Of a stretch of 64,000 bases of DNA, positions 1 through 64,000 are shown one piece after another. The number at the start of each line of letters is the position of its first letter. Within the stretch, counting starts at the first letter, position 1. A model generated the notes under the pieces. The model did no database searches, was not told where the DNA came from, and saw only the letters and a program-made list of their open reading frames with translations. The position numbers and the translations under genes are program-made. The stretch comes from an uncultured Candidatus Peribacteria bacterium (lineage in GTDB: Bacteria > Patescibacteriota > Gracilibacteria > BD1-5 > JAGOOR01), in assembly GCA_964632405.1 (NCBI GenBank), contig CAZWBM010000001.1, positions 40,850 through 104,849 on the forward strand. Direction: 5' to 3'.

Positions 1-1012
1 CAGGACTGATGTGCATAATTCTCCTCTCGGCCAATTCAGCGCAAAAGACACTATCCCAAACGAAGAAGTCATCATCACTCTCTCAAAACAAGGGTATGTG
101 AAGCGTCTCAAGGCAGGCACCTATCGAACACAGAAACGAGGCGGAATGGGTGTCGCAACAGCAACAAAGGAAGAAGACGAGATCCAGATCCTACTCTCGA
201 GCAACAATCACGATGATCTCTGGTTTTTCACCTCATCCGGACGAGTATTCCAGCTCCCAACCTATGAAATCCCAGAATTCTCTCGTACAGCGAAGGGCTC
301 CCCTATCGTGAATTTCATATCACTCCAACCAACGGAATCTATTTCGACTATTCTCAATGCTAATGAAGCAACGAAGCCATTCCTCTTTTTCGCGACACAG
401 CAAGGGACCGTGAAGCGACTTGAGCGAGAAGAGATCAGCAATATCAGAACTTCAGGACTTATCGTCATAAAAGTTGAAGAAGGCGACCAACTCGGCTGGG
501 TACGTCCAACCAGTGGTTCAGATATGATGCTCCTTGTCTCAAACGAGGGACAAGCTATCCAATTCCCGGAAACCGATGTCCGAGCTATGGGTCGATCTGC
601 CATGGGTGTGCGATGAATCCGACTCAAAGGAAAAGACACTCTCGTCACCGCTTCAGTCGTTTCAAAAGAGATGAAATACGTCTTCACTGCTTCAGGCCGT
701 GGTCTCGGAAAACTCTCCGACATAGAGGATTATCGATCACAGGGGCGAGGTGGATCTGGAGTAAAAGTCAGTTCCGTAACACCGAAAACCGGTAAAATCA
801 TCGCCGCAACCATGCTCTCAGAAGATGATCGAAAGACCGCCGATTTCCTCCTCGTCACCAAATCAGGCCAAACAGTCCGTATGCCTCTCAAGGACGTCCG
901 TCTCACAGGCCGTGTCGCTCAAGGTGTCATCCTCACACGTCTCAAAGACGATGATGCCGTCACTTCTATGAGTATCGTGAGGGAGCGGGAGGATGACGAA
1001 GAAACGAAGTAA
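1..1012 (+). CDS. gyrA: DNA gyrase subunit A, C-terminal part (5' end outside window)
   Basis: Track ORFs 11-616 and 671-1012 share one frame. They join through TGA 614-616, which sits at the Gly of the GyrA C-terminal motif GVR-G-IRL. Repeated blade motifs (RGGxGV) are present. TAA stop at 1010-1012. Confidence 0.9.
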
Positions 1013-1075
1013 AAATTATTATTGACATAGATAAATTAAATATTATTATTTAGTTACTTTATAGTAATAAAAAAT

Positions 1076-1528
1076 ATGGGATTAATGACTCAAGAAGAAG
1101 TAGCTGCTTTGGATACAAAAATACAACAATTAGTCAGAACTCAACAAGGTCACACAAGAGACATGAGGGATGCACTGAGCCAATCAAGTGAAACTTGGCA
1201 TGATAATGCGCCCAGGGATGTCGTGTTAGATGCTGCAAAAGTATCTGCACAGAGCCTTCAAGCATTAACAAAAGAACGAACAGCTGCAATTATCGGAGCT
1301 CCAGAAGGAAATAATGATAGAGTCGGTTTATTTACGAAATTCGGATTAGAAAATTTAGAAAACAGCGAAGTCCAGCATTACCAGCTTACAGGATCTGGCA
1401 ATTTTCTCGAAATACCCGAAGGAGTTTCCTGTGATTCTCCTCTAGGGAGAGAAGTCTTTTGAAAAGAATTCTTTGATAGAGTTCATTTTAGTGGTACAGA
1501 TTACATGATTGTCCCTTGGGAAGAATAA
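1076..1528 (+). CDS. GreA/GreB-family transcription factor-like protein (divergent)
   Basis: ORF 1076-1462 continues through TGA 1460-1462 to TAA 1526-1528. The C-terminal segment SPLGREVF-G-KEFFDRV resembles the GreA SPxGxALxGK motif, and the N-terminal half looks like a coiled coil. Confidence 0.55.
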
Positions 1529-1529
1529 T

Positions 1530-2102
1530 ATGAATACATTCCCTCCTATCATTATCGAATGACCTGATGGGATAGGCAAGACAACTCTTGCCAATTGAAT
1601 AGCACGTAATTTAGGATGAAAATATTACAAAACACCTGGCTGTAGAAATCCGGAACAAAGGGCCCAATACGATAAAGCCAATATAAGTGTTACTGATAGA
1701 TTCCAATTTTATCTCACAGCATGCAGAGAAGATATCCAAATCATCCAGGACATGCAGTCAAAAGGTGATATGGTTGTGTGTGACAGACTTTTAGCCTCAA
1801 CTATAGCACATCATCAAGCCATGGATGAAACCATAGATATAACAGATGCTCTGGCAGCAAGTGAAAGTATAACGCCAAAAATACAAATTCTTTTGACCGC
1901 AAAACAAGAAGTTATACTTCAAAGACTATCTATGAGACCAACAAGAACCAGGTTTGAAACAGATAGAGATCTACTTCAACGTACACAAGAAAGATTTTTA
2001 GCTATAATGTCATACGATCTCATTATAGATAATACTACATTATCTATTGAGGAAACCCTATGAAGAGCAACGGATTTCTTAACACATCAATTAAAACCTT
2101 AA
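1530..2102 (+). CDS. P-loop nucleotide kinase, thymidylate-kinase-like
   Basis: ATG 1530 lies 1 nt after the upstream stop. The N-terminus IIIE-G-PDGIGKTTL is a Walker A loop whose first Gly is encoded by TGA. A DRLLASTIAHHQA segment resembles the Tmk DRYxxSxxAYQ motif. Joins track ORF 1752-2063 and ends at TAA 2100-2102. Confidence 0.6.
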
Positions 2103-2106
2103 ATAA

Positions 2107-2694
2107 TTGAATATGAAAAATGAATATGAAATTAAATTCACCTCTATCAACAGGGACATTGTGAAGAAAAAATTAAAAGAAATAGGATTTATATGCACGC
2201 AAGAAGAATTTTTATCAAGACGAAAAACCTTTCATCCCATGCATTCAGCACTGAACGAATGGTTCAGAGTAAGATCACAGCTGGGACGTGTAACCATGGC
2301 CTATAAATGTATTCACTCAAATCATGAAATATCAGGAACAGAGGAGATAGAAATATCGGTAAATGATTTTGAGGATGCAAGCAATATTTTGATCAAAACA
2401 TGACTAAAAAATACATCTTCTCAGGAAAATAAAAGAGAGATATGGAATAGAAAAGAAATAGAAATCTGTATAGATACCTGGCCTGGTCTGAATCCATATA
2501 TTGAAATTGAGTGACCTGATGAAAAGAGCGTAAGGGGAATAGTCGAAGAAATGCTGCTCGATTGGTCAACATGACTCTTTTGAGGGTCAGAAGTAGTCTA
2601 TGAAAGAGAATTAGGTATTTCACCAGAAGTATTTATAAAAATTCCCAACATATCTTTTGATAACCCTCCAAAAATATGAACTTTGGAAATATAA
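2107..2694 (+). CDS. CYTH-domain protein (class IV adenylate cyclase / triphosphate tunnel metalloenzyme family)
   Basis: N-terminal YEIKF (ExExK signature), with later EEIEISV and YIEIE-G-PDE acidic strands. ORF 2107-2403 extends through five in-frame TGA codons to TAA 2692-2694. Confidence 0.65.
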
Positions 2695-3596
2695 ATGAAG
2701 TTTGATCTGTAAGATTGAAAATATTTGAGCCCTGTAATTGGTCCTGTGAGTGGTGCCATAACGAGTGAGGCATAGCTGCACAAGCTATTCAATGGAGCAA
2801 AGAGACAGAGGATGTCCTCAATATTCTCAGAAAGGAATGTACTATAAATGAAGTCCATCTGACATGAGGGGAACCAACGCTCAACCCTCATCTAGCTGGA
2901 ATCATGCAATGATGCAAAAGTAATGGTTTTGTTACCAAATTGACCAGCAATGGACAATTTTCACCAAAAATACGAGATGATATAGTTGGAGCTGGTATTG
3001 ATGCGATGACAGTATCGCTTCATTCAGTTGTGCCGGAAGATTTAGTGCGAATGATGCGAAAACCGGTTGATACAGAATGGGCTAAGAGACAAATTGAAAC
3101 GTCCAAAACAAACATAATAACTCTTAACCAAAACTGAGTTAAAGTGCGCATTAATTCAGTTATATCTTGACCAGAAGATGTAGAAAGAGTACTGGAAGTT
3201 TTTCGCTTCGCCACAGAGCAAGGCGTAGAAATGAGGCTACTCGACGATTTAACCAGAAAGGAACAAGCCTGAAAGGCAATAGAATGAATGATAAAGGAGC
3301 ATAGGGCAGAACATATACGTACAGAACGTGAACCGGGGACATCAAGCTCAAGATCCTTATATAATTTTCCAAAAATATGACCATTGGTCATCAAGAGAAT
3401 TGAAAAAATATTCTTGCGAGAAGTGTGTGAGCAATGTGACCATTTTGGTAAGGATTCGTGTCAGGAGGGTTTTTATAATGTGCGCTTACAAAAAAAAGCG
3501 TGAGAATGGATGGTGTTATTATGTATTCAAAATAAAAATGGAGATACTGTGATGCCTTTACCAGAATTTTTAAGAAAATATGGCAAAAACTCCTAA
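2676..3596 (+). CDS. Radical SAM enzyme, MoaA-like (GTP 3',8-cyclase family fold)
   Basis: ATG 2676 overlaps the CYTH gene by 19 nt. Motifs seen: CNWSCEWC (CxxxCxxC), VHLT-G-GEPTL with TGA at 2865-2867, LTSNG, and a C-terminal Cys cluster CEQCDHFGKDSC...LLC like the MoaA auxiliary cluster. Several in-frame TGA codons. TAA stop at 3594-3596. Confidence 0.75.
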
Positions 3597-4249
3597 ATAT
3601 TTTAGGAAAGGACTGGAAAATCCTAATTGACAATTATTTTTATATAATATTATATAACTATAATTTGCTTGTTTGAGTACTTCTATACCTATATCTGTCA
3701 CTACTTGCACCAACGATCATGAGCTCGGAACAGATGGTCGTGGATGAGAAGCAGATATAACTATTGTATGATGTTCTTTGGCGACAGAATGATCTAATCT
3801 CGCATGTCAGCATTGTACAGAAAAATATTTTTCCATGTCTGCTGTAACTGAAGTCCGAAAAAGAATCTTAAATATACAGAATACCTGAAACATAAGACGT
3901 AGACTTATATTTAAATTGAAACTCTTGCGAGATATTGGTGAGTTGATGGACAGACTCCGGGCTTACTGAACAACTCACAATACCTTTTTTCTGAGGCAAA
4001 TAGACAAAAAGCATCCCAAAATTATTACTTTTTTACAGCTCCTCAAGTCATTTTGAAATCTAGACACTGATTTTATATGAGATTATGAACAATTATTGCA
4101 AGATACTATAGAATTCTTACAAAGCTCAGTAAAAATATTACAGCAAAGGAAAATTCCAAAGTGATTTCTAGTAGATTTCCTCGCTATAAAAACACGTCGC
4201 GATGTCATGTTGCGAGTATGGTTAGCAGAATTAGAAACAGCCGAACAAG

Positions 4250-4954
4250 CTACATAAGATTATCCCGATATATCCTCCTCTGATCATTATCGTGAAATTT
4301 GAGCATCGTATCAGAAATAACAACTCACCAGGGTCTTCAGAGTTTTTCATAGGTTCGAAGTGTACGAGGAAGCCACAGTTTTTTTATGAATTTTTCAAAG
4401 ACCGAAAGAGCTCCAAAAATAACTGCGAAATTCTGCAAATATAACTGTCCAGAGGAACTTGTAACGGTAGAAACTGGTTCAACTCAATTAGCCCGCATAA
4501 AACGCTTATAGGTAGTATTTTTATTCACGAGTGGAACCAAAGTTCGGATCCATTTATCCAGATACAGATCATTTTCGATACGGATAGGGTCGAGATTCAT
4601 CGCTTCCTCAGTGATAAAAAACGAAAGGCAAAATTTATCTTTCGTACGAAGAATATATTCCGGTGTTCATTTCAGAAGTCAGTGAGTATTTCTCCGACGT
4701 ACGCCAAATATCGAGGTAAGAGCAGTCACAATAAACCTCGCAGTCCAGAGGTTTCATTTTCGGGCGATGATAAAAAGATCTATGTCTGAATTCTTATCGT
4801 GCTCCCCCATGGCTCGAGAATTACAGAGAGAAACGAGCTGGATCTGAGGAAATAAAACCAAACTTTTTAAGATCACGGAATGTCTCCAGTCTCAAATATT
4901 TGAGTTAGAGGACATGTTGTCGAGAAGAAACAAAAGGTTCACTGGAAGAAGCAT
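4250..4954 (-). CDS. Nucleotidyltransferase (Pol-beta superfamily) domain protein
   Basis: Absent from the track because of in-frame TGA codons. Hand translation gives NSRAMGEHDKNSDIDLFIIA, matching the GSxxxGxxxxxSDIDL motif. TAG stop at 4252-4250. Start is ATG 4954, with ATG 4915 as an alternative. Confidence 0.6.
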
Positions 4955-5129
4955 AGGGAACTGAACCAGTAATTGCCTGGGTAGTCCATTCTCGCATACG
5001 TGTTTGAAGTGTTAGCAAAGCTTCATCAGAAATATACGTGCTTCGATCTAATGGAAGACTGGGCCTTGAAAGAGACGAAAAATGACCTTCTCCACTTTCT
5101 ATATAGGGAACTGGCATTGAATATGGCAT
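4905..5129 (-). CDS. Hypothetical small protein (74 aa)
   Basis: Track ORF with ATG start and TAA stop, located between miaB and the nucleotidyltransferase gene. I recognise no motif. Confidence 0.25.
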   Translation of the reverse strand: MPYSMPVPYIESGEGHFSSLSRPSLPLDRSTYISDEALLTLQTRMREWTTQAITGSVPYASSSEPFVSSRQHVL

Positions 5130-5162
5130 AGAAATATTTTACTCATGCTCTCAATAAGTCAA

Positions 5163-6686
5163 TTACAGGCACTCTCCTCGTAAAACCCACCGATCGAGTT
5201 CCATTATCTTCACTGGAAGAAGGTCTCCGAGTTTAATTTTCTCATTTTTTGGAAGGAATACTTCACGAAAATTTCTGGTGCGGCCAGAAATTGTACCATC
5301 TTCTTCATCAATCTGGGAGACAAGAATAACTTCTTCGCGACCGATCATGAGTTGATTCCTCTCTTGGATGATTTCATACATGAGTGTGTTTAAACGGTCC
5401 CAGCGGTCTGCTTTGACCTCGGCAGATACTTGGTGTGGCATCCTGGACGCATAGGTCTCACGACGGGGCGAATAACGGGCAATATAGGCATAATCGAACT
5501 GGCATTCTCGGAAGGCCTTCATGGTATTCTCAAATTGCTCCTCAGTCTCTCCAGGAAATCCGACAATGACATCCGTCGAAATCCCAAAAAGAGGATCACG
5601 GCTTCGCAGATAGTCGACCATAGATCTGAAATCATCGTAGGAGTGTTTTCGGTTCATTTTTTTAAGTATGTCATTATCACCGGATTGCAGGGCAAAGTGG
5701 AGATAATGGCAACATCTCTCGAGGTCGAAATGTGCATCCAAGATGTCTCGTGTCATATCATGCGGATTCGATGAGGTGAAACGAATCCTGTCGAGCCCCG
5801 GAATATCATTCAATTTTTCCAAAAGTTCACGAAATGGAGTTCTCACTGTTGAAGCGGACCACGTTAATTCTTCGGAATTCCACAAAGTTTTTCGTGTTTC
5901 CTTGCCATAGCTATTTACGTTCTGGCCGAGCAAAGTAATTTCTTTTGCCCCTCCATGTTCGACAACTTCGACACACTCCTGGACAATCTCCTCTTGAGGT
6001 CGTGAAATCTCATGTCCACGGGTGTAGGGAACGATGCAAAATGTACAGTAATTATCACATCCCGTCTGAACAATGACATTTGCACTTCCTGAAACATCGC
6101 GTTCCTGTTTGACACGTAGATAGGATTGAAAATTATCATCCTGACCAATATCTTCGCTGTACATAATCGACAAAAGCGTTGTCAGTGAACCAATTTCCTC
6201 AATACGTACAACAAAATCGATAGTATCAACACGATTGAAGAGGTCATCGTCAGAGTTATACAGTGTCGGAATATCAAGTTTTTCTCCTGTCTGCGTCAGT
6301 GCTATTTTTGTCGTATTCTCGCGTCCTTTATAGTCATAGTATTTCTTATTCAGTCCGGTTTTTCGGGTCATACATCAGGTCAAACCCACTTTGATATCTC
6401 GCCCTGTCTTGTGGCGAAGTTTGTCTATTTCTTCCACATAGCCAAACACCTTATCTTCTCACTTCTGACGCACGGAACAGGTATTAAAGATGACGATATC
6501 CGCCTCCTCCCAAGTGTCTACTTTCGCCAGTCCAGCCTGCGCGAGGAGCATATGGATTTTTTCACTATCCGCATGGTTCATCTGACAGCCAAAAGTTTGG
6601 ATACAGAATTTTTTCTGTGCAGGTGTCCCCTTCTGCAGGGCATGACGCAGGGCGGCTACTTTTTGTGTGTCGATCGTGAGTGTCAT
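5163..6686 (-). CDS. miaB: tRNA-2-methylthio-N6-dimethylallyladenosine synthase (methylthiotransferase)
   Basis: ORFs 5163-6371 and 6459-6686 share a frame and join through two TGA codons (SVRQK-G-EDKVFG and GLT-G-CM). N-terminal FGCQMN and NTCSVR motifs, radical [11 protein letters not shown], and a C-terminal TRAM-like end. Confidence 0.9.
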
Positions 6687-7477
6687 GTAGGAGATCCGAG
6701 GACGTTAAAGAGGAACATGGCGATGAAAAGCAGTGAAGGCAGGAAGATAAAATACATTCCTGAAAGTGCAAACGCGGCGAGCAGAAGAAGCACTGGAAAG
6801 AAAACGTGCAGGACGAATACGAGAGACTGCTCATAGGTCAGACGCGGAAGCGAGGAGATCTTGCTGACGAGAAATACCACAAGCGACCAAAAAAGACTCA
6901 TAATGAAGAAAAATACTGTTAGCGCGAGTCCTGCTATCAAGAAGATCGGTATAAAGAAAGGCATAATGTTTTTCCGTACTTCCGGATAGGTAGTAAGAAA
7001 TTTTTCATTCATAAAAGCATTGTTGATTGTTTTCGTACCGATTTCCATATCGGCATATTTCACTTTTGTCATTTTTTGAGATGCGTTCTGCAGTTGGTTG
7101 ACGATAAAACCATCACGCAGGATGTAAAAACCAGAGATATTCTCATACTCTGAGGGAATATCTGAAATTTTCGTAGACACAAAAACATGCGCATCATCGA
7201 GAGAATATATGTAAGGATCTGTGGGAAATGCAGTTTTAACAAGGACATTATTCTGGAATTGGAGTTCAAAAACTGGTATTTTTGACAGCCAAGGGGAAAC
7301 TCGGTTGACAGAAGAAAAGTGCCAAATTGCACAGAGAGTACCGAGGGTTCCGAGCACAATAATGATACACCAAGAGAGTAAATAATACAGGACGCTCTGT
7401 CCTACCGTGGTGTTCTTATACCGATGAAGAAAAGACGGTGTAAAAGAGGCAGCGAAACGAGAGAAAAAAGAGGCCAT
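6656..7477 (-). CDS. DUF1189-like polytopic membrane protein
   Basis: Track ORF 6683-7477. Its apparent TGA stop is a sense codon here, so the frame runs 9 more codons to TAG 6658-6656, inside the miaB 5' end. Several hydrophobic helices. Confidence 0.6.
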
Positions 7478-7488
7478 AAAGAAAAAAA

Positions 7489-8394
7489 TTAATGTTTCTC
7501 AGTGCGAGCCACAAATATCATAACGATAACCAGAAATATACCACCAACTATCTGGAACAAATCAGGAGTTTTATGCTGGATAAATATATCGATGATAAAT
7601 CCAGTGATAGGAAACGCGAGCTCAAAAATACTGGCACTTGTCGCATGGGTATGCTTGATACCACGATAGTACATCGTCGTCCCGAGAACTCCAGAAAGGA
7701 TTGATACACCTGTAACAAGAAGAATAAATTGAGTCGGATCAGCCGGGACAGACAGGGATTCGCTTCAGCCGATGAGAGTAGCGATACCGAGAGCAATAAC
7801 TCCGAGGAGAGCCACGAGCCCCAAACGGTACGCTGTGATCGTACGGGCCTTGTATCATTGACGTGAGAGGTAGCGTGAGAAGACCGTCGCAGAACCCCAA
7901 CAGAGAGCCGCTACGAGGCCTGCAATCGTTGCCCGTAGCACATCATCACCAAAAGACATATCAAGGCCAGATTGACCGAAACTGAGAAAATAACTCGCCA
8001 CGAGTGCGACAAGAGCCAATGGATAAAAGCTTATTTTTGGTCGCTCTCAGAGAAATATCAGTGCTGCTGTTATAGCAAAGAGTGGTTGGAGCTTGAGAAG
8101 CAAAAACATGACACCAAACGAAGTGTAGCTCACATGTGCCATCGCCCACGTAAAAGAATACGTCCCGATAAGACCCGAGAAAAGTGCCACTCCGATCAGG
8201 GCAAGCCATGCTTTGGTTTTCAGTTTCGGAAAACGGAAGTGCTTCATGCCCACAACAGCGAGGACGATAAATCCGATCGCATGTTCGACAGTGACAATAG
8301 TGAGTGGCGAAACGCCAGTAATTTTCGAACGAAGAAGACCATCAAGTCCCCACGCTACACCGGCAAAAATAATCCAGAGGAAAGAGAGGTTCAT
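7489..8394 (-). CDS. EamA/DMT-family transporter
   Basis: ORFs 7489-7674 and 8047-8394 share a frame and join across three TGA codons. About 10 hydrophobic segments with a duplicated EamA-like organisation. TAA stop. Confidence 0.8.
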
Positions 8395-8410
8395 GACAAA
8401 AAATTAAAAA

Positions 8411-10801
8411 CTATTTTCGCTCCACTGTCATATAAAATTCGAGCTTATCTTCTGGCACAATGCGGACTTCACCTTTGTATTGGATACCACACTCCTTCCC
8501 CTCCTCGACTTGATTGACTTCGTAGACACCTTCCTTGAGGGTTTCAACCTTGCCAGATCCAGCAACACGCTCATTGCGAATGATCTTGAGCTGGGCACCT
8601 TTCTGGATATTGCCAGAGACGACCGAGAGACCGACGATCTGCATCTTCTCACCCGTATAGAAAATCTTCAGTGCTTTTCCTTCCCCAACGAGTACTTGAT
8701 CGTATTTGATATCGATCATACCGGTCGCGATACTTTCGACTTTTTCGATGATACGATAGATGACTTTGTCAGCGATGACTTCGATTTTTGACTTTGAAAG
8801 CGTGTCAGTGGCATTTGATCCCATCGGCACATTGAAGGCTACCAGAAGGGCTGCACTCGTACCAGCCATGAGGACATCTGACTCATTCACAGCACCGATA
8901 CCGGCGTGTATGATCTTCACAGCAACATCTTTTGCAGTAATCTTCTGAAGAGAAGCTTTGAGGGCTTCGAGAGAACCATTGGAGTCTGCTTTGAGAACGA
9001 CCTTGAGATGCTGAAGAGTACCGGTCTTGAGGCGACCCATCAGGCTCATAAGCGATGCTTGTTCAAATTTATTCACACTCTTACTGCTCGCAGCGAGCTT
9101 GAATGCCTGAGATTTTTCACGAGCGGCTTCGAGCGTCGGAAATACTTGAATAATTTGTCCCCCCTCAGGCACTTCATCAAGACCAGTAATTTGGACTGGC
9201 ATACTCGAAGTAGCTTCAGAGATATTTTTCCCAAATGAATCCTTCATAGTACGAATTTTTCCGCACGCAATGCCACAGAAAACAGCATCTCCTCGATGAA
9301 AAATACCAGCATTGACGAGTACAGTTGCGATGACTCATTGACCAGGATCCAAGTGTGATTCGATGACAGTACCGACACCAGGTCGAGTCGGATGCGATTT
9401 GAGTTGTTTCAGGTCAGCGACCAAGAGAACCATATCAAGAAGCGTGTCTATGCCAACACCAGTTTTCGCAGAACAAGGAACGCAGATAGTTTCACCACCC
9501 CAATCCTCTGGAACGAGTTCATGCTCTGAGAGAGCACGTTTTACCATCTCGGGGTCAGCGCCTGGCTTATCTATTTTATTGATGGCAACAACTACTGGAA
9601 CACCAGCTTCTTTTGCGAGATTGATAGACTCTATTGTTTGAGGCTTGAGACCTTCATCAGCAGCCACGACGAGGATGATGATATCTGTGAGTTTCGCACC
9701 TCGGCTACGCATCAGTGCAAATGCTTCATGACCAGGCGTATCGAGGAATGTAATAGGACGACCATTTTTGGTAACTTGATATGCACCAATTGTTTGCGTA
9801 ATACCCCCTGCTTCGCTCGCAGCAACGTCCGTCTTGCGGATAGAGTCGAGAATAGATGTCTTACCATGATCCACATGCCCCATGACAGAGATAATTGGCG
9901 GTCGTGGAACTTGTTCTCCTGGATCATCACTCGCTAACAAGGCGTCGATGTTACCATCCATGAGATCAGTAATGCTCGAATCAGTGGTATGAATTTTCTT
10001 TACCTTGATATTGAAACCTTCCGCTATGAGGAAACAAGTATCGAAATCAATTTGGGAATTGATATTGACCATGATACCATTTTTCATGAGCTCACCGATG
10101 ATACGAGCGAGTGGTATACCGATCTTATCTGAGAATTCCTTCACTGTCAGGAAATCTCCGATCTCCACTTCCTGACCTGATCGGTCAACAAGTGTCTGAC
10201 GGATATCATCGATGTTTTTCTCTTGTTTTTCACCAGCGATACTTTTAGTTCGTCGAAATGTATCGAGATCTTCTTTTTCTCGGGAGATAAAGGCGAGCTT
10301 GTGTTTTGCTCCACGTTTTGTCGTTTTGAAATTTTTCTTTGGAGCATCAGGTTTACGAAAATTCCCTTTCGACTGTGCACCAGGACGATTCGAAGATGAT
10401 TGTCCTGGACGCTGAAATTGGCCTGCTGGTCTATTACCAAGAGGGCGATTAAAAGAGGGGCGACTCGGACCTGATGACGACGGACGTTGTTGTCCAGGAA
10501 GGGCCGAACGACTCGGATGAGTATGAAAAACAACCGATGATCGGCTCACAAATTTATTTCCGAGATCGAGTTTTCCTCCCTCAGGCTTTGACGTACGGTC
10601 ATGAGATGGTTCATCATTTCCGAGGACGGCTTGAGATGGAGAATACTCTCCTTCAGAGGGGATTTCCTTTTCTGGAAGAGGATGAGGAGCTATTTTTTTT
10701 GCAACAATCTTTATCTTCTTTTTCTCCGCACCAGTACCTGATTGGGTCGTGCTGGGTCCAATTTTTGCATAGTAATCATCTCCGGAAATGGGTTGAGACA
10801 T
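8411..10801 (-). CDS. infB: Translation initiation factor IF-2
   Basis: ORFs 8411-9247 and 9335-10801 share a frame and join at LDPGQ-G-VIATVLV. G domain motifs GHVDHGKT, DTPGH and NKID. Low-complexity N-terminus. TAG stop. Confidence 0.93.
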
Positions 10802-10826
10802 AAAAAAACCCTATAAAATTATAGGG
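10802..10826 (-). terminator. Intrinsic terminator after the 10872-11495 gene
   Basis: On the minus strand, hairpin CCCTATAA/TTATAGGG (10826-10809) is followed by T7 (10808-10802). Confidence 0.6.
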
Positions 10827-10871
10827 CATAGAGTATAAAAATTATTACAAAAGTCAAAGTGTTTTCCCCGA

Positions 10872-11495
10872 TTATATGGGCAATTTCATATTCCCCTCTT
10901 CTGTTTCTCCAAGGATTTTTTTGTAGTGTTCATGATCCTCATTTTCGATACCCTGAACAAAGACATGTTTGTATCCTTCTTTTTCCTCCGTTCGTCGCAC
11001 GACCACGCCACCGACACAGAGGAATATGCCACCGAGGAGGGTCAAAACAAGACCAGAAATATTTGTCGTCATATGGATATCCCCATTGATCGTCCGAGCC
11101 GCTCCGAGAAGGGAAATACTCACAATAACAGTCATGAGGATAATGATAGTTCCTATGCGTACGTAGAGAAATTTTGGATCCAGATTGATATACCAATTTT
11201 TCTGAACTTTCTGGCTAAAATCGTAGGAGAAAAAATGTATGCAGAGAACTATCATGAGTATGCTAATCCACCATCCGAGTCCACCACAAAGGAGTGAAAA
11301 AGCGCCCAAATAGGTCGTATCCCCTATCTGTATCCATGGGAAAAAAAGGCCCGCAAAGACCGAAACCATACCAACTAAAACAATTTTCATGCCCCATGAA
11401 GATTTCGAAAAAAAGAACCAAATGTTCTCAAGTATACGAACAGGCAGGAAATGATGGATGCCACGACGAGTACGGAAAGGAGTATAGGCCGACAT
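10872..11495 (-). CDS. Hypothetical integral membrane protein
   Basis: Intact 207-aa ORF with ATG start and TAA stop and 5-6 hydrophobic helices. No recognisable motif. Confidence 0.6.
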   Translation of the reverse strand: MSAYTPFRTRRGIHHFLPVRILENIWFFFSKSSWGMKIVLVGMVSVFAGLFFPWIQIGDTTYLGAFSLLCGGLGWWISILMIVLCIHFFSYDFSQKVQKNWYINLDPKFLYVRIGTIIILMTVIVSISLLGAARTINGDIHMTTNISGLVLTLLGGIFLCVGGVVVRRTEEKEGYKHVFVQGIENEDHEHYKKILGETEEGNMKLPI

Positions 11496-11852
11496 ATATG
11501 CGCGAATTTATACTGATAAGGCCAGAAGAGTAAAGGGGAATGAATTGACTACGAAAAAGTTTGAGCGTATACTTATAAACGTGTCAAACAAGCGGCCAAA
11601 TACGATTATAGTCATTATCCTCCTCGCAGTGCAAGGGGTATCTCTTTTGTGGGCATCATGGACCCAGGGTCTTCATGCACTCATAACAGGCTCATGGAAG
11701 CCACTGAAAAACTCGCGATTGCTCCATATCTGGCATTGGATAGCCGTTGATGGGCCTCGGAAATTCTGGCAATTTCCACGCTCAATACAGATAGGAAGAA
11801 GCATCTCTACACTGATACAAGTTGTTTTTTATCCAAAAAAATAAATATCCTT

Positions 11853-12983
11853 TTGAGTAATTATCCTCCAAACCCCAGAAAAAATAAAGGCTTCACGCTA
11901 ATAGAAGTACTCGTCTCTGTTGTGCTCACAGGGATTATTCTCACGTCAGCATATAGTGGATTCCAGGGCATCATGAAGAGCCAAATACGCCTCTCGGGAG
12001 TTATCAATATACAGCGCAGCCTCTTTTATCTCAATGAAAAACTCTCTTCTCTCATCAATACTGGTGGGACGCTCGATTATGAAGAATATTTCAATCGTCG
12101 TATGCTCGGGTATGAGAAAAGCTTCTCTTCTGAAAATATATGGACATATACGGAAGAATCAAAATACGGCAATGGGAATAACAACAGTGGACGACCGCGA
12201 CTCTATCTCTGCGGAAAAGACAGCACCGCTGATGAGGATGCGTGCCTGGGGACTAATAGTGTTTCCATTGCTCCGAATGAAACATCTTTCACAGAAACAC
12301 TCCTAACAGCAACTCCAAAACACATGGCCTACGGACAATATAGAGAGTTGGGCTTTCATTATGGTTCTCTCTCAGGATATGCAGCTCCGATAAAACTTCC
12401 GCCTATTTTCCCAGGGGCAGACACAGTACTCAATAACCAAGGAATAGGCGATCTCTATCTGATAAAAAAACTCCCCAGTGGTATCTATGAACGCACCTAT
12501 TTCAGACATGTTTTTATCCAGGACCCCTCAACACCAATAAGCCAGAAAGTCTGTGATCCATCTACTAGTAAGGACGGTTGTCTCGGGAAAATCCAGATGA
12601 CACGCCTCATAAGCTGTGATTCTCTGCCAGTGGGTGGTGATGGTATCATCGATGCATGGGTCCCTCACAGTGATTTCTGAAGTGCAGCAGACCCTTGTGC
12701 GACTCTAACAAATACGAACATATCAGCTGCTGCTGATAGCCTTGTTTGGGCTGACATTAGTTCTCCTGATATGAATATTATAGAAGCGCAATTTCTCCCC
12801 TCTCCTCTGAAGATCCCGAGTCGCATGACAGGAGTATGAGAATACCAAACAGCATTTTCACCAACGATACGCCTGCATCTAGAAGTACAACTTTCAGAGC
12901 GAGTCATGACGAGATGACTTCTGACGGAAGGAGAAAATCAGATACGCTTTCTCACGACAACATTTGATCTCGATAACGCATAA
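11853..12983 (+). CDS. Type IV pilin-like / pseudopilin (prepilin N-terminal methylation motif)
   Basis: Leader MSNYPPNPRKNK followed by G/FTLIEVLVSVVL, a class III signal peptide. ORF 11853-12680 continues through three TGA codons to TAA 12981-12983. The start codon is TTG. Confidence 0.75.
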
Positions 12984-12986
12984 ATC

Positions 12987-13880
12987 ATGCTTAGAAAAAA
13001 AGACACATCTGAAGCTGGTTCAGCACTCCTCGTCACCATTATGCTCACAAGTGTGGTACTTCTGCTGGCTATGATATTACTCGAACGCATCATGCCGTAT
13101 TCAAAACAGATACGCGGTATACAAGACACAGTTCAGGCATATTACACAGCAAAAAGTGAAGTAGAGCTCGCAAAAAATGATTTTCAAAAAAAACCTGTCC
13201 GAGAAAATATCGATCCTTCTCGGAGGATAACTCCTGGCACAGATAAAATCATAGAAATAACTATGCCCCAGATAGAAAGAGGAAATCCCGGGGATTATGT
13301 CGTCATTTCAAATCATAATGAACTCCCTCTTCAAATCCGTATGTTTGATACCGATACAACTCCTCGCGGTTTTGGAACAAGCCAAAAAGATCCAAGTTTC
13401 CACAGTTTGACGAGTTTTGGTGGGGGTATGCTTTTTGACCTCTCAAAAGTGGATACCATCAGCCCTCCTTTTTCGATGATAACACGTACAGATACGAGTA
13501 ATGCTAGTACCACGAGCAATATCAAAGTAGAATTCGTCTATACAGATGGGAGCGGTTCGACACCTTTCTTTGGAACCGTTGGTGACACAGCGTCAGCAAG
13601 TATTTTAGAAGGGAAAGACATCGCAACTGCTCAGGATAAAAATAGAGAAACAGGGCGTGGGAGCTTATCGTATCTCATGAATCTCCAGAACTGTAAATAT
13701 GGGAGCTGTGCTCTAAAACTGCACCTCACAGATACTATAACGCCTATCCTGCCAGTAGCATTTTCTCTCTCGATACCTGCTCCAGACCTAAATGCGGTCA
13801 TCATAGCTGATGGGCTCTCAAATAATGGTGCCTATCATGCTCGTATCGTGGAGCTCATACCACTGACACAAAGTATTTAA
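12987..13880 (+). CDS. PilX-N-like minor pilin / pseudopilin
   Basis: The N-terminus GSALLVTIMLTSVVLLLAMILL resembles the PilX N-terminal helix. Starts 4 nt after the preceding pilin gene. TAA stop. Confidence 0.6.
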   Translation: MLRKKDTSEAGSALLVTIMLTSVVLLLAMILLERIMPYSKQIRGIQDTVQAYYTAKSEVELAKNDFQKKPVRENIDPSRRITPGTDKIIEITMPQIERGNPGDYVVISNHNELPLQIRMFDTDTTPRGFGTSQKDPSFHSLTSFGGGMLFDLSKVDTISPPFSMITRTDTSNASTTSNIKVEFVYTDGSGSTPFFGTVGDTASASILEGKDIATAQDKNRETGRGSLSYLMNLQNCKYGSCALKLHLTDTITPILPVAFSLSIPAPDLNAVIIADGLSNNGAYHARIVELIPLTQSI

Positions 13881-13884
13881 GTAA

Positions 13885-13913
13885 AAATACCTCCAATTTT
13901 GGAGGTATTTTTT
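13885..13913. terminator. Bidirectional intrinsic terminator between convergent genes
   Basis: Stem AAATACCTCC (13885-13894) pairs with GGAGGTATTT (13901-13910). It is flanked by an A-run and a T-run, so it can work on both strands. Confidence 0.7.
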
Positions 13914-13927
13914 AAGAGGAAGAAATA

Positions 13928-14983
13928 TTATTTCTTCATGCCTTTTGGCTGGTAGAGATTACGACCAACACGTTCAAAGATTTTCTTATTCTGGAGATTC
14001 ATGTAGATAGTATTTGATTTCACGATACGTGTTTTCAATACTTCAGCGGTGATATCATCGGAGCTCATCGGCTTCTTGATCTGATTAAAGATCTCGAGGA
14101 TAACGTCCTGGACTGTACCAGAAGTGTATCCCCATGCCTTGAGTGCGTAGATACCTCGACCAATGAGGACGAATTCGCTGTTTCGGATAAGCTCGTTATG
14201 AACAGTGTTTACTTTGACCTTTGTATTGAAATGTCCTGAAATAGCATTCGCAAGTTCGAGGAAATGAAGTGGCTTGTTCGTCTTTTTGAAGATATAGATT
14301 GCTTTGTCTTTGAGGGTTTTTGGATTGAGGATATGCCAGCTCGCAAGACCGATCATGATCTTCTCACCTTTGACGACATCCAGGAAAACATCCATAACAG
14401 CATCGACGAGAGCAGTGTTGAGGAATGAAAACTGAGACTTGTGCGTTTCAAGAATTTTTTCGTAAAGTCCTGCTTGTTCCATGACATCACGGCGCTTCTT
14501 GAGAATCTTCACTGCTTCAGAATGTACTGCCTCGATAGATTTGCGAGTGATTTGTGGTTCATGGAAATATGTCACTGTGTTGAGACGTGGCTTGCTCTTT
14601 TGCATATCAAAATCTGCCTGAAGGATCACCTCCATCATGCCTTTGTTGATGGTGCCAGCCATGCCGAGTTCCTTGATGAGGACAGAAACGAGAGCATCTC
14701 GAGACATGATACCACTGTGTTCGTGGAGGATACGAGCCGCCATTGCTTGGATATCAGCAAGAGGGGTACTCTTGATCATGCTTCCAATACTTTTAACACC
14801 TTTGTCTTCGATTTGTCGTACTCGCTCACGTGTTATGCCATAATTATCACCGATTTCCTGAAGTGTTTCCTTGTGACCATAGAGCCCAATGCGATGTGTA
14901 ATGACATATGATTCCTTATCACTCAGCTGCGATAGCAGTGCCTCGAAGGCAGACTGAATATTTGTAGCGGTTATAGCAACCAT
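13928..14983 (-). CDS. Sigma-70 region-4-like HTH protein with C-terminal HARE-HTH-like domain
   Basis: N-terminal ETLQEIGDNYGITRERVRQIEDKGVKSI is a region 4.2-type HTH. C-terminal FVLIGRGIYALKAWGY is typical of HARE-HTH. Intact 351-aa ORF. Confidence 0.7.
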   Translation of the reverse strand: MVAITATNIQSAFEALLSQLSDKESYVITHRIGLYGHKETLQEIGDNYGITRERVRQIEDKGVKSIGSMIKSTPLADIQAMAARILHEHSGIMSRDALVSVLIKELGMAGTINKGMMEVILQADFDMQKSKPRLNTVTYFHEPQITRKSIEAVHSEAVKILKKRRDVMEQAGLYEKILETHKSQFSFLNTALVDAVMDVFLDVVKGEKIMIGLASWHILNPKTLKDKAIYIFKKTNKPLHFLELANAISGHFNTKVKVNTVHNELIRNSEFVLIGRGIYALKAWGYTSGTVQDVILEIFNQIKKPMSSDDITAEVLKTRIVKSNTIYMNLQNKKIFERVGRNLYQPKGMKK

Positions 14984-15067
14984 AAAATTTGGAAGGAAGA
15001 ATTAAAATCGTTCCTTATGTATATACGAATTTTTGTACGGAAGTCAAAGGAAAATCAGACTATTATT

Positions 15068-15781
15068 TTACTTTTGCAGGAGATATTCCCATTTCTCTCG
15101 ATTTTGAAGAGCGTTGCTCGCTGATGCTTCTTGAGCCAGTTTTTTATTCGTCCCAATACCTGTGCCAATCGTCACACCTGTTATAGAAGCAGTTATTGTA
15201 AATACTTTTTCGTGATCTTTTCCTTCTTCACTGGTGACCGTGTAGAGAGGAGTAATATTCATATACTGTTGGACGATTTCTTGGAGTCTAGATTTTGGAT
15301 CCTTCACTTCTGGGGTGATACGGTCTGATGAAAAAATAATTTTCTCTACGACTGTGTAAACGGCAAGAAATCCTTGGTCAATATAGAGCGCTCAGAGGAC
15401 GGCTTCGAGGAGATCAGCAAGAATATTTGGATTTTTGCTGCCACCAGCATTCCTCTCACCTTGTGACATGAGAATAATAGAATCCAAATTATAATCAAGT
15501 GCAATTGCCGCAAGATGCGTACCGCGGACATAGCTACTCCGTAGATCCGTCATCCATCCTTCTTCACGATCGGGGTACGTAGTATATATGAGATGTGTAA
15601 TGGTCAGCTCGAGAGCTGCATCACCGAGAAATTCTAGACGCTCATTATGCGCCGTGATATCTTTTGGTGATTCATTGAGAAATGATCGATGTATACACGC
15701 TGTCTGATACAAAGATATGTCGCGGGGCGTGATACCCATAAGACCCAGGACTTCAGGAATTTTGAGAAATATATCTGTCAT
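15068..15781 (-). CDS. rnc: Ribonuclease III
   Basis: ORFs 15068-15307 and 15392-15781 share a frame and join at EAVL-G-ALYID. Signature NERLEFLGDA, plus a C-terminal dsRBD (KDPKSRLQE...GTGIGTNKKLAQEASA). Confidence 0.9.
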
Positions 15782-16245
15782 TACATCGTGTGAAAAAGAG
15801 AATAGGAAAGTGGTTCCCGAGCATTCCAGGTTTTTATGATTTCATCGCGCTGGGTAATCACGGTATTGAGTATACCGTTGATGAGATTTTTTCCAGCATC
15901 ATCCGAGTAGCGCTTTGCGAGTTCTATGGCCTCATTTATCGAAACTCGGACGGGTACATCTTCTCGAGAGACCACGAGCATTTCCGCGAGGCAGAGAAGG
16001 AGAATAAGCGCGTTAATGGTCGGAATTGTTTTGATGTCATATTTTGGGGCTGCTGCCCAGATGACAGAGAGGAGCTTTCCTTCATTTTCGAGAATGGCCT
16101 TTTCGAGCATAGCAGCATATTCATCATCAATACGGTCAGCATCTTCGAAAAATGATGTCTCTTTTGAGAGAGCATCACCCGATATGACACGCGTATAGAG
16201 TGATTGGAGCAGGAACCGGCGAGTACGGGAACGAGAAAAAGACAT
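15781..16245 (-). CDS. nusB: Transcription antitermination factor NusB
   Basis: 154-aa ORF with a NusB-like helical pattern (RRFLLQSLY ... INEAIELAKRYSDDAGKNLINGILN). Its stop overlaps the rnc start by 1 nt. Confidence 0.8.
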   Translation of the reverse strand: MSFSRSRTRRFLLQSLYTRVISGDALSKETSFFEDADRIDDEYAAMLEKAILENEGKLLSVIWAAAPKYDIKTIPTINALILLLCLAEMLVVSREDVPVRVSINEAIELAKRYSDDAGKNLINGILNTVITQRDEIIKTWNAREPLSYSLFHTM

Positions 16246-16328
16246 GATTCAAATTAAGTACAAGTAAGAGAAACAGCTCAAGAAAGGATTACAATAATTC
16301 CGCTCTTCTACTTTTACTGTTACTTGGA

Positions 16329-16544
16329 CTATTTAGCTCGAATAACTTTCTTAGGTTTTTTCGTAGTTTTCGGTTTCTCTGCAATAACGGTAAATGGTCT
16401 ATGCGTTACACCGACAATAGCACCACTCTCATCTCGGAGAAATGGAGTTCGCTCGAGGAGCTTGCGGCCAGCGCGGATTTCCCAAGCAGACGTACGGATA
16501 CGTGTTTTGGACTTGGATTTTTTCTTTTTAGGGGAGAAAGTCAT
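16329..16544 (-). CDS. rpmF: Small basic protein, probably ribosomal protein L32
   Basis: 71 aa. KSKSKTRIRTSAW resembles the L32 RSKRGMRRSH motif, and a THRP segment sits where L32 carries its HR. Located directly downstream of rpsR. TAG stop. Confidence 0.5.
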   Translation of the reverse strand: MTFSPKKKKSKSKTRIRTSAWEIRAGRKLLERTPFLRDESGAIVGVTHRPFTVIAEKPKTTKKPKKVIRAK

Positions 16545-16553
16545 AGTGGTGGT

Positions 16554-16775
16554 TTATTCTCAGAGAGTAAATGGAAGGAGAGCCATGATCCGTGCCTTTT
16601 TGATGGCAGAAGAGAGCATTTTCTGAAATTTGAGACTGACACCAGTATAGTATCTTGGTGTGATTTTACCATAGCGAGAGAGGTATTTCTTGAGTGTAGC
16701 GACATCTTTGTAGTCGATATATCGGATACCTGCTGATTCGAATGGGCATACGGTCTTGAGTTTTTTCTTTGACAT
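16554..16775 (-). CDS. rpsR: 30S ribosomal protein S18
   Basis: MSKKKLKTVCPFESAGIRYIDYKDVATLKKYLSRYGKITPRYYTGVS. I chose internal ATG 16775 because the track start lies inside ssb. The apparent TGA stop is read through, giving ...TL-G-E then TAA 16556-16554. Confidence 0.88.
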
Positions 16776-16794
16776 AAATTGATAAAAATAGAGA

Positions 16795-17226
16795 TTAAAA
16801 GACATTTTCTTCTTCCATGTCGACATCGAGGATGTCAGCATGTTCAGGAGCTACCGGAGACTCGTGCTGTTCCTCGTCATATCCTGGAGCATCTTCTCGT
16901 TTTGAGAGGAAGATGAGGTTCATGACGACGATCTCTGTGCGGTGAAGACGTGTGCCGTCTTCGAGATCCTTTGTTCGAGTCTTGAGTCGACCTTCGACGT
17001 AGACGAGTTTTCCTTTACGGAGGTATTGTTCACATCGATCAGCGAGAGGACCCCAGGCAATACAATTGCTAAATTCTGCTTCACTCTGTGGGGTACCAGT
17101 TTTATCCTTATAGACACGGTTCGTAGCGACGACAAAGAGTGCACTTTTTGCTCCGGCAGTTGTTGTTCTCACGAGTGGATCTTTTGCGATATTACCGATG
17201 AGGATAACCTTGTTAACAGTTCTCAT
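16795..17226 (-). CDS. ssb: Single-stranded DNA-binding protein
   Basis: OB-fold NKVILIGNIAKDPLVRTT with an acidic C-terminal tail DVDMEEENVF. I chose ATG 17226 because the track start overlaps rpsF. Confidence 0.88.
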   Translation of the reverse strand: MRTVNKVILIGNIAKDPLVRTTTAGAKSALFVVATNRVYKDKTGTPQSEAEFSNCIAWGPLADRCEQYLRKGKLVYVEGRLKTRTKDLEDGTRLHRTEIVVMNLIFLSKREDAPGYDEEQHESPVAPEHADILDVDMEEENVF

Positions 17227-17237
17227 AAGAAAATCAA

Positions 17238-17528
17238 TTAAGCAGGTAGTGCGGTCAAGAGATATCTCCACAAGCCTTTTTTGATTCCAAAGACTCTGTT
17301 GAGTCCTGGGATATCGAGACTAGCGGTAGGCGTAAGAGTATATATGAGGTAATGACCCTGTTTAGAGCCATTGATTTTGTACGCCATATCGCGTACACCC
17401 CATACTTCCTCATTCGCTATACCGAGTCCATGAACATCGAGCTCAGAGCGAATATCGCTCATGAGCGTCTCGAGGGCTTGTTTCTCGAGCATCGGATCGA
17501 TGATCATCATGAGTTCGTATTTTTTCAT
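17238..17528 (-). CDS. rpsF: 30S ribosomal protein S6
   Basis: MKKYELMMIIDP start, 96 aa, in the rpsF-ssb-rpsR order. Confidence 0.85.
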   Translation of the reverse strand: MKKYELMMIIDPMLEKQALETLMSDIRSELDVHGLGIANEEVWGVRDMAYKINGSKQGHYLIYTLTPTASLDIPGLNRVFGIKKGLWRYLLTALPA

Positions 17529-17643
17529 GCGAAGTTATGACGAAATAAGTAAATAAAGTGGCTGTATTATACAAATGATATCTGAATTGCAAGATGAAAT
17601 TTATTGAGTCAATATAGGGTTATCGCTTGTATAAAAATGAAAT

Positions 17644-18579
17644 ATGGACTACACTTCTTTTATGAGTGAAAAACCTGAACAAAAATCCTACAGAGTAGAA
17701 AAAGGTGATACTGTCGACAGCATCGCAAAAAGAAATGGTATAACGCGAGCGGAACTTCTAAAAGCCAACACCAAAATAACGAACCCAAATCTCCTGAAAC
17801 CAAAAGAGATTTTGATCATTCCTGGAAAAGGGAAAATAATTGAGACCTCAAAAAAAGAAGAAGCAAAAATCAGAGCTGAGATAAGTGAAAAAGCATGGGA
17901 AAGTAAAATATTAGCGAATTTACAAGATGGTAAATCTCTCGTGACAACACTAGGAACTTTTGATCTCAGAAAAAAATTCATCCCTGGAGAAAAGAATAAT
18001 ATAGGTATCATCAAAAGGGCATTTGAGAGTTATGTAAAAGGTCCTGGAAAACAATTTTCAGAAGATCAGAAAAAATATCTCCTTGCCTACATCCTCGCCA
18101 CAGCAAAGCACGAAACAGCAGATTTTACGACACTTCGAGAAAACACTGACGGAAAGAAATACAATCCCCCTGCACGTGTCGGAAAAGTACTCGGAAATGA
18201 GGTATGAGACGGTCCGACTTATATAGGACGTGGATATGTCCAGATTACTGGAGAGAATAATTACGAGGAATGGTCAGAGAAATTTTTCTGAACAGGCAAT
18301 AAAACTCTTCTTACAAAATATCGAAGTACCCTTCTCCTGAAACCAGAGATTGCCGCCACTATACTCGTAAAGGGTATGATGGAGGGATCTTTCACAGGAA
18401 TATGACTCATGAAATATCTCGGAAAAGATGCTCTTGATTTCGAAAATGCACGTCGGACAGTCAATGGGATTGATAAGGTTAGTCATATTGCTAGTATTGC
18501 ACAAAAATATTTGGCAAGTTGAAATACTGCTATCAATCCCCCCAGAAAGAAAAAGATAAATTGATCAATCGTATTTTAG
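17644..18579 (+). CDS. LysM-domain peptidoglycan hydrolase with GH19/lysozyme-like catalytic domain
   Basis: N-terminal LysM (YRVEKGDTVDSIAKRNGITRAELLKAN). ORF 17644-18207 continues through five TGA codons. GRGYVQITGENNY resembles the GH19 GRGxIQLTGxxNY motif. TAG stop at 18577-18579. Confidence 0.75.
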
Positions 18580-19310
18580 AGTGCTCCAAACTTTCCTACT
18601 TGGTACCTCACACCTTCGGGGATATTCACCTGAGGAGTTGTCTTGGAGTGAATAATTCACCCTTCTTCAATACTGAGATTATAGACATTGCCTACAGATG
18701 ATTCTGGAGTTCACGGCATGTGAAAACGTGTGTGAGCCACGTCTCTATTTGGTCATAGACCATTTCTGAAAAAGAGAAGAGAAGCAACGCCAGCTTGTGT
18801 CGTAAATTGACCTTTTGTCACTTGAGGATCATCCAGAATGCCTAAAGTAAATCTATCTCGTATCCGGAAAAACCTATCATCTGACTTACCATTTAAGGCC
18901 TTGTCGGCAAGGCTCACATTTTGCAAGAGGGTATAAAAAGCTCTTCCCTTTCATCACAAAAGTTTCTCAATACGATCCCCGTAAAACTCGACAACCTCTG
19001 AAGGTAATTCAAATTCATGAAAAGATGCTTCAGTCCTTTCATCAACGAGAGAGGTATTCGTAGTAAAAGTAGGAATAGTGCTATGTGATTCGCGAGGGCT
19101 ATAGAGAAGAGTTAACCTCTGGCCTACACTTTCTGGGATATGAAAAGCATCGAGATGCCATCCAAGTTTTTTATGACGTGCATCGGGCGAGAAATGAAAA
19201 GTCGAGAGAGACACAATGGCCGGATCATCTTGTGGTGATAAAAATGCAACTCCGTGAAGTCCTCTCTGGCAAAGAATTGATTCAATCGCACAAAGTACAT
19301 CTGCCTCCAA
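18576..19310 (-). CDS. Hypothetical protein (244 aa)
   Basis: ORF 18954-19310 extends through five in-frame TGA codons (a TGA-TGA pair, then three more) to TAA 18578-18576, which overlaps the stop of the convergent hydrolase gene. The TTG start is uncertain. No recognised motif. Confidence 0.5.
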
Positions 19311-19696
19311 TAGTCATATCAAACTCCCCTCTATTGAGATTTGTGGAAGAACCCCTTCTACTTGATGCAAATGTTGTATACCAGATTCTATTTCCATATA
19401 TTTACTATATTTAATCTATTTTTAATTATTGTCAATTTTAATATATTTCTGTTTTTATTTAGTTTTTTGACATTCATTATTATAATTGAAGGCATCCTCC
19501 CCAGAGGTGCATCTCATCGGTTTTTTTTCCTTATAAACTATTTTCTACTGAGGAGCCGCTCGATGCTTTACAGTATAGAGCACGGCACTTCGAGCATGAG
19601 AGGCATTCCCTTTTATGCATTTGATCTCATTGGAAAATTTCCATGACAACCCTGGGGAAGATCTAAAAAGAGAGAAAAGAGTAAAGACAATAAAGT

Positions 19697-20404
19697 ATGT
19701 CCCGAAAATCCTCCATCGATGCCCGAAAAATCCAGATTCTCTGACTGATAGTCAGGGAATATATCAAAAGTGGCTACGCGACGGGCAGCAAATCGCTCGT
19801 CCGAGATGAAGGCATGGAGATATCCCCTGCCACGATCAGAAATGACATGAAACAGCTCGAAGATATGGGCCTCGTGTATCAACCCTATAATTCTGCTGGT
19901 CGGATGCCAACAACTCGTGGAATCCGCATGTATGTTGATTATCTTATCGAGGTCGCACCCCAGAGCTACCTCGGAACACCTATCATAGCAGAGGAAAATT
20001 CTCTCGAGTTCCACGACGATCGTCTCTATGATCTCGTCTCAGCCCTCTCAAAAGCGACACATGACCTCGCCTTTTGTTCGTCTCCTGACTCAGGTATATA
20101 CTGCATCGCCGGCATCTCTCATTTTCTTCGCAAGCACAGTGAAACTCTCGGAGAGCAAATATTTAGCATTCTCGATTGTGTCGAAAATCGTACGCTCTTT
20201 GCTCGTACCATTAGCAATATCGCGCAACCAGGCCGTATAACAGTCTGCATCGGGGAAGAGAATATTCTTCCAGAGCTCGAGGGTTGCTCTCTGATGGTCG
20301 CAGACATAGTTCTCGCTGGTCACCGCTGTCATCTGGGTCTTCTGGGATCAAAGAGGACGGATTATGGATTCAATCTGAGCGTACTTAGGACGATAGGAGG
20401 ATAG
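19697..20404 (+). CDS. hrcA: Heat-inducible transcription repressor HrcA (short form)
   Basis: ATG 19697 gives MSRKSSIDARKIQIL-G-LIVREYIKSGYATGSKSLV...ISPATIRNDM, the HrcA winged-helix N-terminus. Joins track ORF 19814-20404. Only 235 aa. Confidence 0.85.
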
Positions 20405-20514
20405 GATTCAAAAAAAATAAAAACTCAATAAAAATAGTGAAGTAAAGAAATATATTCTTGTATCTCTTCAGATGATTTATAAAATATTTCATCCATTTCT
20501 TCACCGCTTCGTAT

Positions 20515-20658
20515 ATGCCCCTCAAAAAATGATCGTCACGAGAAATCATCTCCGAGAATATCCGTACAGAGATGCATCATGGTAAGCCCCAAAAACAGGC
20601 AATAGCCATTGCACTAAGTGTTGCTGGAAAATCCCGAAAAAAGAAAAAGAAACGATAA
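20515..20658 (+). CDS. Small basic conserved protein (47 aa)
   Basis: Absent from the track (short, with an in-frame TGA). Sequence: [47 protein letters not shown]. The [13 protein letters not shown] core matches a small-protein family I recall from other bacteria. Confidence 0.55.
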
Positions 20659-20676
20659 ATTGATTATAATACCGGC

Positions 20677-21621
20677 ATGATGGCTTTTTGGAAAAGGATT
20701 TTTTTCACTCTCTCAATAACACTCATCGGAGGTTCCCTCTATTATTATGGAGATACTCCGGTCAGTTTTTTGGAACAACAATTTAATCGTTTCATGCCCT
20801 GTTCCAGCCCCATAACCTACTCAATTGGAAATTTTGACGAAAGGTTTCAAATCAAAAAACAGGAATTCGTTTCTGAAATAGGCAGAGCCGAAAAAATCTG
20901 GGAAGATTCAGCACATAAGGAGCTTTTTCAATATGTAGAGGCAGGGGGTATTCTGCGCATCAATCTCATCTATGATGAGCGCCAGGCAGCAACAGATGAA
21001 CTCAAGAAAATTGATATCACCATCAAAGAAAACGAAGAAACATACAATGCTCTGAAGTCAAAATATAATAGCCTCCTCCAAACTCATAACCAAGAAAAGA
21101 ACAAGCTCGAGCAAGATATCCGTACTCTCGATGTCATGAAAAGATCATATGTGGAAGAAGTGGATTATTGGAATGCTCATGGAGGAGCTCCTGAAGAAAA
21201 ATACGCAGAGCTAGAATGAGAGAGAAAGAGAATAAACGATTTCGTCGCCTCTCTGAATAGAGAACAATCAAAGCTCAATAACACAGCAAATACAATTAAT
21301 GCACTTGCAGTCGCTATAAATGAATTGATTTCAGTACTCAATCTCAATGTAGCAAAATACAATACGACCAGCCGCTCAAATGGTGAAGAATTCGACGAGG
21401 GTGAATACATACGAGATACTTCGGGACAGAGAATAAATATCTATCAATTTGATACTGACACGAAACTGATTCGTGTACTCGCACACGAACTCGGCCATGC
21501 ACTTGGACTCCAACATGTTCAGGACATTCAAGCGATTATGTATCGACTGAATCAGGGCAAAAATGAAAAATTAACAACCTCTGACCTGACAGAATTAAAA
21601 AAAGTCTGTCGTTTGAAGTAG
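20677..21621 (+). CDS. Membrane-anchored matrixin-like zinc metalloprotease
   Basis: ORFs 20677-21219 and 21325-21621 share a frame and join through TGA. N-terminal TM helix, a coiled-coil middle, and HELGHALGLQH (HExxHxxGxxH). Confidence 0.75.
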
Positions 21622-21705
21622 AAAATACGTGAATTATAAGTGAATAATGGCTCTATGGATTGTATTAAAGGAGAAGAGGGTATACTGTAATTCTTAACAA
21701 TTTCT

Positions 21706-22563
21706 ATGAAAAAATTTCTCTCCCTTATAACTCTCTTCCCTCTTTTGGGTTGTGCTTATACGGGCACAGATCTCTCAAACGCTTCGTATCTGGCGGATCA
21801 AGGCCTCATCGTGAAACAATCCACAGCAGCAGGATACCGTCTGAATGATCGGATTACCCGTGCCGAAGTCATAGGTACAGCTCTGAAATTAAAGTGAGTA
21901 TCTCTGCCAGAAAATTACCAGTGCAAGAAATACTACTCTGATGCCACAAAAAATGACTGGATCTGTCGCGCTGTCGAAATCGCTGCTGATCATGGCATCA
22001 TCTCACGGGACAATGCAAAAGCGAGGCCACAGGACCCTATCACCCGCGCTGAGGCACTGGCGATCATGATTCATGCCTCACGTTATCCTCTGCAGAAGCC
22101 TCGCAGAATCGAGCAGCCCGATGGAAGTGTCTGGAGTCTCTATGAAGATCTGAAAGGCCTCTGATTTACCCAGTGGCAGGCAGACCTCCTGGATTCCGGT
22201 ATAGATTGCAGGGTATTCAACTCGGGTATCTCATGCGAAGATGGAGCTGATTTCAATACAGCAGTGGCAAAATTTAGACCAAATATGTCTGCAACTCGCG
22301 CTGAAGTCTTCGGATTTGCAAAAAATATCATCGAATATCAACTCTCTCAATCATCCACGTGTACTCTCGATTCTTCCAATTTTGTCTGTGAATCCGTGAC
22401 GCAAGGATACGAGCCCAATCCTGATAATCCTCCACCAAGAGTTTGTGGCTGTAGACCAACTTGCCCAGATGGTCAAGCTGTTTTGGTGTCTCAAGGTAGT
22501 GGATTTTGGCCTGATGGCTCCCCTAAAGGGACATTTGTTTGCAGTGCTGAATATCCAGCATAA
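21706..22563 (+). CDS. SLH-like repeat lipoprotein, paralog 1
   Basis: Lipobox LLGC. Three xTRAEx-containing SLH-like repeats. ORFs 21706-21897 and 22264-22563 share a frame and join through TGA codons. Cys-rich C-terminus. Confidence 0.65.
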
Positions 22564-22642
22564 AATATGGTTAATTCAAATACATTTATTTCCGAAGAAT
22601 AGAAATGTTTATATAATGACGCCACATTTCTTATCTCTTTTC

Positions 22643-23284
22643 ATGAAAAAACTTCTTCTCCCGTTCTTGGCTCTCAGTATTCTTGCTTTCGCTTACACTG
22701 AAACCGATGTTTCCAATGCCAATTATCTCGCTACAAAAGGTATCATCACACAGCAATCAACAACTGCTGGCTATCGTCTCGATGATACAATCACTCGCGC
22801 AGAAGTAGCAGGTATCGCCCTCAAACTTCGTGGGACTATTCTTCCAGAAAGCTATCAATGTAAGAGATATTTCGGGGACACTATCCGAAATGACTGGATC
22901 TGTCGGGCAGTAGAGCTCGCCGCTGACGCTGAAATTGTTTCTCGAACTAATACAAGATTCCGACCTCAAGACAAGATTACGAGAGCGGAAGCTTTTGCAA
23001 TCATTTATAAGGCATCTAGGTTATCCCGATTACCAGAACTGGATGGAGGTCCTTTTCGATTTAAAGATGTAATAATATCTTGGCAAGTAACTCTTCTTAA
23101 AGATATCAATAATAGTGGTATCCCTCTTTCAGATATACCGTGAATAAAACCTGATCTCGCTTCAGATGATTCGTATAATTTTTATTTCTATCCAAACCGA
23201 AATGCTACTCGTGCAGAAATTTTTGCCTTTGCAAAAAATATCCTTGAGTATCAGGCAACCATGTCAGGTGAAGTAACCATATAA
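22643..23284 (+). CDS. SLH-like repeat protein, paralog 2
   Basis: ATG 22643 (MKKLLLPFLALSILAFA). Collinear with paralog 1 (YQCKRYFGDTIRNDWICRAVELAADAEIVSR versus YQCKKYYSDATKNDWICRAVEIAADHGIISR). Extends past TGA 23141-23143 to TAA 23282-23284. Confidence 0.65.
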
Positions 23285-23309
23285 ATCTTTTATTTCTTAA
23301 TTTTTTCTT

Positions 23310-23897
23310 ATGAAAAAAGGTCTCCTTATTCTCCTCGCAATCGTTGTCATCGGTGGATTCTGGGCTGTTGGTCAATACAACAAGCTCGTTACTGGTCGTG
23401 CTGGCGTAGACACTGCCTGGTCAAATGTCGAAGTCCAATACCAGAGACGCTCTGATATCGTACCGCAGCTCGTGGCGACTGTCGAAGGTGCAGCAAATTT
23501 TGAGAAAAAAACTCTCACTGATGTCGTCGAGGCACGCGCAAAAGCTACTTCAGTCCAAGTTGATCCGACCAATGCTACAAGTCTCAAGGCTTTTACATCG
23601 TCTCAAGGAGAGTTGTCTAGCGCTCTTTCTCGACTCCTGGTGACTGTCGAAGCATATCCAACGCTAACAGCAACACAGGGCTTTCGTGACCTCCAGTCTC
23701 AGCTCGAGGGAACAGAGAACCGTATCGCGGTAGCACGTGGCGACTATAACAGTGTAGCAAATAGCTGGAACGTGACTGTTGCTCGCGTTCCGACAGTGTT
23801 CATCGCTCGTCTCTTGGGCTTTGATAAGGCAGTTCTCTTTGATGCGGAAGCGGGTTCAGAAACCGCTCCAGAAGTGAAGTTTAATTTAGATAAATAA
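23310..23897 (+). CDS. lemA: LemA family protein
   Basis: N-terminal TM helix followed by YNKLVTGRAGVDTAWSNVEVQYQRRSDIVPQLV, the typical LemA sequence. Intact 195 aa. Confidence 0.9.
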   Translation: MKKGLLILLAIVVIGGFWAVGQYNKLVTGRAGVDTAWSNVEVQYQRRSDIVPQLVATVEGAANFEKKTLTDVVEARAKATSVQVDPTNATSLKAFTSSQGELSSALSRLLVTVEAYPTLTATQGFRDLQSQLEGTENRIAVARGDYNSVANSWNVTVARVPTVFIARLLGFDKAVLFDAEAGSETAPEVKFNLDK

Positions 23898-23910
23898 GTA
23901 TTGAATCTGA

Positions 23911-24030
23911 ACAGACAAGGGTTTTTAGGACAGAAACTGTTTAAGGTCCTTGCTGAACAGAAAAGGAAGATGAAAATAGTCCGAGTTTTTCTGTCCTAAA
24001 TGCTTTTGGTACTTTTGGCAACAAAAGTAC
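23911..24030 (+). repeat. Structured intergenic repeat, copy A
   Basis: Long stem TTTAGGACAGAAA (23924-23936) pairs with TTTCTGTCCTAAA (23988-24000), followed by hairpin GTACTTTTG-GCAA-CAAAAGTAC (24009-24030). Homologous to 38862-38985. Confidence 0.7.
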
Positions 24031-24037
24031 AAATACT

Positions 24038-24892
24038 ATGAAAAAAATCCTACTTTATGTCTTTCTTGTCGTACTGGTTTACTCTCAATTTGTAAGAGGT
24101 GAATTTATAGTACCACCTCTCCCCTCTTCGCCTATCTATGACGAAGTAGGGATTCTGACAACCGAAGAAAAGGCATCTCTGGAACAAAAAATACTGACAC
24201 TCGAAAAAGAAACACATCATCAGATTGGAATTGCAATCATAAAAAGTCTACAAGGAAGAACAATAGAAGAAGTAGGCATTGTATTGGCACGTTCATGGTG
24301 AATCGGCCAGAAAGGACTTGATAATGGCCTTCTAATACTTGTCGCGCCGACAGAGCGAGAAATGCGAATCGAGGTAGGTCGAGGACTCGAATGAGTGATG
24401 ACAGACCTCATGTCTCAAAGGGTTATCGATGAAGACTTCACACCCCATTTCCGTGAAGGAAATTATGGGGTAGGTCTTGCTGAAGGAATCGATCGTATGG
24501 CTCCCCTCCTCAGAGGTGAAGTCGTCGAGCTTCCAGAGGTGGCACCTCCTATTTCCGATACGATTATGGTCATTTTTATCATACTTTTCACATTTGGTTG
24601 GGCTCTCCTGAGCATACTCTCTTCGACAAAATCATGGTGGCTCGGCGGAGTCGTTGGTGGCGTTATAGGACTTATTGTTATGGGCATATGGGGGGCTTTT
24701 CTGATTGGTATATGTGGACTTTTCATTGATTATCTTCTCTCGAAGTATCTCTATGGGCGGATTTCGGCTCTTCAATCTCTCTCTCGGAGCCGATGGTGAG
24801 GAGGAGGCTGATTCGGTGGCGGAAGTTCTGGTGGTTGGGGTGGTTTCGGAGGTGGATGATTCGGTGGTGGTGGAGCCAGTGGCAAGTGGTAA
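24038..24892 (+). CDS. TPM-domain (YgcG-like) membrane protein
   Basis: ORFs 24038-24301 and 24395-24799 share a frame. The TPM motif region ARSW-G-IGQKGLDNGLLILVAPTEREMRIEVGRGLE-G-V is present. C-terminal TM helices are followed by a Gly-rich tail GGGGGFGGGSSGGWGGFGGGGFGGGGASGKW, in which three Gly are encoded by TGA. TAA stop at 24890-24892. Confidence 0.85.
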
Positions 24893-24973
24893 ACTAGAAA
24901 TACAAAAAGTCAATACTCTTCCCGCTCTAAAGAGTGTGCTGTTACTTTGAATTATTGAGGAAAATCTGTTAGG

Positions 24974-27900
24974 ATGTCTCTAATAGAACTCATGAAAAAG
25001 GCATTTATCCTCATACTCCTGCTCATCTGAACCGCTCTGTGTTTTGATGCACTAGCCCAGAGCTGGTCTTTTGACTGCAATGGCGATAACTGTCTCAAGG
25101 CAGGTGTCGACGCAGCAGGAGACAGTCTCGGTCAATCCACTGGAGTCATCACAGGCAAAGGTATCGTAGCAGCAGTGCAGGATCTTATCATCTATTTCCT
25201 CTCGTTCCTGAGTCTCATTGCTGTTATCTACATCATGTGGGCCGGTGCACAGATGCTCCTTTTCCCATCAAGTGAAGAATCCAGCGAGAAAACAAAGAAA
25301 ATCATCATTTCCGTGATTGTAGGCATTACCATCATCTGGTTTGCATGGTGGATGGTCAGCACGCTCTTTTATCTCCTCAATAACAATCAAGTCGTTTCAA
25401 GCACGTGGGTGCCACGTGCAGTCGCAGAAACACAGATACGCAATGTCGATTTCACGACCTACAGCAACAAGATCCGAGCCTTGAAAACACGTATCACCAG
25501 TGGATATAGTCCAGAAGTCACGAGTGAGCTCAATGTCCTCATCGATGGGGCTTTTGATCATCTACCAGACCGAGCTGATAAGTACGTCAACAAGCAACTC
25601 TATGACAGGGTAAAAAAGGCCATAGCAGATTATGATCTTCATCGCGAAGAAATCGATCGTGGAATTCTCGAAAATGCTATTGATGCATTTCTTGAGCAGG
25701 TTCAGGTCTTCTCTATCCAAGGGAACATCTCTGCCACGCCTCGGAGTGGTGATGCTCCCCTCTCAGTAACCCTCGAAGGGAAAAATATCATCGATAAAAG
25801 TGGAACCATTATCCCCGAAGGAAACTTCACTTGGTGGCTCCGTACGCCGGATGGTCCTCGTGTCCTGGGGCGTGGAAAAACTATCAACTATATTTTTCAG
25901 GATGAATGAACCTATACTGTCTATCTGACTGTAAACTCAGCTAGTAAGAACAATAGAGGATTTGTCGATGTCATAAGCTTCGAAGATCAGACGACGGTGG
26001 AGGTGGGTCAAGCAAAGCTCAAGCTTGTCGTCTATTTTAACGATCAACTCGCCACCGAAAGCGTAAAGATTCCTTCCCGTGAATCTACACAGAAAGTGCT
26101 CATTGATGCCTCTCAGACAAAGTTTGCCTCTGGATATACCATTACCAAGACAGAATGGGATTTCGGCAATGGGAAAACTGTTATCCGTGAAGGAACGCCA
26201 ATTATCGAAGCCCAGAATTATAAAGAAGGCGAATTCACAGTAAAAATGAAATTAACTCGCAATGATGGCGAATCATTCACGCGAAGCATCCTCCTCAAGG
26301 TCGGAGACCCTATCGCTTCTATCTCTGTGAATAATCCAAATCCCAATAAAGGCGATACGGTCATATTCCAGGCAAAGAAAGTCATACAGGAAGGCGTTCA
26401 ATATAGCTGGGAAATCCGGAAATTCGGTATCGAAAAACCGATATTTACCGGCACAGGACCTCGTATAGAATACATATTCCGCGAAGTCGGCCGGTATAGT
26501 GTCGGTCTCACTTCAGCAAAAGGCGACGCGCGCGACAAAGAAACAATAGAGATAAGTATCGAATCACGACCTCCTGTCGTCCGATTCAGCGCTGATCAGC
26601 TCTCTCCTGAAACACCAAATATCTATGTTTTTGATGGAACCTCCACTTATGACCCTGATTATCCAGATGATCAGACATTGAAATACCAATGGTTCGTCAA
26701 TGACAAACCCGCCCAATTAACAAGTACTAATTCCAATAATAGCCGATGAGAATATGTCTTCCCAGAGATTGGTAATTATCAGGTTGAGCTCCATGTTACT
26801 GATGATCAAGGGAAAACTGCTACATTCAAGAAGGATATCACTATCAAATCACTCCTATCTATCCAGCTCAATATACGTCCTCAGGTAGTGAAACGAGGAG
26901 ACAAAGTAATCATCACTGCTACTGCTCCAAATGCTGATATATATGAATGGAGTCTTGGTGCAAAAGACGTTGCTGTAACACAAACCGGCCGCTATGTGAG
27001 TAGTTTTGATACTTCAGGCACGTATCCTCTCATCCTCAAAGTCACTGATAAATATGGAAATACAAATACCGTCCAGAGAAAGATATATGTCGTCGATGGT
27101 GACAAACCTTTTTCTGTGATACAAGTATCGACAAAGAGCTTTCTCACGGAAGTTCAACCCGACGCCTGTAACGGCCAACCAGCATTTATTGTAGACCGAG
27201 TAAATCCTGTTTCATTTGCAGGGGACAAAAGCGTTAATGTAGGCGGAAAAACAACTGATCTGACCTATTTTTGGAAAGTGGGGCTCAATACGACTTCAAC
27301 ACAGAAGAGCTTCAGCCACACATTTGATGAGCTCGGATGTGAAGAAGTATCTCTCACAGTTATAGATAAGAAAACAGGAGTATCTAGCATGGCACATGAA
27401 TGGGTAAGAGTGGTAAATATCGCACCGAGATTCTCCGATATAGAAGTACTCGTCGAAAATATCGATCAGGACCCTATGCGTATCAATCTGCGAATGGAAT
27501 GAGCAAAGGACCCTGATGGGGTCATCCGCTCCTATACGTGGTATTACTACACCAGTACCGATGAGCAACCTCAGGGTTTCCGTATAACCACGAAACCGGA
27601 AACTTCTTTTACGCTCCCAAAAATCAATGGACGTTACTATTTCTCAGTCGTTATGGAGGACAGTAATGGTCTGCGTGTCGATACACGAGAGATCTCAGAA
27701 AATAAATTCTCTACACCTGACTTGCTCGTAAACCAAAATATTGCTACACCGATTATAGAATTTCGGGCCAGTACGCTCGATGCGAAATATGGTGATCCAG
27801 TAGAGCTCAGTGTCACTGTGAAAAATGCACTTGGACAAGATATAACAAAAGCTTCAGAATACCGATGGGACGTTGACGGTGATGGGTTCTATGATATCAA

Positions 27901-30367
27901 AACAAGTGAAAATATACTCACCTATAAATATACGATTCCCGGTGAATACCATCCGAAAGTAAAAGTCACCCATCGTGGACTCTCGACAACCAAATTCCTG
28001 ACAATCACCGTTACAAATCGTCTTATTCCACAAGCCCAAATACAGGTTATCGGTGATAAGATCATTGCCTACAATACATCAAGTGGGATCGTGCAAAGTG
28101 TGACATGGTTTGCCGATGAGGTAAAGGTATCAGAGAATAAAGAATATCTCGTCTATACACCAAGCGGGGATTCTTTCCCAAAAAATATCCGTCTCGAGAT
28201 TTCTGACGGTGATGACAAACAATCTATCACAATCCCTGTCGAGCGTAGCCCTCAAAATAAGATACTTGTACGAAAGGTATGACGACCTTTGGTGATTCTC
28301 TCCAATGAGAGTACCTCTCTCAACGCAACCCCAGATGATATCACCTGGGCAGACCCGACGAAACCTCTCTTTTTCTATCTCGGGGAATCAGAAGGTGCTA
28401 TCCAGTATTATGTTATAGACAATGATATAGACATAGACACTGATCTCTCTGGTGGCAAAAATGATGATGCCGACAATAAATGAACTGCCTCATATCGTCT
28501 CGGACGACCATATATGGTTCCTGTTGGTACAAAGCGGATCACTATCATGCGATTCCGAATACTGGGAAGTGATGGAAAAGAAATCGATTCACGACAGATA
28601 CGCGTCACTCGCACATTTATGGCAGCAGAAGTTGATGCAGAAATTACAAATACGCCTCCCAAAACAACACAGACATTTAACATGACAAAAGAAGACAAGG
28701 CTCGATTGGACCGTCTCAGCACGCTCGTCAAAAATGTGAGTGATGAAGCAACCCGTAATGAGCTCATGCGCTATGTAGATCAACTCGGAGACATATGGTA
28801 TGATAGAGCTGATAGGGCAGAGACATTGCTGCAATTCTCACATGCTGTCGATGGTAATAGCACGATTGATCCGGATCTAAAAGCTCGCATCCTCGAACAG
28901 GTTAATCTCATCTACACCCAGGGCCAGCAAGATGTCGCAGAGAGAGATCTCGCTCGCACAATCATCAGAGATCTCCTCGCAAAAAGTACTTACCAAAAGG
29001 AAATATTTGGGGATGGAACAGATGAGAATCCAGGACTCCTGGACGGACTCATCGATAATCCAGAATACTATGCTCAAAACAAGAAACTAGTTGAACGTAT
29101 CTACAATGAATACGTGAAGCTCGATACGACTCTTTCCGATGACACAAAAGCAACCATTCAAGAAAAACTCAATCTCCTCGCAGGTACACCTCCAGTGGTG
29201 AAACCTGGAACAGAAGAAACACCTGTGATAGATGACAATACAGGAACAGATTTTCTCTCAAAACTGAAAGAGAAGCTCGGTGGTGTCGGTCCTCTCGTCC
29301 TCTGGGTCTGTTTAGCTATTATTGGTGTCTTTGGTATGATCTTTGCTATAAGTAAGATCCGCTCTAGACAAAGCGGGGGAGATATACCTCATGATGATAG
29401 TCTCTCTCCGGTGGATAATTCCGATACATCGCATGGTCCAGGATGGCTCCACGAAGACCATGGAGATATAGCAAGCACACCGTCAACAGAAGATCATGCC
29501 GAAGGAACTCCTGACTGGCTCAAAGCTACTGAATCTCCATTTGGTTCTGAAGATGTCCTTTCAAAAGAAGTACAATCATCACCTGCAGTTTCTGGTGGAG
29601 CAAGTACACCTGACTGGATGCATGATGAAGGAGCACATAATACTCCTATAAAATCAGAAGAAACACATGAGAAGGAAAAGATAGCAGAACAAGAAACACC
29701 GGACTGGCTTGCCGATACATCAAAAAAACATACAGAAACTGAAACAAAAAATCCTGCACCAGAAATTAATACTACTACACACGATGACATCCCTGACTGG
29801 CTCAAGGGAAGTGAAAGCACAGAAGCTGTAACTCCTGCAGAACCAGCTATGACATCAAGCGATCAAAAAGAAGACACTTCTAGTGGAAATCAGCTTTTTG
29901 AAAATAAAGAGCCAGAAAAAACTGCAGGGGAAATAATCCCTTCCCAGGCTGAAGAGAAAACCATAGCCCAAGAGAGTATTTCTGAACCAGATCACGAGCT
30001 TCCTGATTGGCTCAAGGGCAGTGAAACGATGCCAGAAGTACCGGAAGAAAATACTCCAGTCGGAACTGATTGAAATACGGAAATACCTCCGGATAATAAG
30101 AACGCTGAAACACCGACGATTTCTTCTGAGAATCCTATACCTCTTTCTCCAGCAACTATGGAAACACCAAAAAGCACCCCTGAGAAAAAGAAAAAGAGAG
30201 GAGAAAATAAGCATTGGAAAAAGCCAAAAACAGGATCAAAGACGAAAAAGTCACAAGATACAAAAAATCTCATAGACGAGAGCGAGCATCTCCTCGGACC
30301 AGCCCATGATCTCATCGAAGGCCCTGACCATCTCATAGCACCTGACGACTCATCTTCAAAATCATAG
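24974..30367 (+). CDS. Giant surface protein: T4SS-pilin-like N-terminal domain, at least 8 PKD-like domains, a TM anchor and an acidic PDWL-repeat tail
   Basis: Seven track ORFs (25175-25909, 25997-26749, 26888-27502, 27653-28282, 28289-28483, 28514-30073, 30158-30367) share one frame and are separated only by TGA. Start is ATG 24974 or 24992 (signal peptide MKKAFILILLLI). TAG stop at 30365-30367. About 1797 aa. Confidence 0.8.
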
Positions 30368-30368
30368 T

Positions 30369-32708
30369 ATGCTCTTCACTCCTCCAAAATCTCCGACAAA
30401 TACTCCTAAAATAGTGAAGAAAACTTCTCTGTGGTCAAAAATTCTGAACTACACAGCCAATGACCAGGATTATGTCGCTCCGCTCAAGATAACCAAAACC
30501 GCTCAGGCAAAAAAGCCGAAGAACATATGGGGACATCTAAAAGCAGCCCTGACGATATTCATGGTGTTTTATGTGATGCTCTGCGCATTTGTCCTCTTGA
30601 ATCCTCAATACGCACTCTTCTTCAACAATGTACTGGGGGTACAATACCTGACTATCCGCACCATTTTAGAATACACTATCTATACTGTTTACAGTATTTT
30701 TGGTCTTATCCTCGGTGGTGGATTTCTCTTTTTTGGATTCAGAGCGATGACTATCCGGACCAAGAGTCGTGCCAAACACACAAATGTATGGATTATCACG
30801 ACGCTGTTTTGTCTCCTTTTCTTCTCAAATATTGCGCTCTTTGCATGGACGTATGACTGGTTTCGCAGGATAGATTTCTGAAATCTCGATGGACGAGTCA
30901 TCATCTATGACAATACGATCCTAAAGTATCTAAAACCAGGAGAAGATCAATCTCTGGCCGTCATAGATAACGATGTGAAAATCGGTCCTCTGAACATCAG
31001 ATATGATATCAGCGCTTATGTCAAAAAAGTGGCTCGTTTAGAGGGTCTCCTGTTCACTCAACCATACACATTTGAAATCGATTACGATGATGATAAGCGT
31101 TTTGATCGTGGTTCTGGGCAGAACAATTTCGTTGATAGACCTATCTCCGATATTGATTTCGCTCCGATTATCGCTCCTGAATTTGCCTATGACAAAGCAG
31201 GCTCCTATGCTCCAAAGGCCACCATCCGTGGTATTGATGTGGGAGGTAAACCGATTACGCTCGAACTGGAATTACCGACTATCTCTCTCCAAAAAATAGT
31301 AAAAATTGGACGGACAAATCTCGCAAATGGTGGTATCCAGTATACTTTTGACGCATCCGATCTCGCAGATCTCGGACAAGTACGATGGTCCGTACTAGAA
31401 AAATCAACAATGGTAAAAGATGGATACCAGTTCTCTCCAGATAAGATATTTGAAGCTCCGACGATGATCTGTCTCCAGATTTTCCGTGGGAAAGCTCCGA
31501 TCTCCAATAAATGTGACTGGAAGTTCGTCACGGAAGAAACTTCAAAAAGCAATATCCAAAACACTGACATCACCATCAAAATCGATCCTCTCAATCCCCT
31601 GAAATATCAGTTTTCTGTTGACCCAAAAGCAACTCAATGAGACATCAAAACAGTGAGATGGTATATCAACGATAATCTCTACGTCGGAAAATTTGATTCA
31701 GGTTTTGAGAGAATATTTGATTATACATTCCATGATCCTGGTACCTATAAAATAGAGGCAGAAATAGAGGATACTCTGGCAAATGTCGTCCGAATAGGAA
31801 CTCCGAATCCCATCTATACTGCATCCATGGTAGACCTCAAAGATGGATATACCCTGCAGATAACAGATGAAGTAGGAACAAATCTCGACCTTGATGCCTA
31901 TGACAAAGCGACACAATCTTATCTCCTTCCTGATTTTCCAGTACCCTGAATTCTCACGCTCGATGCGACTCATGTACGCGCGAACTCTTCTCGTCTGCGT
32001 CTGGAAAAAGTCGAGTGGGACACGAATAATGATGGGGTCTATGAAGCAGAATGACTCACGCTCGATCATGATCTACAGTTACCGGGACGCTATGATATCC
32101 GCGCACGTTATACGTTTACAGACCTCTCTGTCGATGGAAAAGATATTCCTATTTATCATATAGATCGTGTCGCTGTTGTGGGTATTCAGAAATTTCTGGA
32201 TGTACGTGTAAAAATAACCCCGGATGATAATTATGCTCCCGCAAACGTCCATTTTGACGCGTCTGGGTCAAAAATACAGAAAGGAGATATACGGAAATTC
32301 ATCTATGACTTCGGTGATGGGAAAAAATACGAAGGAGAGGGTGTCGTGACGACATACAGATACAATAATCCTGGGGAATATAAGATCACGGTCACTGCCG
32401 TCAGTGATAAGGGTATTCGTGCCTCAAAAACGTATATTCTTCTTCTGAAGAAACCTCAAGAAACAGTGGCAATAGTACCAAGTATCGCCTCTGGTATGGC
32501 TGAGGCAAATCTTCCCATCACCTTTGATGCTGCCGTTCGTGGAACAGACAATATCATCACCTGGGATATGGGCGATGGTTCCGGCGAACAGACCGGGAAA
32601 AGCATCGTCTATGAATTTGCTACTCCTGGAACCTATACCATTCGTGTCCGAGTAGTCTACACTTCCGGCATAGAGGAATCTGATTCTATCATCTATACAG
32701 TCCGTTAA
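30369..32708 (+). CDS. Polytopic membrane protein with extracellular PKD-like domains
   Basis: ORFs 30369-30881, 30975-31640, 31653-31949 and 32178-32708 share a frame and join through TGA codons. N-terminal TM helices. YDFGDGKKYEG and WDMGDGSGEQ are PKD signatures. Starts 1 nt after the upstream stop. Confidence 0.8.
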
Positions 32709-32709
32709 T

Positions 32710-33753
32710 ATGCATTTCTCATTCATTCTCGATTTTCTCCATACATTCTGGCTTCCTCTCACGATAACAAGTATGGGAGCCCTCCTGTATGGAAGTGGCG
32801 TTGCGTGGTATGGACGTGTATCACTGGGACAGAGTCTTGCACTTTTTTTCACTGGTATTATCGTCATCACCTGTATTTTTCTCCCTTTTAACTGGTCGAT
32901 ACAGAATTCAGGAAGTGGGAAAGAACTTTCTCTTTTTTTCTTTGATATCAATATCGAGGGAAATAATTTCATCAACGATCTGAAGAATTATCTCGGGATG
33001 CTCCATATATCATCGGCATACACTCAGAATACTATCGTTATTTTCCTCGCTTTCCTCGAAGAGCTCGCAAAGCTCACGCTCCTCATCCTCTGTATCAGAA
33101 AATCTCTGCGTTTGCCGGTTATCATAGTCTACATCGTCGTCATAGGATCTCTGATACATAGTCTCCTCTGAGCAGGAAATTCAGACACAACACTGATAGC
33201 TTTTGTCAGTGCAGGTGTTGTAGGACTCATCGTGCTCTGGTATCTCCTGGGGACTCCAGTGAAAACCGAAAGTGTGTCTGACTATATGTATAGCATTGCG
33301 CTCGTCGCACTGGGATTCGCATTTGCAGAAAATATCAAATACATATTCGATCTTTCCAGGGCAGGGAATAGTGAAGAAGCCATCCTCAATAATGCAATGC
33401 TTCGAGCCGTATTCTGATATCTCTCCCATACATTTTTTAGTATGGTGTGTGTAGCGCTCTACGCTCGGGGACGCTTCGCATTTCTCAGAATCATCGATAA
33501 TGCCGGCACACTCTCTCTGGGGCAAAAAGCTCTCTGATGGAAGTGATATACACGGATAAAAAGCATTCAGGGTTTTTGGCTCGGTGTCGTAATAGCAACT
33601 ATCATTCATGGCATCTACAATATCTATATTGGTCAAAACGTTATGATACCATCGGTTATGCTTATTATCGGTTTTCTCTTTCTCGAATTCTTCGTTCTCC
33701 ATGATCTGCGAAATAATACGAAATACGGACATATAGAAAACTATATGAAGTAA
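32710..33753 (+). CDS. PrsW-family intramembrane protease
   Basis: ORFs 32710-33171 and 33232-33417 share a frame, extended to TAA 33751-33753. Motifs EELAK, ALGFAFAENIKY and a later IHGIYN, with multiple TM helices. Confidence 0.72.
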
Positions 33754-33760
33754 ATAAAAC

Positions 33761-33788
33761 TTGAAATAATAATTAGCACCTATATAAT
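33761..33788 (+). promoter_or_regulatory. Sigma-70-type promoter of clpB
   Basis: TTGAAA (33761-33766), a 16-nt spacer, then TATAAT (33783-33788), 36 nt upstream of the clpB ATG. Confidence 0.6.
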
Positions 33789-33799
33789 GTAGGTGCTAA
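33773..33799. promoter_or_regulatory. CIRCE-like HrcA operator
   Basis: Perfect inverted repeat TTAGCACCT-N9-AGGTGCTAA. The CIRCE consensus as I recall it is TTAGCACTC-N9-GAGTGCTAA. It overlaps the -10 box. Confidence 0.75.
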
Positions 33800-33823
33800 T
33801 TTTATATTTTATCCCTTTAAAAT

Positions 33824-36469
33824 ATGAACCAAAACTATACTATGGCTGCCGGAGAGCGCCTCCAAGAAGCAGTCCAACTGGCACAGAATTCTGGGCATGC
33901 TGCTATTGAATCCCTGCATCTTCTTTCAAGTATCCTCCATGCTCCTGAGAGTATCAATCAATCGCTCCTCGAGCGAGCTGGGGGGAATATCCAAACACTC
34001 AAAAACGATGTCGACACAGCACTGTCGAAATTGGCGAAAGTAAGTGGCAATACTTCTGAACCATGAGCTTCCCAAGAGTTGGCGAAAGTCCTCCAGACTG
34101 CTGAAAAAATAATGAAAAAAATGGGGGATAGCTACACCACAGAAGAACACCTCATGATAGGGCTTCTCGAATCCCCATCTATCAAGAAACTATTAACAAT
34201 CAACAATCAACCATTAACGCTTGCCTCTTATGAAGAAGCTATGAATAAACTGCGAGGTGGCAAAAAAGTAACTTCCAACACAGCAGAAAACCTCTATGAA
34301 TCACTCAAGAAATACACTATCGATCTCATCGACCAAGCGAAGAAAGGAAAAATCGATCCTGTCATCGGCCGTGACGAGGAGATACGCCGGGCTATCCAGA
34401 TCCTGGCACGAAGAAGCAAAAATAATCCTGTGCTTATCGGAGATCCAGGCGTAGGGAAGACAGCCATCGTCGAGGGAATAGCCACGAGGATCATCAATGG
34501 GGAAGTCCCGGATGCACTCTTGTCAAAGAAAATCCTGACGCTCGATCTGGGAGCCATGATCGCCGGAGCGAAATACCGTGGAGAATTCGAAGAGCGATTG
34601 AAGTCTGTCATCGACGAGGTCGAGAAATCCGATGGCGAAATTATCCTCTTCATCGATGAAATTCATACTATCGTTGGTGCTGGTGCGAGTGAATGATCAA
34701 CCGATGCCGGCAATCTCCTCAAGCCCGCCCTGGCTCGCGGAAGAATCAAGGTCATCGGAGCAACAACCATCAATGAATATCGAAAATACATCGAAAAAGA
34801 CGCCGCTCTCGAGCGACGATTTCAGCCAGTTATGGTCGATGAACCGACACGTGACGATACCATTACTATTCTCCGAGGTATCAAGGATAAATATGAAACT
34901 TTTCATGCGATAAAGATTACTGACTCTGCTCTCATCGCTGCAGTAGACATGTCGACACGATATTTGCCAGATCGTAAACTGCCTGATAAGGCAATAGACT
35001 TGATCGATGAAGCGGCTTCAGCGCTCAAGATCGGTTCTACGAGCAAGCCCGCTGAGATAGACACGATCGACAAGAAAATCCACTCCCTCCAGATAGAGCG
35101 AGAAGCTCTTCTGCGTGAGCAAAAAGACCGACCAGAAGAGGGGAATAAAACACGTATTGTCGACATCGAAAAAGATCTCGCAAATCTCCAGGAAGAGCAA
35201 AAAAAACTCCATGCTGCCTATGAAGACGAAAAGAAGATGATGCAAGATCTCAAGAAAATCCGTGAAGACCGAGAAAAGCTGGTGCTCCAGGCAGAACAAC
35301 TCGAGCGAGATGCAGACTATGCCACTGTCGCAGAAATCCGATACCAGAAACTTCCTGCTCTTGATGCAGAAGAGAAGAAGCTCGAAGCCATCGCTGAAGC
35401 CCGACGAAAAGATGGTCGAAGTTTTTTCCGTGATACTGTCGATATCGAGGATATCGCTTCTGTTATCTCTCGTTGGTCTGGAGTCCCCGTCGGAAAACTC
35501 ATCCAGACAGAGAACGACAAATATATCCATCTCTTCGAACGTCTCGAGGCAACAGTGAAAGGTCAAGATCATGCCCTCCGTGCCGTAGCAGAAGCGGTGC
35601 AGCGATCAAAAGCAGGACTCTCTGATAAGAATCGTCCAATAGGCAGTTTTCTCTTCCTCGGACCGACAGGAGTAGGGAAGACAGAGACCGCCAAAGCTCT
35701 CGCAAAAGAACTCTTCGACCATAGTGGTGCATTTATCAGGATCGACATGAGTGAGTATGGTGAATCACATGCTGTGGCCCGCCTGATCGGTTCTCCTCCA
35801 GGATATATCGGTCATGACGAAGGTGGACAATTAACGGAAGCGGTACGCCGAAAACCATTCTCTGTTATACTCTTCGACGAAATAGAAAAAGCCCATCCTG
35901 ATGTCGGAAATATCCTCCTCCAGATCCTCGATGATGGTCGTCTCACCGATGGAAAGGGTCGAACAGTCGACTTCAAAAACACCATCATCATCATGACGAG
36001 CAATATCGGCTCTGAGAAAATCATGGATTTCTTTCAAAGCCCCCCTGTCAAGGGGGGTGCCGAAGGCAGGGGGTTCGAAGAATTTGATACTATCCAACTC
36101 AAAGTCCTCCAAGAACAGATGATCCTGCAGCTCCGGAACTATCTCCGACCAGAGCTCATCAACCGTATCGACGACATCATCGTCTATCGACCTCTCGGCG
36201 ACGAAGTCATGAAATCTATCATTACGCTCGAGCTGGCAAAAGTGTCGGATATGCTCGCTGAAAAGAATATTGCCATCACCTGGGACGATTCTGTCTACAC
36301 ATATCTCATGAAGCATGGTATTGATCCTCAATTTGGTGCTCGCCCTCTCCGCCGAGCCGTCACAAAGTATATCGTCAATGCGCTCTCACTAAAACTTCTA
36401 GATGGAAGTTTAGAAGAGGGGGAAAAGATACAGGTAAAATTTGACAAAGACAATATAGTGATAAAATAA
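33824..36469 (+). CDS. clpB: ATP-dependent chaperone ClpB
   Basis: ORFs 33824-34066, 34079-34696 and 34832-36469 share a frame. TGA 34694-34696 gives [22 protein letters not shown]. Two AAA+ modules ([16 protein letters not shown]) with a coiled-coil M domain between them. Confidence 0.95.
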
Positions 36470-36490
36470 AACATATCACTATAAATAATT

Positions 36491-37666
36491 ATGGTATCTG
36501 TAGGGACAAAAGAACCTGAAAATAAACATCCTTGAAGGGTTTTGCTCGTTGACGATATACCGGAAACGGCTGAATTTTTTGCCGAACAATTAAGAGAACA
36601 TTTTGCGCATGTTACAACATCCACTCCATCACGAGCAGTATGCATCGCAGAAAAGTGAAAATTTGATGCTTTGGTAACTGATTTACGCTTTGCAGGTGAT
36701 AAACATATTGATAATGGTGTAGAGCTGGCAAAGCGATTAAACGGACACTGTCCGCCCACGGTTCTTCTAACAGCATGTGTAGGAGCAAAAGTCTTGTCTA
36801 CGATTACTTCTCAGGCCATACACACAGATGGTACACCATTATTACGGGGTGCTCTGAAATGAGGTGGAATTGAAAAACTCAGTGCCCAAATCCGTGGAGC
36901 TATGGCCGATGCAGAAAAACTACCTGCATGAATTCGAGCAGAAGGATTGAAAAAAATAAAAATTCCAGAATTTAATAACTGAGAGACTCCTTCAGAACTG
37001 ACAAATCTTATTGCAGTTCTCTCTGAAAAGCTCAAAAACTATGTCCGAATGACCTCGGAAAAGATAACTATTTTGAAAGAAAAATATGATCTTGAAAATT
37101 GGCCATCCTGGCAAGCAATAAAACAAACCATAGAATGACAGCTGGAACAATTTGCGACATTCAATTCCGAGCGACTCATAGGTCGAAGTGAAAAAGATAC
37201 CCTCGATGCTATGCATGAACTCAATAGTAGAATTATAGTCCTAGATATGAGCAGAGTACAGGCACCTGAAGGACATAAAAATGACGAAATAGGGACTATC
37301 CTGGCTGATTTACGCCGAGAACATAGAGATATTGAGAGTGAAATACAGAAAGCATTTAAAAAGTGAGAAGAATGCTGTAATCCATCTTTTGATTTTGATC
37401 ACGATGTGGAGAGAATTTTCTCACGATGAAAAGCACGTCTTAATATCTGGTATCCTAATAATGAGACAAAAAAGAAAAGCCGTTTCAAGGATCAATGACG
37501 CTTAATAACCACATTATTCTCAGAAATTCAGAAATGCTTCGACGATAAGAGTTGTGAAGTCGATATAAGAGCCGTAGATAATGAGGATGTCTGGTGGGAA
37601 GAAAGTGAAGAAAAAGAAAAACTAGAGAAAAAAATAGATTGGGGGGCGGGTATAAAATATTCATAA
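36491..37666 (+). CDS. Receiver (REC) domain protein with uncharacterised C-terminal region
   Basis: Hand-joined frame containing track ORF 36671-36862, with nine in-frame TGA codons. RVLLVDDIPE ... FDALVTDLRF ... VLLTAC resembles a CheY-like fold. The roughly 260-aa C-terminal part has no motif I recognise. TAA stop at 37664-37666. Confidence 0.7.
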
Positions 37667-37734
37667 ACATCGATCATTATTGAGATACAAGTAATAAATT
37701 TTGGGGAAAAACGTATGATCAATTGCTTGATCCG

Positions 37735-38484
37735 ATGCGGTGAATAATAGAAAAGCTCTTCGCGGCAAAGAAAATATATATAGATCCAAGACAATTTACT
37801 TACGAAGTGGAAGAACATGGCGGGCGAATAGAGATTTCGTTAAAAACTGTTGAAATTGATAGAAAATCATTGGCAAAAAAGCAAGCAGAAGCGGCTAAAA
37901 TCCAAACAAAAGAAATAGGTACGATGAAGGTGGACAGAGACCGTGCAGAAGTCTTCAAAGTAACGACTGTGGCTGGAGAGTTAACCATGATTGGGTGCGC
38001 TATGCCAAAGAAGATGAAAAAAATGAACGGAACATGGTCAGTGATAATGTATAACGGTGAGATAATACTGGCACATATGCGGGCTCATTTTGAAAATGAT
38101 CTAGCTTTCTGCCACTATCTGGTGAAACGTTTAAAACTTCCACTCCGTGAAGCATACAATTTAGCTGAAAATTCTCTCAGATTAAAGCTCGAAGAAGGCC
38201 GGATGTTTATCGCTCATGAGCAGGCACCAGCAGAAAAACTAGCTGATATAGAAGATACTTTCAAAAGAATGTGAGAGCCAAATTGGTATCAGAATCGAGA
38301 AGAGATTGTTGCAAAAATGTGTCCGATTTTAGAAGAACTCGGCATCGATAATATTATCTTGGATCCTGGGGAATTTTATGGAAGAAGCGGCCTTATGTAC
38401 ATGATGGTAGAAGATTTAGAAGATCCAGAAATGTCTCGCTATGATGATGAAGAAGATGTATGGATAGACGAGGTAGAAAAATAG
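37735..38484 (+). CDS. Hypothetical protein with acidic C-terminus
   Basis: ATG 37735, in frame with track ORF 37807-38274, extended through TGA to TAG 38482-38484. 249 aa. Confidence 0.55.
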
Positions 38485-38506
38485 AATAAAATTCTATAAT
38501 ACATCC

Positions 38507-38818
38507 ATGCTCCGATCTCTTCCCGCCGTATCTATTGTTTTACTCATTCTTCTCTCGCTCTATTGAATTGCAGTAGGATGGAATAAGTATCGTGAATATC
38601 AATCACAGGAGAGGATCATTCATGCCTTCAGTGAGTATTATCAAGGCCTAGCAAAGGAGTGCTACAATCAAGAAAGCCCGAATTGTTGCCTCGCTTCTGT
38701 CTCAAATATGGAAGCAAAACAGGGAATTCTGATACCAGAAACAGGCTGTCCAAAAGGAACAACATCAAATATCCTCAGATGCGCGAGCTCCTATACCTGG
38801 TGTGAGAAAACTCAGTAA
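38507..38818 (+). CDS. Small secreted or membrane-anchored Cys-rich protein
   Basis: Absent from the track. ATG 38507, hydrophobic N-terminus LPAVSIVLLILLSLY-G-IAV, and six Cys in the mature part. TAA stop at 38816-38818. Confidence 0.5.
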
Positions 38819-38861
38819 TTACGGCTCCAAATCCAATTTCAAACATCAAATATCATGAAAA

Positions 38862-38985
38862 ACAGAAAGGGGGTTTTTAGGGGACAAACTGTTTAAGGTC
38901 CATGAATGGAGAACTGAAAGATGATAAAGCTGGCCGAGTTTTTGTCCCCTAAATGATTTTGGTTACTTTTTTCACAAAAAGTAAC
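38862..38985 (+). repeat. Structured intergenic repeat, copy B
   Basis: Stem TTTAGGGGACAAA (38876-38888) pairs with TTTGTCCCCTAAA (38941-38953), followed by hairpin GTTACTTTTT/AAAAAGTAAC (38962-38985). Homologous to 23911-24030 with compensatory stem changes. Confidence 0.7.
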
Positions 38986-39020
38986 AAACGAATCTGTCAA
39001 CAGAAAAGGAAATTGATATT

Positions 39021-39050
39021 TACCTGGATACCGACTTTCGTCGGTATGGC
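39021..39050 (+). repeat. Solo copy of the GIY-YIG cassette terminal hairpin repeat
   Basis: ACCTGGAT-ACCGAC-TTTC-GTCGGT-ATG matches the right end of the cassette at 63858-63888. Confidence 0.65.
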
Positions 39051-39059
39051 GGAAAAGCT

Positions 39060-40268
39060 CTAAATACTTTTCCCACAATTCGAGCAAAATGGCATACCCT
39101 TGATAGTAAGCTTGTGACATGATGGACATTCGATTTGAATTTGATAATCACACAGAGGACAAAATGGTTTATCGATATCAATAGTGTTATGACAGTGTGG
39201 ACAGCGACGATCAGCGACGATTCTCTTGAGGATGTTTTCACGAGAAAAAAGCCGTCTCTGGATACGATACACGAGCCAACCAAATACTATAACCAAAAAG
39301 AGTGGTATAAGAAATTGGAGGAGATAGAGAATAGGTGAGAAATTGCGCAGGAAATTTATCAGCTTTTCGATAAAGACATGGGGGATTAAGTCCCAGATGC
39401 TCACGAGGACGACCTGCAGAAGCAAGACTCCATAGGCAAAAGTAGCCACTGTGAAGATAATGGTGTACGGACTATTGTCTTTCTTGAATCGGCTATAGAG
39501 AACATAGAGGAGACCAAAAACCAGACCAACAAACAAAAAACTCAAGAGATCAACTGTGAGTGTCCACCAACGGTATTCTGTCTCATAGGCCTTTTCAATG
39601 GTCTTCACTTTTGTTTTAAGCTGAGTGATAGATGCTGCATTCTGGCTACGAAGGGTGGCAATTTCGGTATTATATTTTGCTACTTCTTTCAAGAGGGGCT
39701 GGAGGGATTCTTCGCTGGCTGCAAGAGTAGCGGCAGTATCAGAAGGATTATACACTGGCTTCACTGCGGCTTCCTTTTCTTCGAGGGCAGTATTGTACTG
39801 ATCTCGCTGAGTGTTGATAACCCCTTCTATTCTATCTATTTGCGCCTGAATGGGTTCCCTCTCCTGGAAAACATTTCGTATTTCTTTCGCTTCTGGAAGG
39901 AGCTTGGCATAGTCTTCTCGAAGGTCAAAAACAGGCTTATCACCAACAAGAGCTGCCTGGGTGATATCAGCGCTGTAATCAAACTGTCGGCCACCATTTG
40001 GATAGCAGGTGAAATCTGTGTAATAATTTGGGCCCGTAGATTTTGTGTCAAGAAGGGAAATAATATCCGAGATACAATTCGGTACTCATTTCGGTGGAAT
40101 GGGAATATCACGGATGATTGCGAGACTCCATTGCCCGAGAGAAAAGAGCGCAATCCACATACAGATGAGGAGGAAATATCCCATCTTGGTGGTTGGACGT
40201 TCGGTGATCTCTTCCGCAGAAGAGAGACCTTTTTTTGCGGGAAAGAGAAAATTTTTGAGAGAAAACAT
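39060..40268 (-). CDS. Membrane protein with coiled coil and C-terminal double zinc ribbon
   Basis: ORFs 39060-39764 and 40086-40268 share a frame and join through TGA. N-terminal TM helix, an extracytoplasmic region, a coiled coil, about 4 TM helices, then CPHC...CPLC...CPSC...CSNC. TAG stop. Confidence 0.7.
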
Positions 40269-40345
40269 AGAATAGAATTAGGAGGTAAGACTCATTATAG
40301 TCGCAAAAAGACGAAATCAAAGATCTTCCCCGAAAAATATATATT

Positions 40346-41674
40346 TTAGTGGTTCTTTACCCAGTCTACAAGTGATGAGAGAGATCCGTGGGTGATAATA
40401 GAAAGTCCTTTCAATGTCTGGTATTTCGATTGTGCTCCTGGGATATGAATCACCCGAAAGCCAAGTTTTTTTGCTTCTTCGAGACGTTTTTCTATCTGCG
40501 CGACCGGTTTTATAACACCGGTAAGGGAGATTTCTCCGAGGAAAAGTGCGTGATCAAGGGGTTTCTTCTGGTCAGAGGACAGAAGCGCTGCGACAATGGC
40601 GAGATCAACTGCTGGCTCACCCACAGAGAGACCGTGGGAAACGTTCACATACACATCATCAGAGTCCAGGTTGATACGGCCGAATTTGGCGATCGTCGCC
40701 AAGAGGAGTTCTATTTTTTGGCTTGAAATACCCCTTGCAGACCTTTTCGGGTAAGGAAATCGTGTCGAATGTGTCAATGCTTCGATCTCCATGATCACTG
40801 GCCGATTGCCTTCAAGAGCTATGGTCAGAGCAGCACCCACTTGAGGAGTAGTTTTGAGTATTCACTCCGCTGGATTTTTGAGGTCGAGTAATCCTCCTTC
40901 CCCCATTTCGAAAAGACCGATAGCGTCCGTTGGTCAGAAACGATTTTTCATCGCACGAAGTATCCTATAACTCTGATATCTGTCGCCTTCGAGAAAGAGG
41001 ACAGTATCGACGAGATGTTCCAGGGTTTTTGGGCCAGCCAGGTCACCATCCTTTGTTACATGACCTATCAAGATAATGGCAGTGTTTGTCGTCTTCGCAA
41101 AGTGCATAAAAGTCTCTGTGATGGATCTAATCTGTGCCATACCCCCACTTGATCCACCCTGAGAAGAAGAATACATAACGCTGATAGAATCTATGATAAC
41201 GATAGGGTACGGGGTCGACTGAAGTGTCGCGATGATATCCTCGACGATTTCTCCATGAAAAAAATGGATATGGCTATTATTAACTCCGAGACGATGGGCT
41301 CGGCCAGCGATCTGTTCTTCACCTTCTTCCCCAGAGACATAGAGAACAGGGGTTTTTTCGGAAGCACACCACTGAGCTAATTGCAGCGTGAGTGTCGACT
41401 TTCCGATGCCTGGTTCTCCTGAGAGAAGGGTCAGACTTCCGCGTACGAGTCATCATCCGAGCACTCCAGAAAGTTCGACACTTTCGACAGGGAGACGGGT
41501 ATGTGATGTCGAGCGTGGATTCAAATTCACGACCGATCATTTCTTTCCGGCAACTTTCATGCGACCAACGGTTTTTATTTCTTCCTGTTCGAGAAGAGTA
41601 TTCCACTGGCCACACTCTGGGCACTGACCTGACCATTTGAGCTGCGTATGATGACAATTCGTGCAGGAAAACAT
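40346..41674 (-). CDS. radA: DNA repair protein RadA/Sms
   Basis: N-terminal zinc ribbon CTNCHH...CPECGQW, Walker A GEPGIGKST, KNRF-G-PT (TGA 40936-40934), and a Lon-like C-terminal domain. Joins ORFs 40346-40840 and 40934-41176 with the upstream part. Confidence 0.92.
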
Positions 41675-41704
41675 GTCATCATTGTAGTGAAAAACCGGAA
41701 AATT

Positions 41705-42091
41705 CTAGCACGTCCGACAAAATGTTATCCGAGAGTCGAGGATAAAACTCAGAAGACCCGCAAGAAGAGCCACAATAGTCCGAGAGAGGAGATAATGGAT
41801 GCCGAAAAATTCGACAAAAATATACATCAGGACCAGTATGCTCGCAAGTGTTGTCCCGGCAACAAAAAGAGCTAATAGGGATCACCGGAGAGGCTCTACC
41901 GAACTATGGAAAGTCCAGGAACGATTACAGAAAAATGCCAAGAGATTTGCAAAGAGAAAACCTATCGTACAAGAAGTAAGATAATAAAGATGAAGCATTT
42001 CTGTGCACCACCAAACCAGTCCGAGATTGATACAGAGAGTGATAATTGAGATAATGGAATATCGGGAAAATGTCAGAATTTTCTGCTTCAT
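41705..42091 (-). CDS. GtrA-family membrane protein
   Basis: ORF 41882-42091 extended through TGA to TAG 41707-41705. Four TM helices and the NRSWTF motif typical of GtrA. Confidence 0.72.
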
Positions 42092-42093
42092 TT

Positions 42094-42711
42094 CTAGAAA
42101 AAATTATAGAGCACAGCCACGAAATTGAGAATCGCATGACTGGTTCCTACGAGGTAGAAATTTGGATATCTCCGAAACATCCAAGCAAAACCTAAACCGG
42201 CAAAAAAAGTAATTGGGATAATGATAAGTGGGGAAGCATAAATGATGTGCAAAAAGGCAAAAAGAAGCGTATTGATGATGATCAGGTACAATGATCGCAG
42301 ATGCAGCAGGGTCAGTTCTTGCATAAGAAAGCTCCTGTAGAGAAATTCTTGTACGAGACTGATCGGGATAAAGAGAAAGATCAGATGTGGATTCAGGTAC
42401 CACTGGGCATCGGGACTTTTGCCAAGGATGAAAGCAAGTCCCATAAGGAGCGCCACGGTCACGACCGTAAAAAGTGTATAAGGAAAAATAGATACAGAGA
42501 TGTTATCTGCACGGATGCCGAGAGTTTTATAGGACCAGTGTTCCTGCGCTACGATCCATAGAGTGGCCAGAAAGACGCCTGTAAGTACGACAAATCTTCC
42601 TCCATCTGGCACAACTCCTATAGAAATGAGAATAACAGGAATAACAAAAAGGAGAAATATCCTCTCTACAATGAGTCTCTTATTGACGTAATGAAAAAAT
42701 GGAATATGCAT
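42094..42711 (-). CDS. CPBP-family intramembrane glutamic protease (CAAX protease-like)
   Basis: Motifs QEFLYRSFL (EExxxR-like), FAFLH and a later HAILNF. Intact 205 aa. Confidence 0.78.
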   Translation of the reverse strand: MHIPFFHYVNKRLIVERIFLLFVIPVILISIGVVPDGGRFVVLTGVFLATLWIVAQEHWSYKTLGIRADNISVSIFPYTLFTVVTVALLMGLAFILGKSPDAQWYLNPHLIFLFIPISLVQEFLYRSFLMQELTLLHLRSLYLIIINTLLFAFLHIIYASPLIIIPITFFAGLGFAWMFRRYPNFYLVGTSHAILNFVAVLYNFF

Positions 42712-42714
42712 AGG

Positions 42715-43125
42715 CTAGACTCTGAAAGTAATTCTCATATCAAAGAAATATCCGATAAATCCTGTGATGACCGTAGAAACCGTCCGTGCCCATATGTAAT
42801 GAAAAGCAAGATAATGAACAAGGCCGTAAGTAACGATCAATATGACCAAGAAAGAATAGAAAGCTATGGTGAGAAATTTCATATAACCATGACGAAACCG
42901 AGTCGAACTACGGAAAGTCCAACGCCTATTAGCAAAAAAGGCGACAATTGATTCGAGAACAAACGCTATCGAACAAGCAACGAGATAATGAAGATGCCAG
43001 AATTGGGCCAACCCCCAGACCATAATCAAATTGAGGATGAGCATGAGAGTGCCCACAGCGACATACCTGGCAAACTGAGCAAGATGCTCTGATTTATGAG
43101 GAAAATGGAAGACTGTTTGGAGCAT
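42715..43125 (-). CDS. GtrA-family membrane protein (second copy)
   Basis: Track ORF 42715-43131. I prefer ATG 43125 over TTG 43131. Contains the NRRWTFRS motif and four TM helices. Confidence 0.72.
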   Translation of the reverse strand: MLQTVFHFPHKSEHLAQFARYVAVGTLMLILNLIMVWGLAQFWHLHYLVACSIAFVLESIVAFFANRRWTFRSSTRFRHGYMKFLTIAFYSFLVILIVTYGLVHYLAFHYIWARTVSTVITGFIGYFFDMRITFRV

Positions 43126-43183
43126 ATTCAAATTGTATGCTCATAATTTAGCACATAATTTTAATTATGTCAATATTCATTTA

Positions 43184-44008
43184 TTATGAAAATACTTTGG
43201 GGGCCTTTTCGATAAACGTATCATATTCCTCACGAGCATAGTCTGGCAATCGTGCAACGGCAAGAGGCGTCCAAACTCCCTCCAGAAATCCGAAAAAATC
43301 GTGTTCCAGAACATCCAAAATGATTTTTCGTACTTTCCGATATTCGCTTTGATCCAGGGCAGAAACATGGTTATAGGCATCAATACCATTTTGGAAACAA
43401 TAATGAAAAGAGTCTCTCTGAGGTAGAGGAAGATTTTCTCGATACTGCTCACTCGTGAGATAATCAGTGACAAAACCATGGAAACTATTGATACCATCGA
43501 TGAAATTGTCGATTACACGGCCAAGTACAGCAATGGGGGTAGTTTTCGTGAAATCAAATTCCCCTCTGAAAAGCATCTCTTTGGCAGGATCAAAGGCTGC
43601 ATAGAGTTGCTTATCTTCGAGAGTAAATATCCGATCGATGATGGCCTGTTCCCGGTCTTTGACGGCCAGAGCTAGGCGAGGGTTTCGTATCTTATCTATA
43701 GAGGTCATATCCGACTGACTCGTCTGAGAATCGAGAATTTCAGGAATATCATGGATCCAGAGTGTGCGGATAAGTGCTGATTTATCGGCCTCTGAAAGAG
43801 ATAGATACTCGGCATAGAGAACCATGCGCTTCGTATGTTCATCGACACGGTCAAGAAATATATGGTCAAAATCATCATCCTGAAACTTATATCGACGGAC
43901 ATTCGCGCCAAGAGCTATATGTTCTGTGAGATCTTCCGGCACGAGAACATCATCAATAGTCCTATCAAAAAGAGTTTTAGTAAATGGGGTTCTGTACTTT
44001 TTGGGCAT
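43184..44008 (-). CDS. HD-domain-like hydrolase
   Basis: The EHTKRMVLYAEYL ... LWIHDIPE pattern fits an H...HD metal-binding motif. Intact 274 aa. Confidence 0.6.
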   Translation of the reverse strand: MPKKYRTPFTKTLFDRTIDDVLVPEDLTEHIALGANVRRYKFQDDDFDHIFLDRVDEHTKRMVLYAEYLSLSEADKSALIRTLWIHDIPEILDSQTSQSDMTSIDKIRNPRLALAVKDREQAIIDRIFTLEDKQLYAAFDPAKEMLFRGEFDFTKTTPIAVLGRVIDNFIDGINSFHGFVTDYLTSEQYRENLPLPQRDSFHYCFQNGIDAYNHVSALDQSEYRKVRKIILDVLEHDFFGFLEGVWTPLAVARLPDYAREEYDTFIEKAPKVFS

Positions 44009-44048
44009 ATCCAGAGACTACCGGGAAAACATCTCTGGTCAAGGTATC

Positions 44049-44444
44049 TTATTCGAACTTTTCTCTTTCGAAAAAGTGCTCCTGATGTTCCTGGCCCAGA
44101 GGATGATGGGCATGTTTGATAGCACAGCTATAGAGTTCCATTTGGTTCACAACAGCTTTTGTATAGGCTACGACACCATTGGCATACTCACAATAGAGGC
44201 AATTAAATTTCTGCCAAAAAGTCAGTTTTCCGAGCTTATACCGATCAAGTACTACATACTTTTTCCTCTCGAGAAGAGGAATATCACAAATACGAAAATA
44301 GATATTCTGAAATTGCCAAATAAATATATCCATCAAAATAAGAGGAAAAATACATACATACACTGAGATAAGCGCGACAAAATCGAGTAATATATTTACC
44401 TGGGCAACATGCTTGCCTTTTCCGGGAACGGCGTAGTTGTTCAT
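44049..44444 (-). CDS. Hypothetical membrane protein with CxxC motif
   Basis: Intact 131-aa ORF with one TM helix and an FNCLYCEYANG segment. Confidence 0.55.
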   Translation of the reverse strand: MNNYAVPGKGKHVAQVNILLDFVALISVYVCIFPLILMDIFIWQFQNIYFRICDIPLLERKKYVVLDRYKLGKLTFWQKFNCLYCEYANGVVAYTKAVVNQMELYSCAIKHAHHPLGQEHQEHFFEREKFE

Positions 44445-44460
44445 AAAATGATTTAGGTAA

Positions 44461-44486
44461 TAAAAAGTACTCCGGGGAAGTACTTT
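44461..44486 (-). terminator. Intrinsic terminator downstream of the tRNA locus
   Basis: On the minus strand, stem AAAGTAC/GTACTTT is followed by a T-run. Confidence 0.55.
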
Positions 44487-44580
44487 AAAATTAATAAATG
44501 GCGCTCAAGAGGGAGATATGCCCAGAGGCATATCGAGTTCGAACCGTGGGTTCGAGTCCTCTCGATTTTCAAAAATGTTT

Positions 44581-44665
44581 TGGTGCCCAAGAGAGGACTC
44601 GAACCTCCACACCTTGCGGCACAGCCACCTCAAGGCTGCGTGTCTACCAATTTCACCACCTGGGC
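44581..44665 (-). tRNA. tRNA-Leu (anticodon GAG), CCA encoded
   Basis: The reverse complement folds by hand as follows: acceptor GCCCAGG/CTTGGGC, anticodon arm CAGCC-TTGAGGT-GGCTG, a long variable arm, T arm GGAGG-TTCGAGT-CCTCT, then ACCA. Confidence 0.9.
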
Positions 44666-44692
44666 ATTGCAAGGTGTACTATAAGAACTTTT

Positions 44693-45358
44693 TTAGTTTT
44701 TCAAGTTTTTATCTTCCTCCTTTTTGTTGAGATACTCATGAATGATTTGCGCTGCAGCATCCTTTCCTCCGAGGCCGAATGCCAAACCGAATGCCAAACC
44801 TGCTGAGGCGACAAAACCGATAAGCACAGAACGAATGAGATAGTCCGGAATAATCTCTATCGTGCTTGTATTGATGAGATTGATAGCAATAGTAAAGGTG
44901 AAAAAGAGAATAAGAACTCGCGCTATGTAAGCCAAAATAACAGCTGTTCGTGGATTTTCAAAATGTACGGCATTGTAGACAAGCGTATATCCGGTACGTG
45001 ATGTCTGAATACCGAAAAAGGTGATAAGTAGAGCGAGGAGAAGATAAGGCAGATAAGCAACTACATTATCGAGAAATTTCTCCAAATCAGAATATCCTGC
45101 ACGTTCAACAGCATTCCGGAGAAAAAGAAGAAAAATAAAGACAGCAATATACTTTCCGATAGCTCGAGGAAGTGGATCACGACCAATACGAGTCGAGTGA
45201 CCGAGAAATTTATGAAAGAGTTTTTCTATGCCCGTGAAGCGGAAAATCCAGCCTATAAGCAAGAAAATGAGCAATGCAGTTACAAAACCGAAAAAGAGGA
45301 TCTGGATGGCTTCCATCCAAGGAGAAGGCTCTAAGAGGCTATAAACAGAAGGATTCAT
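44693..45358 (-). CDS. Membrane protein with repeated conserved TM-helix motifs (mechanosensitive-channel-associated type)
   Basis: Intact 221-aa ORF with several long hydrophobic helices and GLAFGLAFGLGGKD near the C-terminus. Confidence 0.6.
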   Translation of the reverse strand: MNPSVYSLLEPSPWMEAIQILFFGFVTALLIFLLIGWIFRFTGIEKLFHKFLGHSTRIGRDPLPRAIGKYIAVFIFLLFLRNAVERAGYSDLEKFLDNVVAYLPYLLLALLITFFGIQTSRTGYTLVYNAVHFENPRTAVILAYIARVLILFFTFTIAINLINTSTIEIIPDYLIRSVLIGFVASAGLAFGLAFGLGGKDAAAQIIHEYLNKKEEDKNLKN

Positions 45359-45478
45359 AAGGACATTGTATACGATTATGGGGGGTTATGCAACTTTTGA
45401 TGGTATTATGCAAGCCACAAAAACATATCAGGAGATTTGCCTTAATAAAACCTCATTATACTCCTGGAAACTCCCGAA

Positions 45479-48370
45479 CTATACCTGCTGCATCGGCACA
45501 TTTGACGAAGGAACTGAAGGTGTATTGTTTGGTAAGACATATTTTCTCCTCTGGGCAAATACATTGAGGACATCCTTGAGTTTATCGAGATAGTCCTTCT
45601 CCAGAAACGGTCTATTTTTTACCTGGAGAATCATACCTGGGGTGAGCCCGGTAAGCTGTAGAGAAGGATTTTTTCGTAGGAGAGCCGAATCAACCATGTT
45701 AAATCGTGTCGCAATAGCACTCAGTGTATCTCATTCTGCAACGGTATAGGCCACCCATGCTGCTGGTCAGAGTATCATGATATTGAGGGCGATGAAAAGG
45801 CCTCCCAAAAGAATGATCACGCCCGTAACAGAATACTGTGCTACGACTGTCGTTTCTTCCGCTGTTTTCATGAGAGATCTCTTTATTTCCTTTTTGGTGG
45901 TATTTTGCACTACCTTTGTAATAACCTGCTTGGTTTGAGAGATGATGGATCCTTTTACACTCTGATCATTTGTTGGTGTACTCTGAGCTGGCATATTAAT
46001 AACCAAGAGACAGTCCCAGCTACATTGTTCCTCTCAGTTTAGGTCACCATTATCACAGACTTCACCAGATTCTATGATACTATTGCCACAGATAGGGTCG
46101 GGTTGGGATACTTGGGGAGCGGGTTCTGGCGTACTTACCGGGGCTTCTTCTTGAGGGTTTTCTGGAATATTTGCAGGAGGTGCTTCAACAGGCTCTTCTT
46201 TTGATATTGGATATACAATTCCTCTCTCGGGTAGAGATGGGCAGCTGGTTGTGAAGCTCTCTGGGGAAGAGAGAAGAGATATTCCTTCCTCATCTATGGC
46301 CAATATTCTGTAGCTATATTCACTACAGGGGCTCAGACTAGAGAGAACAACAGAGCGATGAGTCTCGAAAGTAGGATCATCAGTGCTGAGATTGAGGTCA
46401 GTTCACAGACCATAATCGAGGACATACTTCGTAGATCTATTGGTGGTGAAAGTGATGGTGACGGAAGTAGTATCCGTAGTATTCTCGGTAGAGATGGTGA
46501 GGGATTCTAGCTCTGGTGGACATCATTCTGTTGTGAGTGAAGGCCCAGGGATGGTGGTTTCATTGCCATTTGAATCACGAGCAGTGATAGTGTAGTTATA
46601 CGTATTGCAAAGAGTTCCATCAGTGAAAGAAAAAACATGTTCTGTCCGGTATTCATAGTTATCCAGCGTGGGAAATGCTCCTCATGAAAAAATTATACGT
46701 CCTTGAGATGGTTCATCTGTCTGGAAAGTGATAGTATTAGTTGTGCCGGTACGAGTGATAGAGGGGGATGTGATAACGGGGGCATTGAGTTGATCGGGAG
46801 TTGCAACAATTGCAGATCAGCTATTATAATAGTCACTAGAACACCTGCTACTAGCATCATCATTAAAAGTAACAGTACCTCCTACGGTCCCGCCATTACA
46901 GCTCGTATCATTAAAAGTAGCATTCTGGGTTATGGTGCCTCTGTTTTCACTGGAATCATTAAAAGTAGCATTTCCAATTATTGTTCCATCGGCAGTTACG
47001 TTCGAACCATTAATGCTCGAACCATTGAAAGTAGCTCCATTTATTACTCCTATAGTGGGGAGAAATGTAATACCAGCTCCACTGAAAGTTAAAGTATTAA
47101 CCGAAGGGTATGTATTGGAGATAAGGCCTAATCGGTCTGCAGGATAATTGCCTGAGGGGATTGATCATACAGATGCGGACATAATGACATTATCAGTCAG
47201 AATTGGAAGTGAATTAGCAGGTATAGTGAATCCACTATCAGCCCACCAATTAGTGAGTACCCTCCAACCAGCATTAGTAGCACCATTAAAATAAAGAGTT
47301 CTGAAGATATCAATATCTTTATTTCATTGGTAAAGTCCACCTCAGCTCAGATTTGTAGCAGGTACAAAGTTTACCAGAGTATTGAGATCAGCATCTTGAA
47401 TAGTCCCGGATATGGACGACACATTGAGATTGCTTGTTGCATCACCAAGTTGAACCGTATAATTACAGGTTCCTGTTGTGGCAGAGGTGACAGTAAAGGT
47501 ACAGGTACGATCAGTTACGCCTGTTTCGAGAGTAACTGTGACATTCCCCGTGGAAGTAACCGCTTCAGAAAAGGTGACATCTATATCAATAACTTCACCA
47601 ACAGTATAGGAACCATTGGGTTTATCTGAGTTGACTGAAAGAATGGTTGGTGGCACATTATCATAACCGTGATAGGTTATTGTCCCCTGCACAGTTCCTC
47701 CAATAGGATTTTCAGATGGAAAATAGACATCGGCATTGAGCGTAATAGTTCCATAATTAAAACTTGATCCATTAAATGTGGCATTACCGGTGACGAGAGA
47801 ACCATTAAAACTTGATCCATTAAATGTGGCATTACCTGTTATAGGACCATTATTGGAACTTCCACTATTAAATGTTGTGGTACCATTGATGGTCTCATTG
47901 TTATAGCTGTCATCATTAAATGTTGTGGTACCATTGATGGTACCATTATTGGAACCGTTGTTATAGAAGGTAGTAGTACCATTAATAGTACCACCATTAT
48001 TGGAGCCTCCATTATTAAACGTAGTAGTACCGTTGATGGTACCATTATTACGAGTGGAATGATTGAAAGTGGCGCCATTAGCTACTGTAAGATTGATACT
48101 GATGAATTGAGGATTCAGAGAAGCATCGTTAAAAGTAAATGAATTAACAGATGCTGGGCCACCAGAGTTAGAAGAGATAGTTGCAGCAACAGCAATAACA
48201 TCATCAGTTATACCGGGAAGTGAATTAGCAGGTATAGTGAATCCGCTGTTGGTCCACCAATTACTCAGTGTGTTCCAATCACCGTTAGTAGCACCATTGA
48301 AATACAGCGTCGCTCACCATGCTTGAGTTGCTATTAAGAGAGAGAGAAGGAGAAGAATCTTTTTGAACAC
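45479..48370 (-). CDS. Large Asn-rich adhesin-like surface protein with Cys-rich repeat, TM segment and C-terminal LysM
   Basis: One code-25 frame links GTG 48370 through track ORFs 47342-47692, 46034-46303, 45767-46006 and 45479-45697. 963 aa. Signal peptide FKKILLLLSLLIATQA. TAG stop at 45481-45479. Confidence 0.8.
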
Positions 48371-48462
48371 AAAAAAAGGATTTTTAATTGACTATAGTAT
48401 GCATTATATAGAACTATAACTGTTGCGTCAAGTATTTTGACCTTTATTTGAGCAATTACACA

Positions 48463-50400
48463 CTATCACAGTTCCAGTATTGCATCTCTCAATTCTGCCG
48501 CTTTTTCAAAGTCGAGATTGGCGGCGGCGATATCCATTTCGAGCTCCAGACGACGTATATAGGCTTCTTTGTCAACTCATTTAGGAACAAGCACCTTTTC
48601 CTCTTTTTTATCACGGAATCCGAGATCCTTGATGCTCGAGATAATCGTGGTGGGCGTGATTCAGTGTTTCTTGTTATAGTCTATCTGCACTTTCCGTCGA
48701 CGAGCTGTGATATCCATGGTTTCCTGCATGGATCTGGATATCTGTCCTTCGTAGGAATAGAAGATGACGTGTCCGTTGGAATTCCTCGCTGCACGACCAA
48801 CAATCTGGATGAGCGACTGGGTCGATCGAAGAAATCCTTGCTTATGGGCATCGACGATACCGATAAAGGATACTTCAGGGAGATCGAGACCTTCTCGGAG
48901 AAGATTGACCCCCACAATGACGTCTACTTTCCCTGTTCGGAGATCTTTCAATATCCTGAGTCGTTCAATGGTATCTATTTCTGAGTGCAGATAGTGGGCC
49001 TTGATTCAGTGCTCCCGCAGATAACTCGCCAGATCCTCGCTGGACTTCTTTGTCACTGTCGTAATGAGGACACGTTCGCCACGTTCGACAGCGCCACGAA
49101 TGTTTGATAAGAGACTTTCGACCAGTTGATCCATTGGTTCGACAGTAATCAGAGGATCGAGAAGCCCTGTAGGGCGAATTACTTGTTCCACAAGGGGACC
49201 ATCACGTTCTATATGAGAATCCCCAGGAGTAGCAGAAACACAGACAAATTGATGAATTTTTGCTTCAAATTCATGGAAATAGAGAGGTCTATTATCGTAC
49301 GCGCTCGGCAAACGAAAGCCATTTTCGACGAGCATGTCTTTTCGTGATTTATCTCCAGCGAACATTCCTCGAACCTGTGACAAAGTAATATGGGACTCGT
49401 CGATGAAAGTCAGGAAATCCTTCGGGAAATAATCAATGAGCGTCATCGGTGGTTCGCCTGGATTACGTCCATCGAGATATCTGGAATAATTCTCTATGCC
49501 CTTCACATATCCTACTTCGCCCATCATCTCGAGATCATATTCTACTCGTGTTTTGATACGCTCAGCAGCAACGATATTGCCTTTTTCTCGGAAATACTCT
49601 ATCCGCTCAGCAAGTTCTGCCTTGATATGTGGGGTGATAGCTTTGACATGTTCGACACTGGTGACCGTATGGGAAGCAGGGAAAATCATAGCATCATCCA
49701 CACTTTCGAGGACATGGCTCGAGATAGGCTCGACAACACGTATGGCCTCGATCTGGGTCCCAAAAAACTCTATACTGTAATAATATTCCTTGCTCGCAGG
49801 AAAAATCTGGAATGTATCGCCCAAAACTCGGAACATACCTTGCTTGAAATCAAGTGTTGAGCGATCAAACTGGAGCCCAACAAGGTGATTGATGAGGTCT
49901 TTTATGACATATTTCTGTCATTTTCTGAGCTGAAGCACACCCCCCATGTATTCCTCTTTGTTACCGATACCATAGATGCAGCTTACAGAAGCAACAATAA
50001 TGACATCTTTCCGGGTGAGGAGGGCCTCGGTGGCAGCATGCCGGAGACGGTCTATCTCATCATTGATGGAAGAATCTTTTTCTATATAGGTATCTGTCTT
50101 TTGTATATATGCTTCGGGTTGATAGTAATCATAATAGCTGACAAAATAGTGGACAGCATTGTCAGGAAAGAATTCACGGAATTCCTGACACAGCTGGGCT
50201 GCAAGGGTTTTATTGTGCGCTACTATGAGGGTTGGTCGTTGGACTTTTTGTATGATATTGGCCATTGTGAAGGTCTTTCCTGATCCAGTGACGCCCTGGA
50301 GAGTCTGATATCTATTTCCACCTTCTATGCTTGTGAGAAGGGCTTTTATCGCTGCTGGTTGGTCTCAGGTTGGTTTATAGTTACTTTTGAGGGAAAACAT
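48463..50400 (-). CDS. uvrB: Excinuclease ABC subunit B
   Basis: [18 protein letters not shown] (TGA 50367-50365) and [10 protein letters not shown]. Track ORFs 49918-50265, 49006-49836 and 48661-48951 share a frame. C-terminal UVR motif. Ends ...LEL-G then TAG 48465-48463. Confidence 0.93.
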
Positions 50401-50404
50401 AGGT

Positions 50405-51544
50405 TTATTTCCGGATTATCTCAAGGGCCTTTTCTTTCTGTCCATCGTGGCCTTCTGTGATGTCTTGGGGTGTAGGAAGGATAATAGTATCGGGTGTTAT
50501 ACCTACACCGTCCAGCAAGTCTCCGGCTGCAGTCCGCCAATGAGCGATAGTTATCTTGAGTTCTCCACCATTTCTCAGAGGAAAAAGTTCTTGCACTGAT
50601 CATTTGCCATAGGTTTGAGACCCGATTATGGGGGCTTTGAGGTGTGTATGGAGCGCAGAGGCGAGTATTTCTGCAGCAGAGGCCGTCTGTCCATTCACGA
50701 GGATGAAAAGAGGGATGGTCGTTCTCTGACTGCCTGTTGAGGTATATTCTTGCTTGTTTGAATCCTCCACAGTGGCTATGAGGTCGCCTGGCCCGAGAAA
50801 AAGGGAACCAACTTCGACAGCCGATTGAAGCGTTCCTCCGCCATTATTACGCAAATCCAGGAGGAGAGTCTGGTATTTTCCCTTATGTTTCTGGAGGACT
50901 TCCGCTACATCCTCTCCGGAGTGATCGTTAAAAGAAAGAAGCTCTATAGAGAGCACATTGCCCTTGAGTTCATCAGAAATAATGGGGATTTCCAACTTTT
51001 GCCGAATAAGGGTGACTTGTTTCTTGGTAGCAAGAATGCTCGAGAAAACATCCAGCACAACAGCTGTGCCAGCAGGTCATCGTATCCGCGAAACAGCCTG
51101 ATTAGCGGTCTTATCGTGCATGCTTTCACCATCAACCGCCTGTATCAAATCGCCCGGAAGAAGTCCAGATTTCTGGGCTGGAGAACCCGGGAGAACACCA
51201 GAAACATAAATACCATTGGAGCTTTCCTCAACATAGGCGCCTATTCACTCAAAATCACCCTCGATCATAGTTTGAAATGAGAGCATTTCTTCAGGAGAAA
51301 AGTACTGCGTAAATTGATCACCATAGGCTCCAACAAAGCTATGAATTATTTTATCATGAAGGGTCTTTTCTGCCGGAGGAGAAATATGATCATCCAGGAG
51401 GGATTTTGCTTCAGCAATAGTGGTACCAAGGTCTCATGAAAAAGAAGATATGGAAGAGTTTTTATTGTGGTTTTGCACAAAAGAAACACAGATGAGGGTA
51501 AGGAGAATTCCTGTTAAAAAGAAAAAGAGGTTTTTTCGCATCAT
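50405..51544 (-). CDS. S41-family carboxy-terminal processing protease
   Basis: N-terminal TM helix, a PDZ-like segment (GVLPGSPAQKSGLLPGDLIQAVDG), and a catalytic region NGQTASAAEILA. ORFs 50405-50596 and 50600-51058 plus the upstream part are joined through TGA codons. Confidence 0.88.
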
Positions 51545-51710
51545 AGAAGAAGCATTATCGTGAAATAGTTTCTTTTTTCCAGTCTTTTTTTTACAATATT
51601 TTTTTGTTAAAAAAGTATCTGTTTTCTCTTTCGGGTGGGGCGGGTGAAAACATTCTGTAAGAAATATGTTTGAAAGAGGGGTGGAAGTATGGTAAGATGT
51701 ATTTATAAGT

Positions 51711-52787
51711 ATGGCTTCTTATAAGATACATAGCATAAAAGACTCAGAAAAACTCTCTTTTATTATAGAATGAGAAAATGAATCCTCTATTTCTCAAAAA
51801 CTTTCAGCAGAAGGCCACATTATACTCTCTGTAGAAAAAATAGAGGTACCAACAGAAAATCTCTTTTGTTTCGAGGGAAGAACACCCAATGGATCCCCTA
51901 TAGAGGGGAAGATATCTGCCGACGACATCTTTCTTGCCTATGAAATGCTTAAAAAGGAATATAAATATACTCTCACAAAACTCTATCCCGAAAGCACCCG
52001 GGACGTAAAAAAACAAGAGAAAATATTCCTAGATCTTCTCGCCACATTCCAAGAAAACGTTACACAAAAGCCAAAAAAAACAACTGACACCTCTCAGAAA
52101 AACCTCCAAAAAGCCAAAAAAACACTTCAAAAACTCATCACGATACTTCAAAAAGAAAACGACCCCGCTTATCAAGACACGATATTGGAGCTCAAAAAGC
52201 TTGATCAGAACAATAATCTCAGCACTACTCAAGATTCCCTCAAAACAATTGTGAAAAAGCTTTCCCAGAACAGAGAATCATCCCTTTTTCAAACACTGCA
52301 GCCAATAAGAAAAGAAGCTGGTGTTTACCTTCTTCCCGGGCTTCTTCTTTCCCTTTGGCAAAACATGCAAAACATGTCCGGACTCTTCACTCCTATTATA
52401 CACCCCCAAGAAAAAAGAACACCAAAGCACACCGAGAAGACCCAGGACGCAATTAAAAATGAATATATAGCCATACAAAACAATAGTCATATTCACACTT
52501 TTCTCCGAAAGAAATATAGATCCAAAATATCCCACTTTTTTCACCCAAAATCCAAAACATACTATGTTTATACACTTCTTCGACAAAAAAAATCACTCTA
52601 CTTTAGCACAAAAGCTCTTTCAGTCCTCAAAAAGATCCTCATAATAGCACTCATAACCACCGTATTTGGCATGATGGTGATCCTTCTCTCTGGGCTCTAT
52701 AGTACGATGTTTGTGACCACAAGTACGACTTATATATTTTGGGGATTTATTATTGCTTCTCTTGTAATTCAGAGCGAGACAGTATAA
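51711..52787 (+). CDS. Hypothetical protein with C-terminal TM helices
   Basis: ATG 51711, in frame with track ORF 51945-52787 through TGA. Lys/Gln-rich middle region and two C-terminal hydrophobic helices. Confidence 0.55.
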
Positions 52788-52794
52788 TTTTTTC

Positions 52795-54024
52795 ATGCTG
52801 TTACTTACGAGCCTTATACATTGTATTTTTGCAGGTATTTTTTTCTTTTTCCATCGCTATGTAGAGATGACCGTGGTGATCTTGATTTGGGTAATTTTTA
52901 TCTCAAAAATTGTTCCTCCTCTCGACATCATCCGACGACCGAAATTCCTCAAGCAAAAATTGTCTGAAAGCGATGCTTTTGAGCAATCGCTCTATATCAG
53001 CTCCGGAATTCTTTTTTATACTGCGCTTGTTGGTGTCGCGCTTGGTATTGCCAATGCATTTTGACTTCCAGTTGATCTACGGCTACTCTACTACTGTATC
53101 TTTTTTCTCACGAGCGTCATTTATGGGATATACCTCCTTACCTATCCCAAAAATCCAAACACATTTGTCCTTTTTCGGACCCATACGATGATTGCCAGCA
53201 CGATTCTGAGCTTATTAACCATGACGGCACTTTTTTTCGAATGGAATTCTATTGATGGACTTATGATGATCAACATGCTTCTGGTCACCACAGGGCTTGC
53301 AATAGTAATTATATTTGATCGAAACATATCGCTTCCGGTTCACATAGCTACTATTTATTTTTTCCTTCTCGCGATTGTCTGTCTCACTGCAGGTGTAGCT
53401 TCCCTCTTCAATGACGATATTTCTATAACTCTCTTTTTTCTCCTGACCGTTCTCGGTGCTCTCTATCTCTTTTTTCCAGGACTTCAGGCTCGCACCTATA
53501 AAACCTCTCATCTTCCCGTCATTTCCTGGCATTTTTCAAACTGTATCCTCGCCTGTTCTTGGGCTATATTTGGCTATATTTTTTGGTCTCTTTTTTGGTG
53601 ACCAGAGAGAGAAGTACTTGTCATATTGCTGGATCTTCTTTTGATCTTGGGATTATGGCTCCGTGTCTACACGACAGAGAATGAGAATCCTATATTTTTC
53701 TCTGGTATAATACTAGCACTTTCGACATTTGTCGCTTACGCCATATTCATGCTTCTTCCACCTATTTTCTGGATAGTTTCAGCAGGACTCTTTGTTTTTG
53801 CAGGAGGGCTTCTCCTAGCTTCCAGAATTTATAAAAATCGTGTTCAAGAGCTTATCCTCGCGAGCGGGGCTGTGCTCTTTCTCTGTGGTTCTGATATAGT
53901 TCTGATTTTCCAAAATCATGGGCTTTTTGCCCTGTCGACCCTCTTCCTCTTCCAGTCACTTATTTGGTATGGTGCCTACGAAATTTTTCACCGTCAGGCC
54001 AATGTTAAAAAGCGAGCACTATAA
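52795..54024 (+). CDS. Polytopic integral membrane protein (409 aa)
   Basis: ORFs 52795-53064, 53188-53601 and 53626-54024 share a frame and join through TGA. At least 10 hydrophobic helices. Confidence 0.65.
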
Positions 54025-54541
54025 ACGATATATCCCAGGGTTTTCTCTCGACAAAGTCGTTGTTGGGGCTTATTATGATAATGACATGGCTAGAAGGATT
54101 CACCGATTCAAATTCTCCCATAATTATGTCGATCGTGTCTACTTTGAAGGGCTCGGTGCTCATATAAGAGCGGAATATCCATATGTACCAGACATCATTG
54201 TCTGTCCACCTATTAGTGTCTTGGATAGGATATTTCGTGGGCCCAATCATGCTCTCATTCTTGCGAAGTACCTTGGGGAGAAAAATATACCCATACTGTG
54301 CCCTTTTCATAAAAAATCCTTTTCTGGTCATCAATCCAGGCGTAGCAGGAGCGAGAGAGCTCGAATACGAGAAGAATATTCTCTTGATCCAAAATATAGA
54401 GACCAGATAGCCGGTAAAAAGATCCTTCTTATTGATGACATTATTACCACGGGCTATACTGCCCACACACTAGGAAAACTTCTCAAAAAAGCCGGAGCTA
54501 AAGAGGTTATAGGGTATTTCCTCTCCAGTGAAAAAGTCTAG
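54002..54541 (+). CDS. ComF-family phosphoribosyltransferase-like protein (short form)
   Basis: C-terminal KKILLIDDIITTGYT PRTase motif. I chose ATG 54002 inside track ORF 53918-54541, which overlaps the upstream gene by 23 nt. Confidence 0.7.
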   Translation: MLKSEHYKRYIPGFSLDKVVVGAYYDNDMARRIHRFKFSHNYVDRVYFEGLGAHIRAEYPYVPDIIVCPPISVLDRIFRGPNHALILAKYLGEKNIPILCPFHKKSFSGHQSRRSRSERARIREEYSLDPKYRDQIAGKKILLIDDIITTGYTAHTLGKLLKKAGAKEVIGYFLSSEKV

Positions 54542-54598
54542 AGGAATAAAAAATTTGAGAAAATAGAGAGTCCGCATATACTAGCGTATCACTCGCCT

Positions 54599-57490
54599 AT
54601 GTCCAATACCATTGATCTCTTCTGAGTCACCACACATAATCTCCGGGATATCGACATTTCCTTCACCAAAAACTCGCTCACAGTCCTCACGGGCGTCAGT
54701 GGTTCAGGGAAATCCTCTCTCGTCTTTACGACACTCTGTAATGAAGGACAAAGACGTTATCTAGAATCCCTCTCAACCTATGCGAGGATGTTCATCGGAG
54801 GCATGTCTGAGGAGGCAAAAGTAAAGGAAATACGAGGTCTTACACCCACCATCAGCATCGAACAAAAAACAGTCGCCCATAACCCCAGATCAACTGTCGG
54901 AACCATCACAGAAATATATGATTTCTATCGGCTCTTTTTCCTCAGTCTCGGTACCCGAATCTGTCCACATGATGGAAGCCCCATGATGAAAAAAACGCAT
55001 AAAGACGTTATAGATTATGTAGGGAGACTGAAAAATGGTACACGTATAGGAATTTGTGCCCAAATACGCAAAACATTTGAAACAAGCACGGAATTACGTG
55101 ATTTTGTAGGGCAAAAAGGATTTGTTCGTTATTTAGTAGACAATCATGTCTACAATCTCTCGGATACTCTTCCAGAAAAGCCTTCAGAAGCTTGGATCAT
55201 TGTCGATCGTGTCGAACTTGATAGGGATGATGCCACACAAATTGACCGTATTTCTCAGTCTGTTTCCACAGCTTTTGAGCATGGAGAAGATGTCGTTGGC
55301 ATCTATCAATTTGACGAAGATAAGAAAAAGAAGAATTCAGTTGAGATCTTCTCACGAGCATTTCGTTGCCCACTGTGTGGCTATGTGCCAGAGGTGTTAA
55401 CTTTATCACATTTTTCATTTAATTCTCCTACAGGCGCCTGTCCAACGTGCCATGGACTCGGGTCACTTCTGAGTTTTACAGAAGAATCCGTGATTGATCC
55501 AGAAAAAACTCTTGAAGAAGGTGCGGTGATGCCATGGACACCTGATTCGTACTATTATTTTGTCCTCCAGGGCGCGTGTAAGCACCACAAGATCCCAACA
55601 AAAATCCTCTATCGGGACCTCACAGGCAAGCAAAAAAATATCATCCTCCATGGATCAGAAGAGAAATTGACACTCTCGACACCGCAGATGCAGAAGTCTT
55701 GGAATGCGAAGTATCCAGGCATAATTCCATACTTGAATCGTGTCTACCATGATCCGGATTCGAGCGAATCTCTTCATGAAAAAATAGACCCCTATGTGGT
55801 ATCGTCCATCTGTGATACGTGTCACGGCTATCGAGTTGGAGAGCCTGCCAGAAGCGTTATCATAACTTCAAAAATGCAGACCCTTAAACGCTCAAAAAAG
55901 GATGAAGGAGGAATAAATACTTTTCATATTGGTCAAGTGGCAGAGCTCTCTGTCGAGCACTCCATAGAGTTTTTCGACAGCCTCGATTTTGACAAAGAAG
56001 AGACAAAAATTGCTGGAAATGTCCTCAAGAATATCAGGGATCGTCTGAAATTTCTGAAAGGTGTAGGCCTTGGTTACATGACCCTTGCCCGACGCTCAAA
56101 TACGCTCTCCGGAGGTGAATCTCAGCGTATTCGACTTGCCACGCAAGTGTGAACGCGCCTTGAAGGTATTACTTATGTCCTCGATGAGCCCTCAATCGGG
56201 CTTCATCCACGAGATAGTCGTCTCCTTATTGATAATCTGAGAGAACTCGTCAATCTCGGAAATACGGTCATAGTTGTCGAACATGACGAAGATATTATGT
56301 GAACAGCTGATGAGATCATCGACATAGGACCAGGTGCAGGTGTCCATGGCGGGACTATTGTTTTTCAGGGGACATTCCAGGAACTCCTCAAATCCGACAC
56401 ACGAACGGCGAAATTCCTCCGTGGCGAAGAAGAGATAAAGATTCCAGAACTCAAGAAAAAACCAACGAAATTCCTTCATCTCAAAGACGCTACCGAAAAT
56501 AACCTCCAGCATGTTTCTATTGATATACCTCTTGAAGCACTGACAGTCGTGACAGGTGTAAGTGGATCTGGAAAATCTTCCCTTATCAATCGCACTCTCG
56601 CTCCTGTGATGCGGAATTTGCTTCATGGAACTCGAGATGCACACGGGCCTCTCAAGGGGATATCTGGTGACGCGGAACTCGACAAAGTCGTCATCATCGA
56701 TCAGATGCCTATCGGGAAAACTCCACGATCCAATCCTGCGACTTATACGGGCGTCTTCACGGATGTCCGTGATGTCTTTGCACAAACACTTGAGGCTAGA
56801 GCTCGCGGATATGGTCCAGGACATTTCAGTTTCAATACCAAACAAGGACGCTGCGATGCCTGTGAAGGAGATGGGGTTCGACGCATCCAGATGCACTTCC
56901 TTCCTGATGTCCATGTCACCTGTGAGTCCTGTGGAGGAAGCCGCTACAACCACCTCGTCCGTGAAATCCACTTCCATGATAAATCCATCTCTGATATTCT
57001 CGCCATGACTGTCGAAGATGCGGTTGTTTTTTTCGACAAATTCCCCAAGATCAAACACAAGCTTCAGACCATCCTCGATGTTGGTCTCGGCTATATCACG
57101 CTTGGACAGTCGGCTCTGACGCTCTCCGGAGGTGAATCTCAGCGTATCAAACTCGCAACAGAACTTGCCCGAAAATCGACAGGGAAAACCCTCTATATCA
57201 TGGATGAGCCCACGACCGGGCTTCACTTCTCGGATATCCAGAAACTCATGTCGATAGTGTCGAGTCTGGTGGAGAGAAATAATACTGTCGTCATCATCGA
57301 GCACCATCTGGACGTGATCACCAATGCCCATTATCTCATCGATATGGGACCAGAGGGTGGCGAACGAGGAGGAAAACTCCTCTATCAATGACCTCGTGAT
57401 GGCATTCTCACAGTCAAGGGTTCGCATACTGCCGAAGCACTCCAGCAATTCACCCTTCACAAAAAATCTCTCAAAAGTAAAAAAAAGTAA
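54599..57490 (+). CDS. uvrA: Excinuclease ABC subunit A
   Basis: ATG 54599. LF-G-VTTHNL (TGA 54623-54625). [10 protein letters not shown] occurs twice and LSGGESQR occurs twice, with zinc-finger Cys pairs. ORFs 54788-56152 and 56549-57391 share a frame. TAA stop at 57488-57490. Confidence 0.95.
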
Positions 57491-57492
57491 TC

Positions 57493-58353
57493 ATGCAGGA
57501 ACACAAGGACATATCTCTCCTCTCCGGATACCAAACACCAGCAAAAGCTCGGTATTTTATCGAATATACTGGAGCGAATACTGACGAGCTTCAGGAGGCA
57601 ACCCAATTTGCTCACAAAAATAATCTTCCTATCTTGACGATTTCTGGAGGCAAGAATCTCCTTCTTGCTTTCGATGAATATCCAGGGCTCGTCATTCACA
57701 ATAATTCTCAAGGATATTCCTTTGAGGGAACTTCATTGACCGTTGCATCAGGACACCTTATTTGGCAACTAGCGGAAGAATTGGAAGAAAAACATGGCAT
57801 CACCTTGTGGCATCGTTTCCAGGGGCTTCCTGGATCCATAGGAGGAGCAGTCTTTGGCAATGCGGGATGTTTCGGCCTCGAAATAGGTCCCTATATTACG
57901 TCTATTGAAATCCTCGATACCCAAACAGGTGAAATATTAACGAAAACCGGAACTGAACTCAATTTCAGATATCGCTGGTCTGAGTGCAAGAATCATCCTG
58001 AATGGTTTCTACTCTCAATTATGTGCGATCTCTCTGAGCTCAGGGAGAAATATGCTTCCACCGAAGAACCTCTCGCTTGGCGGGAAAGAGTCCAGCCAGA
58101 GTGACTTTCCTGTGGTTCATTTTTCAAAAATCCCAGCCGTGAACAGTCCGCCGGATCACTTATTGAATGAGTAGGCCTCAAGTGACATCATATCTGAGGA
58201 GCATATTTCTCAGAGAAACATGCGAATTTCCTCTTGTCTGATGGGACAACAAAATGGACTGATCTGGTACAATTGGTTGAGCTGGCCCAGAAAAAAGTTC
58301 TGGAAAAGTTTCACATACAACTGGAGCCAGAAGTTCGGATAATTCGATGATAA
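57493..58353 (+). CDS. murB: UDP-N-acetylenolpyruvoylglucosamine reductase
   Basis: FAD-binding N-terminal part (GGKNLLL, GLPGSIGGAVFGNAG). After TGA 58102-58104 the sequence continues -G-LSCGSFFKNP ... SAGSLIE-G-VGLK-G-HHI-G-GAYFSEKHANF. TAA stop at 58351-58353. Confidence 0.9.
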
Positions 58354-58516
58354 ATTTTGAGCTCTAAATATTTAGCAGATATTTTAGGTATTAAGTATTA
58401 TTTATTTTATAATATATTATTACATATAGTCAATAAAATGGTACTTGTAATATAAAAATAAAAGCATATACACATATCATACGGAAAGATATTTTATTTT
58501 CTCAACCTTCTTTCTT

Positions 58517-61282
58517 ATGAATATTTCTATTTTTGAAAGATGTAGAAAAATAATTGCGGCTACTCTTGTAGGAACGATAATGTTTTCTTTTATTAGCCCA
58601 GCGTTTGCTGCAACTGCATTTGGCTCTGTCTCAACAGCACAGAATGGTGCTCCAGGAGGAAATACAGGAACGCTTACTATTACTAGGCCCTCTTCCACAG
58701 CATCGGGAGACTTTTTGATAGCTGCGATAACATTTAATGGAGGTACTGGAACTTCTTTTACAACAGTCCCGTCAGGATGGACACTGATCAGGAGAACTGA
58801 TAGTAGCACACAAGTAGGAATGGCTACTTATTATAAGGTGGCAGGAGGATCTGAACCTGCTAGTTATGCTTGGGTAATAAACAACAGTAGTTCCACACCA
58901 CGTATGTCCGGAGGTATTATCAGATATACAGGCATAAATACATCTACCCCCATCGATGTTCACGGGGCTAATGATGGCAATAATGACACACCTATTGCTC
59001 CATCTGTAACAACAACACAAGCAAACGACAGAATAATTACATTTTTCGGCGTCGATAATGACGAAACTTTTTCTCAACCTTCTGGCACCACGGAAAGATA
59101 TGATATCACTAACAGTGACAACAGTGGCCCAGGATCAGCAGCCGATGATTTTATCCAAGCGAGCATCGGTTCTACAGGTACCAAGACTTCTGATAATAGT
59201 GGAACTAGTAATGATCAATGGGTTGCTCAAACAGTTGCTCTCAAAGAGGCAGTTGCTGCTGATGTCACAGCTCCAGTTATTGCTCAAGTAACTCCTGTCC
59301 CAAGCCCAACGACCGACAATACACCCAATTACACATTTACTACTGATGAAGCTGGAACCATTACATATGGAGGAGACTGTTCAAGCGTTACGACATCTGC
59401 AGTTGTTGGTTCTAATACGATCACTTTTAACACATTGGCTGACGGAACACATTCAAATTGTACTGTTCGTGTCACAGATGCTTCGTCAAATGCGAGCAAT
59501 ATTCTCGCAGTGAATACATTTACGGTTGATGCAACAGCCCCTGTGATAACTCTCTCTGGCTCAACTCCAGTGACAGTAGAAGTAGGCAGTGTGTATACTG
59601 ATGCCGGCGCAACTGCGTCTGATAATCTCGATGGAGACATCACAGGATCTATTATCACAGTGAATCCTGTAAATAGTAATGTTGTTGGCTCTTATACTGT
59701 TACCTACAATGTTTCCGATGCAACTGGCAATGCGGCAACACAGGTCACGAGAACCGTCAATGTCGTTGATACCACTGTTCCAGTTATTGCACTTCTTGGT
59801 TCCGCGACAGTCTCAGTGAATTTTGGTGATACATATACTGATGCTGGAGCAACTGCTTCGGATAATTATGACGGAAATATCACAGGATCTATCATTACAG
59901 TTAATCCAGTGAATACAGGAACAATTGGTAATTATATTGTCACCTACAATGTCACAGATGCGAATGGAAATGCCGCTGTTCAAGTCACGCGTAGCGTCGA
60001 TGTCGTCGATGTGACAGCCCCAGTTATCACCGTTACAGGAGCAAATCCTATGACGATAGAAGTTGGAGGCACTTACACTGAGCTCGGTGCAGTCGCGGCT
60101 GATGATGTGGATGCAGATTTTGCAGCGACACCTTCAGGTTCGGTCAATACAAGTGTTCTAGGTACCTATACTATTACCTATAATGCCACAGATACTTCAG
60201 GAAATGTAGCTACAGCTGTTACCCGTACAGTGAATGTCGTGGATACCACTGTTCCTGTTCTGACTCTTCTCGGAATCACTCCGACGAGTGTGGAGAGAAC
60301 AACGGTTTATACTGATGCTGGTGCAACTGCCAATGATAACCTCGATGGGGATATCACAGGATCTATCATTGTCGTAAATCCTGTAAACACTCTCGTTATC
60401 GGCGTCTATGTCGTGACCTATAATGTCAGTGATACAAGCGGAAATGCCGCGGTAGAGATAACCCGTACAGTGAATGTCGTAGACACAACAGCTCCCGTCA
60501 TTTCTGAAACAACCCCGGTCCCAACACCAACAAGCGACAATACTCCAAACTATACTTTCACTTCAAACGAAGCTGGTACTATTACCTATGGTGGTTCTTG
60601 TAGCAGCGCTACAACATCTGCATCAAGCGGTGCTAATACGGTTACTTTTAACACTCTCGCTAATGGCACATATACGAACTGTACGATTACCGTAACAGAT
60701 GGGGCATCAAATGTCAGCAATGTGCTCAATGTCAATGAATTTACTGTAAATGTCTCAGAAGGAGAAGGAGGAGGATGAGTCGGGTGAGTCGTAGATCCTA
60801 CTGGAGGAGTTGGTACCCCACCAACACCAACACCGGAGCCGACCCCAACTCCGGAACCAGAGCCAACTCCGAGCAATACCCCTGAAGTTTTCTTTCCTCC
60901 GATAGAACCACTTCCACCAGAAGAGGAAGCAGTAACACCACCAGTCAATACAAATACTAATACTGGAGGAACGACAACTACCGGAGGAACCGGAGGGACA
61001 ACTACAGGCGGTACCACGACGACAACCGGAGGCACCTCTACATTTAATCCCGCCGACGCTACGCTCGATACCGGAGGTGGAGGAACAGAGGAAGTAGTTC
61101 CAACGGATGAAACATTTAACCCTGCGGATGCGACGCTTGATGTCGGAGGAGGAGCTGCTGTTGTAGAAGATAATTCCTATACACTTCTCTGGTTACTTAT
61201 GGCAATCCTCGCACTTCTCAGTGGATGGTGGTTCTTTGCCGGAAGAAACAAAAAAGAAGCTGATCATAGACGAGCTCATTAA
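58517..61282 (+). CDS. Large surface protein with four tandem Ig-like repeats, Pro/Thr linker and C-terminal TM anchor
   Basis: ORF 58517-60778 continues through two TGA codons to TAA 61280-61282. 921 aa. Signal/TM N-terminus. The C-terminus LLWLLMAILALLSGWWFFAGRNKKEA is a hydrophobic anchor followed by basic residues. Confidence 0.85.
59528..60488 (+). repeat. Four tandem repeats of about 240 bp (80 aa) inside the surface protein gene
   Basis: Repeating unit TAPVITLxGxxPxTVExGxxYTDAGATAxDNxDGxITGSIIxVNPVNxxxxGxYxVTYNVxDxxGNAAxxxTRTVNVVD, also recognisable at the DNA level (for example 59597-, 59837- and 60311-). Confidence 0.8.
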
Positions 61283-61300
61283 TTTCTTTTCTCGCAAAAT

Positions 61301-61328
61301 AAAGAGGTCTCCGAGACCTCTTTATTTT
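61301..61328 (+). terminator. Intrinsic terminator
   Basis: Stem AAAGAGGTCTC/GAGACCTCTTT is followed by a T-rich tail, 19 nt after the stop codon. Confidence 0.7.
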
Positions 61329-61360
61329 GCCTTTTCCTCGGTTTTTCCTATATTTCTTCC

Positions 61361-62335
61361 ATGCAAACTCTTTCTGATTTTTCCTCTGAACTCGCGAAAA
61401 AACTCACAGCTCTCCACCATGTCGCTCTCATAGCCCACAAGGCACCAGATGGCGATGCCTACGGTTCTCTGGAAGGCATGAAACAGCTTCTTATCGCAAA
61501 TTACCCAGATATCGCCATATCGGTTGTTGTACCCCCGGAAAAACAGAGGGATACCCATGTGAATTGGATACTCTCATCAGAACCTGTACCGCTCATACCT
61601 ACCACAGCGGAGCTCGTTCTCTTTCTCGACGCCTCACCACTTTCACGCACAGCTCTGAAAGTAGAGAATTATCCCAAACAGAAAGTCGTCACTATCGATC
61701 ATCATGAAGCACAAGAGGAGAGCATTCCTGGTTATCGAGATACCGATGCCCCTTCCACAAGTGTTATTTTGACCGATATAGCTCGGGAACTTGGTTGGAA
61801 GATTACTCCAGTTGCCGCCACTGCTTTGCTTCTGGGAATCTATACCGACACAGGAGGTTTTATCCATAGGAATAGCAACCAACGAGCATTTGAAACAGCC
61901 GCATTCCTTCTCGGAAAATGAGCCGATCAAGCACATATTACCGAAGAGGCTTTTGGGAATGATACTCTTGAATACCTGCATGATCTGGGCAGAGGACTTC
62001 TCTCTATCGTGCAAGTGTGAAACATTGCCTGTCTTTTTTTCCAGGAAACAGAGAATAATAGCCATCTGAAGTCCCATATTATAGGCTACTTAAGCGGGCT
62101 CAAAGGTGTCGATATCGCTTGTGTTCTCATGCAGAAATGAGATGAAATAAAAGGCTCTTTTCGTACCCGAAAGGAAAATGTCGATGTCAATGAACTGGCC
62201 AAAAAGCTCGGTGGTGGTGGTCATAAGAAAGCATCTTGATTTGTCCTCGAAGGGAATATAGACAATAATATTCTTGCCTGGAAAGGGAAGACGTATACCC
62301 CAAAAGACTTTATAGAATACATAAAAACCCTCTAA
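61361..62335 (+). CDS. DHH/DHHA1-family phosphoesterase (NrnA-like)
   Basis: Motifs HKAPDGDAYGS, TIDHH and GIYTDTGGF. After TGA the DHHA1 motif GGGGHKKAS-G-F follows. TAA stop at 62333-62335. Confidence 0.85.
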
Positions 62336-62337
62336 TC

Positions 62338-63498
62338 ATGCCCACCCTCCGATTGCAAAAATATCTCTCAGAATGTGGAGTCTCATCGCGTCGTCATGCA
62401 GAAGAAGCGATAAAGCGAGGGGATGTCATCGTGAACGGCACAGTAGCCCAGATAGGCCAATCTATCGATCCGGAAGAAGACACAGTAGAATTCTCTGGCC
62501 AGCTCGTCAATCGGAGTGCAGGTCTCGTCTATTACGCTATGAATAAACCACGGGGCATCGAGACCACCTGTGCACAAAAGGACGGTAAAAGTATCGTCGA
62601 CATAATAGATACACCTACTCGTATCTTTCCCATAGGGCGGCTTGATAAGGATTCGAGTGGTCTTATTCTTCTCACCAATGATGGACGTATCACACATCGC
62701 CTTCTACACCCCTCTTTTGAGCATGAGAAAGAATATCTCGTGACGACGTATGGAAAAATAGATGACCAATACCTTCATCAAATGAGCCAAGGAGTGCGGT
62801 ATACTATTACAGAATGACCGAAAACTTCGACACGTTCGCCATCTTCGACATGATCCAGAAATTCCTTCTCAAAGACGTCCCCACTTATTCCAAAAAAGTT
62901 TGTTCAGACACAGCCCTGTGAAATAAAACGTGTCAGTTCTGATACATTTCGGATCATCCTCAAAGAGGGAAAAAATAGGCAGATTCGCCGTATGGTAGAG
63001 GCCTGCGGACACGGCGTGAAAAAACTCAAGCGCATCCGTATCGAGCATATTCTCCTCGGAGATATGCCGGAAGGTGCCTACCGAGAACTCAAACGAGGCG
63101 AACGCGAAGAGATGCTTCGTCGATCGGCTCTCCCACTCGTCGATTATCCCCCCATTGTGGGCGAGGTCGTCCATGGCGACGGTAAAGGCCATATTCTAGG
63201 CTTTCCAACAGCCAATATCGTCCTAGCTCCTGGAATTCTTCCTGCAAAAACCTTCACTTGTCGTGTGACTTTGGATGGCGAAGTATTTCTCGGAGCCGGT
63301 TCCTATCAAGAAAAAAAGTGACACTTCGAAGTACATATACTGTCTTTTGATAGAGATATCTACGGGAAAATTCTTCATATCGATATCATGGATGTCATAC
63401 GAGATAATCGCGCCTTCACTTCGGAGAGTGAGCTCAAAACACAAATAGAGAAAGACGTGAACCATGTCCGTGCTCACTGGAAAAGCGTATTGGAATAG
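62338..63498 (+). CDS. RsuA/RluB-type pseudouridine synthase fused to a riboflavin-kinase-like domain
   Basis: S4 domain (LRLQKYLSECGVSSRR), catalytic RLDKDSSGLILLTNDG, and EGKNRQIRRM. These are followed in the same frame by VGEVVHGDGKGHILGFPTANI ... FDRDIYGKIL ... IRDNRAFTSESELKTQIEKD. Three in-frame TGA codons. TAG stop at 63496-63498. Confidence 0.8.
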
Positions 63499-63501
63499 TT
63501 C

Positions 63502-63888
63502 GTCATACCGTGCTTGACACGGTATCCAGGTCATTAAAATCCTTCTATGGCATATAGAAATTTTCTTCCTTGTGTCTACATTATGGCAAGTGAGAGAAAT
63601 GGCACCTTCTATATAGGCAGTTCCAGTGATCTCGTAAAAAGAGTTTGGCAACATAAGAACGAATACTTTGAATGATTTTCAAAAAAATATAATACAAAAC
63701 TTCTCGTGTATTATGAAGTTCATGATAGTATGGATAGCGCTATTACCCGAGAGAGACAATTAAAAGAATGGCAGAGAAACTGGAAGAAAGATCTTATAGA
63801 AAAACATAATCCAGACTGGAGAGATCTCTATGATGACATTGTTTAAGGGCTTTGAGTTGACCTGGATCCCGACTTTCGTCGGGATGAC
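63502..63888 (+). mobile_element. GIY-YIG ORF cassette bounded by hairpin-containing terminal inverted repeats
   Basis: The left end GTCAT-ACCGTG-CTTGA-CACGGT-ATCCAGGTCA (63502-63533) is the reverse complement pattern of the right end TGACCTGGAT-CCCGAC-TTTC-GTCGGG-ATGAC (63858-63888). Confidence 0.6.
63547..63846 (+). CDS. GIY-YIG nuclease superfamily protein (small UPF0213-like form)
   Basis: Absent from the track. MAYRNFLPCVYIMASERNGTFYIGSSSDLVKRVWQHKNEYFE-G-FSKKYNTKLLVYYEVH...AITRERQLKEWQRNWKKDLIEKHNPDWRDL. TAA stop at 63844-63846. Confidence 0.8.
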
Positions 63889-63951
63889 GTTCCGGACACT
63901 TTGATTTTGGAAAGCATAACATATACTTCGTGTAATCAAAACTAAATATCC

Positions 63952-64000
63952 ATGTCCCAAATTGTCATTCTTCATCCTCAGTGCGTGCGCCTTGGCGGAG
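63952..64000 (+). CDS. Start of an unidentified gene (runs off window)
   Basis: ATG 63952 gives MSQIVILHPQCVRLGG. Too short to classify. Confidence 0.2.
   Translation, partial: MSQIVILHPQCVRLGG

Follow-up and report, generated by a model that had tools for sequence, protein, structure and literature searches.

Among radical SAM enzymes that act on small molecules, the nearest relatives of the enzyme described here are MoaA, AbmM, BlsE and viperin, all of which act on nucleotides or nucleosides, the substrate of MoaA, the GTP 3',8-cyclase of molybdenum cofactor biosynthesis, being a nucleoside triphosphate. A second protein class of relevance here has the Gre fold, which puts a coiled coil into the secondary (NTP-entry) channel of RNA polymerase. 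Gre factors combine an N-terminal antiparallel coiled coil with a C-terminal globular RNA polymerase-binding domain, rescue backtracked or misincorporated transcription complexes, and may be represented by a single factor in small genomes (PMC4598747). The GTP site of MoaA includes Arg17, Arg266 and Arg268, and a C-terminal GG motif is needed for SAM cleavage (PMC12625886), while viperin genes typically adjoin a kinase gene (bioRxiv 10.1101/2023.09.13.557418). In the literature and family libraries searched, we found no description of the module reported below, in which a MoaA-like radical SAM enzyme is encoded together with a nucleoside-monophosphate kinase, a CYTH enzyme and a Gre-like factor.

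The window, by which we mean the whole stretch of 64,000 nucleotides that was analyzed, contains four co-directional genes at 1076-3596 once it is translated with UGA as glycine (table 25), as listed in Table 1; under table 11 all four are fragmented. Moving from table 11 to table 25 doubles the summed length of the ORFs of at least 100 aa and extends the longest ORF from 775 to 1824 aa. UGA codons fall on invariant or nearly invariant glycine columns in alignments with standard-code homologs, namely positions 31, 64 and 154 of the radical SAM enzyme, 11 of the kinase (the first glycine of Walker A), 129 of the Gre-like factor (the UGA at 1460) and 97 of the CYTH enzyme. Tryptophan is dominant at none of these columns, and the reading of UGA as glycine is thereby supported; on the same columns table 4 (UGA as tryptophan) was set aside. 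No tRNA reading UGA was found within the window, whose sole tRNA is tRNA-Leu(GAG). The first two genes are 1 nt apart, the last two overlap by 19 nt, and the kinase-CYTH gap is 4 nt from TTG 2107 or 10 nt from ATG 2113, of which homology favors the latter as the CYTH start. The tight packing seen in the preliminary description is thus retained as regards direction, the 1-nt gap and the overlap, while its 4-nt spacing holds only with the TTG start, and the module, placed there as ending at 3626, ends with the last stop codon at 3596. The promoter match lies inside the 63-nt gap between gyrA and the Gre-like gene and is the best in 900-5200; a search for riboswitches and other RNA elements in the window and upstream of 11 modules returned nothing. 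The flanking genes in the window are the housekeeping genes gyrA and miaB, and synteny is preserved in a 54%-identical relative, a setting unlike that of a typical defence island.

Table 1. Features of the module and its predicted promoter in the window
Feature	Position	Strand	Basis
Sigma-70-like promoter, predicted	1022..1049	+	TTGACA-16 nt-TATTAT, 11/12 matches; consensus match only
Gre/Gfh1-family secondary-channel factor, 150 aa	1076..1528	+	profile matches Gfh1 5e-11
Thymidylate-kinase-fold P-loop nucleoside-monophosphate kinase, 190 aa	1530..2102	+	Pfam Thymidylate_kin 6e-17
CYTH / triphosphate-tunnel metalloenzyme, 193 aa	2113..2694 (alternative TTG 2107)	+	Pfam CYTH 1.6e-9
MoaA-like radical SAM enzyme, 306 aa	2676..3596	+	Pfam Radical_SAM 1.2e-14

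The superfamily assignments made earlier agree with the Pfam matches in Table 1, together with a match of the first protein to the GreA_GreB C-terminal domain (2e-4). In the radical SAM protein Pfam recognizes only Radical_SAM and Fer4_12, PF06463 (Mob_synth_C) being absent. The features that had suggested a MoaA homolog are all present: the CxxxCxxC motif as CNWSCEWC (C20/C24/C27), the GGEPTL motif as TGGEPTL, and a C-terminal cysteine cluster, here a second, four-cysteine site (C251/C254/C262/C283) of which every residue is invariant across the family. The scores nevertheless lie below the cutoffs of the MoaA equivalogs TIGR02668 (moaA_archaeal, 82.8 vs 325.25), TIGR02666 (73.8 vs 284.05) and NF001199 (72.1 vs 231), and in the word-index homolog search canonical MoaA with PF06463 surfaces only at 1.6e-5. 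Compared as a profile with the PDB, the enzyme matches MoaA at 2.4e-23 and viperin at about 1e-5. The structure models used were proxies from homologs, P0005 for the radical SAM enzyme (35% identity; pLDDT 87) and P0021 for the Gre-like factor (55% identity). Foldseek aligned the former with MoaA over its full length (1.6e-14, TM 0.58-0.61), gave no better than 5e-8 for viperins and viperin-like enzymes (TM 0.43-0.50), and also indicated a structural likeness to the peptide-modifying SuiB and SkfB. By profile and modeled fold the protein is MoaA-like but not a MoaA, and it belongs to a small family of its own: MoaA is its closest relative on both counts, yet the defining features of MoaA are missing.

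The CYTH protein scores above the Pfam cutoff (38.3 vs 23.2) and marginally below that of TIGR00318 (cyaB, 57.6 vs 57.95), has the N-terminal ExExK-type motif, and retains the charged tunnel residues E4, E6, R52, R54, R108, D121, E131 and E133, which are invariant in 15 sequences. Its nearest solved structures are the triphosphate tunnel metalloenzyme Saci_0718 (2.6e-22), Pfu 1YEM and class IV adenylate cyclase (1e-13). The kinase passes the Pfam Thymidylate_kin cutoff (62.3 vs 27), falls below the equivalog TIGR00041 (56.7 vs 83.25), has Tmk as its nearest solved structures (about 2e-14), and conserves the P-loop residues G11/G16/K17, R44, R57, the DR motif (DRL) and R132/R136 of the LID. It also matches the PADLOC models PDC-M51B (5.7e-21) and VakA (4e-12), both of which recognize 11 of 11 module kinases (best 3e-32 and 1e-22). 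Its earlier label as dTMP-kinase-like is therefore sound for the fold, but the resemblance to VakA and PDC-M51B is at least as strong as that to dTMP kinase; no second tmk was found within the 64-kb window. All three enzymes retain intact catalytic motifs, and the view that they come from nucleotide-acting families accords with the relatives of the radical SAM enzyme, the Tmk fold and the CYTH domain, from which a nucleotide product would be expected.

By sequence profile and modeling, the product of the first gene is a Gre/Gfh1-type factor of full length. The profile of its family aligns with Thermus Gfh1 from end to end, and matches GreA and Rnk at 1e-9 and 1e-4; the Pfam GreA_GreB C-terminal match is sub-threshold (21.8 vs 26.9) and PF03449 (GreA_GreB_N) is absent. 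Assignment to the GreA equivalog was rejected, the best NCBIfam model scoring 30.8 against 145. The AlphaFold model of the 55%-identical ortholog at locus L001 (pLDDT 84.6) has helices at 6-36 and 45-70 followed by a beta-rich C-terminal domain, and superposes on RNA polymerase-bound Gfh1 with a TM of 0.71-0.72 and on GreB with 0.72. The coiled-coil tip, at which Gre/Gfh1 factors have two acidic residues of functional importance, bears the motif QSSETWHDNAP (class A). Its acidic residues are E39 and D43 (SETWHD), whose spacing exceeds that of the DxxE of GreA by one residue; only D43 is invariant across the Gre-like proteins of the module. The SP[LIV]G motif is kept. Tips of classes A and B are common among CPR proteins, and a class C Gre-like gene (L096) stands alone amid housekeeping genes on a CPR contig; hence in CPR lineages, and perhaps in the genome of the window, the Gre-like gene is possibly the general Gre factor of the cell.

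An initial word-index search underestimated the radical SAM family (15 proteins), and a genome scan with an exhaustive search gave a fuller size: 171 representative clusters (50% identity, E<=1e-30, 1.84 billion proteins), with members in 154 of 185,579 species representatives from at least four phyla. Among 82 loci in reference genomes or on viral contigs, 76 have the CYTH gene next to that of the radical SAM enzyme, whose most universal partner is thus CYTH and not the kinase. Kinase, radical SAM and Gre-like genes occur together in at least 10 independent contexts with shuffled orders, found in several lineages of CPR bacteria, in Chloroflexi, in defence islands and in a phage; the window and seven further non-redundant contexts display five orders, and further cases come from reference genomes of Daviesbacteria, Peribacteria, Anaerolineales and Amarolinea. 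Several loci have the Gre gene overlapping the stop codon of the radical SAM gene or abutting it (-35, -32 and +1 nt). This linkage is far beyond chance, and conservation in relatives had been named as the check on the original proposal; because the genes are linked across phyla in shuffled orders, they constitute one functional unit. Most members of the family (in Actinobacteria, Streptococcus and Bacillus) have the radical SAM and CYTH genes without a Gre-like gene, and docking on the polymerase would therefore not be universal. ORF calling on high-GC actinobacterial loci produced antisense artefacts (cluster 2), so that the neighbor analysis there is rough, and the neighbors at L025 gave no clear signal. 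The phage-borne copy lies on a contig of 62.7 kb that has a Mu-type portal and is also listed in IMG/VR; no match was found among INPHARED phages. Three loci have a defence context: L003 encodes AbiU (6e-37), an AriA/LmuB-like ATPase and a type IIG restriction-modification gene, L101 has SoFic/PDC-S04, PDC-S01 (1e-103) and an AbiO/Nhi-like helicase, and L012 a GajB/NERD-UvrD-like helicase.

The Gre-like gene is the most telling of the partners. In three proteins (P0154, P0172 and P0200) the radical SAM domain leads into a Gre module of full length. The ORF of P0154 is uninterrupted under the standard code and lies on a contig present in 4 samples; its tip motif QSSETWHDN is the same as that in the window, and its neighbors are a CYTH gene and the gene of a P-loop kinase from another family, which is ADK-like. 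Of these fusions two are singletons without replication, the L101 copy carries a premature TAA close to the 5' end, and a metagenome scan for the P0154 fusion recovered only a stand-alone Gre-like gene (L100). The GreA-like gene, originally left outside the enzymatic proposal as a bystander, is thus a partner that co-occurs with the radical SAM enzyme and kinase in many lineages and is fused to the former.

From homology and gene context we propose, at about an even chance of being right, that the module generates or processes a modified nucleotide, which it couples to RNA polymerase. The MoaA-like enzyme would change a nucleotide in its base or its sugar, the Tmk-like kinase would supply the substrate or re-phosphorylate the modified monophosphate, and the CYTH enzyme would act on a triphosphate by hydrolysis or cyclization. 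The Gre-like factor would anchor the system where the secondary channel opens, from where the product could reach the active site at high local concentration; alternatively, factor and product might cooperate in the manner of DksA and ppGpp. Either way, transcription would be inhibited or reprogrammed. The presence of phosphate-removing and phosphate-adding enzymes in one such pathway is puzzling. More tentatively, and with a clearly smaller likelihood, the radical SAM enzyme may itself work while docked on RNA polymerase via the Gre-type factor, a separate subunit in the window and a fused domain in other loci, delivering an analog to the active site or modifying the RNA 3' end. Since the kinase-radical SAM-Gre trio lies in defence islands of ordinary bacteria and on a phage, its role there is probably antiviral or competitive. 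In the UGA-recoded, CPR-type genome of the window, where the module sits in a stable housekeeping neighborhood, it could serve in defence, antagonism of a host cell or transcription control.

The cluster found in Streptococcus and on a Bacillus cereus megaplasmid suggests another role for the radical SAM-CYTH pair. There the pair is accompanied by two ATP-grasp ligases, a weakly AlaRS-like protein, an MFS transporter and Rgg regulators, and adjoins a relaxase or integrase, as might be expected if the two enzymes make an exported nucleoside-type antibiotic, with the kinase supplying the precursor and the Gre-like protein conferring self-resistance. The target would possibly be the RNA polymerase of other cells, and a Gre-like protein clearing poisoned transcription complexes would fit the ability of Gre factors to resolve backtracked or misincorporated ones (PMC4598747). 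We consider this unlikely, in that no ligase or exporter lies near the window or other modules containing the kinase and Gre-like genes, the fusion of a biosynthetic enzyme to an immunity factor is unexpected under a resistance role, and the tip of the Gre-like factor is at least as similar to the inhibitor Gfh1 as to the cleavage factor GreA. The same fusion, which puts the enzyme at the polymerase, can also be read as pointing to a macromolecular substrate, such that a Gre-docked radical SAM enzyme modifies RNA polymerase or the extruded RNA 3' end; the predicted second Fe-S site and the similarity to SuiB and SkfB are compatible with a polymer. Phages often couple dNMP kinases with base-modifying enzymes, and this pairing would suit a phage variant in which a hypermodified dNTP would be produced for DNA, the Gre-like factor helping transcription through modified templates. 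Even taken together these two versions appear decidedly improbable, as most family members have no Gre partner, and the near-universal triphosphate-tunnel enzyme and recurrent monophosphate kinase indicate small nucleotides instead.

That the enzyme is a true prokaryotic viperin, making a 3'-deoxy-3',4'-didehydro-NTP chain terminator from substrate fed by the kinase as CMPK2 does for viperin, takes up the comparison with viperins first drawn for this locus. It draws on the adjacent kinase, typical of viperins, with its VakA match and on PADLOC pVip models, which match the radical SAM protein at 5e-17 but only in its N-terminal half (residues 12-165). The dedicated model NF038283 (viperin_w_prok), however, gives 57.3 bits against a cutoff of 180, MoaA is much nearer by profile and by fold, and the four invariant C-terminal cysteines, the near-universal CYTH gene and the Gre partner all speak against it; to our knowledge no such cysteine feature occurs in viperins. 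We hold this to be very improbable. Least probable of all, by a little, is that the four genes are chance neighbors, a housekeeping GreA, the sole thymidylate kinase, an incidental CYTH protein and a MoaA of the molybdenum cofactor pathway. The best named match of each protein is indeed that housekeeping family, the flanks are gyrA and miaB, a Gre-like gene stands alone in one CPR contig, and a small genome may carry a single Gre factor (PMC4598747). Yet all four proteins lie under the equivalog cutoffs, the radical SAM enzyme is missing Arg266, Arg268, the GG tail and the third cluster cysteine of MoaA, and no moaC, moaB or moaE is found beside the inspected family members. Moreover, the gene set recurs in Chloroflexi and Kitasatospora, where separate tmk and greA genes are expected, as well as in a phage and defence islands, and a radical SAM-Gre fusion exists.

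Should the less likely reading of an enzyme that works docked on RNA polymerase hold, candidate-phyla bacteria, Chloroflexi and phages would share a new class of immune or regulatory system that targets transcription. If the proposed coupling of a modified nucleotide to RNA polymerase is correct, the module would be a second independent radical-SAM route, besides viperin, to polymerase-directed nucleotides. For the first time a secondary-channel factor would be seen as partner or fusion domain of a biosynthetic enzyme, and functions would be assigned to a radical SAM family that has no name, to a dedicated CYTH enzyme and to three unexplained Gre-like subfamilies abundant in candidate-phyla bacteria. 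The proposal would also explain the cryptic cluster of Streptococcus mitis/pneumoniae-group strains and Bacillus cereus plasmids, and possibly lead to new nucleotide analogs against bacterial RNA polymerase. Comprising four small proteins, the module is directly testable.

A point-by-point comparison with MoaA showed that: 1) the N-terminal CxxxCxxC and the GGEP motif are common to MoaA and the radical SAM family. 2) The equivalent of MoaA Arg17 is R13 in the window, conserved in the family, whereas Arg266 and Arg268 are replaced by H256 and G258, at positions that are variable across the family. 3) Lys69 and Arg71, to which the 2006 paper on the MoaA-GTP structure reportedly ascribes triphosphate binding, are replaced by an invariant glutamate and histidine. 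4) The GG tail is absent, the window protein ending in RKYGKNS and none of the family members in GG. 5) The auxiliary [4Fe-4S] motif of MoaA is CX2CX13C, but the family has CX2CX7C...C, a predicted cluster in which the CxxC aligns with C261/C264, the position of C278 (after FYG) is occupied by I/V/L, and C262 and C283 are the further invariant cysteines. 6) The partners here are the CYTH enzyme, the kinase and the Gre-like factor; of the other molybdenum cofactor genes, no moaC, moaB/mog, moaD/E or moeA was found beside family members in about 20 contexts with Pfam or RefSeq annotation.

The CYTH enzyme resembles archaeal triphosphate tunnel metalloenzymes and CyaB in keeping every catalytic tunnel residue, and differs from known CYTH enzymes in its dedicated pairing with a radical SAM enzyme. 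Likewise, the Gre-like factor shares with Gfh1, Rv3788, GreA and Rnk the two-domain architecture, the SP[LIV]G motif and one or more acidic residues at the tip, but the tip motifs of the module (QSSETWHDNAP, GAMQSHSDTSKFQ and MQSRYDTQ[KR]E) are distinct from those of known channel factors, and genetic coupling or fusion to a radical SAM enzyme has not been reported for any of these. With viperins the module shares the combination of a radical SAM enzyme with a nucleoside-monophosphate kinase, kinases matching the VakA model, and an occurrence in defence islands and mobile elements; it differs from them by HMM cutoff and fold ranking, and in its near-universal CYTH partner, neither a CYTH nor a Gre partner having been found in the descriptions of viperins that were consulted. 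By analogy, the logic of viperins, in which an altered NTP disturbs polymerases, may plausibly be common to this module, and DksA with ppGpp is a known case of a small nucleotide that works on RNA polymerase jointly with a channel factor.

Translated with the standard bacterial code, positions 1076-3626 fall into short ORFs; counting UGA as sense doubles the summed length of the ORFs of at least 100 aa in the window and extends the longest of them from 775 aa to 1824 aa. UGA codons of the module fall on columns that hold an invariant or near-invariant glycine in standard-code homologs, namely 31, 64 and 154 of the radical SAM protein, 129 of the Gre-like protein, 97 of the CYTH protein and the first glycine of the kinase Walker A motif, and in these alignments tryptophan is never dominant there. 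Hence table 25, which the preliminary description had assumed, is the right code, and under it the four tightly packed genes that it reported are confirmed and are all co-directional, with spacings of 1 nt, 10 nt (4 nt with the TTG start of the CYTH gene) and then a 19-nt overlap. The reported span of 1076-3626 is correct at its start and 30 nt too long at its end. The best promoter match of the region lies just behind gyrA, in a short intergenic stretch, and no convincing internal terminator was found within the module region. UGA is a glycine codon throughout the window, as is typical of Gracilibacteria/Absconditabacteria-type candidate phyla; ARAGORN recovered a single tRNA and no UGA-reading tRNA in the 64-kb window.

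Coordinates of features in the window and in homologous loci
Sequence	Feature	Coordinates	Strand	Remarks
Window	Sigma-70-type promoter match TTGACA-16-TATTAT	1022-1049	+	predicted
Window	Gre-like protein	1076-1528	+	150 aa
Window	P-loop kinase	1530-2102	+	190 aa
Window	CYTH protein	2113-2694	+	193 aa; alternative start TTG 2107, ATG favored by homology
Window	Radical SAM protein	2676-3596	+	306 aa
Window	ORF	3664-4257	+	no family match; may not be a gene
Window	ORF with weak nucleotidyltransferase signature	4250-5011	-	
Window	miaB frame	5163-6704		513 codons, stop to stop
Window	tRNA-Leu(GAG)	44581-44665		
Window	GC skew, sharp dip	52001-54000		-0.207, against neighboring 2-kb bins
L001	miaB	5756-7771	-	671 aa
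L015	Biosynthetic cluster	3318-12746		Streptococcus sp.
L099	Biosynthetic cluster	7673-14237		B. cereus plasmid NZ_CP063160.1
L097	Duplicated module	2539-9119		CPR-type, GCA_036681025.1
L098	Radical SAM fragments	5207-6393		two ORFs
L102	Neighborhood of a fusion locus	3124-7480		

The radical SAM protein contains the CxxxCxxC and GGEP motifs and four invariant C-terminal cysteines. Its closest solved relative by both profile (2.4e-23) and fold is the MoaA of S. aureus, which a model of the homolog P0005 (pLDDT 87) matches over its full length (Foldseek 1.6e-14, TM ~0.6). To this extent the resemblance to MoaA claimed in the preliminary description stands, but the defining features of MoaA are missing: 1) scores against the MoaA equivalogs reach a quarter of their cutoffs. 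2) The protein has no match to the Mob_synth_C domain in Pfam. 3) The positions of MoaA Arg266 and Arg268 are not conserved in the family, which retains an equivalent of Arg17. 4) The C-terminal GG tail is absent. 5) The third cysteine of the auxiliary cluster is replaced by an aliphatic residue, and two other invariant cysteines are present instead (MoaA reference residues from PMC12625886). Together these differences set the protein apart from MoaA proper. Viperins, with which the arrangement had been compared, are further off in both profile (~1e-5) and fold (TM 0.43-0.50 with the P0005 model), and the curated viperin cutoff excludes the enzyme (57 against 180). An exhaustive profile search of 1.84 billion proteins gathered the family into 171 representative clusters at E<=1e-30, well apart from generic radical SAM matches. 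Neither NCBIfam (June 2026) nor PADLOC holds a model for it, and RefSeq labels its members "radical SAM protein" and nothing finer. Two singleton members carry other domains: P0121 (606 aa) an N-terminal SorC-type "Sugar-bind" domain and P0235 (570 aa) C-terminal TPR repeats.

The kinase has the thymidylate-kinase fold (Pfam 6e-17; closest solved structures Tmk, ~2e-14), and its P-loop, its DR motif and the arginines of the LID and the NMP site are intact. Against the dTMP-kinase equivalog it scores 56.7, below the cutoff of 83.25, and the PADLOC kinase models PDC-M51B and VakA are matched at least as well, both by it and by all ten other module kinases collected. No second tmk or greA was found within the 64-kb window. 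The CYTH protein exceeds the Pfam cutoff, and none of the hallmark tunnel residues is lost; among solved structures it is closest to archaeal triphosphate-tunnel enzymes (2.6e-22), followed by class IV adenylate cyclases (1e-13).

The first gene encodes a full-length factor of the Gre/Gfh1 family, whose profile aligns with Thermus Gfh1 over the whole length (5e-11) and, less strongly, with GreA (1e-9) and Rnk (1e-4). A model of a 55%-identical ortholog (pLDDT 85) displays two long antiparallel helices, a tip loop and then a beta-rich domain, and superimposes on RNA-polymerase-bound Gfh1 and on GreB with TM 0.71-0.72. Proteins of this fold bind the rim of the secondary channel of the polymerase and insert their coiled coil toward the active site (PMC4598747). 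The tip has a single invariant acidic residue, D43; the subtype in the window adds a second, E39, with a spacing one residue wider than that of GreA. This tip class is abundant among candidate-phyla proteins in genomic contexts beyond those examined here, and small genomes can possess a single Gre factor (PMC4598747); hence, the first gene may double as the housekeeping Gre of this genome.

Protein-database neighborhoods of the radical SAM family showed the same genes recurring in shuffled orders: Gre-kinase-CYTH-radical SAM in the window and in L001, a 54%-identical syntenic relative; kinase-radical SAM-Gre-CYTH-CYTH in L011, from another UGA-recoded lineage; radical SAM-CYTH-(Gre, on the opposite strand)-kinase in L007; kinase-CYTH-radical SAM-Gre in L009; and kinase-radical SAM-Gre in L003, L012 and the phage contig L004. 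When a single genome of each species was scanned, relatives of the radical SAM protein turned up in 154 species, including Daviesbacteria, Peribacteria, Saccharimonadia, Anaerolineales, Amarolinea, many Actinomycetota, the Streptococcus mitis/pneumoniae group and Paenibacillus. By profile searches of 82 loci, comprising those from the species scan and two viral contigs, a CYTH gene adjoins the radical SAM gene in 76, a kinase gene is present in 8 and a Gre-like gene in 5. Thus, the radical SAM and CYTH genes are the core cassette, which kinase and Gre-like genes join outside Actinobacteria and Firmicutes. The Gre-like partner is missing for most members of the family; its gene, in several loci, overlaps the stop codon of the radical SAM gene or lies directly against it. 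Conversely, searches from the Gre-like protein recovered a radical SAM gene in two of the three contexts examined (L097 and L098) and none in the third, L096. In L097 the module is duplicated: a single Gre-like gene is surrounded by two radical SAM-CYTH pairs together with genes for a Tmk-like kinase, a SET-domain protein and a HATPase_c protein of 549 aa. A SET-domain gene also lies near the Gre-like gene of L098, which suggests that this protein is a further recurrent partner. The two ORFs beside the class-B Gre-like gene of L098 are fragments of the radical SAM family (HMM positions 209-304 and 103-306), and the enzyme is apparently decaying there while the Gre-like gene is retained.

Three representatives of the family (P0154, P0172 and P0200), each a singleton at the 90% cluster level, join a complete Gre module to the C-terminal end of a radical SAM domain; P0154 and P0200 were also read at the DNA level. 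The gene for P0154 is a continuous standard-code ORF on a contig seen in four samples, and its Gre tip motif, QSSETWHDN, is that of the window. Directly upstream, abutting it, is the gene of a P-loop kinase from another family (ADK/AAA_17-like), and a CYTH gene lies downstream. This locus is the four-part set of the window, except that two of its members are fused and an analog stands in for the kinase. In P0200 the junction is continuous, and that copy may be decaying, because a TAA lies between the CxxxCxxC motif and the remainder. In the known Gre-RNAP geometry the N-terminus of Gre factors is at the channel entrance, so a partner fused to it would be expected to lie where NTPs enter the polymerase. 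In L102 the neighborhood of a kinase, a radical SAM-Gre fusion and a CYTH gene is strikingly nucleotide-centered: it includes a response regulator, a Crp-family cNMP-binding regulator, a NUDIX hydrolase, an ASCH protein and three more small P-loop kinases (AAA_33/AAA_18).

In ordinary bacteria defense genes flank the kinase-radical SAM-Gre trio or the fusion: AbiU (6e-37), an AriA/LmuB-like ATPase and a type IIG restriction-modification gene in L003; SoFic/PDC-S04, PDC-S01 (1e-103) and an AbiO/Nhi-like helicase with a MazG-like gene in L101; and a GajB/NERD-UvrD-like helicase in L012. One copy of the trio lies on a phage contig of 62.7 kb that has a Mu-type portal and is also listed in IMG/VR. 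The radical SAM-CYTH pair of Streptococcus and that of a B. cereus megaplasmid are each embedded in an apparent biosynthetic cluster of the order ATP-grasp, radical SAM, CYTH, a ~405-aa weakly AlaRS-like protein, ATP-grasp and MFS transporter, preceded in Streptococcus by two Rgg genes. A relaxase or integrase adjoins this cluster, and that of B. cereus also adjoins a cyclodipeptide synthase/P450 pair. It has the appearance of a cryptic, mobile set of genes for making and exporting a compound derived from a nucleoside. In actinobacterial loci (L029-L093; Streptomyces, Nocardia, Kitasatospora and relatives), for which ORF calls are rough, genes that often flank the pair encode a ~480-aa HTH/TPR regulator, an anti-sigma-like HATPase_c_2 protein, a NUDIX hydrolase and an HTH_31-DUF5753 regulator. 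The module of the window lies between gyrA and miaB, a placement kept in the relative at ~54% protein identity; unlike the defense-flanked copies, it behaves as a stable chromosomal feature. Between it and miaB an ORF displays a weak Pol-beta/NTP_transf_2 signature, GEHDKNSDIDLF (Pfam 2.5e-4, below the cutoff). In the miaB of L001, longer than the frame in the window, two Radical_SAM matches are separated by an inserted DUF559 (endonuclease-like) domain, which may be a mobile element such as a homing endonuclease or intein.

We are confident that the four genes form one functional unit; its substrate is likely to be a nucleotide, and RNA polymerase is a somewhat favored site of action, though the three propositions taken jointly stand about evenly balanced between right and wrong. 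The radical SAM enzyme would alter the nucleotide, given that its nearest small-molecule relatives (MoaA, AbmM, BlsE and viperin) act on nucleotides or nucleosides; the kinase would supply the substrate or re-phosphorylate a modified NMP, and the CYTH enzyme would hydrolyze or cyclize a triphosphate. The Gre-like factor would link this chemistry to the secondary channel of the polymerase. It could serve as a tether and so raise the product concentration where NTPs enter, or it could be a co-ligand alongside the product, much as DksA is with ppGpp. The family has an invariant Glu and His in place of Lys69 and Arg71 of MoaA, which we take to be triphosphate-binding residues. This replacement hints that the substrate of the radical SAM enzyme is perhaps not a triphosphate, in which case action of CYTH, then radical SAM, then kinase would be a coherent order.

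Searches of the full text of about 8.3 million papers returned nothing relevant on radical SAM enzymes with CYTH, triphosphate tunnel, GreA, Gfh1 or the secondary channel, nor on VakA or PDC-M51. The closest known category is that of radical-SAM nucleotide systems with accessory kinases, and there is an appreciable, though minor, chance that the polymerase-docked arrangement is categorically new. The module would work most like the viperin-kinase pairing, yet it is not a member of that group; it resembles DksA-ppGpp, to which it likewise does not belong, in that a nucleotide would exert its effect at the secondary channel, and its radical SAM enzyme is a relative of MoaA that fails the tests for MoaA itself.
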